From positions 42,730-106,729 of the forward strand of contig CACEIH010000001.1 in NCBI GenBank assembly GCA_902559565.1: a stretch of 64,000 nucleotides of DNA, given 5' to 3'. How positions within the stretch are numbered: the first letter of the stretch is position 1; every line of letters begins with the position of its first letter. Source of the DNA: an uncultured Pelagibacteraceae bacterium. Its GTDB lineage: Bacteria > Pseudomonadota > Alphaproteobacteria > Pelagibacterales > Pelagibacteraceae. Positions 1 to 64,000 of this stretch are shown piece by piece. A model generated the notes under the pieces. It was not told the origin of the DNA and ran no database searches. It saw only the letters and a list, made by a program, of their open reading frames with translations. The translations under genes were made by a program, and so were the position numbers.

Positions 1-246
1 TCTTTAGTAGTTAAAGTAGATTTTGGAGAGGAAATTGGTGTTAAACAATCTTCAGCACAGATAACTCATTATTACAACGAAGAGAATTTAAAAGGAAAAC
101 AGGTAATTGGTATTTGTAATTTTCCTGAAAAAAATATTGCTGGAGTAGTTTCTCAGGTTTTGATTTTAGGGTCGATTGACAAAGAAGGTAAAGTAATCTT
201 AGTTCATCCATCACAAAAATCTGAAAATGGATTACCAATAGCTTAA
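1..246 (+). CDS. csaA: CsaA/Trbp111 tRNA-binding chaperone, 5'-truncated by window edge
   Basis: Read by hand in frame 1 (not in ORF track): SLVVKVDFGEEIGVKQSSAQITHYY...KQVIGICNFPEKNIAGVVSQVLILG...NGLPIA*, a typical CsaA OB-fold signature. Confidence 0.85.
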   Translation, partial: SLVVKVDFGEEIGVKQSSAQITHYYNEENLKGKQVIGICNFPEKNIAGVVSQVLILGSIDKEGKVILVHPSQKSENGLPIA

Positions 247-248
247 AT

Positions 249-839
249 ATGCATCCAGAAATATTTTCTATAGCATTATTTTGGTTTGTTACTGCTTATA
301 CACCTGGTCCAAATAATGTCGTTGCCTCTTATTCAGGATTTAATTTTGGAATAACCAAAACTATTCCGCATATACTTGGAGTTACTTTAGGATTTACATC
401 TTTAGTTCTATTTTTAAGTATTGGTTTAATAAATATCTTTAAATTATTTCCAATCATTCAATTAATAATAAAATATTTAGGTACATTGTTTTTGCTATAC
501 CTTGCTTTTAAAATTGCTTTTTCTGGTGGGTCTGGTGAGATAAAAAAAGAAAACCCAGTTAAATTTATTGAAACTTTTCTTTTTCAATATTTAAATCCAA
601 AAGGTGTATCGGTAGCAATAATTGTTGTTTCAACTTATGTTGAATTAGGAGAAAATTATATTAATTATGCGACTCAAGTAGTGCTTTTGGCTTTCTTATT
701 TTCATCAACTAGCATTACTTTATGGACTTTTATTGGAAAATTTTTGAGGAAATTTGCGACAAATGAGAAATTTATTAAGTACTTTAATTATGTTATGTCA
801 GTGCTTCTTCTTTTAAGCATAATTACATTTTATATATAA
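249..839 (+). CDS. LysE/RhtB family amino-acid exporter
   Basis: N-terminal TPGPNN motif, FQYLNPKG motif, about 6 hydrophobic segments. Confidence 0.9.
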   Translation: MHPEIFSIALFWFVTAYTPGPNNVVASYSGFNFGITKTIPHILGVTLGFTSLVLFLSIGLINIFKLFPIIQLIIKYLGTLFLLYLAFKIAFSGGSGEIKKENPVKFIETFLFQYLNPKGVSVAIIVVSTYVELGENYINYATQVVLLAFLFSSTSITLWTFIGKFLRKFATNEKFIKYFNYVMSVLLLLSIITFYI

Positions 840-842
840 AAT

Positions 843-3512
843 ATGAAACCAGGAATAAAAAATTCTTATAACTCATTATCAGATATAAAAGTTATGGGGA
901 GTAATTATAAATTTTATTCTCTTAAAAAAGCAGAAGAAAATGGATTAGATGGGATCACAAGGCTTCCAAAGTCACTAAAAGTTCTTTTAGAAAATCTACT
1001 AAGATATGAAGATGATTTATCAGTTACAAAAAATCAAATTGAAGCAATTAAAACTTGGTTGAAAGAAAAAAAATCTAAAACAGAAATTGCATATAGACCT
1101 GCTAGAGTTCTATTACAAGATTATACGGGAATACCTGCAGTTGCGGATTTAGCTGCAATGAGGGAAGCTGTAAAAAATAAGAATAAAGACCCTAATACTA
1201 TTAATCCATTGTCAGCAGTAGATCTTGTTATCGATCATTCAGTACAAGTAGATCAATCTGCAAAATCAGACTCTTTTGATAAAAATGTTGAAATAGAATT
1301 TAAAAGAAATGGAGAAAGATATTCATTTTTAAAATGGGGCCAACAAGCATTTAATAATTTTAGAATCGTTCCTCCTGGAACAGGAATATGTCATCAGGTA
1401 AATTTAGAATATTTATCTAAAGTAGTTTGGAGCGAAGAATATAAAGGAGAAAAATATCTTTTCCCAGACACACTAGTTGGAACCGATAGTCATACAACAA
1501 TGGTTAATGGTTTGTCAGTTTTAGGATGGGGAGTTGGAGGTATAGAAGCTGAAGCTGGTATGTTAGGTCAACCAATTTCAATGTTAATCCCAGAGGTAAT
1601 TGGTTTTGAAATAAAAAATAAGATGCCAGAAGGCACCACTGCAACAGATTTAGTTTTAACAGTTGTAAAAATGTTAAGAGACAAGGGTGTAGTTGGAAAA
1701 TTTGTTGAATTTTATGGAGAAGGTTTAAAAAATTTAACTTTAGCTGATCGTGCAACAATTGCTAACATGGCTCCTGAATATGGAGCTACCTGTGGTTTTT
1801 TTCCAATAGATGATGAAACTTTAAAATATTTAAAATTTTCAGGTCGAGATCAGTCTGTTGTGAGTATAGTTGAGAAATATGCCAAAGAACAAGGTCTATG
1901 GGCTAGTGAAGATATTGAGTTTACAGATACTTTATCTCTAGATATGTCAACAATTTTACCAACTATTTCAGGACCGAAAAGACCTCAAGATAAAGTATTG
2001 TTAACTGATGCATCTAAAAGTTTTAAGAATAGTTTTAAAGAAGCAACAAATAAAAAAGATTTTTCTATTTCAAAAGTTCCAAATACTGATTATGAAATAA
2101 AAGATGGTTCAATTTTAATTGCAGCAATCACATCTTGTACAAATACATCTAATCCTAATGTACTTATAGGGGCGGGATTACTTGCAAAAAAAGCTATAGA
2201 ACTTGGTCTAGAAGTAAAACCATGGGTAAAAACTTCATTAGCACCCGGATCACAAGTTGTGACTGATTATTTAGAAAAAGCTGGATTAAATACTTATCTA
2301 GATAAACTTGGTTTTAATTTAGTTGGATACGGATGCACTACTTGTATCGGAAATTCAGGACCACTTGCAGACAACATAGTTGAAGCAATTCAAAAAGAAA
2401 ACATTTATGCAGTATCAGTATTATCTGGAAATAGAAATTTTGAAGGAAGAATTTCACCACATATTAAAGCAAACTATTTGGCATCCCCACCATTAGTTGT
2501 AGCCTATGCATTAGCAGGCCATATGAGTTTTGATTTATATAAAGATTCTTTTGGAAAAGATAAAAATGGTAAAGAAATTTTATTAAAAGATATATGGCCA
2601 TCAAATAAAGAAATTGAGGATACATTAAAATCATCATTGAATGCAGATATGTTTGTAAAAAGATATTCAAATATTTCTGAAGGACCAAAACAATGGCAAC
2701 AAATTAAAACTGAAAAAAGTAGTATTTATAACTGGGAAGAAAACTCAACATATGTAAAAAAACCACCTTTTTTTGATGATTTATCAGATCAACCTGAAGG
2801 ATTTACAAAAATTGAGAATGCAAGACCACTATTAATATTAGGAGATATGGTAACGACAGATCATATTTCTCCTGCTGGTAATATTCAAAAAGAAAGTCCC
2901 ACAGGTGAGTATTTTATGAAACATCAAATTTTACCAAAAGATTATAATTCATATGGTTCGCGAAGAGGAAATCACGAAGTTATGATGAGAGGAACATTTG
3001 CCAATATAAGAATAAGAAATGAAATGGCTCCTGGTACAGAAGGTGGTTTTACAAAACTATATCCAGAAGAAAAGGTTATGCCAGTTTATGATGCAGTTGT
3101 TGAATATAAAAAAAGAGGAATAGATCTAGTAGTAATTGGAGGAAAGGAATATGGAACAGGCTCTTCTAGAGATTGGGCAGCTAAAGGCACTAAATTATTA
3201 GGTGTTAAAGTGGTAATAGCTGAAAGTTTTGAGAGAATTCATAGATCAAATTTAATTGGAATGGGAATTTTACCTTTGCAATTTACAAACAATGTTAATA
3301 GAAAAAATCTCAATCTGATTGGTTCTGAATTAATCAGCATTAAAGAAATTGAAAAAGGAGTGAGTCCATCAGACAAGGTCACAATAGAGATAAAATATGC
3401 TTCAGGGGAAATCAAAAAAATAGAAACATTATGTAGGATAGATACTAAAAATGAATTAGAGTACTACAAAAATGGCGGAATACTTCAATACGTTTTAAGA
3501 AATATGATTTAG
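843..3512 (+). CDS. acnA: Aconitate hydratase AcnA
   Basis: RVLLQDYTG, DHSVQVD, ITSCTNTSNP, GYGCTTCIGNSG (Fe-S Cys), GSSRDWAAKG; 889 aa. Confidence 0.98.
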   Translation: MKPGIKNSYNSLSDIKVMGSNYKFYSLKKAEENGLDGITRLPKSLKVLLENLLRYEDDLSVTKNQIEAIKTWLKEKKSKTEIAYRPARVLLQDYTGIPAVADLAAMREAVKNKNKDPNTINPLSAVDLVIDHSVQVDQSAKSDSFDKNVEIEFKRNGERYSFLKWGQQAFNNFRIVPPGTGICHQVNLEYLSKVVWSEEYKGEKYLFPDTLVGTDSHTTMVNGLSVLGWGVGGIEAEAGMLGQPISMLIPEVIGFEIKNKMPEGTTATDLVLTVVKMLRDKGVVGKFVEFYGEGLKNLTLADRATIANMAPEYGATCGFFPIDDETLKYLKFSGRDQSVVSIVEKYAKEQGLWASEDIEFTDTLSLDMSTILPTISGPKRPQDKVLLTDASKSFKNSFKEATNKKDFSISKVPNTDYEIKDGSILIAAITSCTNTSNPNVLIGAGLLAKKAIELGLEVKPWVKTSLAPGSQVVTDYLEKAGLNTYLDKLGFNLVGYGCTTCIGNSGPLADNIVEAIQKENIYAVSVLSGNRNFEGRISPHIKANYLASPPLVVAYALAGHMSFDLYKDSFGKDKNGKEILLKDIWPSNKEIEDTLKSSLNADMFVKRYSNISEGPKQWQQIKTEKSSIYNWEENSTYVKKPPFFDDLSDQPEGFTKIENARPLLILGDMVTTDHISPAGNIQKESPTGEYFMKHQILPKDYNSYGSRRGNHEVMMRGTFANIRIRNEMAPGTEGGFTKLYPEEKVMPVYDAVVEYKKRGIDLVVIGGKEYGTGSSRDWAAKGTKLLGVKVVIAESFERIHRSNLIGMGILPLQFTNNVNRKNLNLIGSELISIKEIEKGVSPSDKVTIEIKYASGEIKKIETLCRIDTKNELEYYKNGGILQYVLRNMI

Positions 3513-3514
3513 TT

Positions 3515-4156
3515 ATGGATGAAGAGATTTCAATAATTGATGCAAAAACAAGAAATGAAAAAATTAGAGATTTTTTAATTAATAATAAAAAAAGAATAAT
3601 TATATCTTTAATAATTGTTATTATAATTTTTTTAAGTTTTTTTGGCTTTAAAATAAATAAAGATTCAAAAAAGAAACAAATCTCCGAAATTTATAATAAA
3701 GCTGTAATTTATCATTCTAATGGAGATTTAAATGCAGCAAGAGATTTGCTAAGTATGTTAGTAAGAGAGGAAGATCCAACGTATTCCCCTTTAGCTCTTT
3801 ATTTCATAATTGATAATAATTTAAAAGAAGATCAAGAAGTTAATAATCTTTTTGATATTTTGATTAATAAGACTTCTTTAGAAGATGAAATTAAAAATCT
3901 AATAATTTATAAAAAAGCACTTTATAATGCAGATACAGCTAATGAAAATGATTTATTAAAAATTTTGAATCCATTAATAAACTCTAAGAGTGTTTGGAAA
4001 TCTCATGGATTATATTTAGTAGCTGAGTATTATTTTGCCAAAAATGAAAAAGAAAAATCTAAAGAATTTTTTAATAAGATTTTGCTCACTGAAAATGCTA
4101 ATCAAGAAATTCTAAAGGAAACACAGAAAAGACTTAATAGAGATCTTAGTGAATAA
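3515..4156 (+). CDS. YfgM/DUF2659-like single-TM TPR protein
   Basis: N-terminal TM helix followed by helical repeats; directly upstream of bamB-like gene, the usual yfgM-bamB order. Confidence 0.6.
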   Translation: MDEEISIIDAKTRNEKIRDFLINNKKRIIISLIIVIIIFLSFFGFKINKDSKKKQISEIYNKAVIYHSNGDLNAARDLLSMLVREEDPTYSPLALYFIIDNNLKEDQEVNNLFDILINKTSLEDEIKNLIIYKKALYNADTANENDLLKILNPLINSKSVWKSHGLYLVAEYYFAKNEKEKSKEFFNKILLTENANQEILKETQKRLNRDLSE

Positions 4157-5447
4157 AAAGATTTATTTATTTATAATTTTTTTTTTAATCTCAGGATGTT
4201 CTTTAAATAAAAATTCTGAATTTTGGACATCATCAAAGAAAATTGTATTAGAAAGAGGTTTTGATGAAGTATTAAAAGATGAAAGTGTTATAAAAAAAGA
4301 ATTTAATTCTAATATTAAATTAAAATTAGAAAAAATATTTAATGATAATTCTTATGAATCATTATTATTAAATAACCCTGGAAGATCAAATTTTGATAGT
4401 GAATTAAAAAAAATTTCAAAATATAAATTTTCAAAAATTAAAAATTATCACCAATATGAACCTGAAATTTTGTTTAATAAAAATAGAGTGATTTTTTTTG
4501 AAAATAAAGGAACCATATTACAGTTTGATGAAAATTCTAAATTGATTTGGAAAAAAAATTATTATACCAAAACTGAAAAAAAGCTTAATCCGATTTTGCA
4601 ATTTGCCAATAATGATAAATATATGGTTATTGCAGATAATATTGCAAAAATTTATCTTTTAGATTTAAAATCAGGAAATTTAATTTGGTCAAAATATAAT
4701 ACAGCTCCATTTAATTCTCAAATAAAAATTTATAAAGATAAATTTTTTGTTATAGATTTTTCTAATACATTAAGATGTTATTCTCTTAAAGATGGAAAAG
4801 AATTATGGAACATAAAGACAGAAAATGCACTAATAAGATCCCAAAAAAAACTTTCTATGGTCATTTTTCAGGACAAAATTTATTTTAATAATTCTATAGG
4901 TGATATTACAGCTGTTGATATTAATAAAGGAGATATGTTATGGCAGCTACCTACTCAAGGATCTGATATTTATGAGTCAGCATTCTCTCTTGAAACTTCT
5001 GATATAATTTCTGACGGTAAAGATTTATTTTTTTCAAATAATAGAAATGAATTTTTTTCAGTAGACATGAAATCTGGAAATTTTAAATGGAAAAATAACA
5101 TAAATGCCAATGTTAGACCTATAGTAATTGATAAATTATTACTTACAGTTTCTATTGATGGATATTTAATGATCGTAGAAAAAGACTCAGGCAACATAAT
5201 AAGAATTACAGATGTATTTGATAAATTTAAATTAAAAAAAAGACCAAAAATTAATCCTACAGGTTTTATAATTGGATCAAATAAAATTTATTTATCTACG
5301 AGTAATGGTAGATTGTTAATTATTGATTTATCTGATGGAAGAACAAAATCAGTTTTAAAAATTGATAATGAAAAGATCTCAAGCCCTTTAATTATAGAAA
5401 AAAATTTATTTGTGACAAAAGATAATTCTCTAATAAAATTGAATTGA
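4149..5447 (+). CDS. bamB: BamB-like PQQ beta-propeller lipoprotein
   Basis: Lipobox ISGC; repeated GxxxW motifs (SGNLIW, DGKELW, KGDMLW, SGNFKW). Confidence 0.7.
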   Translation: MNKKIYLFIIFFLISGCSLNKNSEFWTSSKKIVLERGFDEVLKDESVIKKEFNSNIKLKLEKIFNDNSYESLLLNNPGRSNFDSELKKISKYKFSKIKNYHQYEPEILFNKNRVIFFENKGTILQFDENSKLIWKKNYYTKTEKKLNPILQFANNDKYMVIADNIAKIYLLDLKSGNLIWSKYNTAPFNSQIKIYKDKFFVIDFSNTLRCYSLKDGKELWNIKTENALIRSQKKLSMVIFQDKIYFNNSIGDITAVDINKGDMLWQLPTQGSDIYESAFSLETSDIISDGKDLFFSNNRNEFFSVDMKSGNFKWKNNINANVRPIVIDKLLLTVSIDGYLMIVEKDSGNIIRITDVFDKFKLKKRPKINPTGFIIGSNKIYLSTSNGRLLIIDLSDGRTKSVLKIDNEKISSPLIIEKNLFVTKDNSLIKLN

Positions 5448-5878
5448 TGATTCTTAAATTACTAGAAAAAATTGGTAGAAAAAAAGTTGTTTTAGATAGA
5501 GGCCCTTCACATCCAAGATTTGACCAAGCTAAACCTTGGATGAATCGTTATTATGTTTTATTTAGAAATCGTCCTAAATGGTTTCCATTTAATATATTAA
5601 TCCATGAAATGTTAGCTAATGACCATGGTGAAGGTGTACACAACCATTTATGCCCTTATATAACTATTATAATTAGAGGTGGATATTGGGAAACTACTAT
5701 AAAAGGTAAATTTTGGAGGAAACCTGGTTACATAGGGTTTCGTTCAGCTAACTCATATCATAGGGTTGATTTAAAAGATGGAACTAAACCAATGACAATT
5801 TTTATACCAGGACCTTTTGGATTAAGAAATGGACCAAGATCGGAATATGGCATCGATTTTAAAACAAAAAAGAATTAA
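5444..5878 (+). CDS. Hypothetical cupin-like metal-binding protein
   Basis: HNH...IIIRGGYWE...YHRV cupin-type ligand pattern; overlaps both neighbours (ATGA, TAATG). Confidence 0.65.
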   Translation: MMILKLLEKIGRKKVVLDRGPSHPRFDQAKPWMNRYYVLFRNRPKWFPFNILIHEMLANDHGEGVHNHLCPYITIIIRGGYWETTIKGKFWRKPGYIGFRSANSYHRVDLKDGTKPMTIFIPGPFGLRNGPRSEYGIDFKTKKN

Positions 5879-6927
5879 TGTTAAAAAACCTAGAGGAAAA
5901 ATTTAATCTTTATTGTAGTTCAAAAAATTTTGAAATTAACCAAAATCAAATTTTGGTAATTAAAAAACTTCAAAAATATTATAAAGAAAATTTTAAATCA
6001 TTTATTTCAAAATTTTTTTCAAAAGGATATTCAAAAAAAGGATTTTACCTTTATGGAGATGTAGGCGTTGGAAAAACTATGATTGCAGATTTCTTTTATA
6101 AAGAAATAAATGAGAAAAAAATAAGACTTCACTTTAATGAATTTATGTTAAATTTTCATAATTTTGTTAATGAAAGAAAAGATGAGAAAGAACAAAATAT
6201 TATAAATTTGTTTGTAAGAAATCTAAAATCAAAAGTTTCCTTAATCTATTTTGATGAATTTCAAGTAACCAATATTGTGGACGCAATGATACTAGGAAAA
6301 TTATTTGAAGAAATATTCAAAGAAAATATTAAAATAATCTTAACATCAAATATAAAGATATCAGAACTTTATAAAGATGGTCTCCAAAGAGATCAATTTA
6401 AACCATTTATTAAAATTATGGAGGAAAGATCTTTTGAGCATGAACTAAAAATTGAAGATGATTATCGAAAATCGAAAGAAAATCAAAAACAAAGATATTT
6501 TTTTCCATTAAATAAGGAAACTAATTTTAAGATAAATAAATTTTTTAGAACTATAACAAGAGATAAAAAAAAGCTTAATCAAGTCATAAATGTAAAAGGA
6601 AGAGATTTTGAAATTAAAAGATATTTTGAAGGTATATCTAGATTTGATTTCAAAGACTTGTGTGATCAAAATTTAGGTGGAGAAGATTATTTGGAAATTG
6701 CAAAAATTTCCAATTTTATTGTAATTGAAAATATACCACAATTTAACGATATTAATTCAAATCAACAGCACAGATTTATAACTTTAATTGATATAATATA
6801 TGATAAAGATATTCCAATTGCTGTCACAGCTAATCAAAAATTAGATCAACTTTCCTCATCAAAATCTTTAGAGAAACAATTTAAACGTACCATTAGCCGT
6901 TTATATGAGCTAACATCTATAGACTAA
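5878..6927 (+). CDS. zapE: Cell division ATPase ZapE (AFG1 family)
   Basis: GFYLYGDVGVGKT, RLHFNEFM, FDEFQVTNIVDAMIL, LYKDGLQR, RTISRLYE. Confidence 0.92.
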   Translation: MLKNLEEKFNLYCSSKNFEINQNQILVIKKLQKYYKENFKSFISKFFSKGYSKKGFYLYGDVGVGKTMIADFFYKEINEKKIRLHFNEFMLNFHNFVNERKDEKEQNIINLFVRNLKSKVSLIYFDEFQVTNIVDAMILGKLFEEIFKENIKIILTSNIKISELYKDGLQRDQFKPFIKIMEERSFEHELKIEDDYRKSKENQKQRYFFPLNKETNFKINKFFRTITRDKKKLNQVINVKGRDFEIKRYFEGISRFDFKDLCDQNLGGEDYLEIAKISNFIVIENIPQFNDINSNQQHRFITLIDIIYDKDIPIAVTANQKLDQLSSSKSLEKQFKRTISRLYELTSID

Positions 6928-6932
6928 AAGCA

Positions 6933-7352
6933 ATGATTCAAGAATTTTATAATCTTCAAATTAATACAAATGGGCAAAAACTTTATGAATTTACTAATCA
7001 AACAATTGAATGGATCAGAAAAAAAAAACTTAAAGATGGAATGCTTAATTTAACCATTCAACACACCAGTGCATCACTAATTGTACAAGAGAACGCTGAT
7101 CCAGATGTTCAGACTGATCTATTGAATTATTTTGATAATTTAGCTCCAATGAATAATAAATTATATACTCATACAACTGAAGGAAAAGATGATATGCCTG
7201 CTCACATAAAATCTGCATTAACAAATAATCAAATTTCTTTAAGTATCAAAAATAGTGAATTATTACTTGGAACTTGGCAGGGGATATATCTTTTTGAACA
7301 TAGACTAAATCCACAAACAAGAACAGTTATTCACCACTTTTTAGGAACTTAA
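6933..7352 (+). CDS. yjbQ: YjbQ/UPF0047 secondary thiamine-phosphate synthase family
   Basis: HTSASL..QENADPDV, EGKDDMPAHIK, LGTWQGIYLFEHR. Confidence 0.9.
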   Translation: MIQEFYNLQINTNGQKLYEFTNQTIEWIRKKKLKDGMLNLTIQHTSASLIVQENADPDVQTDLLNYFDNLAPMNNKLYTHTTEGKDDMPAHIKSALTNNQISLSIKNSELLLGTWQGIYLFEHRLNPQTRTVIHHFLGT

Positions 7353-7356
7353 AATT

Positions 7357-7818
7357 TTATCTGTAAGGATTGTAAGCCCATTGTAAGATAGCTTGTCTTT
7401 GTCTTTTTCTACAGCCCAGGTCTCCTTTTTCACAATTTTTTTCAATGGCCAAGACATGTCTTCTAAAATTTTTCCACCTTTTAATTTGTATTTCATCTAT
7501 ATGTGGAATTCTTCTCCCATTAGTAAACCTACAATACCATTGAAACCAACCAAGAGGATCTTCTTTGAAAATCCATCCTTTTTCAATCCAATGTTCTCTT
7601 GATAATCCTGATACAATTTTAAATCTATTTAAATTTACGTCAAAAGTTTTGCTTAATTTTACATTTTTGAACCAAGATTTTGGATACTCTTTTACATTTA
7701 AGCCAAAATAAGCTCCTCCAAAAACACCAAGCTCCATCATTCTTTTTGGAGTTAACTCAGGTTTAAAAATCTTATAAAAATCTAAGTTTTCAACTTTTTT
7801 TTTTAATATTTTTTTCAT
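7357..7818 (-). CDS. Conserved hypothetical Trp/Arg-rich protein (153 aa)
   Basis: FKPELTPK.MM.LGVFGG.YF, DPLGWFQWYCRF, QIKRW, RQAILQWAY; start moved to ATG 7818 to remove overlap with dpaL. Confidence 0.75.
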   Translation of the reverse strand: MKKILKKKVENLDFYKIFKPELTPKRMMELGVFGGAYFGLNVKEYPKSWFKNVKLSKTFDVNLNRFKIVSGLSREHWIEKGWIFKEDPLGWFQWYCRFTNGRRIPHIDEIQIKRWKNFRRHVLAIEKNCEKGDLGCRKRQRQAILQWAYNPYR

Positions 7819-7828
7819 TAAATAATTT

Positions 7829-8956
7829 TTATTGGTTGATGAGTTTTTGATACATTTCTTGATCTGTATCACCCTCACATCCAATTAGTAAAATATTTGA
7901 ATCTTTATTTAGTTTCATTTTATCTTTTATTTTTTCATCCTCACAACTTGCTATTAAGCTTATAACTCCAGGAGCAGAATTTTCACCTGCTATAATTTTT
8001 TTGTTACTAAAGTTTCCATTACCTAATAATTTCATAGTTTTTGCAATATCATCATCTGGCAAACTAATACAATATTTAACTGCATTTTTTAAAATTTCCC
8101 ATGGGACTAATGATACTTCACCACACGACATTCCACCCATTAAGCTTTCTCTCTTAATATCTATCTTTTCAATTTTACCTGTTTTTATACTTTCCATAAC
8201 ACATGCAGCACTATCAGGTTCTACAATTATAATTTCAGGCACATTTTGTAAGTATCTTGCAATACCTGAGATCATTGCGCCTGCCATTCCTCCTACACCT
8301 GCTTGTAAAATAATATGAGAAATTTTATTTTGATCAATCTGATCTACAATTTCTTTCATCATAACTGTATAACCAGCCATTGTGTACTTTGGAACAATCA
8401 TGTAATCTTTCCAAGCAACATCCTGAACTATTTGCCAATTATTTTCTGTTGATTGTTTTATACATTCAATTAAAGATTTTTCATAATTACCTTTTACTTT
8501 GATTACGTCAGCTCCAAGATCTGCCATTGCTTTTCCTCTTGCATCACTCACAAACTCACTTATAAAAATTTTACATCTTAAACCAAGTCTTTTAGCTCCC
8601 CAGGCAACAGATCTGCCATGATTGCCTGCTGTAGCAGTAGAGACAATAATATCTTTGTTATCTTTAGAAACTTTTTCTACCGCATAAGCCCCACCAAGAG
8701 CTTTAAAGGACTTGAGATCAAATCTCTTACTTTCATCTTTATAAAATATCTTATTTAAATTTAATTCTTCTGAAAGTTTATTAAGCTCAACTAAAGGTGT
8801 TGGAGAATATCCTTGCCAACCAGAAATGCTTGAATAGGCTTCATCAATATCTTTAGTAGATAATGAATTTAAAATTTTATTTTTATCAAATGAAAAATTT
8901 TTATTCTCAATAAATTCACTGTGTTTCCACAAATGGCCGTTAGATAAAATCTTCAT
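7829..8956 (-). CDS. dpaL: Diaminopropionate ammonia-lyase family (PLP fold II)
   Basis: KDESKRFDLKSFKALGG (PLP Lys), AGNHGRSVAWGA, IVQDVAW, QAGVGGMA, GCEGDTD. Confidence 0.85.
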   Translation of the reverse strand: MKILSNGHLWKHSEFIENKNFSFDKNKILNSLSTKDIDEAYSSISGWQGYSPTPLVELNKLSEELNLNKIFYKDESKRFDLKSFKALGGAYAVEKVSKDNKDIIVSTATAGNHGRSVAWGAKRLGLRCKIFISEFVSDARGKAMADLGADVIKVKGNYEKSLIECIKQSTENNWQIVQDVAWKDYMIVPKYTMAGYTVMMKEIVDQIDQNKISHIILQAGVGGMAGAMISGIARYLQNVPEIIIVEPDSAACVMESIKTGKIEKIDIKRESLMGGMSCGEVSLVPWEILKNAVKYCISLPDDDIAKTMKLLGNGNFSNKKIIAGENSAPGVISLIASCEDEKIKDKMKLNKDSNILLIGCEGDTDQEMYQKLINQ

Positions 8957-8959
8957 ATA

Positions 8960-10285
8960 CTAACAGTCTAGCGTATTATCTCTTTCCCACCTAGTGATAG
9001 CTTTTGTTTTATCGAAACTCTCTTGCTTTTTGAATTCATCTATCTCAGAACTTCTTAATTTAATGTAACTATTTATTGTTTCTTCTCCAAAAGCTTCATT
9101 CATACTTTTATTGCTTGCTAATTTTGTGAGAGATTGTTCTAATTCATCTGGAAGTTTTTGAAGATCAGGATATTTTTTATAATCTTCATACATATTACAA
9201 TTTAATGGTTTTCCTGGATCAATCTTATTTTTTAATCCATCCAAACCCGCAGCTAATACACTTGCCTGTAATAAATAAGGGTTTACGGAACCATCCATCA
9301 ATCTTAACTCAAATCTGCCTGGATCAGGAATTCTAATCATGTGAGTTCTATTATTACCAGTATAAGAAATACTACTTGGTGACCATGATGCCCCTGATTT
9401 TGTTGGAGGTGCATTAATTCTTCTATAACTGTTTATTGTTGGATTAAAAAAAGCTGATAGAGAGGATGCATTTTTAATTACACCACCTAAAAAATTGTAA
9501 GCCATCTTACTTAACCCTAGGCTATTTGATTTATCCAAAAACTTATTTTTATTTCCATCCCAGACAGAAATATGAGCATGACATCCATTGCCAGTTAAAT
9601 TTTCAAACGGTTTAGGCATAAATGTAGCTCTCAATCCATGTTTTTCAGCAATAGTTTTGACCATGAATTTAAAGAAAGTGTGTCTATCCGCAGTTACTAA
9701 ACAATCATCATAATCCCAGTTCATTTCAAACTGACCGTTAGCATCTTCGTGATCATTTTGATAAGGACCCCATCCCATCTCAATCATACAATCACAAATT
9801 TCTTTAATTAAATCATATCTTCTCATTAAAGCTGATTGATCATAACAGGGCTTTGATTGAGTATCTCTAGAGTCTGCTATTGAATTGCCATCTGGTGAAA
9901 TAAGAAAGTATTCACACTCAACACCAGACTTCATTGTTAGACCTTTTTTTTGAAGTTTTTTAATTTGATTTTTAAGCATTACTCTCGGGGATGCCTCGAC
10001 TGGTTTTCCATTCATCCAAAGATCTGATGCAAGCCACCCAACTTCCTTATTCCAAGGCAATTGAATAAGACTATCAGGATCGGGAATACCAAACATATCA
10101 GAGTCTGCAGGAGACATATCTAACCATGCCGCAAACCCAGCAAATCCAGCTCCAGCTTCCTGCATTTCTTTAATTGCTCTTGCAGGCACTAGTTTTGATC
10201 TTAGCACTCCAAATAAATCGACAAAACTAATTAAGAAATATTTAATTTTTTTTTCTTTAGCTATTTTGAATAAATTTTTTGACAT
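8960..10285 (-). CDS. gmaS: Gamma-glutamylmethylamide synthetase (GlnT-type glutamine synthetase family)
   Basis: LRSKLVPA, GAGFAGFA, YQNDHEDANGQFEMNW, TGNGCHAHIS, SGASWSP, NNRTHMIRIP; methylamine gene context. Confidence 0.88.
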   Translation of the reverse strand: MSKNLFKIAKEKKIKYFLISFVDLFGVLRSKLVPARAIKEMQEAGAGFAGFAAWLDMSPADSDMFGIPDPDSLIQLPWNKEVGWLASDLWMNGKPVEASPRVMLKNQIKKLQKKGLTMKSGVECEYFLISPDGNSIADSRDTQSKPCYDQSALMRRYDLIKEICDCMIEMGWGPYQNDHEDANGQFEMNWDYDDCLVTADRHTFFKFMVKTIAEKHGLRATFMPKPFENLTGNGCHAHISVWDGNKNKFLDKSNSLGLSKMAYNFLGGVIKNASSLSAFFNPTINSYRRINAPPTKSGASWSPSSISYTGNNRTHMIRIPDPGRFELRLMDGSVNPYLLQASVLAAGLDGLKNKIDPGKPLNCNMYEDYKKYPDLQKLPDELEQSLTKLASNKSMNEAFGEETINSYIKLRSSEIDEFKKQESFDKTKAITRWERDNTLDC

Positions 10286-10302
10286 AGATTAGGTTAACAT
10301 AG

Positions 10303-10458
10303 TTATCTAAAAAAAGAAAAAATTGTTTCTTTGTAATAAATTAGGTTTACTACAATTATCACTATTACTGCAAGTATGACTCCGTATTTTGCTTTTGGAA
10401 AAGCAACACCACGCATTTTGCTTGGTCTTAATTCTTCATTATTTTTTTCTTCTGACAT
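10303..10458 (-). CDS. Small single-TM protein (51 aa), not in ORF track
   Basis: Hand translation MSEEKNNEELRPSKMRGVAFPKAKYGVILAVIVIIVVNLIYYKETIFSFFR*; fills the gap between the terminator and gmaS. Confidence 0.6.
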   Translation of the reverse strand: MSEEKNNEELRPSKMRGVAFPKAKYGVILAVIVIIVVNLIYYKETIFSFFR

Positions 10459-10470
10459 TTTTGATAGATT

Positions 10471-10501
10471 AAAAAAAGGGCGCTACAATTAAGTAGCGCC
10501 C
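10471..10501 (-). terminator. Rho-independent terminator after amt and the small gene
   Basis: 9-bp stem GGGCGCTAC/GTAGCGCCC, 6-nt loop, followed by T7 on the minus strand. Confidence 0.9.
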
Positions 10502-10517
10502 AAATTTTATTTAAAAA

Positions 10518-10748
10518 TTACCAGTCGGTAATATTGCTTTTATGATCATTTGGACCATGTCTTTTCCTTGAAAGTCTTTCAAGTTCATCACTTTCAGACC
10601 TTGCAGTTAAAACATGCCAACCAACCCATAAAATAATTGCTAAAATTACTAGCAATCCTTCTGAGGATCCAGCACCAGGATAAACAGCACCTGCAACTTC
10701 TTCTGCAGGTTTGTTCAGGTGATCGATCCAATTTGTGACTGTTGCCAT
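10518..10748 (-). CDS. Small membrane protein co-transcribed with amt
   Basis: 76 aa, one TM helix (LLVILAIILWVGWH), AGGAG RBS, 12 nt downstream of amt. Confidence 0.8.
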   Translation of the reverse strand: MATVTNWIDHLNKPAEEVAGAVYPGAGSSEGLLVILAIILWVGWHVLTARSESDELERLSRKRHGPNDHKSNITDW

Positions 10749-10760
10749 ATTGTTTCTCCT

Positions 10761-12161
10761 TTACCTGGTTGCTGACGAAACAGCTCTTTCGTCTTTTTTA
10801 GCAGTTTCCATTATTTCATAGTCAAGTCCTGCAATCTCCACATCACGAGGTATTCTTAATTTACCCATTCCATGAAGAACTTTTGCAATAACATAACCTG
10901 GTATTAGTCCAAGAACTACGAACATAATTAATGCTCCTAGGAATTGTCCTAATGGGTTAATTGTAGCATAAGTTGTTCCGTCCCACATAGCACCAACACT
11001 GTAACCAGATGATGGGTAACCATTAAGAACAAAACCACAAATCACTAGACCAATAAATCCAGCATAACCATGTACTGCAACTGCACCAACTGCATCATCA
11101 ATTTTGAACTTACGTTCAACCCAGTAATGTAGTTTGTATGAAATCACAACACCGATCATACCAATAATCATTGCTTGAATTGGATGATATAAATCATTTC
11201 CAGCTGAAGCACATATGATACCTGCTAGTCCACTTGAGTATGTCCAGAAAGGATCACCTTTTGCAATCCAATAACCAGCTAATAATCCTCCTGATAATGA
11301 CATCAAGAAGTTAAAAGTAATACCACTAAGTGTAGTAGGGGTTACGTATATGTTTGTAGCTGTCCAATAACTTATGCCTTCCATACCGTACTCAGGTCCA
11401 AGATCAAAGATTGGTATATTACATGCAGCGTAGAAGCCCCAGAAACCAGTATAAATTAGAAATAATCCAATTGTAACTAACCAAGGATTTCTTGGTCCTA
11501 TGTTTCTTGGTTCACCACTAGATGAAAATTTTCCAATTCTTGGTCCTAAAACCATAAGAACACCTAAAGCAAATCCACCCGCAATTGCGTGAATTACTCC
11601 TGATGCATAAGCATCATGGTATCCTAGAAGTTTAAGCATCCAGCCGTCAAAGTGCCATCCCCAAGCAGCATCAATTGTCCAGAAAACTGAACCAATTGCA
11701 ATTGCTAAAATTCCAAATGCAAAAGTTGTAATTCTTTCAATGATTGCTCCTGAAACGATGGAAGCAGCTGTCCAAGAGAATAATAGGAATGCAGCCCAGA
11801 AGACACCTGAAATGTGGTCTCCTAAGTTAACAGCCATTAAATCACTTGTTGCCGTATACCAAGTAGCACTAAATGCAGACTCATCTGTAATTAGAGCAGT
11901 ACTTTCATTCATTATTGATGGTGCTAATCCCGGTCCTGTTGGGAAAGCCCAATAAATCCACCAACCAAATAAAAACCAAGTTACTGTTACCAAAGGTATC
12001 AGCATCGTGTTTTTCATCAGAGTATGTTGGTGATGTTTGTATCGAGAAGCTCCAACCTCATACATACAGAAACCGACGTGAATTAAAAACATCAGTACCA
12101 CTGTTACCCAGTAGTAAAATTCTGTAAATATAGTAGTAAGAGCACCTAACTGATCAGTCAT
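10761..12161 (-). CDS. amt: Amt-family ammonium/methylamine transporter
   Basis: SIVSGAIIER, SGVIHAIAG and DDAVGAVAVHG (twin His), LGPRIGKF, EIAGLD; about 11 TM segments. Confidence 0.93.
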   Translation of the reverse strand: MTDQLGALTTIFTEFYYWVTVVLMFLIHVGFCMYEVGASRYKHHQHTLMKNTMLIPLVTVTWFLFGWWIYWAFPTGPGLAPSIMNESTALITDESAFSATWYTATSDLMAVNLGDHISGVFWAAFLLFSWTAASIVSGAIIERITTFAFGILAIAIGSVFWTIDAAWGWHFDGWMLKLLGYHDAYASGVIHAIAGGFALGVLMVLGPRIGKFSSSGEPRNIGPRNPWLVTIGLFLIYTGFWGFYAACNIPIFDLGPEYGMEGISYWTATNIYVTPTTLSGITFNFLMSLSGGLLAGYWIAKGDPFWTYSSGLAGIICASAGNDLYHPIQAMIIGMIGVVISYKLHYWVERKFKIDDAVGAVAVHGYAGFIGLVICGFVLNGYPSSGYSVGAMWDGTTYATINPLGQFLGALIMFVVLGLIPGYVIAKVLHGMGKLRIPRDVEIAGLDYEIMETAKKDERAVSSATR

Positions 12162-12285
12162 ATCCTCTCTCCATATTAGTTTTCGAAAGCCTATATAATT
12201 TGAAAGGGTGTGACAAACAAAACAATCTTATAAAACCTAGTATTGACAGTAGATTTTAAAAAAAAATCAACCTTTGATTGAGTAA

Positions 12286-12702
12286 TTAAAATTTTAAGTA
12301 TGCTTTTTTCAAATCAACAAGAGGATGTTTTGGAGACATTTGAAACTTAACTAATAGTTCTCTGGCAATCATATCTCTATCTTGTTGATTGTTCGGTAAC
12401 TTAATTGACTTTGGAATTGTAACCCAACCATTTGCATTTCTACAGAATACTGCAGGTCTACCTTCTTCATATCCCATATGCACATCTTCTAACCAATTAA
12501 GATCGTCCCATCCCATTGCTTCAACATATTTTTTTAGAAAAGGAGTCATCTTTGAATAATCTGGGAGGAGGTTAACATCGTATCTATAACCGATTGATTG
12601 ACCAATCATCTTTTCTCTAGCAGTTTCTTTTTTCTTTCCTAACTGTTGGTCTTTATCAGCAACTGATTTTGAAACTTTCTTTTTATTTTTTTTCTTAGCC
12701 AT
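12286..12702 (-). CDS. Hypothetical protein, last gene of the mgs operon
   Basis: 138-aa ORF 8 nt downstream of mgsC with AGGA RBS; no family recognised. Confidence 0.75.
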   Translation of the reverse strand: MAKKKNKKKVSKSVADKDQQLGKKKETAREKMIGQSIGYRYDVNLLPDYSKMTPFLKKYVEAMGWDDLNWLEDVHMGYEEGRPAVFCRNANGWVTIPKSIKLPNNQQDRDMIARELLVKFQMSPKHPLVDLKKAYLKF

Positions 12703-12710
12703 AAATTCCT

Positions 12711-14129
12711 TTAAATTTTATGAAAGTTATCTACTCCAACAGTATAATTAGTTCCCGCTAAAGGAACTTTAGCTAAAGCTGAAGCTTCAGATGTTAGTGC
12801 AGCTAAATCCTCAGGCTCTAATGAGTGAATATTTGTTTTTCCACATGCTCTAGCTAATAATTGAGCTTCTAAAGTCATTGAGTGAAGATAATTGTAAACT
12901 CTTAGTGCAGCATCATCAGGATTTAATCTAGCTCTTAGTTTAGGATCTTGAGTTGCAACACCAACTGGACATCTTCCAGTGTGACAATGGTAGCATTCAC
13001 CTGCTTTTACACCCATTTCTTTTTCAAAGTTTGCTTCTGGAATATCTTTATTACAATTAAGTGCAATCATAGATCCAGTTCCGATTGCTATCGCATCAGC
13101 ACCTAAAGCTAATGCTTTTGCCATGTCAGCACCATCTCTAACACCACCTGCGTAAATTAAAGTTACTTTTCCAGTTTTACCTACATCATCTAATGCTCTT
13201 CTAGCTTCTCTAATTGCTGCAATACCAGGAATACCAGTGTTTGCTGCTGCAATGTGTGGTCCAGCTCCTGTTGATCCTTCCATACCATCAAGGTAAATTG
13301 AATCTGGATCACATTTTGCTGCCATACGAACATCATCATAAACTTTTGATGCACCTAATTTTAATTGAATTGGAACTTTATTTTTTGTTAATTGTCTTAA
13401 CTCTTCTACTTTTAAAGCTAAATCATCTGGACCTAACCAATCAGGATGTCTTGCAGGAGATCTTTGGTCAATACCAGACGGGAGTGATCTCATTTCAGCT
13501 ACTTGGTCAGTAACTTTTTGACCCATTAAGTGACCACCCATTCCAACTTTTTGACCTTGTCCAATAAAAACTTCTATTCCATCTGCAAGTTGTGCATGAT
13601 GTGGGTTAAATCCATATCTTGATTGAATACATTGGTAAAACCATTTCTCTGAATATCTTCTTTCATCAGGTATCATTCCACCTTCACCTGAACATGTTGC
13701 ACTACCAGCCATTGTTGCTCCTCTTGCGAGAGCAGTTTTAGCCTCGTAAGATAATGCTCCAAAACTCATACCAGTAATATAAACCGGTATGTCTAATTCA
13801 ATTGGATTTTCACATCTTGGACCAATAACAGTTTTGGTTTCACATTTTTCTCTGTATCCTTCGATTACAAATCTTGTAAGTGTGCCTGGCAAGAAAACTA
13901 AATCATCAAATGTTGGAATTTTTTTCATTAATGCCATTCCTCGCATTCTGTATCTTCCCAATTGTGATTTTATATGAATGTCATCAATTACATCAGGAGT
14001 AAAAATAGCATTGTGTCCTAAGAGGCTTTTGTTTCTTCCGCCATTTGAGCTTAAATGAACATCAGCTTTTCCACCAACATTACCATTCTTTTTTATTTTG
14101 CCATTTTTTTTCTTTTTTTTCTTTGCCAT
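12711..14129 (-). CDS. mgsC: N-methylglutamate synthase subunit C (FMN-binding glutamate synthase family, GlxD)
   Basis: GMSFGALS, GEGG, SPARHPD, DGMEG, CYHCHTGRCPVGVATQDP (3Fe-4S). Confidence 0.88.
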   Translation of the reverse strand: MAKKKKKKNGKIKKNGNVGGKADVHLSSNGGRNKSLLGHNAIFTPDVIDDIHIKSQLGRYRMRGMALMKKIPTFDDLVFLPGTLTRFVIEGYREKCETKTVIGPRCENPIELDIPVYITGMSFGALSYEAKTALARGATMAGSATCSGEGGMIPDERRYSEKWFYQCIQSRYGFNPHHAQLADGIEVFIGQGQKVGMGGHLMGQKVTDQVAEMRSLPSGIDQRSPARHPDWLGPDDLALKVEELRQLTKNKVPIQLKLGASKVYDDVRMAAKCDPDSIYLDGMEGSTGAGPHIAAANTGIPGIAAIREARRALDDVGKTGKVTLIYAGGVRDGADMAKALALGADAIAIGTGSMIALNCNKDIPEANFEKEMGVKAGECYHCHTGRCPVGVATQDPKLRARLNPDDAALRVYNYLHSMTLEAQLLARACGKTNIHSLEPEDLAALTSEASALAKVPLAGTNYTVGVDNFHKI

Positions 14130-14983
14130 TAAATTGCTCCTTTTTTCTCAGTAGGTTCTAAATTATCGTAATTCCAAAGTTTTTTACCAGCTACTATTTT
14201 TTTCATTTTACTAACGTCAAATTTCTCGCCAATTTCAGCAACCTTTAGCTTTCTTTTTAACCAATCTTGATCGCTTTTCGTTAATTCGGCGTCTACTGCA
14301 TCACTACCATAAGAGCCAATTTCTCCACCTACGAAAATTGTCCCATCATACATAGAGTCACCTAAATTAATTCCAACGTCTCCTAATATAATTATTCTAC
14401 CTCTTTGCATCATAAAACCAGTAAAAGCACCAGCGTCTCCACCAATAATTATGGTTCCACCTTTCATATCAATACCAGTTCTGGCACCAACACTACCTTT
14501 ACAAATTAGATCTCCACCTCTGATTGCGGCTCCAAAGCATGATCCCGCATTCTTTTCTATTACCACTTTACCAGCCATTAAATTTTCAGCACAAGACCAA
14601 CCAACTCTTCCATTGATTCGTACTGTTGGTCCATCACATGATCCCATTCCAAAGTATCCTAAACTACCTTCAAAAATTAAATTTAATTTATTTAAAATAC
14701 CAACTCCCAAACTATGTTTACCTTGTGGATTTTTAATAACTATAGTTCCATAACCTTGGCTCATTAAATTATCTATTTCTTTATTTGCATCTGCAGCTGT
14801 CATGTCTTTAACATCCAAATCAGTTCTTTTGTTAAAGTCTACGTCGTAAGTTCCAAAGTAATAAAAATTTTCTGCTTCATCAGGATTAAAAAACTTCTGT
14901 TGTGTTCTACCAGTTAGAACTTCTGTATGCATACCCATAGCTTGGGCTTTGGTTTTTTTTGTAACGTTTTTTATATTTGCCAT
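14129..14983 (-). CDS. mgsB: N-methylglutamate synthase subunit B (GXGXG/FwdC-like, GlxC)
   Basis: NPQGKHSLGVG and Gly-rich beta-helix repeats (GIDMKGGTIIIGG, GFMMQRG, GDSMYDG). Confidence 0.85.
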   Translation of the reverse strand: MANIKNVTKKTKAQAMGMHTEVLTGRTQQKFFNPDEAENFYYFGTYDVDFNKRTDLDVKDMTAADANKEIDNLMSQGYGTIVIKNPQGKHSLGVGILNKLNLIFEGSLGYFGMGSCDGPTVRINGRVGWSCAENLMAGKVVIEKNAGSCFGAAIRGGDLICKGSVGARTGIDMKGGTIIIGGDAGAFTGFMMQRGRIIILGDVGINLGDSMYDGTIFVGGEIGSYGSDAVDAELTKSDQDWLKRKLKVAEIGEKFDVSKMKKIVAGKKLWNYDNLEPTEKKGAI

Positions 14984-15915
14984 ACTTTTACCTCTCCATC
15001 AAATGGATCATAAGTATCAATTTCTTGTGGTAAGATTGATCTAATTGCAATCTCCTCTGACCCCATTGCAACTAAATCATCAGACTCATAAAGAACCAAA
15101 GGCTTTGCAGCCATAGTATCTTTTGCCATTCCCAAAGAGTCTTTTGTAGCAACAAAATAAGTGAAAACGCCATCTAACCCTATTAGAGAATCTTTCATTC
15201 CTTCCTCTAAAGAAGCGCCCTCTCTCATTTTTTGAGCAATGTAAACGGCGATGAGTTCTGAGTCACACTCAGACATAAATCTCATTCCTTTATTTTCTAA
15301 AGCTCTTCTATTGTTCCAGTAATTAGTTAATTGTCCGTTATGAACTACCGACACATCACTAAATGGGTAGCCCCAAAAAGGGTGAGCTGATTTTATATCT
15401 ACTCCAGATTCTGTTGCCATTCTAGCATGACCAATTGCATGAGTACCAACGAGTTTATCTAAATTATATCTATCACATACCATTTTAGCGTTACCAAGAT
15501 CTTTTATGACCTCTAGAGATTTTCCCATTGAAAGAATTTCAACACCAGGAATACTTTCTATTTTTTGTGAAAACTCCAATAAATCTTTTTTATTGTATTC
15601 AATTTCATATCTTAAAGAGTATGGAAGAATTCTCTCTTCTTTAACAATTTTTGCTCCCATTTCTGAAAGGTAACTATCTACAATTTTTTTTCTTTCATCA
15701 TAAACTGACACATCTTCTGCAACAGATGTACTTCCTTCACCAACATTTTCACCTACTTTAAATCTCATGATGAAATTTTTTCCATCAGTTTCTCCATACA
15801 AAGCATAACCTGTAGAGTCTTCTCCTCTATGTTTTAGAGCTTGCAACATTCCTTGTAGCTCATGACCAACTTTTGAAGATTTTCCTCTATGAATTAATCC
15901 TGCTATTCCGCACAT
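14971..15915 (-). CDS. mgsA: N-methylglutamate synthase subunit A (class II glutamine amidotransferase, GlxB)
   Basis: N-terminal MCGIAG nucleophile, HRG.DSTG, GHARMATES, AHPF, HNGQL.N. Confidence 0.88.
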   Translation of the reverse strand: MCGIAGLIHRGKSSKVGHELQGMLQALKHRGEDSTGYALYGETDGKNFIMRFKVGENVGEGSTSVAEDVSVYDERKKIVDSYLSEMGAKIVKEERILPYSLRYEIEYNKKDLLEFSQKIESIPGVEILSMGKSLEVIKDLGNAKMVCDRYNLDKLVGTHAIGHARMATESGVDIKSAHPFWGYPFSDVSVVHNGQLTNYWNNRRALENKGMRFMSECDSELIAVYIAQKMREGASLEEGMKDSLIGLDGVFTYFVATKDSLGMAKDTMAAKPLVLYESDDLVAMGSEEIAIRSILPQEIDTYDPFDGEVKVWQI

Positions 15916-15940
15916 ATACTTTTCCTTTTTATTTAATTTA

Positions 15941-17410
15941 TTACGGTAAACAATCTAAATAAGTATCTAGATCCCATTGAGTTGTTGCACCTAAAAACTT
16001 TTCCCATTCATCATTTTTATACCAATGAAATATTTTGTACATTTCATCTGGCATAGCCGATTGAATAACTTTATCTTCAGAAAGTCTTTCAAGTGCTTCA
16101 CCTAAACTTAAAGGTAATTTTTTAACATCCTTACCTGCTTTTTGCGCTTCATATATATTTCTAGACTCAGGTTTACCAGGATCAATTTTATTTGAGATTC
16201 CATCATCAAATGCTTTTAATAAAGCTGCTCCCATTAAATAAGGGTTATGCATTGAGTCTACAGATCTATATTCAAATCTTCCAGGAGCAGAAACTCTCAA
16301 ACCACATGTTCTGTTTTGATATCCCCAGTCAGCATAAACAGGTGCCCAAAAACCTTGATCCCACAATCTTCTATAAGAGTTTACTGTTGATGAACCTATA
16401 GCCGTTAATGCTGGTAAGTGCTTCATAACTCCACCAATTGATTGTAATCCTATTTTACCTGGTAATTGCATATCTTTTGTGTCAGGCATAAATGTATTTG
16501 TTCCACCTTCAACATAAGTAAAAACTTCTTCGACTCCTGGAAGAGTTTTATGTCCAAGTTTGTTAACTACGTCTTTTCCACCTTTCCACAAAGACATATT
16601 TGTATGACAACCACTTGCAGAAACACCCATAAATGGTTTTGTCATAAAACAAGCAATCAATCCATGTTCTCTTGCAACTTGCGCACAAATTTGTCTGTAT
16701 GTTGAAAGTCTATCTGCATTTCTTAATACATCATCATACATCCAGTTAAGTTCTAATTGACCAGGCGCATCTTCGTGGTCACCTTGAATCATATCAAGAC
16801 CCATTGCATTAGCGTACTCAATAACTTTCATAAAAACAGGTCTTAATGACTCAAATTGATCGATATGATAACAGAAAGGTTTTGAAAACCCTTTTCCGGT
16901 AGGCGTACCATCCTCATTTTTAGTAAGCCACATCATCTCAGGCTCTGTACCAACTCTCATTTGGTAACCATGTTTTTTCTTAAATTCTTCAGCAATTATT
17001 CTTAAATTTCCTCTACAATCAGAAGTTAAGTGTCCACCTGGATTTTCTCTTTCTTCTCTATTTCTAAAACAAGTGCAATATACTCTTCCTACTCTTTTGT
17101 CCCAAGGTAATTGTACGAAAGTTTCAGGGTCAGGAATTCCAACTAATTCCTTAGCTTCAGGACCATAGCCGATATAATTATTGTGACGATCTAAAAATAA
17201 ATTAGCAGTCGCTCCATAAACTAATTGAAAACCTTTTTCAGCTGTTCTTTCCCAATGATCTGCGGGAATACCTTTACCAACTACTCTTCCAGTAACTGAA
17301 ATGAATTGAAAATAAATATAAGTTATTCCTAATTCATTAATTTTATCTCTTACTTTTTTAACTAATTTTGCTCTACCTGGCTGGTTAACATGTTTTTCTA
17401 GATCTGTCAT
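15941..17410 (-). CDS. Second glutamine-synthetase-family gamma-glutamyl ligase, substrate unknown
   Basis: GTEPEM, GDHEDAPGQLELN, FMTKPF, GCHTNMSLW, NSYRRL, WGYQNRT, FEYRSVD..NPYL. Confidence 0.88.
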   Translation of the reverse strand: MTDLEKHVNQPGRAKLVKKVRDKINELGITYIYFQFISVTGRVVGKGIPADHWERTAEKGFQLVYGATANLFLDRHNNYIGYGPEAKELVGIPDPETFVQLPWDKRVGRVYCTCFRNREERENPGGHLTSDCRGNLRIIAEEFKKKHGYQMRVGTEPEMMWLTKNEDGTPTGKGFSKPFCYHIDQFESLRPVFMKVIEYANAMGLDMIQGDHEDAPGQLELNWMYDDVLRNADRLSTYRQICAQVAREHGLIACFMTKPFMGVSASGCHTNMSLWKGGKDVVNKLGHKTLPGVEEVFTYVEGGTNTFMPDTKDMQLPGKIGLQSIGGVMKHLPALTAIGSSTVNSYRRLWDQGFWAPVYADWGYQNRTCGLRVSAPGRFEYRSVDSMHNPYLMGAALLKAFDDGISNKIDPGKPESRNIYEAQKAGKDVKKLPLSLGEALERLSEDKVIQSAMPDEMYKIFHWYKNDEWEKFLGATTQWDLDTYLDCLP

Positions 17411-17439
17411 TTTCCCCTCAATGAATTAATATTTATCCA

Positions 17440-17468
17440 AACGTAGCTGAAAAATTTATTAGTGTCTA
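17440..17468 (-). promoter_or_regulatory. Candidate sigma70 promoter for the GS2-mgsABC operon
   Basis: Minus strand TAGACA-N17-TACGTT upstream of a GAGGGG RBS. Confidence 0.45.
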
Positions 17469-17478
17469 GGCTTGAAGT

Positions 17479-18825
17479 TTAACTCCAAGGGAATGGACTG
17501 TTCGAAGTAGGGTGAAGTTCTCCCTTCTCGTAACGGTTGAATCTAAACGGCTTTAATAAATCACTCTCAGTACCAAGAATTTCTTTTGCTACAAGTTCTC
17601 CAACTCCAATCATCTTATATCCATGATTTGCATCTGCTATCATGTAAACGTTTTCAAAAAATCTATCGAAGATTGGAAATGAATCTGGAGTCATACATCC
17701 AAGACCACCCGAAGGACCTTTTCTATATAAATCTGATTTTCCTTCAAATCTTTTTTGGCAGTGTGCTAATGCTGAACACCACATTTCACTAAATGCATCT
17801 GTAGTTTGATACTCAGGTGACTCTATTCCATAAGGGTCAACATTCACTTCATCAAAATGTTTTTTAACAATGTAAGGAGATGTTCCTCCCTGAACACCTA
17901 AACCTTCAATATCTGGTTTGTAATAAATTCCCCAAATTTTATCTGTAATTAATTTTTTTGTTTTATCTGAATATAATGGAGCCGTAGAATCAACGTGAAC
18001 CACAGGTGGTTGTTTACCATCATTTGTTTTCAAAAAATCTGGTTCTACTCCAATAACTCCTTCTTGAAGCATCCAATATGTCCACATGTCAGTGACATGC
18101 ATCTTTCCATCTTTACCTTTGATGTTCGCAGTTTTAGGTAATTCCAACATGTTCCAGAAATCTCTTGCCCATGGTCCTGCTCCAATTACTACTTGTTCGC
18201 AATCAATAGTACCTTTATCAGTTTCTACACCTGTTACTGCTTTACTATTACTTCCTCTTTTAAAACCTGTAACTTTTACTCCCTTCATAACTTGAACACC
18301 ATTCGATGTAGATTTATTTTCAAGAGCTTTTATTGAGTCTTTGTTAAATGCATATCCACCTTTTTTCTCGTGAAGAATTGATGTAATACCTTGTGCTTGC
18401 CAATCATCAAAAATACCTTTCATATAATTAGCACAATCTTTCTCACCTTCTATAAATGTAGACTCGTATCCAATTGCTTTTTGTTGTTTATAAATGCTTG
18501 CAACATCTTCATGCATTACTTCAGGTGATATTTGTAAATAGCCAACTGGATTATATTTAAATGCTTTTGGATCACTTTCCCAAACAGAAACTGAATGAGC
18601 CATTAATTCTCTCATTGCTGGTTGAAAATAATTATTTCTTACTACACCACAAGCTATTCCACTTGCACCAGCAGCAGTATCTTTTTTTTCTAAAACTATG
18701 ATGTCACCAGGATTTTTATAAGTTTCTGATAATTTCCATGCAGTACTTAAACCGTGGATACCTCCACCAATTATAACTACTTTTGCTTTTGTCGGTAATG
18801 ACATATTCATATCTTTATTTTTCAT
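17479..18825 (-). CDS. FAD-dependent oxidoreductase (DAO/monomeric sarcosine oxidase family)
   Basis: VIIGGGIHG FAD motif, AGASGIACG, GAGPW, TPDSFPIFD, HGYKM. Confidence 0.85.
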   Translation of the reverse strand: MKNKDMNMSLPTKAKVVIIGGGIHGLSTAWKLSETYKNPGDIIVLEKKDTAAGASGIACGVVRNNYFQPAMRELMAHSVSVWESDPKAFKYNPVGYLQISPEVMHEDVASIYKQQKAIGYESTFIEGEKDCANYMKGIFDDWQAQGITSILHEKKGGYAFNKDSIKALENKSTSNGVQVMKGVKVTGFKRGSNSKAVTGVETDKGTIDCEQVVIGAGPWARDFWNMLELPKTANIKGKDGKMHVTDMWTYWMLQEGVIGVEPDFLKTNDGKQPPVVHVDSTAPLYSDKTKKLITDKIWGIYYKPDIEGLGVQGGTSPYIVKKHFDEVNVDPYGIESPEYQTTDAFSEMWCSALAHCQKRFEGKSDLYRKGPSGGLGCMTPDSFPIFDRFFENVYMIADANHGYKMIGVGELVAKEILGTESDLLKPFRFNRYEKGELHPTSNSPFPWS

Positions 18826-18885
18826 GCGACGTAAATATATAATTTTTTATATATATAAAATATATAAGTAATTAATTACTTATCC

Positions 18886-19236
18886 TTAGAAACTTAGATT
18901 TTTAAGAGTTGCCAGATATTGATTGAATTCCTCAATAAATGCTTCACTAGGTTTGATATGTTTTTTTCTTTGATCACCAGAAGTTTTTTCTAGGAAAAAA
19001 AAACCTTTTTCACAAGCTTCATTTATCATTAAAGCTGATTTTGGTCGTGAAGTTTTAAATAGTTTTGTTTTTAATTCCTCTACAGTTAGATTTTCTTTAT
19101 ATTTAAAAGCATGCATTACTAGAAGCATCATATGATAATGAGATGGTGACTTTCTGAAAAAATAATTACTAGATGTGTGCGAAAGTTTCATTTGATCTTC
19201 CCAAAACTCTAATAAATCTTTAGTTGTTTTTGTCAT
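18886..19236 (-). CDS. Small MarR-like winged-helix protein
   Basis: LTVEEL...SRPKSALMINEA helix pair and DQRKK wing (DxR); start overlaps tdm stop. Confidence 0.55.
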   Translation of the reverse strand: MTKTTKDLLEFWEDQMKLSHTSSNYFFRKSPSHYHMMLLVMHAFKYKENLTVEELKTKLFKTSRPKSALMINEACEKGFFFLEKTSGDQRKKHIKPSEAFIEEFNQYLATLKNLSF

Positions 19237-21575
19237 TAAGATCTTACTCTAGTTTTTTTAGGGTCAAAATGTGGAAATGTTACAACTTTTGCAGAAATTC
19301 TTTTTTGATGACCATCAATTTTTCCAACCTCAACTTCAGTTCCAGGCTCAGAATATTGAGTATCAATTCTACATAAAGCTATATTTTTATTTAAAGTTGT
19401 TGATAAACAACCGCTTGTAACTATTCCAACCTGAGATCTTCCAACATGCACACAATCACCATGGCCAGCATGTTCTTTTCCAATAAGTTCTAGACCAACA
19501 AGTTTTTTTTGTGGATTGGCCTTTCTTTCTTTTAAAATTTCTTTTCCTATAAAATCTTCCTCTTTAGTTTTAAGTGGAACTGCAAAACCAATTCCTGCTT
19601 CAAAAGGATCTTGCTGTCCATCAAACTCATTACCAAATAAAATTAAACCTGCTTCTATTCTTAGTTTATCTAAAGCCGCAAACCCAGCAGGAATCAAACC
19701 ATGTTCTTTTCCAGCTTCCATAAGCTTATCCCATACTTCAGGAGCATGTTTTGGATGACACCAAACTTCATAACCAAGTTCACCAGTATAACCTGTTCTT
19801 GAAACAATTAATGGAATACCTTGAAGTTCTTCAACTCTACAAATTGTAAATCTAAACCATTCTAATTCATCTATCGATGGTTGGGTAGGAGGAGTAAAAA
19901 TTAGTTTTTTTAAGATTTCTCTACTCTTAGGTCCTTGAATAGAAACGTTACTAATTTGATCTGTTGAGTTTTTTACATTTACTTTAAATTTTTTTTTCTT
20001 AGCTACTTCTTTTAACCATTCACCTGCATATTCGTCTCCACAAATCCATCTAAAACCAGTTTCACTTAATCTTAATAATGTACCATCATCAAACATCATT
20101 CCATTTTCATAACACATTGCAGAATACACAACTTGACCAACAGAAAGTTTTTTGATGTTTCTTGTTAATGTATAATTCATTAACTCTTCAGCATCTGGTC
20201 CAATAATTTCAAATTTTCTTAAAGAAGATAAATCAATTAGAACAGCTTTTTCTCTGCACGCATTATATTCTTCAACTACACCATGTTTGGTATAATCATT
20301 TGGTAACCAAAAACCTCGAGCATCAATAAAGTTTCTAGTTAATTTTGAGGTTCTTTCATAAAAACCAGAATTTCTAGTAAGTTTTTTTTCTGAATCTGTT
20401 TTCATTCTAAAAGCAAATGATTTTGAAAATTCTTTTTTTTTGTCATAAGTTCTAACAAAAATATCAGTTGGATTCCATGAATTACATGCATCTATATCAC
20501 TTGGACATGCAGTAGTTCCAATGGTTAGATCTTTCAATGCCCTAAACATTACATAGTCACCTGGTCTTGCAAATGACTCATCAGAAATAACAGAATTTAA
20601 TCCTGAAGCTGAAGTATTAAAAAATAAATTTATAGCATGCCAGCCTTTTTGTTTTTGAACACCATATTTAGACATTGAATTTGTTAAATTATCAGAGCAG
20701 TTTGGGTGACCAAAATAACCTGCATCTTCATAATATTTTGAAGTACAAGCAAGGTTAAACGTATCATGTTTGCCAACAGTATCTCTAATTACCTCAACTA
20801 ATGGTTCATGATCAGTATCATAAAATTTTGAAAATAGTCCTGGTCCAGGAAAAGTATTACCCATAAAAGTTCTTGTTGTTTGCCAATCGAGACCTTTCTC
20901 AATTTTTTTATCAAGCTTTCTTGTATCAAATGCCACAAAATCCGAACATTGTCTTCCTGCTGGACTTATAACTTGAATATAATCACCTTCATTTACTTGA
21001 AAAGAAATTGCAGTTTCTCTGTCAATATTCTTTTCGTAATTAGGTTCATAAACCGGATCAGGTATAATCGATAATTCTTTATCATTAACAATTTTTGCTC
21101 TTTTTATAAATATTGTTAAATCACTTGAGGGATTTTGATCACTCACCAACATATCATTTTGTGGAGCTGAAAAAATTACGTAGCATTTATCTTTTGATTT
21201 AATTTTTATTTTTTCTCCACTTGGTGTTTTATCGTCAAATAAAATCGATGATTTAGATTTATTTATGTCTAAATTTCTTTTCTTTAATTGAAGATTTGTA
21301 ACTAAAGAACTTTCATCTTTTCTATTAAGTATTTCCTTAATAAAACTTTTTTTACTATTTTCTTTTTGATTTAAAATTCCAAGTTCAGATTTTCCGTCTT
21401 TATCAAAACAAACTATTTCACAAATTTGATTTCCTTCATCATTAATAATTTCTATTTCATCATCTGGAAAAACTTGCAAACCAGTTAGTCCACCCGCATT
21501 TACAACATGTCTTTCAACTCCAGGTGGTAGCACATTTAAGCCTGGCTCTTTAATATTTAAAGTAGTTTGCGACAT
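19236..21575 (-). CDS. tdm: TMAO demethylase (DUF1989 plus aminomethyltransferase)
   Basis: GRQCSDF, HDTFNLAC..YYED.GY.GH.NCSDN, TACPSDID; C-terminal GcvT domain (SRTGYTGELGYE, LRIEAG); adjacent to tmoX. Confidence 0.92.
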   Translation of the reverse strand: MSQTTLNIKEPGLNVLPPGVERHVVNAGGLTGLQVFPDDEIEIINDEGNQICEIVCFDKDGKSELGILNQKENSKKSFIKEILNRKDESSLVTNLQLKKRNLDINKSKSSILFDDKTPSGEKIKIKSKDKCYVIFSAPQNDMLVSDQNPSSDLTIFIKRAKIVNDKELSIIPDPVYEPNYEKNIDRETAISFQVNEGDYIQVISPAGRQCSDFVAFDTRKLDKKIEKGLDWQTTRTFMGNTFPGPGLFSKFYDTDHEPLVEVIRDTVGKHDTFNLACTSKYYEDAGYFGHPNCSDNLTNSMSKYGVQKQKGWHAINLFFNTSASGLNSVISDESFARPGDYVMFRALKDLTIGTTACPSDIDACNSWNPTDIFVRTYDKKKEFSKSFAFRMKTDSEKKLTRNSGFYERTSKLTRNFIDARGFWLPNDYTKHGVVEEYNACREKAVLIDLSSLRKFEIIGPDAEELMNYTLTRNIKKLSVGQVVYSAMCYENGMMFDDGTLLRLSETGFRWICGDEYAGEWLKEVAKKKKFKVNVKNSTDQISNVSIQGPKSREILKKLIFTPPTQPSIDELEWFRFTICRVEELQGIPLIVSRTGYTGELGYEVWCHPKHAPEVWDKLMEAGKEHGLIPAGFAALDKLRIEAGLILFGNEFDGQQDPFEAGIGFAVPLKTKEEDFIGKEILKERKANPQKKLVGLELIGKEHAGHGDCVHVGRSQVGIVTSGCLSTTLNKNIALCRIDTQYSEPGTEVEVGKIDGHQKRISAKVVTFPHFDPKKTRVRS

Positions 21576-21614
21576 TTTTAAAATATATCTTTATATTATA
21601 TAAATATCTATCTG

Positions 21615-21643
21615 TTGACTATCCTATAAGTAAAGCTCATACT
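21615..21643 (+). promoter_or_regulatory. Sigma70 promoter of tmoX
   Basis: TTGACT-N17-CATACT, then AGGAGG RBS before ATG 21675. Confidence 0.7.
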
Positions 21644-21674
21644 ATTAAGATTAAACTAGTACTAGGAGGAAAAA

Positions 21675-22643
21675 ATGAAAAACAAATTACCGTTATTAAT
21701 CGGTGCAATTGTTGTTATTGCGGGTCTTGTTTTCTTCATGGGTGGAGGAGATAAAACTGCAAAGAAATCAGGCGATAGCAGTGCCCCTATAGTGATTCCA
21801 ACACATAACTGGTCAAGTCAGATTGTTATGGCTTACGTTATTGGTGGAATTTTTGAAAGTATGGGAAACAACGTGAGTTATGTTAATGCTGACTCACAAG
21901 CTGTTTATGAGTCAATCAGAATTGGAGACGTAACTATTTCTCACGAAGTATGGGAGTCTGCATTCGGTAAATCATTCACAACTGCCTTGGATAAAGGTGG
22001 TTTATTAGATTGGGGTGATCATGAGGCAAGAACACTTGAGGATATGGGTTATCCTAATTGGGTTGCTGACAAAGGATTATGCCCAGGTTTACCAGACTGG
22101 ACAGCTTTGAAAAATCCAGACTGTGCTAAAAACTTTGTAACACCTGACTCTGGTGGAAAAGGACGTATGTTAGAAGGTCCACAAACTTGGCATGGTGACT
22201 TAATACCTCAAAGAGTAGATGCTTTAGGATTAGGCGATCTTTGGATGGTTAAATTTGCTGGAAGTGCTGATGCTCTTTGGGCAGAATTAGCAGCAGCTGA
22301 AAAAGAAGGAAGAGGAACTATTATTTTTAACTGGACACCAAACTTTACAGATGGTGCTGGTTTTACATTTATTGACTTCCCTCCTTATACAGCGGGTTGT
22401 AGACCAGAAGATGGTGGAGATGGAAAATGTGGTTCTCCAGATGGTTATTTGAAAAAAGCGGTGCATGAGGATTTTCCAAAAACTCATCCAGGTGCGGCTG
22501 CAGCTTTCAAAAAAATGTCATTTACTACAAGTCATATCGGAGCAATGGCTGCTTTAGTTGATATTGACAAAATGACTCACGAAGATGCTGCCAAAAAGTG
22601 GTTAGCTGATAATGAGTCAGTTTGGAAACCATTTACTAAATAA
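21675..22643 (+). CDS. tmoX: TMAO ABC transporter substrate-binding protein
   Basis: OpuAC/ProX fold: PTHNWSSQ, HEVWE, CPGLPDW.AL, FNWTPNF; between tdm and tmm. Confidence 0.88.
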   Translation: MKNKLPLLIGAIVVIAGLVFFMGGGDKTAKKSGDSSAPIVIPTHNWSSQIVMAYVIGGIFESMGNNVSYVNADSQAVYESIRIGDVTISHEVWESAFGKSFTTALDKGGLLDWGDHEARTLEDMGYPNWVADKGLCPGLPDWTALKNPDCAKNFVTPDSGGKGRMLEGPQTWHGDLIPQRVDALGLGDLWMVKFAGSADALWAELAAAEKEGRGTIIFNWTPNFTDGAGFTFIDFPPYTAGCRPEDGGDGKCGSPDGYLKKAVHEDFPKTHPGAAAAFKKMSFTTSHIGAMAALVDIDKMTHEDAAKKWLADNESVWKPFTK

Positions 22644-22665
22644 GGTAAATAACAATTAAATTTTT

Positions 22666-22702
22666 AAATCTCCCCCAACATAAGTTGGGGGGGATTTTTT
22701 TT
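22666..22702 (+). terminator. Rho-independent terminator after tmoX
   Basis: AAATCTCCCCCAAC-ATAA-GTTGGGGGGGATTT stem running into a T tract. Confidence 0.88.
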
Positions 22703-22713
22703 AATTTAAATTA

Positions 22714-23172
22714 ATGATTAAATATTATTTAGGTATATTAATAAGTTTATTATTTTTTGATAAGTTATTAGCATCAAATGTAAACATTCAAGAAGATATA
22801 GATGTTAGTTTTAAATGTACTTTAGAAAAAAAAATAATAAAGAATTCAGAATATAATTATAAAGTATTTTTAGCTAAAGATTTAAACGCAAAAGATTTAA
22901 ATAAATTTGAAATTAAATCACAACGACCTGAGATACTTAATATTAATGGATTGTCATCATTTCTTTCTCAAACTTTAATGTTAAATGTTAAAATTGTGAA
23001 TAAAGATGTCATTTTGTTTAAAGCTATAGATAATAACTCTAATTACTCAGAGTCAGGTATTATTGATAGAAAAACAGGTGAATTAGTTCACGAAATAACA
23101 AAAAATATAAAAAGTGAGAATTCTGAAAAAGATATTACATTTTATTCATGTAGCAAGAGGAAAAATGTCTGA
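22714..23172 (+). CDS. Hypothetical exported protein
   Basis: Signal-peptide-like N-terminus, one Cys near each end, IDRKTGEL motif. Confidence 0.65.
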   Translation: MIKYYLGILISLLFFDKLLASNVNIQEDIDVSFKCTLEKKIIKNSEYNYKVFLAKDLNAKDLNKFEIKSQRPEILNINGLSSFLSQTLMLNVKIVNKDVILFKAIDNNSNYSESGIIDRKTGELVHEITKNIKSENSEKDITFYSCSKRKNV

Positions 23173-23206
23173 TTTTTTTTTTAATCAATTTGTGTAAGAT
23201 ATAAAC

Positions 23207-23584
23207 ATGAAAAAATTTTTAATTAGTTTGATTGTAAGTTTATTATTTGTTTCTGCTGCTTTGGCGCGTAGCACTGGATGCAAAGAAGGTAATTGCGAAA
23301 ATGGTTATGGTAAATGGGTTTATACAGATAAAACTACTTATGAAGGAGAATGGGTAGGAACAAAAAAAAATGGTCAAGGAGTTGAGACTTGGCCTAATGG
23401 ATACATTTACAAAGGTGAATTTAAAAACAGTGAATGGAGTGGCAAAGGTATTTTAACTTTTCCTGATGGATCAACATATGAAGGAGAATGGGCCAAAGGT
23501 TTTATGAACGGAAAAGGAACATTTACTTCATCTGACGGAAATCAAAAGTCAGGAATTTGGAAAAATGGAAAGTTACAAGAGTAA
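23207..23584 (+). CDS. Exported MORN-repeat protein
   Basis: Signal peptide, GCKEGNCENGYG, repeats YEGEW..G.G, YKGEF..G.G, YEGEW..G.G. Confidence 0.88.
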   Translation: MKKFLISLIVSLLFVSAALARSTGCKEGNCENGYGKWVYTDKTTYEGEWVGTKKNGQGVETWPNGYIYKGEFKNSEWSGKGILTFPDGSTYEGEWAKGFMNGKGTFTSSDGNQKSGIWKNGKLQE

Positions 23585-24135
23585 TGTTAAAAGAAAATTA
23601 TTTTAATAAGATCAAACAATGGCCAGAGTTTGTAAAACAAACAGGAGGTTTAGTAATTTTAATTTTAATTATAATTTCATCTTTTTTTGTTTTAAATATT
23701 ATGTTTGGGGAAGGTGAGGAATTGGTTAAAAAAATGAAATTAGAGGAAGAAAGAAAAGCCCAAGAAAAGAAATTAAGTCAACTAATATCAAAACTTCCTT
23801 CAGGGATATTAGTAACTTTTGATGGCACAGATCATTATAAATTAACAGATGAAGTGTATGAACAAGTTTGCAAAGCTACAAAACTTATTCCTCAAAGAGC
23901 AATAATGGGGGCAAATTTTTTAAATTTTAGAGCACATGAAATTTATACAATTAATGGAAATAAAATTAGTGATACATTTGTTGAATGGAACGAAGAAAAA
24001 AATAAGTGTTTTGCAGGTTTTACAGTAAGTGGAAAAAATGTTGGGGTAAATGAGTCAATTACTGTCGAAGGTGAAGCATTAAGTTTCTTGAGCACAGGAA
24101 TTGATACAAGAGTATATTATATTAAAAATTTTTAA
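23584..24135 (+). CDS. Hypothetical single-TM protein
   Basis: TM helix then coiled coil; start placed at ATG 23584 (TAATG overlap with MORN gene stop) instead of 23557. Confidence 0.7.
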   Translation: MLKENYFNKIKQWPEFVKQTGGLVILILIIISSFFVLNIMFGEGEELVKKMKLEEERKAQEKKLSQLISKLPSGILVTFDGTDHYKLTDEVYEQVCKATKLIPQRAIMGANFLNFRAHEIYTINGNKISDTFVEWNEEKNKCFAGFTVSGKNVGVNESITVEGEALSFLSTGIDTRVYYIKNF

Positions 24136-24197
24136 GGAGGAAAAATAATTATATAGATTTAATTTTATCTTAATATCATATAACGTTATTAAAATTT

Positions 24198-25229
24198 ATG
24201 TCTAACTCAGTAATTAAATGTGAAAATGTTTTTAAAATTTTTGGAGCAAATGCCAAAAAAATGCTTCAAGAATCCAACGGGAATGTTGATGCTAAAACTT
24301 TTCAAGAAAATGGATGCATTGTTGGTGTGAATAACGCTTCATTTGAAGTTGCAAAAGGAGAAATGTTAGTTGTGATGGGCTTATCTGGCTCAGGTAAATC
24401 GACATTATTAAGATGTATTTCCAGATTAACTGATGCTACAGGTGGAAAAATCTATATTGAAGGTCAGGATTTATTAGAATTAAACAACAAAGAATTGATA
24501 GATCTTAGAAGAAATAAAATGGGGATGGTTTTTCAAAGTTTCGCTTTACTACCTCACAAAACTGTTGTGGAAAATATTGCTTTTCCACTCCAAATTAAAG
24601 GAATAGAAATCGAGGACAGTATTACTAAGGCTATGGACATGGTAAAATTAGTTGGTCTTGAAGGAAGAGAAAATTATTTTCCAAGAGAACTTTCAGGCGG
24701 ACAACAACAAAGAGTAGGGATAGCAAGATCATTAGCTGTTGAACCAGACATATGGTTTCTAGACGAACCTTTCTCAGCTTTAGATCCTTTAATTCGAAAA
24801 GAAATGCAAGATGAGTTCTTAAGACTTCAAGAAAAACTACAAAAAACAATTATGTTTATAACACACGATTTTGATGAAGCTTTAAAACTTGCTGACCGAA
24901 TTGCAATTATGAAGGACGGCATCATTGAGCAATTGGATACGCCAGCTAATATTGTTTTAAATCCAGCAACAGAGTATGTGAGAAAATTTACCGAAGAAGT
25001 GCCTAGAGAAAAAGTATTATTAATTGAGGATGTAATGGAAAAATCAGACACTAAAGATCTCAGTGAACTTAAAGTTTCAAAAGATGAAACTATAGAGAAT
25101 GTCGCTGAAAAAATTCTTTCTCAAGATAAATCAGTAGCTGTTATAGATAGTAACAATAAAATTGTTGGCTCTATTAATCCAACAAAGATAATTAATACAG
25201 TTTTTGGGGGAAGAAAAAATAGTAGTTAA
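24198..25229 (+). CDS. tmoW: TMAO/betaine ABC transporter ATPase (ProV-like)
   Basis: MGLSGSGKST, LSGGQQQRVG, LDEPFSALDPLIR. Confidence 0.88.
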   Translation: MSNSVIKCENVFKIFGANAKKMLQESNGNVDAKTFQENGCIVGVNNASFEVAKGEMLVVMGLSGSGKSTLLRCISRLTDATGGKIYIEGQDLLELNNKELIDLRRNKMGMVFQSFALLPHKTVVENIAFPLQIKGIEIEDSITKAMDMVKLVGLEGRENYFPRELSGGQQQRVGIARSLAVEPDIWFLDEPFSALDPLIRKEMQDEFLRLQEKLQKTIMFITHDFDEALKLADRIAIMKDGIIEQLDTPANIVLNPATEYVRKFTEEVPREKVLLIEDVMEKSDTKDLSELKVSKDETIENVAEKILSQDKSVAVIDSNNKIVGSINPTKIINTVFGGRKNSS

Positions 25230-25232
25230 GTT

Positions 25233-27386
25233 ATGGAATTTATCAAAAAATATCCAAAAGCATTTCAATGGTTATTTTTATTAATTGTTTTTTTTGCATT
25301 ATGCTTTGCAATCGAAGTTCCAGAAACATATAAATTTATCCGCGGTCAAGCAGAGTTTGTAAAAGATCCTAATCAAAGTTATTATATTTTTTTAGGTAAA
25401 GAAGTAAGATATTATCCTTTTGATGTCTTTTGGAGATTGCCCCCATTACTTGGGTGGCTACCTATCTGGATAAATGATTCATTATTTTTTTTAATGAATG
25501 AATGGCTACCGATGGAGTTTTGGAATGAAGATACTCAATCGTATAAAACTCGACCTTTAGTTCTACAAATTACAAGAGAAATAACTTCAATAATGACATT
25601 TTTGATTGAACTAATCAGAGATATTTTGTTAGGAGGTCTTGAAACAATTGTAGCTTTCACGAGCTGGGATTTTGTAGGCTCTAACTCTTGGGCAAAAATG
25701 CCTGGCCTCCCATGGACCATAGTTGCAGCTGGTGCAGCAATATTGGCATATAACTTAAGTGGCAAGGGTCTAGCTTTATTTGCAGGGTTAGTAATGGTTT
25801 ACATTTCCATATTTGGTCAATGGAAACCTTCAATGCAAACCCTATCTTTTATATTAGTTGCAGCACCATTGTCATTTGTTTTTGGTTTAGGTTTGGGGAT
25901 TGCAGCATTTAAAAATAAGCGTGTAGAAAAAGCTTTATATCCAATATTGTTAGTGATGCAGACAATGCCTCAATACGCAGTGTTAGTTCCTGCACTTGTT
26001 CTTTTTGGGGTTGGTGATCATGCAGCAGTAATTATAACTATGATCGTTGCTGTTCCCCCTATGATATTGTTAACGTTAATAGGTTTAAGAGCAGTACCAC
26101 CAGAGGTTATTGAAGCTGCCAAGATGAGTGGGTGTAACAATTGGCAAATCATGTTCAAAGTATTAATTCCAACTGCAAGAAGAGATATATTAATTGGAGT
26201 AAACCAAGTCATTATGGTGTGTTTTTCTATGGCGGTTATATCAGCTTTTATAGGGGCAAAAGGTTTAGGATTTAATTTATTACTAGCATTAAATCAGCTT
26301 AATATTGGCTTAGCATTAGAAGCAGGTCTTTGTATAAGTTTAATTGCAATATTATTAGATAAGATGTCTTTGGCTTGGGCAAATAAACAAGTTGATTATT
26401 TTGGTAATCTAACTTTTTTTGAGAGAAATAAAAATACATACTATTTTGGTATCGCTGTAGCAATAGGTATTGTTTTAGCATATTTAGGATCTTTTTATTT
26501 TAAAGAGGGATATAATTATTTATTTGAAGTTCCACATAACAAAGGGATATCCACAGCCGATTTTTGGAATAAAGGAGTTGATTGGATTTTTGATACTTTT
26601 TTTGTTTATATTAAAGCATTTAATACATGGTTAATTGTTGAAGTGCTCCAACCAATGCGAGCTTTGTATTTACGAATGCCGGCAGTAGCAACTTTAGTTT
26701 TAGTTGTTGGAGCAGGATATATAATTGGAGGAATTCGTTCGGCTTTAGTTGTTTGTGGATTAACTTTGTTCATTGCTTTAAGCCCGTGGTGGGATAGAGC
26801 TTTAGTTACAACGTATATGGCAACTTTTGGTGTAATTGTATCATGTGTTATTGGATTTACAGTTGGAACATTATGTTTTCAAAACAAACATTTAACTAGC
26901 TTTATGTTAGGTGTTTGCGATATTTTTCAAACATTTCCATCATTCGTATATTTAATTCCAGTTATGATGCTGTTTGGAATAACAGATACATCAGTTTTAA
27001 TAGCAGTTATAGTTTATGCAACAATACCAGCAACCAGATATACAATTGAGGGACTGAGAAGTGTTCCAACCGCTTTACATGATGCAGCAACAATGTCTGG
27101 AGTAAATAAATTTCAAAGGTTAACTAAAATTGAATTTCCTCTAGCTTTTCCTCACATGATGCTTGGTTTAAATCAAACAATCGTATTTGCATTATTTATG
27201 GTTATTATTGGAGCATTCATTGGTACTGAGGATTTAGGACAATATATTCTTAAAGCACTATCAGATAAAAACGGTGCAGGAATCGGATTAACGCTTGGTA
27301 TTTGTGTAGCGTTTATTGGTTTAATATTTGATAATTTAATTAGAACTTGGGTAGAAAAAAGAAAAAAACACTTAGGTATTGATTAA
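25233..27386 (+). CDS. tmoV: TMAO ABC transporter permease with two fused ProW-like domains
   Basis: Two permease units (MQTMPQYAVL...IEAAKMSG and FQTFPSFVYL...HDAATMSG); 717 aa. Confidence 0.85.
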   Translation: MEFIKKYPKAFQWLFLLIVFFALCFAIEVPETYKFIRGQAEFVKDPNQSYYIFLGKEVRYYPFDVFWRLPPLLGWLPIWINDSLFFLMNEWLPMEFWNEDTQSYKTRPLVLQITREITSIMTFLIELIRDILLGGLETIVAFTSWDFVGSNSWAKMPGLPWTIVAAGAAILAYNLSGKGLALFAGLVMVYISIFGQWKPSMQTLSFILVAAPLSFVFGLGLGIAAFKNKRVEKALYPILLVMQTMPQYAVLVPALVLFGVGDHAAVIITMIVAVPPMILLTLIGLRAVPPEVIEAAKMSGCNNWQIMFKVLIPTARRDILIGVNQVIMVCFSMAVISAFIGAKGLGFNLLLALNQLNIGLALEAGLCISLIAILLDKMSLAWANKQVDYFGNLTFFERNKNTYYFGIAVAIGIVLAYLGSFYFKEGYNYLFEVPHNKGISTADFWNKGVDWIFDTFFVYIKAFNTWLIVEVLQPMRALYLRMPAVATLVLVVGAGYIIGGIRSALVVCGLTLFIALSPWWDRALVTTYMATFGVIVSCVIGFTVGTLCFQNKHLTSFMLGVCDIFQTFPSFVYLIPVMMLFGITDTSVLIAVIVYATIPATRYTIEGLRSVPTALHDAATMSGVNKFQRLTKIEFPLAFPHMMLGLNQTIVFALFMVIIGAFIGTEDLGQYILKALSDKNGAGIGLTLGICVAFIGLIFDNLIRTWVEKRKKHLGID

Positions 27387-27393
27387 TCTTTAA

Positions 27394-28725
27394 CTATTTA
27401 TCTAAAAAAGTTTTCATTGAGTCATCCATTGCACTTGCCCAAGGTGTGTGATGAATCGGTGCAATCGAACCAGTTACTGGAGATGAAAAAGATTTATTTC
27501 TGTAAGTTAAAATATCCTCAACTTTATGATGTTCCCACTCTTTAAAATGTTTTCTAATAAGCTCAAAATCAATTTTTGGGTAGTCTGACATTTCATGAAG
27601 TTCTTTTGTGTATTCTGTTTGAAAGTCAATCATTTGGTCAGGATTTTCTAATTTTTCTTCCATAGCAACCCATTTATTAATATCATTCTCAATTTCTTTA
27701 CTATTAGGAATTTTAATTTTATTCATTATTACATCTCTAGCGTACCAAGCCTGACAATCAAACATATTAAATGTGTGAAACTGGTCTTGCATACCAAGAT
27801 ATAAAAGTTTGTGATTATCTTGCCATACTACACCTTTATATAATTTTGGTGGATAAAGTCTGTTTCTAGTTTTTAATTGTAAATTTTCCTCTAAAAATGG
27901 AAAATGATGAAGATAACCAGTGCATAAAATTACAACATCTGTTTCTTGTTCTGTACCATCTTTAAAAATTGCTTTTTTCCCCTCTAATCTATCTAGATAA
28001 TGAACTTCTTTCATTCCTTTCGGCCATTTAAATCCCATTGGATTATGTCTGTATCCAATGGTAACGCTTTTTGCTCCATATTTATTACATTGAAGTGCCA
28101 CATCTTCGGCAGAATAACTACTTCCTAAAACAATTACATTTTTATTTCTAAATTCCTCTGCATCTCTAAAATCATGGGAATGCATAATTCTTCCAGGAAA
28201 AGAATTCATTCCTTCATACTCTGGAATAAAAGGAACCGAAAAATGTCCAGTAGACACTACCACAAAATCAAATTTGTCTTTTAATACTTTGTCGTTAACT
28301 TTATCTTGATAACTAACTTCGAATTTATCATTTTTATAAACTGTATTTACTACTCTAGTATTGAACTTGATTTTATTTTTTGATTTTCCTTTGTTTACTC
28401 TTCCAATAATATAGTCGTACAAAACTGCTCTAGGAGGAAAAGATGGAATAGGTTTTCCAAAATGTTTATCAAACGAATAATCTGCAAATTCTAAACACTC
28501 TTTCGGCCCATTAGACCAAAGATATCTGTACATGCTATTATGTACAGGATCTCCATATTGATCAGAACCAGTTCTCCAATTATAATTCCATAATCCTCCC
28601 CAATCTTCTTGTTTTTCAAAACAAACTATTTCAGGGATCTTCTCGCCATTCTTTTCCGCTAACTCAAATGCTCTGAGCATAGATAGTCCACACGGTCCAG
28701 CTCCTATAATTGCTACTTTAGTCAT
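27394..28725 (-). CDS. tmm: Trimethylamine monooxygenase (flavin-containing monooxygenase)
   Basis: GAGPCG, WGGLWNY.WRTG, SMYRYLWSNGPKECLE, FPGRIMHSHDFR FMO motif, GSSYSAED. Confidence 0.93.
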   Translation of the reverse strand: MTKVAIIGAGPCGLSMLRAFELAEKNGEKIPEIVCFEKQEDWGGLWNYNWRTGSDQYGDPVHNSMYRYLWSNGPKECLEFADYSFDKHFGKPIPSFPPRAVLYDYIIGRVNKGKSKNKIKFNTRVVNTVYKNDKFEVSYQDKVNDKVLKDKFDFVVVSTGHFSVPFIPEYEGMNSFPGRIMHSHDFRDAEEFRNKNVIVLGSSYSAEDVALQCNKYGAKSVTIGYRHNPMGFKWPKGMKEVHYLDRLEGKKAIFKDGTEQETDVVILCTGYLHHFPFLEENLQLKTRNRLYPPKLYKGVVWQDNHKLLYLGMQDQFHTFNMFDCQAWYARDVIMNKIKIPNSKEIENDINKWVAMEEKLENPDQMIDFQTEYTKELHEMSDYPKIDFELIRKHFKEWEHHKVEDILTYRNKSFSSPVTGSIAPIHHTPWASAMDDSMKTFLDK

Positions 28726-28867
28726 TAGTTACTTTGTATAATTAGAATTTATTTTACTAACAAATTACTTAAATTTAAAATAAAATATTACAGTATAATT
28801 AAGATTATTTGAGATTACTTTCTCTCGTATGTGTTGTATTAACATGTAATTTTTAAGCTAGATATAT

Positions 28868-29830
28868 ATGAAAAAAATTTTGATAATTGGTGGTGGTGCA
28901 ATGGGATCAGCCTTTACGATCCCGTGTTTAGAAAATAAAAATGATGTAACAATTACCGAACCTTACTCAAAAAGATTTATAAAAGACTTATCCTCAAGAA
29001 GAAAGTTTCATTCAGCATTAAAGATTAAACTACCTAGAAGATTGAAATTTAGAGAATTTTCAAATGATCTATTAAATGAAAAATTCGATTTATTGGTAAT
29101 TGCTTTAAGTTTACCAGGAATTGATTTTATTGGTAAAAAATTAAAAGATAAAAAGATAAAGACACCTGTCTTAGTTCTAACTAAAGGATTAAAATATTTA
29201 ACTAAAAGCAAAAAAATTTTAACAATTTCAGAAAATCTAAGAAGAAATTCTGGTATCAAGAATGTATCAGTTTTAAAAGGTCCTTGTTTAGCAAAAGAAT
29301 TAGCCAGAAAAAACCAAACAAGCGTTGTTATTGCAAATAAAAGTATTAATTTTGCTAAAAAAATTGGAAAAAGAATTTCAACAAATTATTATCTCACAGA
29401 ATTCTCAAAAGATGTTATTGGGGTCGAGGTTTGTTCGGCTATAAAAAATATATATTCAATGATAATTGGCGCTGGTCAAAGCTTAAATGCTTCGTCAAAT
29501 TTATTTCAGAAATCAATTTTAGAAATGAAATATTTAACAAAATATTTTAAAGGCAAAGAGGAAACTACTTTAGGTCTTGCTGGAGCAGGAGACCTTTATG
29601 TTAGTGCGGCTGGTGGGAGAAATAGTAAAATGGGAGGCTATCTCGGTATGGGATATACATTCAAAACTGCCAAAAAAAAATTTATGCCAAATGATACTGT
29701 AGAGGGAGAGCAATTAGCAAGAGAGATTGCACCTTTTGTTCTTAAGAAAATAAATAAAAGTAAGATACCTTTGATGGTTAATTTAATAAGAACTATTCAG
29801 AGTAATAAAAAACTAAAAATTAAAGTTTAG
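28868..29830 (+). CDS. NAD(P)H-dependent glycerol-3-phosphate dehydrogenase-like protein (divergent GpsA family)
   Basis: GGGAMG, LTKG, GPCLAKE, AIKNIY (catalytic Lys), GAGDL...GRN, TVEG. Confidence 0.75.
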
Positions 29831-31509
29831 AATAAACCTTCAATTTCACCTTTATTATTTAATTTAATTGAGTCAGCTGCTGGTACTCTAGGCAAACCAG
29901 GCATAGTCATTATTTCACCGCAAACAACTACAATAAACTCTGCACCTGATGATAGTCTAACTTCCCTCACCGGCAATACATGACCAGTAGGTGCACCTTT
30001 TAAATTTGGATCTGTTGAAAAACTATATTGAGTTTTTGCTATACAAACTGGAAGTTTACCATAACCTTTTTCCTCAAAATCTTTTAATTGTTGTCTTACC
30101 TTTGTATCAGCAACAACTTCACTTGCATGGTAAATCTCTTGTGCAATTTTCTCAATTTTTTTAAACAATGGAAGACTATCTTCGTATAAATATTTAAATG
30201 TATTTTTTTTATCTTCACATATTTCAGCAACATTTTTTGCTAATTCTTTAGTACCTTCACTTCCATTTGACCAGTGAGTACATTTTGATGCTTTAACTCC
30301 TTGAGTTTTGCAAAAATCAAGTAAAACTTTCATTTCTTCTTCAGTGTCAGTTATAAAATGATTTACAGCAATAGTAACTGGCAAACCAAACTTTCTAGTG
30401 TTATTTATATGTCTTTCTAAATTTACCAATCCTTTTTTAAGAGCATTTACATCCTCTTTTTTTAATTCATCTTTTGATAAACCACCGTGCATTTTCAAAG
30501 CTCTGATAGTAGCTACGATTACTACACAATCTGGTTTAATTCCTGATTTTCTACATTTTATATCTAAAAATTTTTCAGCCCCAAGATCTGCACCAAAACC
30601 AGCCTCTGTTACAACATAATCAGCTAACTTTAGACCTGCTTTGGTAGCAATTACAGAATTACATCCATGTGCAATATTTGCAAATGGTCCACCATGAATA
30701 ATTGCAGGATTATTTTCTAAAGTTTGAGTTACATTTGGTCTAATTGCTTCTTTTAAAAGAACAGTCATTGGACCTTGAGCATTTAAATCTTTTGCATAAA
30801 TTGCTTTCTTATCTCTTGTATATGCAATTGTGATATTCCCAATTCTATTTTCTAAATCTTTTAAATCAGTTGCTAAACAAAAGATTGCCATGATTTCAGA
30901 TGCTACTGTAATATCAAAACCATCTTGTCTTGGGTATCCATTAGCAACTCCTCCGAGATCAACCACTATGGATCTTAAAGATCGATCATTCATATCCATA
31001 ACTCTTTTCCAAACAACTCTTCTAACATCAATGTTAAGTTTATTACCCCAGTAAATGTGATTATCAATTAATGCAGATAAAAGATTGTGAGCAGAAGTTA
31101 TTGCATGAAAATCTCCTGTAAAATGTAAATTTATTTGTTCCATTGGTACTACTTGAGCATAGCCGCCCCCAGCAGCCCCACCTTTCATACCAAATGATGG
31201 TCCAAGACTTGGTTCTCGTAAACAAACAATAGATTTTTTTCCTATTTTATTTAATCCATCATTTAATCCAACTGAGGTTGTAGTTTTACCTTCTCCAGCA
31301 GGAGTTGGTGTAATGGCAGTTACTAAAATTAAGTTTCCATCTTTTTTTTTTAAGGTGTTTAGATATTCTAAATTTATTTTGGCTATATGTCTGCCCATTG
31401 GACTAAATGCTGAACTTTCGTCTGGCACATTAATCTTAGCCAATATATCTTTGATTGGCTGCATTTTTGCTTCTCTTGCTATTTGGATATCCGACTTTAC
31501 TTCACTCAT
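29827..31509 (-). CDS. fhs: Formate-tetrahydrofolate ligase
   Basis: [55 protein letters not shown]. Confidence 0.97.
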
Positions 31510-31637
31510 TAAAATTTCTCTGTAAAATATAAAAAAATTGGTTGATTAGTATCTCTTTTTAGAGGCTTTGGAAATATCTAAAAATTATATATAAAAAAAA
31601 TATGAACTATTTATATTCTTTATTATAAAATTTACAT

Positions 31638-32894
31638 ATGCAAAAATACTCAATATTTAGTCTAGTTAAAAATGCATTTTCCAATCATGAAAACTGGGAT
31701 TTGGCTTGGAAAGACCCAACTCCAAAGAGTGAATATGATGTAGTTATTATTGGAGGCGGAGGTCATGGCTTGGCAACTGCCTATTATCTTGCAAAAGAGC
31801 ACAACATTACGAATGTTGCTATCATAGAAAAAGGTTGGATCGGTGGTGGAAATGTTGGTCGTAATACTACAATAATCAGGTCAAATTATATGCATGATGA
31901 CAATGCATTGTTCAGTGAATTTGGAATGGATCTTTGGAGAAAGATGAGCCAAGATTTGAATTATAACGTTATGTTTTCCCCAAGAGGAATTATTAATCTT
32001 GCTCATTCTGACGCTCAAATGAATGTTTATGCAAGAAGAGGAAATTCAATGCGCTTAAATGGAATTGATGCAGTCCTTTTAAATAGAGAACAAGTAAAAG
32101 AAATTATTCCTATGGCAGACTTTTCTGAAAACGTAAGATTTCCAATTTTTGGTGGACTTATGCAGCCAAGCGCTGGTACAGCAAGACATGATGCTGTAGC
32201 GTGGGGTTATGCTCGTCAGGCAGACTCGATGGGTGTTGATATAATCCAAAATTGTGAGGTAATTGGGTTCGATGTTTCAGGTGGAAAAATTCAGGGAGTA
32301 AGAACATCACGTGGAAATATTAAAGCAAAAAAAATTGGATTATGCGTTGCAGGAAGCACAAATATTTTAGCTGAAAAATTAAATATGACATTACCTATTG
32401 AAACTCATCTTTTACAAGCATGTGTTTCTGAACCAGTAAAACCAGTTTTGGATAAAGTAGTTACTTTTGGTGCTGGACATTTTTATATTAGTCAATCAGA
32501 TAAAGGCGAAATGGTTATGGGCGGTGATTTAGATGGTTATAATAGTTATGCACAAAGAGGAAATCTTCCAACGCTTCAACATGTTTTAACAGAGGGAATT
32601 GCCATGATGCCATTTTTAAGTAAATTAAAAATGCTAAGAACTTGGGGTGGAATAATGGATATGTCTATGGATGGTTCACCAATCATAGATAAAACTCATA
32701 TAGAAGGATTATATTTAAATTGTGGTTGGTGTTACGGTGGCTTTAAAGCAACACCAGCATCTGGATGGACTTTTGCTCATACCATTGCCCAAGATAGAGT
32801 TCATGAATTAAATGCAGGGTATAATTTAAATAGATTTAATACAGGTCACTTGTTAGATGAAAAGGGACTTGGTACAAAAACTTGGATTTCATAA
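31638..32894 (+). CDS. soxB: Heterotetrameric sarcosine oxidase beta subunit (or MgdA)
   Basis: GGGGHGLATAYYLA, GGGNVGRNTTIIRSNY, ARHDAVAWGYA, GGFKATP. Confidence 0.9.
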   Translation: MQKYSIFSLVKNAFSNHENWDLAWKDPTPKSEYDVVIIGGGGHGLATAYYLAKEHNITNVAIIEKGWIGGGNVGRNTTIIRSNYMHDDNALFSEFGMDLWRKMSQDLNYNVMFSPRGIINLAHSDAQMNVYARRGNSMRLNGIDAVLLNREQVKEIIPMADFSENVRFPIFGGLMQPSAGTARHDAVAWGYARQADSMGVDIIQNCEVIGFDVSGGKIQGVRTSRGNIKAKKIGLCVAGSTNILAEKLNMTLPIETHLLQACVSEPVKPVLDKVVTFGAGHFYISQSDKGEMVMGGDLDGYNSYAQRGNLPTLQHVLTEGIAMMPFLSKLKMLRTWGGIMDMSMDGSPIIDKTHIEGLYLNCGWCYGGFKATPASGWTFAHTIAQDRVHELNAGYNLNRFNTGHLLDEKGLGTKTWIS

Positions 32895-33164
32895 ATGCTT
32901 CATATCAAATGTCCACATTGTGGAATGAGATCTCAAAATGAATTTTCTTATGGTGGTGATGCAAGCGTAAAAAGACCAGAGTTAGGTAAAGAAATCTCAG
33001 ATGAAGAGTGGAATAATTTTGTATACAACAGAAAAAGTCTAAGAGGAAAACATTGGGAGCTTTGGCAACATTTATCAGGATGTAGACAATGGATAAAAGT
33101 TGAAAGAGATACTGCAACTCACGAAATTTTTAAAACACTTAAAGCTAATGAGGAAATTTCATAA
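32895..33164 (+). CDS. soxD: Sarcosine oxidase delta subunit (or MgdB)
   Basis: CPHCG.R...EF.YGG, WQH..GC..W...RDT.TH Zn site. Confidence 0.92.
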   Translation: MLHIKCPHCGMRSQNEFSYGGDASVKRPELGKEISDEEWNNFVYNRKSLRGKHWELWQHLSGCRQWIKVERDTATHEIFKTLKANEEIS

Positions 33165-36160
33165 TGCCACAAAGTTTTAGATTAGAAAATATTGGACTGA
33201 TTAACAGAAATAAAAAACTTTCATTTAAATTTAATGGCAAAACTTATTTTGGATATGAAGGAGATACTCTAGCCTCAGCTTTAATTGCAAATGGCGTTCA
33301 TTTAATTGGAAGAAGTTTTAAATATCATAGACCTAGAGGTTTTTTTGGAGCAGGGGTAGATGAACCTTATGCAATAGTTCAATTGTACAGGAATGGTGAA
33401 ACCGAACCGAACATAAAAGCTACAGAACAGGAGCTTTTTGAGGGATTAGAGGCAAAAAGTGTAAATTGTTGGCCTAGTGTAAATTTCGATGTAGGAGCAA
33501 TAAACAATTTTTTAAAGATTTTTTTACCTGCTGGATTTTATTACAAAACTTTTATGTGGCCTAAAAGTTTTTGGTATAAAATTTATGAGCCATTTATTCG
33601 AAAAGCAGCAGGTCTTGGGGTTGCATCTATTGAGCATGACAAAGAAAGATACGAACACAAGTATGAATATTGTGATTTATTAATTGCAGGTTCAGGTCCT
33701 TCAGGTTTAGCAAGCGCTTATGCTGCAGCAAAGAATGGAGCAAGAGTGATTCTGGCTGAAGACAAATCTAGATTTGGTGGAACATTACTGACAAGCGAAG
33801 TGAATATCGGAAATAAATCTGGCAAAGAATGGGCTGATGGAATTATCAGTGAACTAAAAGAAATGCCAAACGTAACTGTTAAAAATAGATCGCAGGTTTT
33901 TGGTTATTATGATCACAACATGTTGGTAATGTCAGAAAGAATTAGTGATCATTTACCAGAAACAAAAAAATTTCATCCAAAACAAAGACTTTGGTATATC
34001 AGAGCTAAGGAAGTTTTAATTTCATCAGGTTCAATTGAAAGACCAATAGTTTTTGGCAATAATGATACCCCAGGTGTAATGCTATCTTCAGCGGCAAAAG
34101 AATATTTAAAAGTTTATGGAGTATTAGTTGGAAAAAATCCTTTAATATTTACTAATAATGACAGTGGTTATGAAACTGCCATTGAATTTAAAAAAAACGG
34201 GATAGAGTCAGTTATTCTAGACACAAGAAAAAATCCTCAATCTGAAATTGTTGAAGAAGCAAAAAATTTAGGTATTAAGATTAAGTTTTCTTATGTAGTA
34301 GTAGCTGCTCAGGGTTATAAAAAAGTCAAATCAGCTGATATAGCAAAAATTTCAGATGATAAAGAACAACTTGGAGTAATAGAAAATATCAAATGTGATT
34401 GTATATGTGTTTCTGGTTTTTGGACACCCACTATTCATTTAGCTTCACAATCAGGAAATAAAACAAAGTTTAATGAAGATATTGATGCATTTGTTCCAGG
34501 AGTTTCAAAACAAAATGAAAAAACATTGGGAGCTGCAAACGGAGTTTACACTTTAGATGAAACTTTAAAAAGTTCATTAGAAATTGGTCATAAATTATCA
34601 AAAAAAATTACTAAAAGTGATAATAAGATTTCTTTTCCAAATGTTGTTGAAAAAAAATCAACTGTTCATGACAAATTTTGGTGTGTACCATTACCAAAAG
34701 GAAAAAGTTACAAACGATTTTTAGATTTTCAAAATGATGTTGCAGTATCTGATGTTGAGATAGCTCTTAAAGAAGGCTATAGATCAATTGAACATGTAAA
34801 AAGATATACCACTCTTGGTATGGCAACAGACCAGGGTAAAACAAGTAACCTTAATGGTTTGCAATTAGTATCTAAAATTGAGAATAAAGTAGTACCAAAT
34901 GTTGGCCATACTACTTTTAGACCTCCATATACACCAGTCTCGATAGGCGCGATTGTTGGTAGGGAGGTTGGAAAACATTCAAAGCCAACAAGAAAATCTC
35001 CAATGCATTTATGGCATGAAAAAAATAACGCTATATTTGTTGATGCAGGAGTTTGGTTAAGACCAAGATATTACAAACAAGGAAATGAAAATTTATTTGA
35101 GGCATCAAAAAGAGAAGCAAAGAATGTGAGAACAAATGTAGGAGTTTGTGATGTAACAACATTAGGTAAAATAGATATTAAAGGTCCGGATGCAGCAGAA
35201 TTACTAAATAGAGTATACACAAACGCATGGTTAAAGTTACCGGTGGGAAAAGCAAGGTATGGAGTGATGTTACGAGAGGATGGTATAGTTATGGATGATG
35301 GAACAACAACTAGAATTTCTGAAAATCATTATCATATGACAACAACCACTGCCCAAGCAGCTAATGTTCTATCGCATTTAGAATATTATTTACAATTAGT
35401 ATGGCCAGAACTAAATGTAAATGTTGTTTCAACCACAGAACAATGGGCTGGTGCTGCAATAGCTGGACCAAAATCAAGAGATTTACTACAAAAATTATTT
35501 CCAAATAATGATGTTTCTAAGGAGGGATTACCTTTTATGGGCTTTATGGAAGGAGATTTATTTGGAGTAAAAGCTAGAATTTTTAGAATTTCATTTTCAG
35601 GTGAACTTGCTTACGAAGTTAATGTTGAGTCAGATAATGGTAACTTTATGTGGGAAAAAATCATGGAACTTGGTCAAGAATTTAAAATCCAACCATATGG
35701 AACAGAGGCATTATCAACTCTTAGAATAGAAATGGGTCACGTAGCAGGATCTGAACTCGATGGAAGAACAATACCTTATGATAATTCTCTTGAAGGGTTG
35801 TTAAGTAAAAAGAAAGATTTTATTGGAAAACGATCTTTAACTAGAGCAGCATTCACAGCTATAGATAGACAAAAAGTTGTTGGTGTCGTTCCTTTAGATA
35901 AAAAAACAAGTATTCCTGAAGGATCTCATTTAGTGAAAGATTCCAACGCGCCGTTACCAAATCCAAAATTAGGTTATATTTCAGCTTCTTGTTGGAGTGT
36001 TGAATATGATAATCCATTTTCTTTAGCGATACTTAAAGATGGAAAGAATATGATTGGTGAAAAATTATTCGTAATGTCTCCACTTAAAAATAAAGTAATT
36101 CCTGTCGAGATAGTTTCCTCACACTATGTTGATCCAAAAGGTGAAAGGGTAAGATCATGA
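33164..36160 (+). CDS. soxA: Sarcosine oxidase alpha subunit (or MgdC)
   Basis: [42 protein letters not shown]-terminal GcvT domain. Confidence 0.92.
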
Positions 36161-36744
36161 GTTCCATTTCAGCTTTAGCAAATGTTCATTCATTAGGCCA
36201 ATTTGGTGATCATGAGGGTAAAAATGAAAATGATCTCTTAAAGATTTCAGAAATAAAAAATTTATTAATAATTCAAATAGTTCATTATAAAAATTCTAAA
36301 GTTTCAATTGAGAGTATAAATATCGATAATTTAAAACTAAAAGATGAACCATTAAGTGTAGTTAGCAATAATGATACAAGAATATTATGGAATGGACCAA
36401 AGAATTGGCTTTTGGTTTCAACAAAAAAAGATCTTCTTAAAAATATCTTGCAAAATTTAAAAGAAACGGATTTTGCTGTAACTGATTTATCTCATTCAAA
36501 AGCTATAATTGAAATCGAAGGAAAAGATGTAAAAGAAGTTTTAAAGAAAGGCTGTCCTTTTAATTTCAATACTCTAGAAAAAAATAATTCAATAAATTCT
36601 ACTTACAACGGAATTGCTTTTACTGTAGATATGATTGAAAATAATCCTTATAGAGCAAGATTGTTTGCTTTAAGAAGCTTTGGTGAGTCATTGTATCACT
36701 CCATTACAGATGCATCTTTAGAATTTGGTTTTAAATCAATTTGA
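36157..36744 (+). CDS. soxG: Sarcosine oxidase gamma subunit (or MgdD)
   Basis: [28 protein letters not shown]; position after soxA. Confidence 0.85.
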
Positions 36745-36750
36745 AAATTC

Positions 36751-37599
36751 TTAATCTCGTGTAGCAATATAAACTCCTATTGAAGCAATCATAAAACCTA
36801 AAAGATCTAAATTTGTTAAACTTTCATTTAAAAAAAGCCAAGCCATAAAAGCAGATGTAGCTGGAATAAGAAAAAAAATAGAAACGGTTTTACTTGCAGA
36901 ATTTTTTTTTATTAAAAACATCAGTATTGTAAAAGCTCCAAATGATACTAAAAATATTTGATGACTCATAGCAATAAAGAAAGTTTTAGTGAAATCAATA
37001 TATGGATCAGTGAAGAATATTGTCACCACCACATGAAACAAACAACCACCGACAGCTTGATAAAAATTACTTACTGGTAAAGATAAATTATTACTTAATT
37101 TTTTTTGCCAAATGGTTGATGTTGTAATAGCAATTAATGCTACAATTGTTGCTAGCAATCCTAAAAAAGGGATTTTTAAACCCACATCTAAACCTAAAAC
37201 TAATGCTGCACCCATAAAACCGAGTAAAGCCCCAATCCATTGTTTTGTATTTACTTTTTCATTTAGTATTGGTCCACTTAATACGTTAGTTAAAATAGGC
37301 TGCAATGTAACTATTAAAGCAGCAATGCCGGTTGGCATGCCAATTGAGATAGAATAAAATACTCCACCTAGATAAAAACCATGAAAAAGAACTCCACTTA
37401 AAACAGATTCAATTAAATTTTTTTGCTTAATAATAATTGAATGATTTAAATAAAGTGAAAATAAATAAAATCCTAATGCTACAAAAAAAAATCTAAATGC
37501 TAAAGCTGCAAAAGGATCACTATTATCTACTATTGGCTTTGTAGTTATGAAAGCTGAAGACCAAAGTAGTATAAATATGAGTGGAAAAATTCTGACCAT
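36751..37599 (-). CDS. DMT/EamA family transporter
   Basis: LLWSSAF, LAFRF, IVTLQPILT; 10 TM segments in a duplicated domain. Confidence 0.88.
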   Translation of the reverse strand: MVRIFPLIFILLWSSAFITTKPIVDNSDPFAALAFRFFFVALGFYLFSLYLNHSIIIKQKNLIESVLSGVLFHGFYLGGVFYSISIGMPTGIAALIVTLQPILTNVLSGPILNEKVNTKQWIGALLGFMGAALVLGLDVGLKIPFLGLLATIVALIAITTSTIWQKKLSNNLSLPVSNFYQAVGGCLFHVVVTIFFTDPYIDFTKTFFIAMSHQIFLVSFGAFTILMFLIKKNSASKTVSIFFLIPATSAFMAWLFLNESLTNLDLLGFMIASIGVYIATRD

Positions 37600-37715
37600 T
37601 TCAGGTTTTATAAAAATTTTATTCTTACATTAGAAGGCTAAATTTAGTTTAATTTATTGAATAAAATAAGCTATTAAATTCTAGCTTGAGTTGTATTTTT
37701 ATAAGTATAGGGTAA

Positions 37716-38036
37716 TTGTTAATGAAGGGTAAAAAAATATTTTTAGGATTATTTATTTTAAGTTTTTTGAGTGCTTGCACTTCTCCAACAGCCATGTTGG
37801 GACCAGCATATACCTTATCAACCACTGGAAATGTTTTTCAAGCAAGTCTATCCTATGGATCAAATCAAATGATCACAGCTTATACTGGGAAAACTCCATT
37901 AGAAAATATTAAGGAAATTACATTAAACGATCAAAAAAATATTCAAAAAGAAACCTTAGAGAGTGAAGAGTTTCATATTTTAGTCAAAAAAAATATTGAA
38001 AGTACCAATAAGATTTTAGGTCCGATCAATCAATAA
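37716..38036 (+). CDS. Hypothetical lipoprotein
   Basis: Lipobox LSAC; start may be ATG 37722. Confidence 0.65.
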   Translation: MLMKGKKIFLGLFILSFLSACTSPTAMLGPAYTLSTTGNVFQASLSYGSNQMITAYTGKTPLENIKEITLNDQKNIQKETLESEEFHILVKKNIESTNKILGPINQ

Positions 38037-38463
38037 TATCTAAAATTATCAAATTTGGCTGTTTAGTTTCCTTACACCATAATTCGTAGCTTTCACACAT
38101 CCTCCATAAATGATCAAATGCGCGTTGTGAAATTTCAAGTGGAAAATGACTTTTTGCGTAATATAAATTAGGAAATTGAATCAATTGTTTAATCATCATA
38201 TCTTTTTGAACTTTCAGCAAATTTAATGTTTCTTCAGGAATTTTTTCTTTAGTTTCTGGATCAACAAAATCATTTTTTGATAATTCTTTGAACCAATTAT
38301 CATGAAACTTACCACTACTTATTTCTTGATAAACCTCTGAACCAATAAAATTTTCAACTGCATCAATATTTGAAAAATTTAAATTTTTTTTTTTGATTTC
38401 ACAGATATTTAAATAAATAACTTCAGCAACAAATAGAATATAAGGTTTTTTTTTTGATTTCAT
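38026..38463 (-). CDS. Hypothetical protein
   Basis: 145-aa ORF 3 nt downstream of the racemase gene. Confidence 0.65.
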   Translation of the reverse strand: MKSKKKPYILFVAEVIYLNICEIKKKNLNFSNIDAVENFIGSEVYQEISSGKFHDNWFKELSKNDFVDPETKEKIPEETLNLLKVQKDMMIKQLIQFPNLYYAKSHFPLEISQRAFDHLWRMCESYELWCKETKQPNLIILDIID

Positions 38464-38466
38464 CTA

Positions 38467-39213
38467 TTATCTTTTATATTTTTTCATAGCTGCATGAGCT
38501 AATATAAGATTTGGATCTAGAAATATTTTTGATGTCTTAATTTGTTTAAAAGATTTATAAGCAAAAATTGCTATTGGTAATTCAGTGCAACCCAAGATAA
38601 TTTTTTTACATTTTTTTTTGATTAAATCATTTATCGCTGGTCTTATAATTTTATTTGCTGCTTTGACATTTCCCATTTTAACTAATTTGATAGCTTTATT
38701 AACAGAATTTTTTTGAAAATTTTTATTAGGATATATTAATTTATATTTCTTATCAAAAAACCTGTTATATACTCCAGTATTTAGTGTTCCTTCTGTTGCA
38801 AGCAAACCTATAGATGATTTTTCTTTACAATTTTTTTTTGTAAATTTAAAAACTTCTTCTGGCATATTAATTATTGGCAAATTAATTTTTTTAGCCAAAT
38901 CGTCATACCAATAATGGGCAGTATTACATGGTATAACTATAAATTTACATTTACTTTTTTTTAAAACGCGGCAACCATTTATTAAACTTTTTAAAACTGA
39001 TAAATATTTTTTTTTACTTTTTTTGTTTATAAATCGGTTAGTTAGTTTTTTAGTTTGAACTCCAATAGACTCCGGTCGTCCAGGTATATTTGATTTATTA
39101 TAAAGTAAAAATAAGGGGTATTGCTGATCTATTTTACCTCTATATAAAATAGCAAGTTTATTACAAAAATCTAATCCTGCTTGGGTTCCCATTCCTCCTA
39201 ATATACCAATCAT
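38467..39213 (-). CDS. Aspartate/glutamate racemase family (two-Cys)
   Basis: IGILGGMG, IPCNTAH, LLATEGT, ILGCTELP. Confidence 0.9.
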   Translation of the reverse strand: MIGILGGMGTQAGLDFCNKLAILYRGKIDQQYPLFLLYNKSNIPGRPESIGVQTKKLTNRFINKKSKKKYLSVLKSLINGCRVLKKSKCKFIVIPCNTAHYWYDDLAKKINLPIINMPEEVFKFTKKNCKEKSSIGLLATEGTLNTGVYNRFFDKKYKLIYPNKNFQKNSVNKAIKLVKMGNVKAANKIIRPAINDLIKKKCKKIILGCTELPIAIFAYKSFKQIKTSKIFLDPNLILAHAAMKKYKR

Positions 39214-39219
39214 ATTGAA

Positions 39220-39573
39220 TTATCTTTTTCTTATTTGATTATTGTGTCCTCTCATAAAAGTTAAAATTAAACAACCTTTTTTTGTATAAGATGAATGAAT
39301 ACTATTAGGTTTGTAAGAAATAAAATCTCCTTTTTTAAAAATAGTTTTATCGGAGTCAATTAACTCGCCAGCTAAAATTAAAAATTCTTCATGACCTGTA
39401 TGAACATGCAGAGGGGTTTTGGTTCCTGGCTCTAATTTTGAGATATAAGTTCCAAAATTTGTTTTTTTATCAAAGCTAATTTTATGCCAAGACCAGCCTT
39501 TGATAGGTTTGCCATATTTGTTAAAGGGTTTAAATTTTAATTGATTTAACTTCGTAATTTTTCTTTTACTCAT
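39220..39573 (-). CDS. ChrR-like cupin protein
   Basis: PLHVHTGHEEFLIL.GEL.D, GDFISY.PNS.H. Confidence 0.8.
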   Translation of the reverse strand: MSKRKITKLNQLKFKPFNKYGKPIKGWSWHKISFDKKTNFGTYISKLEPGTKTPLHVHTGHEEFLILAGELIDSDKTIFKKGDFISYKPNSIHSSYTKKGCLILTFMRGHNNQIRKR

Positions 39574-39590
39574 AAAGTTAAAAGAATAGA

Positions 39591-39656
39591 TTATTGGCTA
39601 TAAAAATAAATAAATTCTTAATGAACTTTCGAATTAATTAAATTTATAGCCAATAA
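39591..39656. repeat. 14-bp perfect inverted repeat (long hairpin) downstream of the csp gene
   Basis: TTATTGGCTATAAA (39591-39604) and TTTATAGCCAATAA (39643-39656), 38-nt spacer. Confidence 0.8.
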
Positions 39657-39671
39657 GTATGATTATGAAAA

Positions 39672-39878
39672 TTATGCAGTTTTTAAGTTAACTGCTGAAG
39701 GACCTTTTGGACCATCTTCAACATCGAAAGTCAAAGCTTGACCCTCATCTAAACCGTTCATACCAGCATCTCTAACCGCTGAAACATGAACAAAAACATC
39801 TTTTTCTTTATCTTCTCTTTCAATAAAACCAAAGCCTTTGGTTGGATTGAACCACTTTACTTTTCCTTGTAGACTCAT
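39672..39878 (-). CDS. cspA: Cold-shock domain RNA-binding protein
   Basis: GKVKWFN..KGFGFI (RNP1), DVFVHVSA (RNP2), [10 protein letters not shown]; paralog name uncertain. Confidence 0.95.
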
Positions 39879-39991
39879 ATTTTTTCTTCTTATTATTACG
39901 TTTTATTTAATTATTACTTAAAATTAAGTAATTCGAGCTTTCTTTATAATTAATTGAGTTTTGTCAACAAAATTGATCATTATTCTGCATT

Positions 39992-40465
39992 TTATTTCAA
40001 ATTTGTGTCTATAAGCCTTGTAAAGTACATAGAGTTAATATCCTCTTTATAATGAGCAAATGGTTTACACTCTTTGAAATCACACTCTTTAAATAACTTT
40101 CTAGCAGGTTTAAAAAATTTTCCAGCACCAGTTTCAATACTCAGTCTTTTTATATCTAATTTTTTTGCTTCTTCTATCAAGTGCTTAATGATTTTTATTC
40201 CATTTCCTTTTTTTCTATAATTATCATGAACTCTTATTGATTTAAATTCTCCGTGTCCCTTTTCTAAAAATTTTAATGCTCCACAACCAATTAATTTTTT
40301 ATCTTCCCATAAGCTCCAAAATTTAATTGATGAAATTTTTAATCCATGAATATCTAAGACATGAGCGCTCCCCTCTGGAGATGCCGCTCTTAATTCAACA
40401 AAATGTTTTTTTAAGAGTTCATTTACCTCTGGGTTGTCAAAATTTCCTTCAATTAATTCTATCAT
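39992..40465 (-). CDS. GNAT N-acetyltransferase (YedL/YsnE-like)
   Basis: SPEGSAHVLD, GCGALK, GEFKS, RKKGNG, LSIETG, PFAHY. Confidence 0.85.
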   Translation of the reverse strand: MIELIEGNFDNPEVNELLKKHFVELRAASPEGSAHVLDIHGLKISSIKFWSLWEDKKLIGCGALKFLEKGHGEFKSIRVHDNYRKKGNGIKIIKHLIEEAKKLDIKRLSIETGAGKFFKPARKLFKECDFKECKPFAHYKEDINSMYFTRLIDTNLK

Positions 40466-41512
40466 TTATATTAAAGTAGTTATGTGACCCATTTTTCTTT
40501 TTTCCTTAATCTCTTTCTTTAAATAATCAAAGAAAAATTCGTTTTCTTTTAAATTTAAGTTTTGTCTATAAGGTTCAATTTGATTGCCAATTAAATTTAT
40601 CATTTCAGCATTTGATAATTTTTTTAATGGTACTTTTTCAAGAGAACATACAGCTCTAACATGATTTTCAAATTGACTAATGTTATAAGCGTTAATTGTT
40701 AGATGGCCAGAATTATGAACTCTTGGTGCAATCTCATTAACATAAAGGTTTTCATTTCTGTCAATAAAAAATTCCACACACAAAGTTCCAATATATTTCA
40801 ATTCTTCTGCTATTCGAGTAGCCCATTCTTTTGCTTGTTCTGATATTTTTTTACTCACATCAGCAGGAATTTTTGAATGCTTTAAAATTTGGTTTTGATG
40901 AGTATTTTCAATTGGTTCATAAACTTGAAAATTATTAATACCAAATCTTGTTAAGACAACAGAAATTTCCTTTTTTAATTTAACTAATTTTTCAAGAATG
41001 TATTCTTTTGAAAAATCCACATTCATTGTTTCTATATCTTCAATTTTTTGAATTGGATATTGCCCCTTTCCATCATAACCCATAGTAGTAGTTTTTAAGA
41101 TACCCGGTAAAAAATCTTCCAAAGTATCTAAATCTGTTTTTTTTTCTATTGATACATATCTAGTTGTTCTTATGTTGAGTTTGTTTATAAAATCTTTTTC
41201 AGCTAATCTATGCTGAATAAGTCTATTAACTGACGGTTTTGGTAAAACAGATACTAATTTGTTCATTTCATTAAGTGTTTCATAGGGAATATTTTCAAAT
41301 TCATAAGTAATAACATTAACTTTTTTAACAAACTCAAGAATTTTTTTATTGTCATTATAATCTCCAGATATAAATTCATCACAAAAATTTTGTGCAGGAG
41401 CATTTATATCGTCACAGAATATTGTTGTTTTAATGTTAAGTTTTTTTGCTGCTACAGACAACATACTTCCTAATTGACCTCCACCAATTATACCAAGGTT
41501 AATTTTTGACAT
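40466..41512 (-). CDS. purK: N5-carboxyaminoimidazole ribonucleotide synthase
   Basis: GIIGGGQLG.M, TYEFENIP, GYDGKGQ, NEIAPRVHNSGH, SQFENH, RKMGHI. Confidence 0.96.
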   Translation of the reverse strand: MSKINLGIIGGGQLGSMLSVAAKKLNIKTTIFCDDINAPAQNFCDEFISGDYNDNKKILEFVKKVNVITYEFENIPYETLNEMNKLVSVLPKPSVNRLIQHRLAEKDFINKLNIRTTRYVSIEKKTDLDTLEDFLPGILKTTTMGYDGKGQYPIQKIEDIETMNVDFSKEYILEKLVKLKKEISVVLTRFGINNFQVYEPIENTHQNQILKHSKIPADVSKKISEQAKEWATRIAEELKYIGTLCVEFFIDRNENLYVNEIAPRVHNSGHLTINAYNISQFENHVRAVCSLEKVPLKKLSNAEMINLIGNQIEPYRQNLNLKENEFFFDYLKKEIKEKRKMGHITTLI

Positions 41513-41516
41513 GATT

Positions 41517-42017
41517 TTATTTAGGATTTTTTTTTATAGATTTTGTTTGTGATAATCTCCAATTGTTTAATTTTTTTTTAACCATTGGATCATAATTTGC
41601 AATAATGGCGGATGCTAATAACGCAGCATTTATTGCTCCATCATCTCCTATTGCCAAGGTTCCCACGGGAATACCTTTTGGCATCTGTGCTATAGATAAC
41701 AAGCTATCAAGCCCTTTTAGTTTTTTACTTTCTATTGGAACTCCTAAAACTGGGATAGAAGTAAGAGCAGAAAGCATGCCTGGAAGGTGTGCTGAACCTC
41801 CAGCTCCAGCAATAATTACTCCAATATTATTTTTTGCTGCTGTAATAGCGAATTCATACATCCTTTTAGGTGTACGATGAGCTGAAATAATTTTAGTCTC
41901 ATATTTTATTCGCATTTTTTTGAGAATTTTCACTGATAATTGCATTGTTTTGAAGTCAGATTGACTTCCCATTACAATTGCAACTTTAATATTCTTAATC
42001 TTTTTCATGCTTTTCAA
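41517..42017 (-). CDS. purE: N5-CAIR mutase
   Basis: MGSQSD, SAHRTP, IAGAGGSAHLPGM, QMPKGIPV. Confidence 0.97.
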   Translation of the reverse strand: MKSMKKIKNIKVAIVMGSQSDFKTMQLSVKILKKMRIKYETKIISAHRTPKRMYEFAITAAKNNIGVIIAGAGGSAHLPGMLSALTSIPVLGVPIESKKLKGLDSLLSIAQMPKGIPVGTLAIGDDGAINAALLASAIIANYDPMVKKKLNNWRLSQTKSIKKNPK

Positions 42018-42110
42018 GCAAGATCTTTATTTCAAAATTAATTTAGAATTTCAATAAAATAAATAGTATTTAAAAATACATATTGGTATGGTTTAAAATT
42101 ATTTACCAAA

Positions 42111-43076
42111 ATGAAATTTAAAATAGATAATCTTCAGTATTGTAAGTGGTCAAGAAAAGTTTTTGAGATTAATAGAGAAGCAGGCCTAGATGCTGTTCAT
42201 GTAACGATTGTATATCATGAAGATTTCAACGAGCTTTTAACAGAAATTCAAAAATGGGAAGATTTATTTAAAGATAATTCAGATTTAATTTTTTTAGGCA
42301 AAGATTTTAAAGATATTGAAAAAGCAAATAAAGAAAACAAAACTGCTATTTTCTTCGGTTTTCAAAACTGCTCACCTATAGAGGATGATATTAATTTAGT
42401 TGAAAAAGTACATGAGTTAGGATGTAGGTTCATGCAATTAACTTATAATAATCAATCATTGCTAGCTACTGGTTGTTATGAAAAAATTGATAGTGGTGTA
42501 ACTAATTTTGGTCGTGAAGTTATTAAAGAAATGAATAGAGTTGGAGTTGTAGTTGATATGTCTCACTCTGCTGAAAAAAGTACTTTTGATGCAATTGAAA
42601 TTAGTGAAAAACCTATAGCAATTACGCATGCGAACCCATCATTTTGGCATGCAGCTAAAAGAAATAAATCTTCTGAACTTTTAAAAACTTTAAGTGATAG
42701 TGGTGGGATTTTGGGTTTATCACTTTACCCACATCATTTAAAAGATAATACAAATTGTTCTATCGTTAGTTTTTGTGAAATGGTAGCAAGAACTGCAGAG
42801 ATTATGAATGTAAATAATATTGGTATTGGTTCAGATCTTTGCTTAAACCAGCCTGATGAAATTGTTGAATGGATGAGAAATGGAACATGGTCTAAAAGTA
42901 AAAATTACGGGGAAGGTTCCAAAAATAAACCTGGCTTTCCTAAACAGCCCCAATGGTTTGAAGATGCTAGAGGTTTTAAAAATTTAGAGAAAGAACTTAA
43001 AAAAGTAGGTTTTTCAGAAACTGAGACCAATGGGATACTTGGTAATAATTGGTATAATTTTTATAAAACAATTTAG
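42111..43076 (+). CDS. Membrane (renal) dipeptidase family, M19
   Basis: MQLTYN, DMSHS, ITHANP, RNKS, IGIGSD. Confidence 0.85.
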   Translation: MKFKIDNLQYCKWSRKVFEINREAGLDAVHVTIVYHEDFNELLTEIQKWEDLFKDNSDLIFLGKDFKDIEKANKENKTAIFFGFQNCSPIEDDINLVEKVHELGCRFMQLTYNNQSLLATGCYEKIDSGVTNFGREVIKEMNRVGVVVDMSHSAEKSTFDAIEISEKPIAITHANPSFWHAAKRNKSSELLKTLSDSGGILGLSLYPHHLKDNTNCSIVSFCEMVARTAEIMNVNNIGIGSDLCLNQPDEIVEWMRNGTWSKSKNYGEGSKNKPGFPKQPQWFEDARGFKNLEKELKKVGFSETETNGILGNNWYNFYKTI

Positions 43077-43078
43077 AT

Positions 43079-44731
43079 ATGAATATAAAATTAAGAGATC
43101 CCAATATAATAATGAAACTTTCAAGACTTGGTTCTTTTCATCAATCTCGTTTATCTTTCCTAAGAAGTTTCTTGAGTGAATTCAAAGATTGGGAATATAA
43201 AAAAGATTTATTTAATTTAGACGAAAATGGATATGGTATAGCAGTTTATTCTTTCACAAAAAAAGATAGAGTTTATTCGTTGATTTGTTTTGCAAATAAG
43301 ATCAATGATGAAGAAAGATCAGATAGGGTAATAGCAACTAAATGGGATGCTGCATTTACTCTTCATGATGGTATTCCAACAAAAAAAGATATTCAAAGAC
43401 TAAAAAACGAAGTTCCAAAACAAGAAGTTGGAAGATTGTCTTATAAAGAATTAACTTTATCAAGAGCCAATAAGTCAGTTAGAATTTTTGATCACGTTGT
43501 TGAAAGTTTAAGTAAAGGATTACAACCAAATTCAGATTTATTAGAAAAAGTAGGGTATCTTTATAGGACAACAGCAGTTTACGGATCAGGTAAATTTGGA
43601 TTAGCAGATCGTTTTAGAATTAAAGATAGAGAAGAAATTAATGGACCTTTTAGATTAGAGATGATGTTAGTTTATTTAGTCAGGCAGTTTACTTTCGATC
43701 AAGTTAATCATGTTGCAAAAAATAAGAATCCTAAAACAGCAGTTAATTTAGATCCAAAAATTTGTAAGAATCTTGGAATAGGAAACTCAACAGGTTTAGG
43801 TATGGCACCATTTATTGTTAATCATCCTACATTATTAAATAATTGGATTCTTTGTAGAGAAACAGCTTTAAAAGAAATAAGAGAATTAAAAAAAGTTAAT
43901 AGCAAAGAGATTAATTTGTTTAAAGAGTGTGTTAGAAAATCAATTAAAAATATTACTAGCTGGAATACAGAAAGTGAATACCAGCTTTACAAAATAAAGT
44001 ATCTATTAAAAGATGTCAGAAAATTTCTCAACTTTATTGAAAATGAATTTAATTTTCAAAAGGAACATCCTTTTAACTCACTTTATCTATGGCTAGAAAA
44101 AGAAACTTGCGATGAATGTATAGAATATATTGTATCTTTAATGATGGAACCATTTGGTGAAATCGTTCAACCTCTTATTAGAGAAATGAGCTCTGACGAA
44201 GATAAGTATTTTGATATTCCTTCTGATCGTACAGTGGGTGATTTAAGGTCGATTATAGAAAAAAAATATTCAAATATTTTGAATATTGATTTTGAACAAA
44301 AGAAAAATTATAAAAAATTTTGGTTTATATCAAAAAATAAAGAAGAACCTAGACTTGCAGATCGTTTCGAGGAAGAAGGCTCAGAATTAGAACAGCCCCT
44401 TGCAATAGCTAGAGATATTAAAAAATTATACAATAAATTATTATCAAAAAATAAATCTTTAAAAATGAATAAATTTTTGTTTGATAATTCAGAATTAAGA
44501 CATGTAATTAGAAGAGCTTTTATTATTGAAAAATTTCCTTACTCTGAAATTCAAGACAACACTATAAGTGAGAGTTTAGTTCCTATTGATATGTTGAGAT
44601 TAAAATTATCTTTTTTTGGTGCTTTAAAGTTTGATCCGAGATCTGATAAATGGCTTAGAATATGTATGTTTCAAGGAGCACCGCTTCCAAATGAACTAAA
44701 ATATTTTGATGAACAATGGGTCTATAATTAA
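43079..44731 (+). CDS. Conserved hypothetical protein (550 aa)
   Basis: Long ORF with conserved-looking blocks RSDRVIA.KWD, GYLYRTTAVYGSGKFG.AD, GIGNSTGLGMAPF, S.NKEEPR, FFGA.KFDPRSD. Confidence 0.85.
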   Translation: MNIKLRDPNIIMKLSRLGSFHQSRLSFLRSFLSEFKDWEYKKDLFNLDENGYGIAVYSFTKKDRVYSLICFANKINDEERSDRVIATKWDAAFTLHDGIPTKKDIQRLKNEVPKQEVGRLSYKELTLSRANKSVRIFDHVVESLSKGLQPNSDLLEKVGYLYRTTAVYGSGKFGLADRFRIKDREEINGPFRLEMMLVYLVRQFTFDQVNHVAKNKNPKTAVNLDPKICKNLGIGNSTGLGMAPFIVNHPTLLNNWILCRETALKEIRELKKVNSKEINLFKECVRKSIKNITSWNTESEYQLYKIKYLLKDVRKFLNFIENEFNFQKEHPFNSLYLWLEKETCDECIEYIVSLMMEPFGEIVQPLIREMSSDEDKYFDIPSDRTVGDLRSIIEKKYSNILNIDFEQKKNYKKFWFISKNKEEPRLADRFEEEGSELEQPLAIARDIKKLYNKLLSKNKSLKMNKFLFDNSELRHVIRRAFIIEKFPYSEIQDNTISESLVPIDMLRLKLSFFGALKFDPRSDKWLRICMFQGAPLPNELKYFDEQWVYN

Positions 44732-44742
44732 ATAAATAAATT

Positions 44743-45354
44743 ATGAAATCATTGAGTGAAATTGAGACCACATCAAAAAGAGCTAGCCGTGCTGTTGGAT
44801 TTTCATGGGGTATAGCAGAAGAAGTTGCTAAAGGAGTTAGACTACTTGAATTGTTTGGTCTTCCGGGAATAAAAAATTTAAATCAATACTATAGCTTAAT
44901 AAATAAAAAAAAATTTGAAAATTTATCAATTATAAAAAAAAACAATAAACCAAAAAAGTTATTTTTTTGTCCAATTTTTTTAGGTGTAAGTATTTTAGAT
45001 CAAATTAAAACGTTAGAAATTTTAAAAAAGATTAATTTTAAAAAAATAAAGTATCCAATATTGCTTTTACCTTTCTTAAGCAGATGTTCAAATATAATTG
45101 GAAAAAAGATATTATTTAGATTTGAAAATAATACATTTATATTAAACTTTAATCTAAATATTTTATCAAATTTAAAAAAAAAAGAATTTCCTTCGGTAGC
45201 AAAAAAAGTTGAAATTATTTTTTTAGAAAATAAAGATTCCTTTACAGAAAAAGAGTGGAAAAAACTTTATAAATTGTCAGAAAATACATTTGTAGAAGAA
45301 ACAGAAAGTTTAAAAAAAGGAGCGGCTGGAGCAGGATTGACAGACAATGATTGA
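44743..45354 (+). CDS. DUF3726-like protein
   Basis: SLSEI....KRA.RA.GFSWG.AEE and C-terminal GAAGAGLTDND. Confidence 0.75.
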   Translation: MKSLSEIETTSKRASRAVGFSWGIAEEVAKGVRLLELFGLPGIKNLNQYYSLINKKKFENLSIIKKNNKPKKLFFCPIFLGVSILDQIKTLEILKKINFKKIKYPILLLPFLSRCSNIIGKKILFRFENNTFILNFNLNILSNLKKKEFPSVAKKVEIIFLENKDSFTEKEWKKLYKLSENTFVEETESLKKGAAGAGLTDND

Positions 45355-45508
45355 TGAAGATGACATTAAAGAAAAAGATTTAAAAGATTTAAATGATATT
45401 TGTGATGAATGTAAAACTGAGCACGAAAGCGTTTCCCAAAATCTAATACTTACTGGTTTTAAAATTTGTAAATCCTGTAGATTATCAAAAACGATATTTC
45501 CTATTTAA
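45347..45508 (+). CDS. Small CxxC...CxxC zinc-ribbon-like protein (53 aa), not in ORF track
   Basis: Hand translation MIDEDDIKEKDLKDLNDICDECKTEHESVSQNLILTGFKICKSCRLSKTIFPI*; overlaps upstream stop by 8 nt. Confidence 0.7.
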   Translation: MIDEDDIKEKDLKDLNDICDECKTEHESVSQNLILTGFKICKSCRLSKTIFPI

Positions 45509-46047
45509 ATATGATTAATAGGCATTGTATCCATTCTACTCATAACAAAAGAAATAGATAAAAAAGCTATTATTAAAAAAGATAAAAACACAATTCCAAA
45601 AGATTTTAAATTAGATTTTAAATTTAAAATTTGTTTAGTTGATATTATCAATGCAGCAAAAATCCAAAATTGTGTTAAGAAAATAATTGGCACCATTAAA
45701 TCAGGTGTAATTGCAAAAAATCTTAATAAACCTGGAGCATGTGCAAAGCCTACTGCTGTTAAAACTTTTTTGAATGAAACCTTGGTTTGTTTGTCTGGAA
45801 AGAGTTTTACTCCAATCACAAAAATAAATATCGCCCATATGAACCATGTTAGAATTGCCGTTAGTCCTGACATAGCTACAGCAGTTTTAATGATAGTGTT
45901 AGCTGCAACCGCTCCAGCCATTCCATCTAAAATCATTATTAATCCAGCAAAATATATTGATGCGTCACCAAAATTTTTATTATCGCTATAAAGAGTTTTG
46001 TCTAATTTAATAGATTTAAATATTATATTAAGAAATTCACCAAACAT
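45505..46047 (-). CDS. Yip1-family membrane protein
   Basis: About 5 TM segments; FKKVL.AVGFAHAPGLL motif. Confidence 0.7.
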   Translation of the reverse strand: MFGEFLNIIFKSIKLDKTLYSDNKNFGDASIYFAGLIMILDGMAGAVAANTIIKTAVAMSGLTAILTWFIWAIFIFVIGVKLFPDKQTKVSFKKVLTAVGFAHAPGLLRFFAITPDLMVPIIFLTQFWIFAALIISTKQILNLKSNLKSFGIVFLSFLIIAFLSISFVMSRMDTMPINHI

Positions 46048-46149
46048 TTATTTTTTTTTATTTTTTTGATCTTTATAAGATACAAATAGTGGAAATATTA
46101 ATAAAGCAATAGCTATTAGAATGCAAATTGCAATTAAGAAACTGGACAT
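46048..46149 (-). CDS. 33-aa single-TM microprotein, not in ORF track
   Basis: MSSFLIAICILIAIALLIFPLFVSYKDQKNKKK*; stop abuts the ATG of the Yip1 gene. Confidence 0.5.
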   Translation of the reverse strand: MSSFLIAICILIAIALLIFPLFVSYKDQKNKKK

Positions 46150-46158
46150 TAAGAAATT

Positions 46159-46183
46159 TTGAGGGGGCTTTATACCCCCTCAA
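46159..46183 (-). terminator. Terminator-like hairpin after the aminomethyltransferase gene
   Basis: 9-bp stem TTGAGGGGG/CCCCCTCAA, 7-nt loop, 10 nt after the stop; weak U tail. Confidence 0.7.
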
Positions 46184-46193
46184 TTAATATGAA

Positions 46194-47558
46194 TTAACCT
46201 TTTACAACTTCTCTTGTGTTTGCATTAAAAGATTCTTTAAATGGAATATCAACTACCACAGCATCCACAGGTTTACCTTGAGTTTCTGAGTATTTTTCAG
46301 GTAAATGAACTTTAAATTTAGTTCCAACTTTACCTTTAGGAAAACCATTCGCATTGAGTGTTCCATCAAAAGGCACATATCCCATTGCAATATTTGTTTT
46401 CTTTTCTGGGTGGTACCAAGGAGAAGTAACAAAACCAACTGGGTCTCCACCACCTTCATTTGATATTAACCAAAAGTCTGGAGCATAGTCTTCAATTGGT
46501 TTTCCACCTAATTCAAGACCAACTAGTTGAAGCTTATAAGGTTTTTTTCCACTCTTAAGTTCTTTGCCCATTTTTTCTAATGCAGCTTTACCAACATAGT
46601 CAGATTTTTTATTCCATTCACCTTTACCAGATAATGAAACTTGGTAACCTAAATTACATTGATAAGGATTATGCTGCATATCCATGTCTTGTCCCCATGA
46701 AAGAATACCAGCCTGAATTCTTCTATGGTGAGCAGGAGCAATAACCATAAGCTTATGTTTTTTTCCAGCTTCAAGAACTGCATTCCACATATCTTCAGCA
46801 TACAAAGTGGCGTTTCTTAAATAAATTTCATATCCAGCTTCACCAGAGAAACCAGACTGAGAAATTACGCAACTTCTTCCTCCAACTTTAACTTCTGCCA
46901 AACCATAAAAAGGCATATTGTCAAAATCAACTTGATCTCCACATAAATCTTTCATTAAAGCTTTTGATTTTGGACCTTGGATCTGTACAGGGCAAGCATC
47001 AATTTCTTCGATTGTACAATTAAATCTTCCATCAGCATTAACACCTTGTAAATACATTCCGATGTCAGAGTCTGATAACGAAAACCAAAATTCATCTTTA
47101 GAAATTCTAAGAAGAATTGGATCATTTAAAACTCCACCATAAGCATTACATAAAATTACATATCTTGCTCTCATTGGTGAAATTTTAGTTGCATCTCTTG
47201 TTATAACGTAATCTGTAAATTTTTCTGCATCCGGACCTTTTACTCTTATTTGTCTCTCGACAGCAACGTTCCACATTGTAACATGATTTACAATTGCATC
47301 ATATTCAACCATCGCTCCACCATCTTCTGGTTTTACATATCCTCTTGGATGATAAATACGATTGTAAACAGTAGCTCTCCAGCAACCTGCTTGCATTGAT
47401 AAGTGCCAATAAGGTGATTTTCTTACTCTTGTTGAAATTAGCATCTCAACTTTTGTTGGCCCACTTTGTCTTAAATTGTATGGTACTTCTCGATCTGATT
47501 GATCAACTGAAGTAACATGTTTTAGTTTAGTATAGTCAAATTCTTTAGACATAACCAT
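46194..47558 (-). CDS. Stand-alone GcvT/DmdA/LigM-family THF-dependent demethylase
   Basis: RVRKSPY, WNVAVERQI...GPDA, NDPILLR, SQSGFSGEAGYEI, RRIQAGILSWGQDM, VTSPWY.P; start may be ATG 47552. Confidence 0.85.
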   Translation of the reverse strand: MVMSKEFDYTKLKHVTSVDQSDREVPYNLRQSGPTKVEMLISTRVRKSPYWHLSMQAGCWRATVYNRIYHPRGYVKPEDGGAMVEYDAIVNHVTMWNVAVERQIRVKGPDAEKFTDYVITRDATKISPMRARYVILCNAYGGVLNDPILLRISKDEFWFSLSDSDIGMYLQGVNADGRFNCTIEEIDACPVQIQGPKSKALMKDLCGDQVDFDNMPFYGLAEVKVGGRSCVISQSGFSGEAGYEIYLRNATLYAEDMWNAVLEAGKKHKLMVIAPAHHRRIQAGILSWGQDMDMQHNPYQCNLGYQVSLSGKGEWNKKSDYVGKAALEKMGKELKSGKKPYKLQLVGLELGGKPIEDYAPDFWLISNEGGGDPVGFVTSPWYHPEKKTNIAMGYVPFDGTLNANGFPKGKVGTKFKVHLPEKYSETQGKPVDAVVVDIPFKESFNANTREVVKG

Positions 47559-48318
47559 TCTCCTTCAACCACTTGTTAGTTTCCTTCAAGCCGCCGAATG
47601 TATAAATGTGGAAGAAATCAGTATGCGATTTAACTTTCCCAATTAGATCATTAGGGTCTCTAGGTTTTAATAAATCTAACGCCTTAGTAAAATTAGATTT
47701 AAGAAAATTTAAGGAATTTTTTGCTCCAACAATATTAGCAAACTTAATTAAGCTTGATATTTTTAGAGGCCCAGTAATTCCCACATGCACTGGTACGCTT
47801 TGTTTAGAAATAAAATCAATGATAGGCTGAGGATCTAATAACCATTGAGTTACTATATAATCAGCATAAGGCTTTTTATCTTTCATAGCTTTTTCTAAAT
47901 TTGAATCGGATATATCAGGACTCCCCTCGGGGTGTCCAGCAATTCCTATTGTCATCTTCTCAAAATAACCAGTCTCCAAAAGTTGGAAGGAGCTGTCAAA
48001 TTTTCCCATTGGTTCTCTACCACCACCAATTACCAAAACCTGCTTAACACCTCCATCTTTGCATCTAGAAACATAATCTTTTAGTTGCTTTTCATCCTGC
48101 ATAGATCTTGCTGGAAAATGGGGCACTGGATTGTAGCCTCTTTTTACTAACTCAACTGCTTGTTGAGCCGTCTCTTTATAATCTCCTCCTGGTAACATAG
48201 TGATGTAAACGTCATTTACCTGAGGAACTGTATCAAGATTAGTTTGAGGTCCAATTTCCAAAGAAAATTTCATTTTAAGATCTTTATCTTTTTTGAAAAA
48301 GCTGTCAAAGAAATTCAT
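47545..48318 (-). CDS. metF: Short methylenetetrahydrofolate reductase-like protein
   Basis: FSLE..P, PVPHFPAR, VLVIGG, IAGHPEG, IVTQW, HIYTFGG. Confidence 0.8.
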   Translation of the reverse strand: MNFFDSFFKKDKDLKMKFSLEIGPQTNLDTVPQVNDVYITMLPGGDYKETAQQAVELVKRGYNPVPHFPARSMQDEKQLKDYVSRCKDGGVKQVLVIGGGREPMGKFDSSFQLLETGYFEKMTIGIAGHPEGSPDISDSNLEKAMKDKKPYADYIVTQWLLDPQPIIDFISKQSVPVHVGITGPLKISSLIKFANIVGAKNSLNFLKSNFTKALDLLKPRDPNDLIGKVKSHTDFFHIYTFGGLKETNKWLKENGYV

Positions 48319-48372
48319 TTATGGGTGTGGCGAAATTTGTTGCCAAAAAATATGCTCATGATAATTTTTTTT

Positions 48373-49566
48373 GTGGACAAAAATCTCAAAAATTTACCCC
48401 TATCTAAAATACTAGATATAGAGAAACTCAAAGATGTTAATAAGCCGATAGAGTATGCGAATGGCTTACCAAACGAATGTTATACAAATGATGACTATTT
48501 AGCTTATGAAAAAGAGAGGATATTTTTAAATAAATGGACTGTGATTGGGGTAGCAAGCTCAATTCCTAATCCAGGAGATGCTAAACCACACAATCTACTC
48601 GGGATTCCATTAATTTTAATTAGAGATAAAAATATGAAAATAAGAGTATTTCATAATGTTTGTAGTCACAGAGGTTTTAAACTTTTAGACAAACAGTGTA
48701 GCTTAAAAAATGTAATTAGATGTCCTTATCATTCTTGGTCCTATGATTTTAATGGTAAACTTATAGCAACACCGCACATTGGAGGCTTGAATAATCATCA
48801 GTCAGAAAATTTTGATAAGACAAAAAGTAACTTAAAAGAGGTTAAAACTAAAGTTTGGATGGATATAATTTTTGTAAATATTAATTCAAATGAAATTGAA
48901 TTTGATGAATATATTCAACCTTTAGAAAATAGATGGTCTAAGTTTATAAATAGAGGAGATTATAAATCTTTAGTCCATTCAAATGATTATGGTTATTTTA
49001 ATTTAGACGTAAAATGTAATTGGAAATTTGCAATCGAAAATTATTGTGAGAGTTATCATTTACCAACAATTCATCCAGAATTAAATAAAGTTTCAAATAT
49101 TGATGATCATTATCATATTCAAGGATTACCAAATAGATTTGCAGGACAAGGAAGTAAAAAATATGAACAACCTATGAAAGGAAATAAAAAATTTAATACT
49201 TTTCCTAATTGGGACAAAGGTATGTTAAAAAATTCTGAGTATATTGCTTTATTTCCAAATGTAATGATAGGTCTACATATAGATCACTTTTATGTTTTTT
49301 GGCTAGAACCTTTAGCAATGAATAAAACAAAAGAACATATGCAAATGTATTATATTGGGAATGAAAGTGCTAATGGAGATGAGTTAAAAGAATTAAGAAA
49401 AGAAAATTCAAGATTTTGGAAAGATGTTATGTTAGAGGATATAAATGCAATTGAAGGAATGCAAGAGGGAAGAAACTCTCCGGTTTATAATGGTGGAAAT
49501 TTTTCACCTATAATGGATCAACCCACTCATCAATTTCATAAATGGGTAGCAAATAGTTTGATATGA
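48373..49566 (+). CDS. Rieske non-heme iron oxygenase alpha subunit (choline/betaine monooxygenase-like)
   Basis: CSHRG...CPYHSW Rieske motif; NWKFAIENYCESYH...IHP and ED mononuclear Fe ligands. The ORF-track start (48244) overlaps metF; GTG 48373 preferred (TTGTTG-N17-GATAAT just upstream), ATG 48352/48358 possible. Confidence 0.88.
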   Translation: MDKNLKNLPLSKILDIEKLKDVNKPIEYANGLPNECYTNDDYLAYEKERIFLNKWTVIGVASSIPNPGDAKPHNLLGIPLILIRDKNMKIRVFHNVCSHRGFKLLDKQCSLKNVIRCPYHSWSYDFNGKLIATPHIGGLNNHQSENFDKTKSNLKEVKTKVWMDIIFVNINSNEIEFDEYIQPLENRWSKFINRGDYKSLVHSNDYGYFNLDVKCNWKFAIENYCESYHLPTIHPELNKVSNIDDHYHIQGLPNRFAGQGSKKYEQPMKGNKKFNTFPNWDKGMLKNSEYIALFPNVMIGLHIDHFYVFWLEPLAMNKTKEHMQMYYIGNESANGDELKELRKENSRFWKDVMLEDINAIEGMQEGRNSPVYNGGNFSPIMDQPTHQFHKWVANSLI

Positions 49567-49970
49567 AGATTATTTTAATTATGGGTTTACCTGGATCTGG
49601 TAAAACAACTTTAGCAAACGAACTAGCTCCAATGTTAGAAGCAAAAAGATTAAATGCAGATGAAGTTAGAAAAGAAGCTAATGATTGGGACTTTTCTAAA
49701 GAAGGTAGAAAAAGACAATCAAAAAGAATGGCCGATTTTGCAATTAAGATGAAACAAGACGGAAGTTATGTTATTGCAGATTTTATTTGCCCAACACCTG
49801 AAGCAAGAAGTTTATTTCCAGCAGATTATATAGTTTGGGTAGATACTATAAAAGCAGGAAGATTTGATGATACTAATAAGATGTTTGTTAAACCAGATAA
49901 GTATGACTTTCATGTTACTACTCAAGATGCTAAAAACTGGGCACCAAAAATATATATGGAGATTAAATAA
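49563..49970 (+). CDS. Short APS-kinase-like P-loop kinase
   Basis: MGLPGSGKTT, LNADEVR, DWDFSKEGR.RQ, ADFICP; 135 aa. Confidence 0.75.
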   Translation: MKIILIMGLPGSGKTTLANELAPMLEAKRLNADEVRKEANDWDFSKEGRKRQSKRMADFAIKMKQDGSYVIADFICPTPEARSLFPADYIVWVDTIKAGRFDDTNKMFVKPDKYDFHVTTQDAKNWAPKIYMEIK

Positions 49971-50344
49971 TGGCTTACAAATGGGACAATAAAAAACCAA
50001 CAGCACAAATGTTAGGAAGATGGCAACCATTTCATGATGGCCATTATACTTTATTCAAAGAAATTGTAAAAAAAACAGGTCAAGTTTGTATTCAAATTAG
50101 AGATGTACAGGGAGTTGATGACAATCCTTTTGATTTTGAAACAGTAAAAAGAAATATTGAGGATAGACTTAATCCAGAATTTGAGGGAAGATTCAAAATC
50201 ATGTTAGTACCTAATATTACAAATATCTGCTATGGCAGAGGCGTTGGTTATAAAATCGAAGAGATTATATTACCTGAAGAGATACAGAAAATTTCTGCCA
50301 CTAAAATTAGAGCAAAAATGAGAGAAGAAGGAAAGCTTAAATAG
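49970..50344 (+). CDS. Small HxGH nucleotidyltransferase (cytidylyltransferase-like)
   Basis: GRWQPFHDGH, NPF, ISATKIR. Confidence 0.78.
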   Translation: MAYKWDNKKPTAQMLGRWQPFHDGHYTLFKEIVKKTGQVCIQIRDVQGVDDNPFDFETVKRNIEDRLNPEFEGRFKIMLVPNITNICYGRGVGYKIEEIILPEEIQKISATKIRAKMREEGKLK

Positions 50345-50352
50345 AATTTTTA

Positions 50353-51126
50353 ATGAATATAAAAGTTAAAAATTTATCTGGTGGAATATCTATCATTACA
50401 ATTGATGAGCCTAAAACATACAACTCATTATCATTTAAAAATTTAAATGATTTAATTAAAGTCTTTAAAAACCTTGATAAAGAAAAAAAAACAAAAGTAA
50501 TTATTCTTGAAGGATCTGGCAAAGGTTTTAGTGCTGGACATAACCTTAAAGAAGTTAAACATTTAAAAGTAAGAAATAAATATCAAAAATTATTTAATCT
50601 CTGCTCAAAATTGATGCTTCAAATAGTTGAAGGCAGAAAACCAGTGATAGCAAAAGTACATGGTGCTGCTTATGCTGCTGGATGTCAATTAGTTGCAAGT
50701 TGTGATTTAGCCTATAGCACAAATGATGCTTTGTTTGCTACTCCTGGCGTAAATATAGGATTGTTTTGTAGTACTCCAATGGTTGCTGTGAGCAGAAAAA
50801 TTAATAGAAAACCTATGATGAAAATGCTGTTAACAGGAGAACCAATTAAAGCAAATTATGCAAAAGAAATTGGTTTAATTAATGATTGTTTTACAAAATC
50901 TAGATTAAATATTGAAGTTCTTAAAGTAGCAAAAAAAATAGCCTCTAAATCTAATCTTACAATTAAAATTGGAAAGCAGGCTTTTTATAAACAATTAGAG
51001 ATGCCATTAAAGAAAGCATATGCTTATACTAGCAAGATGATGACTCTTAATATGATGGCAATGGATGCAAAAGAAGGGATTTCAGCTTTTTTAGAAAAAC
51101 GAAAACCAAAATGGAAAAATAAATGA
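50353..51126 (+). CDS. Enoyl-CoA hydratase/isomerase family
   Basis: FSAGHNLKE, KPVIAKVHG.A.AAGCQLVASCDLA, FATPGVNIGLFCSTP. Confidence 0.92.
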   Translation: MNIKVKNLSGGISIITIDEPKTYNSLSFKNLNDLIKVFKNLDKEKKTKVIILEGSGKGFSAGHNLKEVKHLKVRNKYQKLFNLCSKLMLQIVEGRKPVIAKVHGAAYAAGCQLVASCDLAYSTNDALFATPGVNIGLFCSTPMVAVSRKINRKPMMKMLLTGEPIKANYAKEIGLINDCFTKSRLNIEVLKVAKKIASKSNLTIKIGKQAFYKQLEMPLKKAYAYTSKMMTLNMMAMDAKEGISAFLEKRKPKWKNK

Positions 51127-51308
51127 AAATGAAAAATATTATAACTATCATTTTAATTATTTTAGGACTTTATTTTGTTTTCACTTTTAGGGATCATAAC
51201 TTTAAAAGAGCTATTGATGCATGTATTGCTGGCAGCCAAAAGTTAGATAAACCAATGACTATAGAAGAAGCTAAAATATTTTGTGAAAAAGAAATTATGA
51301 ATAATTAA
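51123..51308 (+). CDS. Small hypothetical single-TM protein
   Basis: 61 aa, TM helix and two Cys; overlaps both neighbours. Confidence 0.6.
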   Translation: MKMKNIITIILIILGLYFVFTFRDHNFKRAIDACIAGSQKLDKPMTIEEAKIFCEKEIMNN

Positions 51309-51742
51309 TGAGTGAAATAAAAGAAATCCTTTCTAAATATAAAAAAATTGCAATGATTGGAGTTAGCAATGATCCAACTAAAGCATCGACTATTGTAATG
51401 AAGTATATGCAAAAGTATGGATTTAAAGTTTTTCCCATAAATCCTAAAGCCAAAGGTCAAAAAATTTTGGGAGAAAAAGTTTTTGAAAAAATTACAGATA
51501 TTAAAGAACAAGTTGACATCGTTGATGTATTTAGACCCTCTAAAGAAGCTTTAGATATTGCTAAGGATACAATAAAAATTGGGGGTAAAGTTTTGTGGTT
51601 ACAACTTGGTATTCGTAGTGAAGAGGCAAGATTATTAGTTGAGTCAAAAAATATAGAGTATGTTGAAAATAAATGTACAAAAATGGAATATCAGAAACAT
51701 TTTTTAAAAATCAGACAAGCTTTTCCAGTACTTCAAGAATAA
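51308..51742 (+). CDS. CoA-binding protein (YccU family)
   Basis: IAMIGVS, VFPINP, VDIVDVFRPS, LWLQLGI, NKC.KME. Confidence 0.9.
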   Translation: MSEIKEILSKYKKIAMIGVSNDPTKASTIVMKYMQKYGFKVFPINPKAKGQKILGEKVFEKITDIKEQVDIVDVFRPSKEALDIAKDTIKIGGKVLWLQLGIRSEEARLLVESKNIEYVENKCTKMEYQKHFLKIRQAFPVLQE

Positions 51743-51743
51743 T

Positions 51744-51932
51744 TTAGTTTTTTGTTATCACCCACGCACGGTGATAAAAATCATCAATATTTTTTTGTAT
51801 TAAAGATTTAGCTACCGCTTCAGCTTCATTTTTATCAGTGAAGGGCCCATATTCTTTTTTAGTTTTTTTATCGATAGTGCTCATTTCATTTGGATTTTTA
51901 TGTGAGCCTTCAACAACTATGTAATTGATCAT
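51744..51932 (-). CDS. Small DUF4170-like protein
   Basis: YIVVEG.H...YGPF...EA.......D..HR pattern. Confidence 0.55.
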   Translation of the reverse strand: MINYIVVEGSHKNPNEMSTIDKKTKKEYGPFTDKNEAEAVAKSLIQKNIDDFYHRAWVITKN

Positions 51933-51994
51933 ATTGGTTATTTATAAATTATTTATTAGTTTTAAATGTGGCATTTTAGTAATATGAAATTCTC

Positions 51995-52564
51995 ATGAAA
52001 AAAATATTTCTTATATATGGTCACTATAATGATAAATCATTTAACGCTTCTATAAGAAATACTTTTATAAACGCAGCAAAAGAAAAAGGTCATTCGATTG
52101 ACTCAGTTGACCTATATAAAGAAAAATTTAATCCAGTTTTTGCAGGTGAAGAACCTGATACCACGGTATTAGATCATAGAAAAAGAATAGATGCTTCTGA
52201 TATTATTGTTTTGATCGCTCCTATTTGGAATTTTAGAATGCCTGCAATTGTAGAAGGATGGATAGATAAAGTATTAGCACCACCTTGGGCTTTTAAGTTT
52301 AAACAACTTTGGGGAAACTATGGTTATCCAATTGGAAACCTTAAGGATAAAAAAGCAATTATTTTTTGCACTTATGGCTCACCAAGATTAGCAATCACAA
52401 CTTTTTTTTTAAATCTACCAATCAGAAGACTTAAAAGAGGGGTTTTTCATATGTGCGGCATTTATAATATTAATTACAGAAGATACTTTGCTGTACCATT
52501 TGTAAGTGAAGAAAAGCGAAAACAATTCCTTGAAGACGTCAAAAAGACTGCTCTTAGCGTTTAA
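51995..52564 (+). CDS. Flavodoxin-like NAD(P)H:quinone oxidoreductase
   Basis: GH...SFN, DLY.EKFNPV, PIWNFRMPAI.EGWIDKV. Confidence 0.88.
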   Translation: MKKIFLIYGHYNDKSFNASIRNTFINAAKEKGHSIDSVDLYKEKFNPVFAGEEPDTTVLDHRKRIDASDIIVLIAPIWNFRMPAIVEGWIDKVLAPPWAFKFKQLWGNYGYPIGNLKDKKAIIFCTYGSPRLAITTFFLNLPIRRLKRGVFHMCGIYNINYRRYFAVPFVSEEKRKQFLEDVKKTALSV

Positions 52565-53009
52565 TTTTATTTTATTTTATTTTTTAGGCACTGCTAGTCT
52601 TAAAGCAGATTTAATTAATCCAAGTAGCTCAATTAAACCAAAAGAAGTAATTCAAATTCAACTTACTGGATTGATGAAAAACGATGATTATTTTAAAGAT
52701 AGTGGTATAGAACAAACTTGGAAATTTGCTCATCCTGAAAATAAAAAAAACACAGGTCCTCTACCGAATTTCAAACAAATGATAAAAGGTAGATCATACC
52801 AGATGCTCATAAATCACATTAGTCATACAATTACTGAAGTTGGCAGTAGTGACAAATGGGCTCAATTTGAGGTTACAATTCTTGATCAAGAAAAGATTTA
52901 TCATAAGTTTAATTGGCAGGTTGAAAAATACACTATGGACGGCCCCTTAAAAGACTGTTGGTTGACTACGATGGTATCGAGCCCAATTCCGTTGGGAAGT
53001 TCAATTTGA
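52506..53009 (+). CDS. DUF4864-like exported protein
   Basis: P.EVIQIQL..L, GI..TW.FAHP.N, GPL.NF..M, CWLT; start may be TTG 52530. Confidence 0.65.
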   Translation: MKKSENNSLKTSKRLLLAFNFILFYFLGTASLKADLINPSSSIKPKEVIQIQLTGLMKNDDYFKDSGIEQTWKFAHPENKKNTGPLPNFKQMIKGRSYQMLINHISHTITEVGSSDKWAQFEVTILDQEKIYHKFNWQVEKYTMDGPLKDCWLTTMVSSPIPLGSSI

Positions 53010-53065
53010 TTATCATCAATACAATTTTGTTTCGTAATGAATAAAAATTTAGTAGGAATCGTTTT

Positions 53066-55498
53066 ATGAAAACTAAAACAAAAGTAGTTGTTGTTGGTGG
53101 AGGAGTAGTTGGTGTTAGTGCTCTTTATCACCTTGCAAAAAAAGGATGGACAGATGTTGTTTTAGTTGAGAGAAAAGAATTAACTTCTGGCTCGACATGG
53201 CATGCTGCTGGGTTATTACCTCTTTTTAATATGAGTTATTCTGTTGGACAACTTCATAAATATGCGGTCGATTTATATAAAAAATTAGAGGAAGAAACAG
53301 GAAAAAATGTTGGGTTCAGTGTTGTATCAAATATTCGTTTGGCGAGCACAAAAGACAGAATGGATGAATATCACCAATATGCTGGAGTAGCTAAAACGAT
53401 TGGAGTAGATGTAAAGTTTTTAACACCTAAACAAGTAAAAGAAATTTGGCCTTTATGTCATACAGATGATTTAGTTGGAGCAATCCAACATCCAGAAGAT
53501 GGATATATTCAACCAGCAGATTTAACACAAGCACTTGCAACAGGTGCAAGAAATAGAGGTGCAGAAATTTATAGAAACACAACCGTTTTAGCTATGAAGC
53601 AAACTAAAGATGGATGGATAGTAGAGACGGACAAAGGCTCAATCGAATGTGAACATGTAATATCTTGCTCAGGAAATTTTGCAAGACAAACTGGAGAAAT
53701 GGTTGGTTTAGATATTCCAGTTATACCTGTTGAACACCAATACATCGTAACAGAACCACATCCAGAAATTCAAAAAAGAAAAAAAGAAGGTTTGCCTGAA
53801 ATGGGAGTGCTTAGAGATAGTGATAGTAGATGGTACATGAGAGAAGAAGCAGGCGGATTAATCTTAGGTCCTTATGAAGATGGAGCACCCGCATGTTATG
53901 TCGAAGGACCATCAAAAAATTCCGAGTATGAGTTGTTTCAAGAAGATCTAGATAGACTTGCTCCACACATTGAAGGTGCAATACATCGTGTACCTGCTTT
54001 TGGAGAAGTAGGAGTTAAAAAAGTTTATAATGGAGCAATTTGTTATACACCTGATGGAAATCCTATAGTTGGTCCAGCCTGGGGATTAAAAAATTTTTGG
54101 ATTAATGAAGGTCATAGTTTTGGAATAACAGCAGCAGGAGGAGCAGGCTGGCAATTGGCTGAGTGGATTGTAGATGGGGAGCCAACAATAGATATGCTTG
54201 GTGTTGAACCTAGAAGATATGGAAATTATGCGACCAAATCTTATTTAAAAGCAAAAAATGAAGAAGCTTATAGTCATGTTTTTATTGTTCACTATCCAGA
54301 CGAAGAAAGACCAGCTGCTAGACCTCTTAGAACTTCACCATGCTATGAAAGAATGAAAGCTCTTGGAGCTGTATTTGGACAAAAATTTGGATGGGAAAGA
54401 CCAAACTTTTTTGCAACAGATGGTATGGAGCAAAAAGATGATTGGTCTTTTAGGAGATCAAAGTGGTTTGATGCAATTAAAAAAGAGTGTGAAAACGTAA
54501 AAAAGAATGTTGGTCTTCTAGATATGACAGCTTTTGCTAAATGTAGGATTAAAGGTCCAAAAGCAGAGGAGTTTTTAGATTATTTAGTTGCAAATAAGCT
54601 TCCAAAAAAAATTGGAAGAATAAATTTATGTCATGCACTGAATACTAAAGGTGGAGTGCATTCAGAATTTACAATTATGAAAGAAGCAGAAAATAGTTAT
54701 TATCTTGTTTCTGCAGGTGCAAATTTACGATTAGATCACGATTGGATTCAAAAGTGGATGCCAACAGATGGCTCAGTAATATTTGAGGACCTTACTAATA
54801 GCAATGGAGTTTTAGTTGTTGCAGGCCCTAAAGCGAGAGAATTAATGCAAAAAGTTTCAAAAGATGATTTTTCTAATGAAAATTTCAAATGGTTAACAGC
54901 TAAGAATGTTAATGTAGGATACGCTCCAGTAAATGCAATGAGAGTAAATTTTGTTGGTGAATTAGGCTGGGAATTACATCATCCGATTGAGTATCAAAAT
55001 CATATTTTTGATAAATTAATGGAAGCGGGCAAAGATTTGGGCATCAAGCCATTTGGAATCAGAGCAATGAATAGTTTAAGGGTTGAAAAATCTTACAAAC
55101 TTGTTGGAACTGAATTATCAATTGAATATTCACCATACGAGTCTGGTCTAGATAGATTTATTCACCCAAATAAAGGAAACTTTATTGGTCTTGAAGCTTT
55201 AAATAAGTGGAGAGAAAAAGGTTTTGATAATAAATTAGTAACACTTGAAATTCATAACACAACAGACTCAGATGTATTAGGTAATAACCCAATTTATAAA
55301 GATGATAAAGTTGTTGGAAGAGCAACGGGTGGTGAATACGGATTCAGATTAGATAAGTCAATTGCGCTAGCAATGGTTAAACCTGATTTAGCAAACGTTG
55401 GAGAAAAACTAAAAGTTGATATTCTTGGGAAAATGTATGAAGCTACAATTCTTGAAGAAAGCCCATACGATTCTGAAAATAAACTATTGAGAGCTTAA
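53066..55498 (+). CDS. Dimethylglycine/sarcosine dehydrogenase-like FAD plus GcvT protein
   Basis: [17 protein letters not shown] (covalent FAD His), [21 protein letters not shown]; start of etfB overlaps its stop. Confidence 0.9.
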
Positions 55499-56247
55499 TG
55501 AAAATTTTAGTCGCAGTAAAAAGAGTAATTGATTACAACGTTCAAGTTAGAGTTAAAGAGGATAATACAGGTGTTGTGACTGATAATGTAAAGATGTCTA
55601 CTAATCCACCAGATGATAATGCCATAGAAGAAGCTGTAAAGATCAAAGAAGCAGGCAAAGCAACAGAAGTGATAGCTGTAAGTATTGGAGAAGAAAAAGC
55701 TCAAGAAACAGTCCGTAAAGCTTTAGCAGTAGGTGCTGATAGAGGTATTCTCGTCAAGGTCGATGGCATTGTAGAACCTTTGGCTGTTTCTAAGTTATTG
55801 CAAAAAATTGTTGAAAAAGAAAAACCAGATTTAGTTTTTATGGGTAAACAAGCAATTGATGATGATTGCAATCAAACAGGTCAAATGTTAAGTGCTCTTT
55901 TAAATTGGCCTCAAGCAACTTTTGCATCAAAGATTGAAATTAAGGATAAAAAATTAGAAGTTACTAGAGAGATTGATGAAGGTCTTGAGACAATTGAAAT
56001 AAATATTCCAGCAATTGTAACATGCGATTTAAGATTAAATGAGCCAAGATATGCCTCATTACCTAATATCATGAAAGCTAAGAAAAAACCAATTGAACAA
56101 TTAAATGCGTCAGATTTGGGAGTAGATACTTCTCCTAGAATCGAACAAATTAAGGTTGAAGAACCACCTAAAAGAAAAGCAGGCATTAAAGTTTCTAGTG
56201 TTGCTGAACTGGTTCAAAAATTAAAAAATGAGGCAAAGGTAATATAA
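55498..56247 (+). CDS. etfB: Electron transfer flavoprotein beta subunit
   Basis: [42 protein letters not shown]. Confidence 0.96.
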
Positions 56248-57201
56248 ATGTCAGTTTTATTAATTGCAGAACACAATAATAAAGAATTAAAACCTTTTAC
56301 ACTTAACGCTGTTACTGCAGCATCACAGATAGATTCAGAAGTTCATGCAATTGTTATTGGACAAAATTGTGATGGTGCTGCAAAAGCTTTATCAGAATTA
56401 CCTTTAGTGAAAAAAGTTATTCATGTCGAGGCAGCATATTATGAAAATTTTGTTGCAGAGAATTTTGCACCTGTAATTGTTAAGTTGGCAGATAATTATT
56501 CCCATATTGTTTGTTCAGCAAATACATTTGGAAAAAATTTAATGCCAAGAATTGCCGCAGCTTTAGACACATCCCAAATAAGTGACATCATTAAAGTAAT
56601 CTCTGCTGATACATTTTTAAGACCAATTTATGCTGGAAACGCTTTTGCAACTGTCAAAAGTAAGGATGCAAAAAAATGTGTTACAATAAGACCTACTTCA
56701 TTTGATCCTTGCGAAAGTTCAGGTGGATCAGCTCCAATTGAAAAAGCTGAACCAGGAGAAGAGTTTGGAAATACAAAATTTGTTAAAAGAGAAGAAATTA
56801 AATCTGATAGACCAGAACTTGGAACTGCAAGAGTTGTAATTTCTGGAGGAAGAGGAATGCAAAGTGGAGATAATTTTAAATTGATTACATCTATAGCTGA
56901 TAAATTGAATGCTGCGATAGGAGCTTCTAGAGCTGCAGTCGACGCTGGATATATCAGTAATGATCATCAAGTAGGCCAGACTGGTAAGGTTGTGGTTCCA
57001 GATTTATATATAGCAGTTGGTATTTCAGGAGCTATTCAGCATTTGGCTGGAATGAAAGAAAGCAAAATTATTGTTGCAATAAATAAAGATGGTGAGGCAC
57101 CCATATTTAGTGTAGCTGATTATGGTCTTGAAGCTGATCTTTTTGAGGCCCTTCCACAATTCTTAGAGGAATTGAACAAATTAAACACTATACAAAAATA
57201 A
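56248..57201 (+). CDS. etfA: Electron transfer flavoprotein alpha subunit
   Basis: RPIYAGNA, SGGRG, GASRAAVDAG, QVGQTGK, GISGAIQH.AGM. Confidence 0.97.
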   Translation: MSVLLIAEHNNKELKPFTLNAVTAASQIDSEVHAIVIGQNCDGAAKALSELPLVKKVIHVEAAYYENFVAENFAPVIVKLADNYSHIVCSANTFGKNLMPRIAAALDTSQISDIIKVISADTFLRPIYAGNAFATVKSKDAKKCVTIRPTSFDPCESSGGSAPIEKAEPGEEFGNTKFVKREEIKSDRPELGTARVVISGGRGMQSGDNFKLITSIADKLNAAIGASRAAVDAGYISNDHQVGQTGKVVVPDLYIAVGISGAIQHLAGMKESKIIVAINKDGEAPIFSVADYGLEADLFEALPQFLEELNKLNTIQK

Positions 57202-57224
57202 TAGAATCTGTAAAAAAATAGATT

Positions 57225-58844
57225 ATGTCCAGAGAGACAATGGAATATGATGTAGTTATTGTTGGTGGAGGTCCTTCAGGCCTATCAACAGCAATTAAGT
57301 TAAAACAACTCAATTCTGAATTAAATGTTTGTCTTTTAGAAAAAGCCTCTGAGGTAGGTGCACACATTTTAAGCGGAAATGTATTTGAAACTAGGGCTTT
57401 AGATGAATTATTACCTGATTGGAAAAATTTAAACTCACCAATAAAAACTAAAGTTTCAAAAGAAAAATTTTTATTTTTAGGAAAAACAAAATCTTTAAGT
57501 TGGCCAACATGGTTACTACCGTCCGTTCAACAAAATCACAAAAATTATATTATTAGTTTAGCTAATTTATGTAGATGGCTCGCAGAACAAGCAGAAGCTT
57601 TAGGTGTTGAAATTTTTCCAGGTTTTCCCGCAAGTGAAATATTGTACGATGAAAATGGTGCAGTAAAAGGTGTTGCTACACAAGATATGGGTATTGATAA
57701 AGATGGAAATAAAAAAGATAGTTTTGAACCAGGTATAGAACTTTTAGGGAAAGTAACAGTATTTGCAGAAGGTTGTAGAGGTCACTTAGGAAAACAATTA
57801 ATTAAAAAATTTGAATTAGATAAAGGTAAAGATCCTCAACAATATGGAATAGGTTTTAAAGAAATATGGGAAATAAAAGAAGAAAGTCATCATGAAGGTA
57901 TGGTAATGCACACGGCAGGATGGCCACTGGATAACAATACTTATGGTGGAAGTTTTATGTACCATGCAGAAAATAAGCAAATCTTTCTTGGTTATGTGAT
58001 TGGTCTAGATTATAAAAATCCACATTTATCTCCATTTGATGAATTTCAAAGATTTAAAACGCATCCAGCGATAAAAAAAATTATTGAAGGTGGAAAAAGA
58101 ATTTCTTATGGCGCAAGAGCATTGATTGAGGGAGGTTTTCAAAGTTTGCCTAAAATGTTTATGCCAGGAGCATTAATTGTTGGTTGTGACGCAGGTACGT
58201 TGAATATGCCTAAAATTAAAGGATCACATACAGCGATGAAGAGTGGAATTATAGCTGCTGAGACAATTAATGAGCATTTAAAAGATAATAAAGATTTATC
58301 TATTTTTGAGGAAAAATTTAAAAAGAGCTGGTTGTATAAAGAACTTTATGAAGCAAGAAATGTTAAACCAAGTTTTAGTTGGGGATTAATTTTAGGAATC
58401 ATATTTACAGGAATAGATCAGATTTTATTTAGAGGAAAGATGCCTTTTACTTTAAAACATAAACATGCTGATCATGAGACATTAAAATTAGCAAGTGAAA
58501 TGCCAAAAATAGACTACCCAAAACCAGATAATGTAATTACGTTTGATAAAACTAGCTCAGTTTATTTAACAGGTACAAATCATGCTGATAATCAACCTGT
58601 GCATCTTAAACTTAAAGATGCATCATTACCAATAAGCTATACTCTAGAAAAATTTGATGAACCTGCTCAAAGATATTGTCCAGCAGGTGTATATGAAGTT
58701 CAACAAGAAAATGGTTTAAATAAATTTATTATAAATTCTCAAAATTGCATTCATTGTAAAACTTGTGACATTAAAGAACCTTCACAAAATATTACTTGGG
58801 TTACTCCAGAAGGTGGGGGTGGTCCAAAATATGGTAATATGTAA
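57225..58844 (+). CDS. etfD: ETF-ubiquinone oxidoreductase
   Basis: GGGPSGL, GAHILSG, KIKGSH.AMKSG, CPAGVYE, NCIHCKTCDIK. Confidence 0.95.
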   Translation: MSRETMEYDVVIVGGGPSGLSTAIKLKQLNSELNVCLLEKASEVGAHILSGNVFETRALDELLPDWKNLNSPIKTKVSKEKFLFLGKTKSLSWPTWLLPSVQQNHKNYIISLANLCRWLAEQAEALGVEIFPGFPASEILYDENGAVKGVATQDMGIDKDGNKKDSFEPGIELLGKVTVFAEGCRGHLGKQLIKKFELDKGKDPQQYGIGFKEIWEIKEESHHEGMVMHTAGWPLDNNTYGGSFMYHAENKQIFLGYVIGLDYKNPHLSPFDEFQRFKTHPAIKKIIEGGKRISYGARALIEGGFQSLPKMFMPGALIVGCDAGTLNMPKIKGSHTAMKSGIIAAETINEHLKDNKDLSIFEEKFKKSWLYKELYEARNVKPSFSWGLILGIIFTGIDQILFRGKMPFTLKHKHADHETLKLASEMPKIDYPKPDNVITFDKTSSVYLTGTNHADNQPVHLKLKDASLPISYTLEKFDEPAQRYCPAGVYEVQQENGLNKFIINSQNCIHCKTCDIKEPSQNITWVTPEGGGGPKYGNM

Positions 58845-59219
58845 TTAAGATAAATCTATAGCAAATTTCTTTAGTGTTTCTATTGGAAGAATTTTAAGAG
58901 TATTTTGGTGAGTACTTTTTAAATAGATTGGACAACCTTTACCTGCCTCAACAGCTTTTGCATACCAACTTGCACAAACACACCAACCGTCCCCATCTTT
59001 TAATCCAGGGAAACCAAATTCTGGATGAGGTGTTATTAGATCATTACCGGCTTCTTTACACCATTCTAAAAATTCAGTTGTTACTTTTGCACAAACTGTA
59101 TGTACACCATGATCATTTTCATCAGTATTGCAGCAGCCATCCCTATACCATCCAGTAAGTGGATCGCTGGAGCAATTTTCTAAATTTTCTCCCAAAACAT
59201 TTTTTTGGTTTCTATTCAT
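58845..59219 (-). CDS. DUF2237 family protein
   Basis: NVLG..L..CS.DP.TG.YRDGCC, H.VCA, GNDL.TP, FPGLK.GD.WC.CA. Confidence 0.85.
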   Translation of the reverse strand: MNRNQKNVLGENLENCSSDPLTGWYRDGCCNTDENDHGVHTVCAKVTTEFLEWCKEAGNDLITPHPEFGFPGLKDGDGWCVCASWYAKAVEAGKGCPIYLKSTHQNTLKILPIETLKKFAIDLS

Positions 59220-59820
59220 TTATTTTTTCAAAAGTATTTTTGTCTATTTCTAAATTAAATGAAAATGATCTTCTTTCTCCTTCTACATTAAAAGGATAAG
59301 CAGTATGCATTAAATAATTTGGAAAAATTATCATATCTCCAACTTTAGGTTTATGGTTAAATATACTTTTATTTAAGAAAGATTTTGAACCATGAATAAA
59401 ATCTATTGTTCCATTTGTTTTTGATTTTTTTTTGCTTTTTGTAAAATTTTTTGGAATTTTTAAATACCCAACACCTGATAAATTACCAGAATGATAATGA
59501 ATTGGATTATATTCATTCTTAAACTGTCTAACTACCCAAAAATTTTTAACTTTAAAATTTTTTAAATTTTTATTTGAGGATTTCTTTATAAATTTTTTAA
59601 TATTTTTTTTTAAAAATTTTGATAAATATTTGTTTATGAAGGATTTTGAGATCTCCAATTCTTGTTTAACTTCACCTACTAATTTTTTTGAATAATCACT
59701 TTTCTTTGATCTAGAGGTATTATTTAAGATACTATCAACCTCTTTATTAATTTTGGAGACAATATTTTTTGGAATTTTAACAATACCTAATTTAGGACCA
59801 AATGGACTTTGTATTTTCAT
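59212..59820 (-). CDS. Putative 2OG-Fe(II) oxygenase
   Basis: W...Q...EYNP.H.H...LSGV.YL, GD..IFP..L.H...PF...ERRS.SFN. Confidence 0.75.
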   Translation of the reverse strand: MKIQSPFGPKLGIVKIPKNIVSKINKEVDSILNNTSRSKKSDYSKKLVGEVKQELEISKSFINKYLSKFLKKNIKKFIKKSSNKNLKNFKVKNFWVVRQFKNEYNPIHYHSGNLSGVGYLKIPKNFTKSKKKSKTNGTIDFIHGSKSFLNKSIFNHKPKVGDMIIFPNYLMHTAYPFNVEGERRSFSFNLEIDKNTFEKINE

Positions 59821-59823
59821 GAT

Positions 59824-60291
59824 TTAAATTTTTGTAGGATTTGGTTGATCTTTATATACTTTATCAGGATCAAATTTTTTTTCTTTTTCTAAAAATTTCA
59901 TCTTTATTTGTCTTGCATTATCAATTGAACCAAGAGGGACCGATCTATAAAAACATGATCTATATCCCACATGGCAGCTTGATCCCTCACCAATATCGAC
60001 AGTCAGCCAAATAGAATCTTGGTCATCATCGATCCGGATTTCTTTTACTTTTTGAATAAAACCACTTGTTTGTCCTTTGTGCCAGATAGCATTTCTTGAC
60101 CTGCTAAAATAATGTGCCTCTTTAGTTTCAATTGTTTTTTTTAATGCTTCAACATTCATATAACCGTGCATAAGAATATCTTTTGTTTTAGAGCACATTG
60201 TGATGACAGGAATCAAACCATCATTGTCAAATTTCGGTGAAAGTAGATCACCCTCTTCAATTTCAGCTACGTTTTCTCTTTTTTTGAACAT
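59824..60291 (-). CDS. hisI: Phosphoribosyl-AMP cyclohydrolase
   Basis: GLIPVI, YFSRSR..IWHKG.TSG, DDDQD, CHVGYRSCFYR. Confidence 0.95.
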   Translation of the reverse strand: MFKKRENVAEIEEGDLLSPKFDNDGLIPVITMCSKTKDILMHGYMNVEALKKTIETKEAHYFSRSRNAIWHKGQTSGFIQKVKEIRIDDDQDSIWLTVDIGEGSSCHVGYRSCFYRSVPLGSIDNARQIKMKFLEKEKKFDPDKVYKDQPNPTKI

Positions 60292-60349
60292 TTCCGGTGA
60301 TTATGTAGCACATATCTAGATATATTAAATATTTTAAAAAGAAGCATTT

Positions 60350-60982
60350 ATGGGTATAAAACCAGCAATGAAACTAGTTAAAAATACTGACGATAACAAA
60401 GATCAAAAAAAAGTATCAGATAATGAGGCTGAAGAGGCTTTCAAGACAATTTTGACATGGATGGGAGAAGATCCTAATAGAGAAGGACTGCTTGAAACTC
60501 CAAAAAGAGTTGTGAAAGCTTTTAAAGAATACTTCAAAGGTTATAAAGAAGACCCAAATCAAGTACTAGATAAAACTTTTGGTGATGTTGAAGGCTATGA
60601 TGACATGGTTATACAAAAAAATATTTCAGTTCAAAGCCATTGTGAACATCATATGGCACCTATCATTGGTAAAGCGCATGTGGCTTATATTCCTAATGAG
60701 AGAGTTGTAGGTCTAAGTAAATTGGCAAGAGTGGTCGAAGTATTTTCAAAAAGACTGCAAACTCAAGAAAGATTAACTATGCAAATTGCGAATACACTAA
60801 TGAAGTCACTTGATGCAAAAGGGGTAGCGGTTACTATTGATTCAACTCATCAGTGCATGACTATGAGAGGTATTAAAAAAGAACAAGCTTCAACTGTAAC
60901 AAATTATTATTTAGGTCAGTTTAAGGATGATCTTAGTTATCAAAATAGATATTTAAGATTTATAAGTATTTCAAAAGAATAA
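60350..60982 (+). CDS. folE: GTP cyclohydrolase I
   Basis: REGL.ETP.RV, SHCEHH, GLSKLAR, RLQ.QERLT, HQCM.MRG. Confidence 0.96.
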   Translation: MGIKPAMKLVKNTDDNKDQKKVSDNEAEEAFKTILTWMGEDPNREGLLETPKRVVKAFKEYFKGYKEDPNQVLDKTFGDVEGYDDMVIQKNISVQSHCEHHMAPIIGKAHVAYIPNERVVGLSKLARVVEVFSKRLQTQERLTMQIANTLMKSLDAKGVAVTIDSTHQCMTMRGIKKEQASTVTNYYLGQFKDDLSYQNRYLRFISISKE

Positions 60983-60983
60983 A

Positions 60984-61985
60984 GTGTCAGATCAATTTAA
61001 AGCATTAATCTTAAATCAAAAAGGCGAAGAATTTACAAGAGAAGTAAAAAAAATTGATAAAAGTTTTTTAAAACATGGTGATGTGACTATAAAAGTTGAT
61101 TATTCTGATTTAAATTTTAAAGATGGTATGATTTTAAAAAATGGTGGAAGATTAGTAAAAGAGTTTCCACATATTCCAGGCATAGATTTTTCAGGCACTG
61201 TATTAGAAAGTGAAAACTCAAAATTTAAAGTAGGAGATGAAGTAATTTTAACAGGATTTAGAGTAGGAGAGATTTATTATGGAGGTTATTCACAAATTGC
61301 AAAAGTTAATGGAGATTTCTTAGTAAAAAAACCAAAAAATTTAACAAGTAAACAAGCGATGATACTTGGGACTGCTGGCTTTACATCTCTAATGAGTGCT
61401 TTTGCTATTAAAGCAAGAGAGGAAATTCTTTTAGGTGAGAAAGTTAAAACAGTATTAGTTACAGGTGCAACAGGAGGAGTTGGTAGTGTAGCTGTCATAG
61501 CATTAAACAAAATGGGATATGAAGTTACTGCTGTTACTGGTAAAAACTCAAAAGCAGATTATTTGAAATCTTTAGGTGCTAAAAGTATAGTAAATAGAAG
61601 TGAATTCGACAAAGATCCTAGACTAATTGACAAAGGTTTGTGGGATGGTGTTGTGGATACTGTTGGTGGAAAAATATTAGCTAATGCTATTGTACAAACT
61701 AATCCAAATGGAATTATTGCTGTATGTGGTAATGCAAACACTAACGAACTAAATACAAATGTTATTCCATTTATGCTACGTGGGATTAAACTTTGGGGAA
61801 TGGACTCTGCAAATTGCAGTATTAAAAGAAGAGAGTTTATTTGGAGTGAGGCAGCAAATTTAGTTGATTTTAGTTTGTTAGAAAAATCAATTCAAACAGT
61901 AAGCTTAGAGGAGTTAGTTGAAACCTATCCTAAGATATTAAAAGGTGAAATTTCAGGAAGAGTTTTAGTTGATTTAAATAAATAA
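60984..61985 (+). CDS. acuI: Acrylyl-CoA reductase-like MDR oxidoreductase (YhdH/AcuI)
   Basis: YS.LNFKD, IPGIDFSG, GTAGFT, VTGATGGVGS, VDTVGG, PF.LRG; GTG start. Confidence 0.85.
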   Translation: MSDQFKALILNQKGEEFTREVKKIDKSFLKHGDVTIKVDYSDLNFKDGMILKNGGRLVKEFPHIPGIDFSGTVLESENSKFKVGDEVILTGFRVGEIYYGGYSQIAKVNGDFLVKKPKNLTSKQAMILGTAGFTSLMSAFAIKAREEILLGEKVKTVLVTGATGGVGSVAVIALNKMGYEVTAVTGKNSKADYLKSLGAKSIVNRSEFDKDPRLIDKGLWDGVVDTVGGKILANAIVQTNPNGIIAVCGNANTNELNTNVIPFMLRGIKLWGMDSANCSIKRREFIWSEAANLVDFSLLEKSIQTVSLEELVETYPKILKGEISGRVLVDLNK

Positions 61986-62875
61986 TGGATTGGGACAAGT
62001 TAAAGATATTTCATGCAGTTGCTGAAGCAGGAAGTTTTACTAACGCAACTGTAAATTTAAACCTTAGTCAATCAGCAATCAGTAGACAAATTCAATCACT
62101 TGAACAAGATTTAAAAGTTCAATTATTTGAAAGACATGCGAGAGGTCTTACTCTTACTGAAAATGGAGAATATGTGTTTAAAACTGCACATGAAGTAATC
62201 AGTAAATTAAAAGAAGTTGAAACATCTCTTGGTGATCAAAAAAATAAACCAACTGGTAAATTAACTATTACAACAGTCAGAAGCTTTGGAACGCACTGGT
62301 TGACTCCAAGAATTGAAGAATTTATGCGGTTAAATCCAGAGGTAGAAATTGAGCTTATTTTTGAAGATAAAGAACTTGATTTAAGTACTAGACAGGCTGA
62401 CATTGGTATTTTTATGAGAAGACCAAAACAGCTTAATTATATTCAAAAAAAACTAATAGATCTAAAGTACTTTATATATGGGTCAAATAAATATTTAGAA
62501 AAATTTGGTATGCCCAAGACTATAGCTGATCTAAATAAGCATAAATTTATATCATTTGGTAAAGGTGCACCTTCACCAGTTTATAATCCCGATTGGGCAT
62601 TAAAATTAGGGATGCATGATGGTAAAAAGCGTAAACCAATAATGAAAGTAAATAGTGTTATGGGTTTACTATTAGCAGTAGAGTCTGGAGTAGGTTTAGC
62701 AGCATTACCTGAGTATTTAGTAAGCAATTCGACTAATGTAATAAAAGTATTACCAAAATCTGAGGGCCCAATTACTGAAGCTCATTTCGTGTATCCTCAA
62801 TCATTAAAAAATACCGCTAGAGTTCAAGCTTTTAGAAATTTCTTATTTAGTAAAATTGGTGATTGGAAATCATAA
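61985..62875 (+). CDS. LysR-family transcriptional regulator
   Basis: MDWDKL.IFHAVAEAGSFT.A...LNLSQSAISRQI..LE, LFERHARGL.LTE. Confidence 0.95.
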   Translation: MDWDKLKIFHAVAEAGSFTNATVNLNLSQSAISRQIQSLEQDLKVQLFERHARGLTLTENGEYVFKTAHEVISKLKEVETSLGDQKNKPTGKLTITTVRSFGTHWLTPRIEEFMRLNPEVEIELIFEDKELDLSTRQADIGIFMRRPKQLNYIQKKLIDLKYFIYGSNKYLEKFGMPKTIADLNKHKFISFGKGAPSPVYNPDWALKLGMHDGKKRKPIMKVNSVMGLLLAVESGVGLAALPEYLVSNSTNVIKVLPKSEGPITEAHFVYPQSLKNTARVQAFRNFLFSKIGDWKS

Positions 62876-62925
62876 TTCTCTTTTAAATAGATAAAATCAA
62901 CTATAGGGTGCGACATTCTTGCGAT

Positions 62926-62956
62926 TGATAATCATTCTCATTGCGAATAGTTATCA
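62926..62956 (+). promoter_or_regulatory. Paired Fur-like boxes upstream of the iron-binding protein gene
   Basis: TGATAATCATTCTCA (one mismatch to 7-1-7 TGATAATnATTATCA) followed by the inverted near-copy TGCGAATAGTTATCA. Confidence 0.7.
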
Positions 62957-62995
62957 ATATCAAATAATTATGCGGAAGAAAGAACAGGGAGAAAA

Positions 62996-64000
62996 ATGAG
63001 AAAAATAACAATTTTAACATTAATTGCATCTCTATTTGTCTCAACTTTTGTTGTGGCAAATGAGGTAAATGTTTTTAATGCCAGACATTATAAAGCTGAC
63101 GGAGAGCTTTATTCTAAGTTTACAGATAAGACAGGTATCAAAGTCAATTTGATAAATGGAAAATCAGGTGCTTTAGAGAAAAGAATAATTAGTGAGGGTG
63201 CAGACTCTTCCGCTGATCTCTATATCACTGCAGATGCTGGAAGATGTGGTGCTATGGATGCAAAGGGTACTCTTCAAAGTGGTTTAACATCAGCAGCCAT
63301 CAAATCAGCTGTTCCAAAAAGCTTTAGAACGAGCAAGTGGGTTGGAATCGCAAAAAGAGCAAGAATAATTTATTATTCACCTGAAAGAGTTACAGGTGCT
63401 GAATTATCTGGAATGACTTACGAAGGTCTAGCTGATCCTAAGTGGAAAGGTAGATTGGTAATAAGAAAATCTAGTAACATTTACAATAAGTCTCTTGTAG
63501 CATCATTGATTAAAAACAATGGAAAAGCAGCAACAGCTGCATGGGCTGAAGGGGTTGTTGCCAATATGGCAAGAACACCAACGGGTAATGACAGGGCTCA
63601 AATTATGGCAGTAGCAGCAGGAGAGGCTGATATAGCTGTGGCAAACACTTACTACTTAGCTCTTATGTTGTCAGGTAAAAAAGGTCCTGAACAACAAGAG
63701 GCAGCTAAAAAAGTTAAAGCTTTCTTTCCAAATCAAAATGATAGAGGAACGCATATGAATGTAAGTTGTGCAGCTTTAGTAAAAGGTGCGCCTAACAAAG
63801 CTAATGCAATCAAACTTGTAGAGTTTTTATTAACTCCAGAGTCTCAAGAGCACTTCACAAATAATACTTTTGAGTTTCCAATGATTGATGGTGTTTCACC
63901 AAGTCCATTAGTAGTAAATAACTTAGGATTAGATTTTAAACAAGATATGAAAACTAAGTTAGCTTCTTATGGAAAAAATCAAGCTGCTGCCGTTGAGGTA
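62996..64000 (+). CDS. Fe(III) ABC transporter periplasmic binding protein (SfuC/FutA/IdiA-like), 3'-truncated by window edge
   Basis: Read by hand (not in ORF track): MRKITILTLIASLFVSTFVVANEVNVFNARHYKAD.ELYSKFT.KTGIKVN...ITADAGR...GNDRAQI...ANTYY; AGGGAG RBS. Confidence 0.9.
   Translation, partial: MRKITILTLIASLFVSTFVVANEVNVFNARHYKADGELYSKFTDKTGIKVNLINGKSGALEKRIISEGADSSADLYITADAGRCGAMDAKGTLQSGLTSAAIKSAVPKSFRTSKWVGIAKRARIIYYSPERVTGAELSGMTYEGLADPKWKGRLVIRKSSNIYNKSLVASLIKNNGKAATAAWAEGVVANMARTPTGNDRAQIMAVAAGEADIAVANTYYLALMLSGKKGPEQQEAAKKVKAFFPNQNDRGTHMNVSCAALVKGAPNKANAIKLVEFLLTPESQEHFTNNTFEFPMIDGVSPSPLVVNNLGLDFKQDMKTKLASYGKNQAAAVEV

Follow-up and report, generated by a model that had tools for sequence, protein, structure and literature searches.

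The DMA gap at the tdm locus

This locus raises the question of how dimethylamine (DMA), the product of trimethylamine N-oxide (TMAO) demethylase, is used by SAR11 bacteria. The use of DMA by SAR11 was left open in 2013, 2017 and 2022 (PMC3870248, PMC5520151, PMC8918994), and strain HTCC1062 grows with TMAO as sole nitrogen source without dmm, the genes for DMA monooxygenase (PMC8918994). In discussing this gap, Smith 2013 and Lidbury 2017 put forward the flavoprotein SAR11_1304 as a candidate amine demethylase; the gap, TMAO growth in the absence of dmm and the suspicion that falls on the flavoprotein have all been published before. The sequence-only reading had called the cluster an undescribed DMA pathway, which does not wholly hold; of a DMA route through N,N-dimethylglutamate we found no published description.

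The window, the whole stretch of 64,000 nucleotides that was analysed, comes from an assembly that is 59% complete. The ORF listing bears out all of the ORFs from tdm to the second glutamine synthetase (GS)-like gene on the minus strand, as first read. The locus has the gene order of SAR11_1303-1310 in HTCC1062, and the equivalences given here rest on gene order and annotation, not on sequence comparison. The DMA source tdm (19236..21575, minus strand; SAR11_1303 by gene order) scores 1081 bits against NF053776, just under the cut-off of 1100, as does the Tdm of genome G389 at a similar score, and has the DUF1989 and GcvT architecture in Pfam. It is followed by a 116-aa ORF (18886..19236, minus strand), a possible MarR/SarA-type regulator that had been read as a winged-helix protein. 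This identity is weakly supported by the best structure-sequence match, SarX (E=0.045), whereas the Pfam search gave nothing at E<=0.001 and no HTH family; among the loci fetched, homologues occur at SAR11 loci only.

Much of the remaining pathway is encoded nearby. On the plus strand at 21675..27386 lie tmoX, three unrelated small ORFs, tmoW and tmoV, which we infer to encode the TMAO ABC importer from their position beside tdm and from OpuAC and ProV/ProW-type matches. The genes tmm (trimethylamine monooxygenase, 27394..28725, minus strand; NF058570, 745), fhs (formate-THF ligase, 29827..31509, minus strand; NF010030) and soxB and soxA all pass their profile cut-offs. The soxB-(D)-A-G operon (31638..36744, plus strand; TIGR01373 and TIGR01372 passed) belongs to the heterotetrameric sarcosine oxidase family and is a candidate N-methylglutamate dehydrogenase (Mgd); SAR11 has two sox operons, either of which may encode Mgd (PMC3160333). 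On the minus strand, canonical gmaS (8960..10285) passes TIGR03105 with 630.3 and has RhGmaS (7cql) as its best structure match (E=1.6e-172), and an Amt-family transporter, likely of the methylammonium type (10761..12161; TIGR00836, 176 bits, under the cut-off), is a frequent neighbour of the module at many loci. The claim that no DMA monooxygenase is present holds for the window and, as far as 59% completeness goes, for the assembly: a search for DmmDABC (PF11927 subunit with adjacent reductase) found none in either, with one search's control giving no match, and none was found in four other SAR11 genomes of 1.2-1.3 Mb, where the positive control G374 matched.

A paralogous ligase and synthase

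The second GS-like gene, GS2 (15941..17410, minus strand; SAR11_1305 by gene order), falls under the profile cut-offs of both GmaS (TIGR03105, 310.9 vs 469.6) and glutamine synthetase I (TIGR00653, 253 vs 429), and forms a clade of its own in the tree, apart from GmaS. As had been noted, it is unlike the GmaS at 8960, with GCHTNMS in place of GCHAHIS, an insertion of roughly 30 aa and a GFWAP loop; the two share 30% identity. The HxN versus HxH difference has no diagnostic value, since GMHTNTS occurs in an ordinary GS (8oow). The amine pocket of RhGmaS (K30', Y147, Q175, D177, E179, E186, N188 and the flap Trp300) is kept in GS2 as K46, Y181, Q209, D211, E213, E220, N222 and W355, with Y174 changed to I, N176 to G and D148 to H. 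The ammonia residues of GS (the flap Glu and Asp50') are gone, and W355 and LVYGA stand in their place. Its residues suggest that GS2 is a ligase that gamma-glutamylates an amine. A dedicated DMA ligase would be useful because the Km of RhGmaS is 16 mM for DMA vs 27 uM for methylamine (PMC7948447). The nearest paralogs of GS2 (53-60%) lie in clusters of two GS genes with P450, dehydrogenase and hydrolase genes, for other amines.

The genes at 12711-15915, first taken for mgsABC, do encode three subunits of the MgsABC type, but they are paralogs: mgsA2 (class II amidotransferase subunit, GATase_6, 14971..15915), mgsB2 (GXGXG subunit, PF01493, 14129..14983) and mgsC2 (FMN barrel with Fe-S cysteines, PF01645, 12711..14129; SAR11_1308 'gltB2' by gene order), all on the minus strand, share 31/36/53% identity with their canonical counterparts in genome G030. 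In a tree of 35 rows, with 15 rows as a subset of the MgsC2 sequences and canonical MgsC defined as encoded beside a TIGR03105 gmaS, the two types form separate clades (support 100/99 and 100/100). The Fe-S cysteines of MgsC2 (C359, C379, C382 and C387) are invariant in 29/29 MgsC2 rows; the motif is kept in 5/11 canonical MgsC and hence does not separate the two. The unit extends as GS2-mgsA2-mgsB2-mgsC2-orf138(-amt), and orf138 (12286..12702, minus strand) lies directly 3' of mgsC2 at every locus where the contig reaches. Its product is conserved (33 aligned rows, 65-93% identity), with no Pfam family and no clear fold match in a structure search.

No canonical mgsABC was found in the 59%-complete host assembly. 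In Pelagibacter (genus g1), the Mgs2-type gene is alone in 21 of 36 genomes and both Mgs sets occur in 5 of 36, and all five of the Mgs2-only genomes that were checked retain gmaS. Because Mgs2 is the sole Mgs in most Pelagibacter, it must also serve methylamine there, which implies that it makes N-methylglutamate. Canonical and paralogous Mgs occur together in 12 of the 38 genomes with GS2 and in G335, and many genomes with the core module have an orphan gmaS. Further pairs of Mgs-like and GS-like paralogs occur in other contexts.

Distribution and exclusion of dmm

We surveyed 401 Alphaproteobacteria genomes, 38 with GS2 and 33 with tdm. GS2 is followed by mgsA2B2C2 in 34 of the 38 (two end at a contig edge and two lack it), and the conserved core is GS2-mgsA2B2C2-orf138. 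More of the genomes with GS2 have tdm (24/38) than of the others (9/363). Among the tdm genomes, dmm occurs in 0/24 with GS2 vs 4/9 without (p=0.003), and in 0/24 vs 4/6 (p=0.0005) when three tdm paralog-like rows are removed; both tests count kin as independent, which they are not, and rest on four dmm genomes. In 12 of the 24 genomes with both, representing nine families, the core and tdm are no more than about 16 kb apart. In G093 and G105 dmm lies upstream of amt-mgsABC-gmaS, the position held by the module in G389. In genome G103, which is 100% complete and gave no match for tdm, dmm or canonical gmaS or mgsC, a trimethylamine dehydrogenase (TMADH) gene with Tyr60 lies 7 kb from the module, and in G222 a DMFase-like gene lies 1.7 kb from it. 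By raw counts, 9 of 15 tdm-less GS2 genomes showed neither TMADH nor a DMFase-like gene. Since tdm co-occurrence, dmm exclusion and adjacency to other DMA-forming enzymes all support a role in DMA, the cluster probably has some such role, in agreement with that part of the original proposal; because it was not found together with dmm in the sampled genomes, it likely supplies the missing DMA step.

The flavoprotein

The DAO-family flavoprotein (17479..18825, minus strand; PF01266; SAR11_1304 by gene order), a predicted N,N-dimethylglutamate demethylase, adjoins tdm in SAR11 and has the SoxB/MSOX fold (TM 0.72). It scores far under the profiles of SoxB/MgdA (TIGR01373, 73.9 vs cut-off 529) and monomeric sarcosine oxidase (TIGR01377, 38.5 vs 479.65), and no soxD/A/G partners were found in its operon. 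Some sources automatically name its homologues 'methylglutamate dehydrogenase subunit A'. Residues R63/Y66/K404 match the sarcosine oxidase carboxylate ligands Arg52/Tyr55/Lys348 (PMC12582975), as mapped through a SoxB alignment and motif, not by residue-level superposition on MSOX. They favour an N-methyl alpha-amino acid as substrate over free DMA or an amide N-methyl, so that the amide and free-DMA chemistry first proposed for this protein appears less likely. In MSOX the FAD is covalently bound at Cys315, a stretch over which no reliable alignment with the flavoprotein was obtained. The flavoprotein is an accessory member of the module: it occurs in 28 of 38 GS2 genomes, ten close homologues sit in genomes without GS2, and in G064 and G355 the core is next to tdm with no close flavoprotein. 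The invariant partner of GS2 is Mgs2 with orf138.

Proposed pathway and alternatives

Tentatively, and short of calling it probable, we favour a paralogous N-methylglutamate pathway that handles DMA by way of N,N-dimethylglutamate; we infer each substrate from the observed genes, families, paralogy, residues and distribution. GS2 would join DMA to glutamate as gamma-glutamyl-dimethylamide, Mgs2 would pass the amine on to 2-oxoglutarate, forming N,N-dimethylglutamate, from which the flavoprotein would take off one methyl to leave N-methylglutamate, and the soxBDAG-type dehydrogenase (Mgd) would return glutamate. Free methylamine need not form; the nitrogen would end in glutamate and the methyls in formaldehyde/methylene-THF. 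Where canonical mgsABC is lost, as in most Pelagibacter, Mgs2 would take the products of both GmaS (from methylamine) and GS2 (from DMA), and in genomes lacking the flavoprotein another enzyme of the sarcosine oxidase family would carry out both demethylations.

Several observations count against this model. We found no precedent in the literature for N,N-dimethylglutamate made by an Mgs-type enzyme. Under nitrogen limitation in HTCC1062, SAR11_1304 goes up while the SAR11_1305 and 1308 proteins go down to 0.67 and 0.66 (PMC3870248), and TMAO induces gmaS (PMC8918994), as expected if free methylamine forms. The incomplete match of flavoprotein and GS2 in both directions and the tdm-less genomes without TMADH or DMFase-like genes also count against it. 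Mgs2 as sole Mgs in Pelagibacter also fits a plain second methylamine system, with GS2 and Mgs2 as isoenzymes of GmaS and MgsABC, the flavoprotein as a single-chain N-methylglutamate oxidase and DMA excreted or handled elsewhere. The orphan gmaS genes, the largely kept GmaS pocket, the automatic names and the carboxylate residues, which suit N-methylglutamate equally, agree with it; we nevertheless regard it as unlikely, for it leaves unexplained the two ligases retained in streamlined genomes, the genomes with both Mgs sets, the link to tdm, TMADH and DMFase and the exclusion of dmm. The route first suggested, in which the flavoprotein converts gamma-glutamyl-dimethylamide to gamma-glutamylmethylamide and Mgs2 is an ordinary N-methylglutamate synthase, suits an Mgs2 that serves GmaS and GS2 alike and the gene order flavoprotein-GS2-mgs, and, judging from the GS2 paralogs beside P450 and gamma-glutamyl hydrolases, bacteria do oxidise amines after glutamylating them. 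Flavin amine oxidases, however, require a basic amine, amide nitrogens being poor substrates, the carboxylate site would bring the alpha-carbon end over the flavin in place of the amide methyl, and ten of the 38 GS2 genomes lack the flavoprotein, which makes this route rather improbable.

We give somewhat less credence still to a module for another small amine (ethylamine or a secondary amine), whose N-alkylglutamate would be dealkylated by the flavoprotein: the paralog pairs in other contexts, the nearest GS2 paralogs and the 14 of 38 GS2 genomes missing tdm speak for it, but the module adjoins tdm, tmm, tmoXWV, fhs, folD and formate dehydrogenase genes across families. That the flavoprotein is the 'Dmm isoenzyme' of the literature, splitting free DMA into methylamine and formaldehyde with GS2 and Mgs2 capturing the methylamine, seems to us very improbable. 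It would agree with strong induction under nitrogen limitation (PMC3870248), with gmaS induction by TMAO (PMC8918994) and with the place of the gene next to tdm, against which stand the carboxylate-binding residues, the two tdm genomes (G064, G355) with the core and no close flavoprotein, and the lack of dmm exclusion by the flavoprotein alone (1/19 vs 3/14, p=0.29; G344 carries both). Just as improbable is demethylation by Mgs2 and orf138 themselves, the FMN oxidising a bound dimethyl species, electrons leaving via Fe-S and N-methylglutamate being released; this would explain a GS2-Mgs2-orf138 core with an optional flavoprotein and the invariant cysteines, but the latter are ancestral, shared with 5/11 canonical MgsC, and we know of no precedent.

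Comparison with known systems

The N-methylglutamate pathway of GmaS, MgsABC and MgdABCD is known from M. extorquens DM4, R. pomeroyi and M. universalis (PMC6237917, PMC13390433). The module shares its GS/GOGAT-like logic, with a GS-like amide ligase, a three-piece glutamate-synthase-like enzyme and a sarcosine-oxidase-family flavoprotein, but differs in its divergent ligase, its separate Mgs clade, the extra invariant orf138, a single-chain flavoprotein without D/A/G and its coexistence with the canonical set. DmmDABC fills the same metabolic gap, at the same site in G093 and G105, with unrelated proteins; Dmm is a haem oxygenase system from which methylamine is set free (PMC5520151), whereas the module, which encodes no oxygenase, would leave the amine attached to glutamate. 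The HTCC1062 locus has the order tmoX, tdm, sox, glnT, gltB2, amt, glnT, ygeX, with SAR11_1304 labelled 'monomeric sarcosine oxidase' and SAR11_1305 'glnT', but these papers left both proteins without an assigned substrate and did not consider 1305-1309 together as one unit (PMC3160333, PMC3870248). HTCC1062 keeps canonical glxBCD (1313-1315), which is missing at the host locus. The flavoprotein resembles SoxB (3ada/2gag), MSOX (1el5), L-proline dehydrogenase (1y56_B) and dimethylglycine dehydrogenase in fold (TM about 0.7) and Arg/Tyr/Lys, but has only about 20% identity and no folate-binding partner in its operon. In the piperidine cluster of Pseudomonas KU43P the amine is reportedly gamma-glutamylated before oxidation; unlike in such clusters, GS2 pairs with an Mgs-like enzyme and not with a P450 and hydrolase.

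Significance

It is possible, if some way from assured, that the module constitutes an oxygenase-free DMA pathway, a 'DMA-GOGAT' with orf138 as a new subunit family and N,N-dimethylglutamate as an unreported intermediate, and such a pathway would be present in the majority of Pelagibacter and in roughly one in ten of the sampled Alphaproteobacteria. The finding supplies five or six named genes and two named intermediates of computable mass, and counts of 'mgsABC' in marine metagenomes lump two enzymes. The lack of dmm had served as an argument for DMA build-up in surface water feeding marine aerosol; if true, an oxygenase-free pathway would remove this proposed marine DMA bottleneck.

Gene order and a conserved core

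In the window, a run of minus-strand genes is headed by the TMAO demethylase gene tdm (19236-21575) and continues through a 116-aa ORF, a flavoprotein of the DAO family (17479-18825), the GmaS-like second ligase GS2 (15941-17410), three Mgs-like genes (12711-15915), orf138, a protein of no known family (12286-12702), amt, two small ORFs, gmaS (8960-10285) and a diaminopropionate ammonia-lyase gene. The gaps from GS2 through orf138 are 25, -13, -1 and 8 bases. Matched by order alone and not by sequence, the arrangement is that of the HTCC1062 genes SAR11_1302 opuAC, 1303 AMT, 1304 sox, 1305 glnT, 1308 gltB2, 1310 amt, 1313-1315 glxBCD, 1316 glnT and 1317 ygeX, as set out in Smith 2013 and Sun 2011. 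The gene cluster described in the sequence-only reading is real, its order matches that of HTCC1062, and its core is conserved.

The best 80 of 523 loci with the flavoprotein are Pelagibacteraceae throughout (identity 97-100%), which assigns the window to SAR11. Contigs from four RNA runs covered 29-30 of the 30 bins of 14400-21600, although level, strand and a single transcript are not readable from them. A promoter scan was at chance (46 observed vs 59.8 expected), and Rfam gave no match. The small ORFs between amt and gmaS (10518-10748 and 10303-10458, both minus strand) each carry a hydrophobic stretch, and a GC hairpin lies between them (10478-10501). A 76-aa small ORF of this gap has matches in 66 of the loci compared, the dmm-type loci L214 and L215 among them, and is likely a small partner of this Amt family. 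In some SAR11 loci (L007, L019, L071) tmm is missing next to tdm, and tmoXWV is divergent (about 41-56% identity).

Among 401 alphaproteobacterial genomes, G000 included, 38 carry a GS2 orthologue (65% identity or more). The genes mgsA2B2C2 come after GS2 in 34 of the 38; two of the others end at a contig edge (G176, G259) and two are without the genes (G087, G335). Wherever the contig extends far enough, orf138 comes after mgsC2. A close flavoprotein homologue is present in 28 of the 38, and also in 10 genomes without GS2. We therefore regard GS2-Mgs2-orf138 as the core of the module and the flavoprotein as a frequent accessory. A phylum-wide sample (GS2 in 3/251 genomes, including G000) adds one new genome and is otherwise uninformative. 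A Foldseek search with the predicted fold of orf138 gave nothing at E<=0.001 (highest VIA Z, 2.7), which is not proof of a new fold.

Several neighbours recur. A protein of about 200 aa with a WQCRxRQ motif and no Pfam match adjoins orf138 in many non-SAR11 loci (a cluster of 16 loci, e.g. L169:9431-10030, L124:3601-4203, L173, L175) and is absent from the window. A carbon-nitrogen hydrolase, encoded either adjacent to GS2 or in the interval from tdm to GS2 (L170:6899-7759, L143:2881-3834), could serve in repair or hydrolysis of a dimethylamide. In many genomes (L143, L146, L117, L136, L131, L130, L134, L168, L173) the module is preceded by a GntR/FCD regulator, and SAR11 has the 116-aa ORF in its place.

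Mgs2 is a paralog of the canonical synthase

The three genes at 12711-15915, previously read as mgsABC, instead encode a paralog: their products are 31, 36 and 53% identical to the canonical subunits of genome G030, and MgsC2 forms a separate, long-stemmed group in the tree (support 100/99). Two genomes, G389 and G030, hold a second Mgs set next to canonical gmaS. Canonical mgsABC was not found in the window's assembly (767 kb, 59% complete) and is absent from all five SAR11 genomes of 1.2-1.3 Mb; it lies between amt and gmaS in only 2 of the 80 SAR11 loci above, many of which are incomplete. Across 36 genomes of the genus, an Mgs2-type gene (counted as a 52-57% identity band, its members not each verified) occurs in 26 and the canonical gene in 6, with both in 5 and neither in 9. 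MgsC2 keeps the Fe-S cysteines, which we rejected as a hallmark of Mgs2 because 5 of 11 canonical MgsC have them too.

A third architecture is found near canonical gmaS (L201:3753-10556; also L202 and L194), consisting of mgsA, a 650-aa fusion of mgsB and mgsC, and a GltD-like Fe-S flavoprotein of 831 aa, which suggests an NAD(P)H-driven N-methylglutamate synthase. Further Mgs-like triplets with adjoining ABC transporters (L171, L176-L180) show about 52% identity to both MgsC types; divergent GS-like ligases come after most of them, and they probably apply the same logic to other amines.

Association with enzymes that form or consume dimethylamine

With tdm called at E<=1e-150, the gene is present in 33 of the 401 genomes, namely 24/38 with GS2 vs 9/363 without it. 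In half of these 24 (12 genomes, representing nine families), tdm and the module core are no more than about 16 kb apart. The search for PF11927 covered every GS2 genome (38) and every tdm genome (33), and we counted dimethylamine (DMA) monooxygenase, dmm, only with an adjoining reductase gene. The four dmm genomes (G093, G105, G344, G374) are all without GS2. Among tdm genomes dmm is thus found in 0/24 with GS2 vs 4/9 without (p=0.003), or 0/24 vs 4/6 (p=0.0005) when G258, G288 and G380 are left out, whose tdm matches are paralog-like (39-41% identity, below the cut-off); both tests ignore kinship and draw on four dmm genomes only. PF11927 matches in the GS2 genomes G353 (only 27% identity) and G030 were discounted, their reductase neighbour being missing. 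A separate reductase search in five genomes, run without a positive control, was empty. In G093 and G105, dmm lies directly upstream of amt-mgsABC-gmaS, the place that the module occupies in G389. The flavoprotein alone as a dmm substitute was rejected, as it shows no exclusion with dmm (p=0.29).

Of 15 GS2 genomes lacking tdm, four have a trimethylamine dehydrogenase (TMADH) with Tyr60, the residue that we take to distinguish it from DMA dehydrogenase, and four have a DMFase-beta-like gene (either in 6, neither in 9). The clearest tdm-less case for the DMA link is G103, a 100% complete genome in which tdm, dmm, canonical gmaS and canonical mgsC were not found. Its one TMADH (E=1e-298 to 1djn) lies, together with ETF, 7 kb to one side of the module, and folD and formate dehydrogenase lie on the opposite side; the case would be weaker if this TMADH acts on DMA as well. 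In G222 a DMFase-like gene lies 1.7 kb from orf138. Elsewhere (L171, L220, L222), tdm-like genes of 39-41% identity that fall short of the family cut-off are accompanied by a betaine-type ABC importer of their own, and possibly encode an enzyme that demethylates a different N-oxide or a quaternary amine. G028 carries TMADH and tdm on one 10-kb contig (L245/L249).

The ligase and the flavoprotein

In GS2 a Trp (Trp355) replaces the flap Glu of GS and Asp50' is missing, as in GmaS. It retains all seven pocket residues of RhGmaS that are named in PMC7948447; the changes at Asn176 (to Gly) and Tyr174 (to Ile) could widen the pocket. The HxN motif was rejected as diagnostic. The nearest GS2 paralogs lie beside a P450, an aldehyde dehydrogenase, a gamma-glutamyl hydrolase or a TMADH-like enzyme. 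At L260 (G048), L081, L082, L206 and L207, a GS2 paralog forms a tandem pair with another, divergent GS-like gene, adjoining a P450 or a TMADH-like enzyme whose residue 60 is Ala.

The flavoprotein model (pLDDT 91) has the SoxB/MSOX fold. R63, Y66 and K404 are retained across the module-linked flavoproteins; their counterparts Arg52, Tyr55 and Lys348 bind the substrate carboxylate, according to PMC12582975, and this retention points to an N-methyl alpha-amino acid as substrate. A soxB-type gene is present in 39 of 40 GS2-bearing genomes searched, G401 being counted via its locus L062. No GcvT fusion occurred among seven long homologues scanned, and a plasmid search found no close homologue.

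A candidate route from dimethylamine to glutamate

The module probably has some role in DMA metabolism. Our leading model, which we hold tentatively and in which all substrates are inferred, is that DMA would be converted to gamma-glutamyl-dimethylamide, then to N,N-dimethylglutamate by the Mgs chemistry known for methylamine, and then demethylated to N-methylglutamate and finally to glutamate. Against this model, Mgs2 is the only Mgs in most Pelagibacter that retain gmaS, and the flavoprotein is dispensable. Two published results on regulation also argue against it: under nitrogen limitation of HTCC1062, SAR11_1304 goes up while the 1305 and 1308 proteins go down to 0.67 and 0.66 (PMC3870248), and TMAO induces gmaS (PMC8918994).

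Among other readings, we consider it rather unlikely that the enzymes are methylamine isoenzymes. That the methyl group is removed at the level of the amide is improbable, and service to another amine altogether slightly more so. We give very little credence to direct oxidation of DMA, and equally little to an Mgs2 that carries out the demethylation itself.

PMC5520151 describes SAR11 as without dmm and proposes a DMA bottleneck; there and in PMC3870248, SAR11_1304 is a suspected amine demethylase whose role in DMA use is unconfirmed. TMAO as sole nitrogen source supports growth of HTCC1062, for which a Dmm isoenzyme has been supposed (PMC8918994). Our literature search, with subscription journals largely outside its scope and the name dimethylglutamate not covered, found no description of the module. 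The module is real and conserved. We regard it as a candidate new form of the N-methylglutamate pathway and as the strongest contender to fill an open step in the most abundant marine bacteria.
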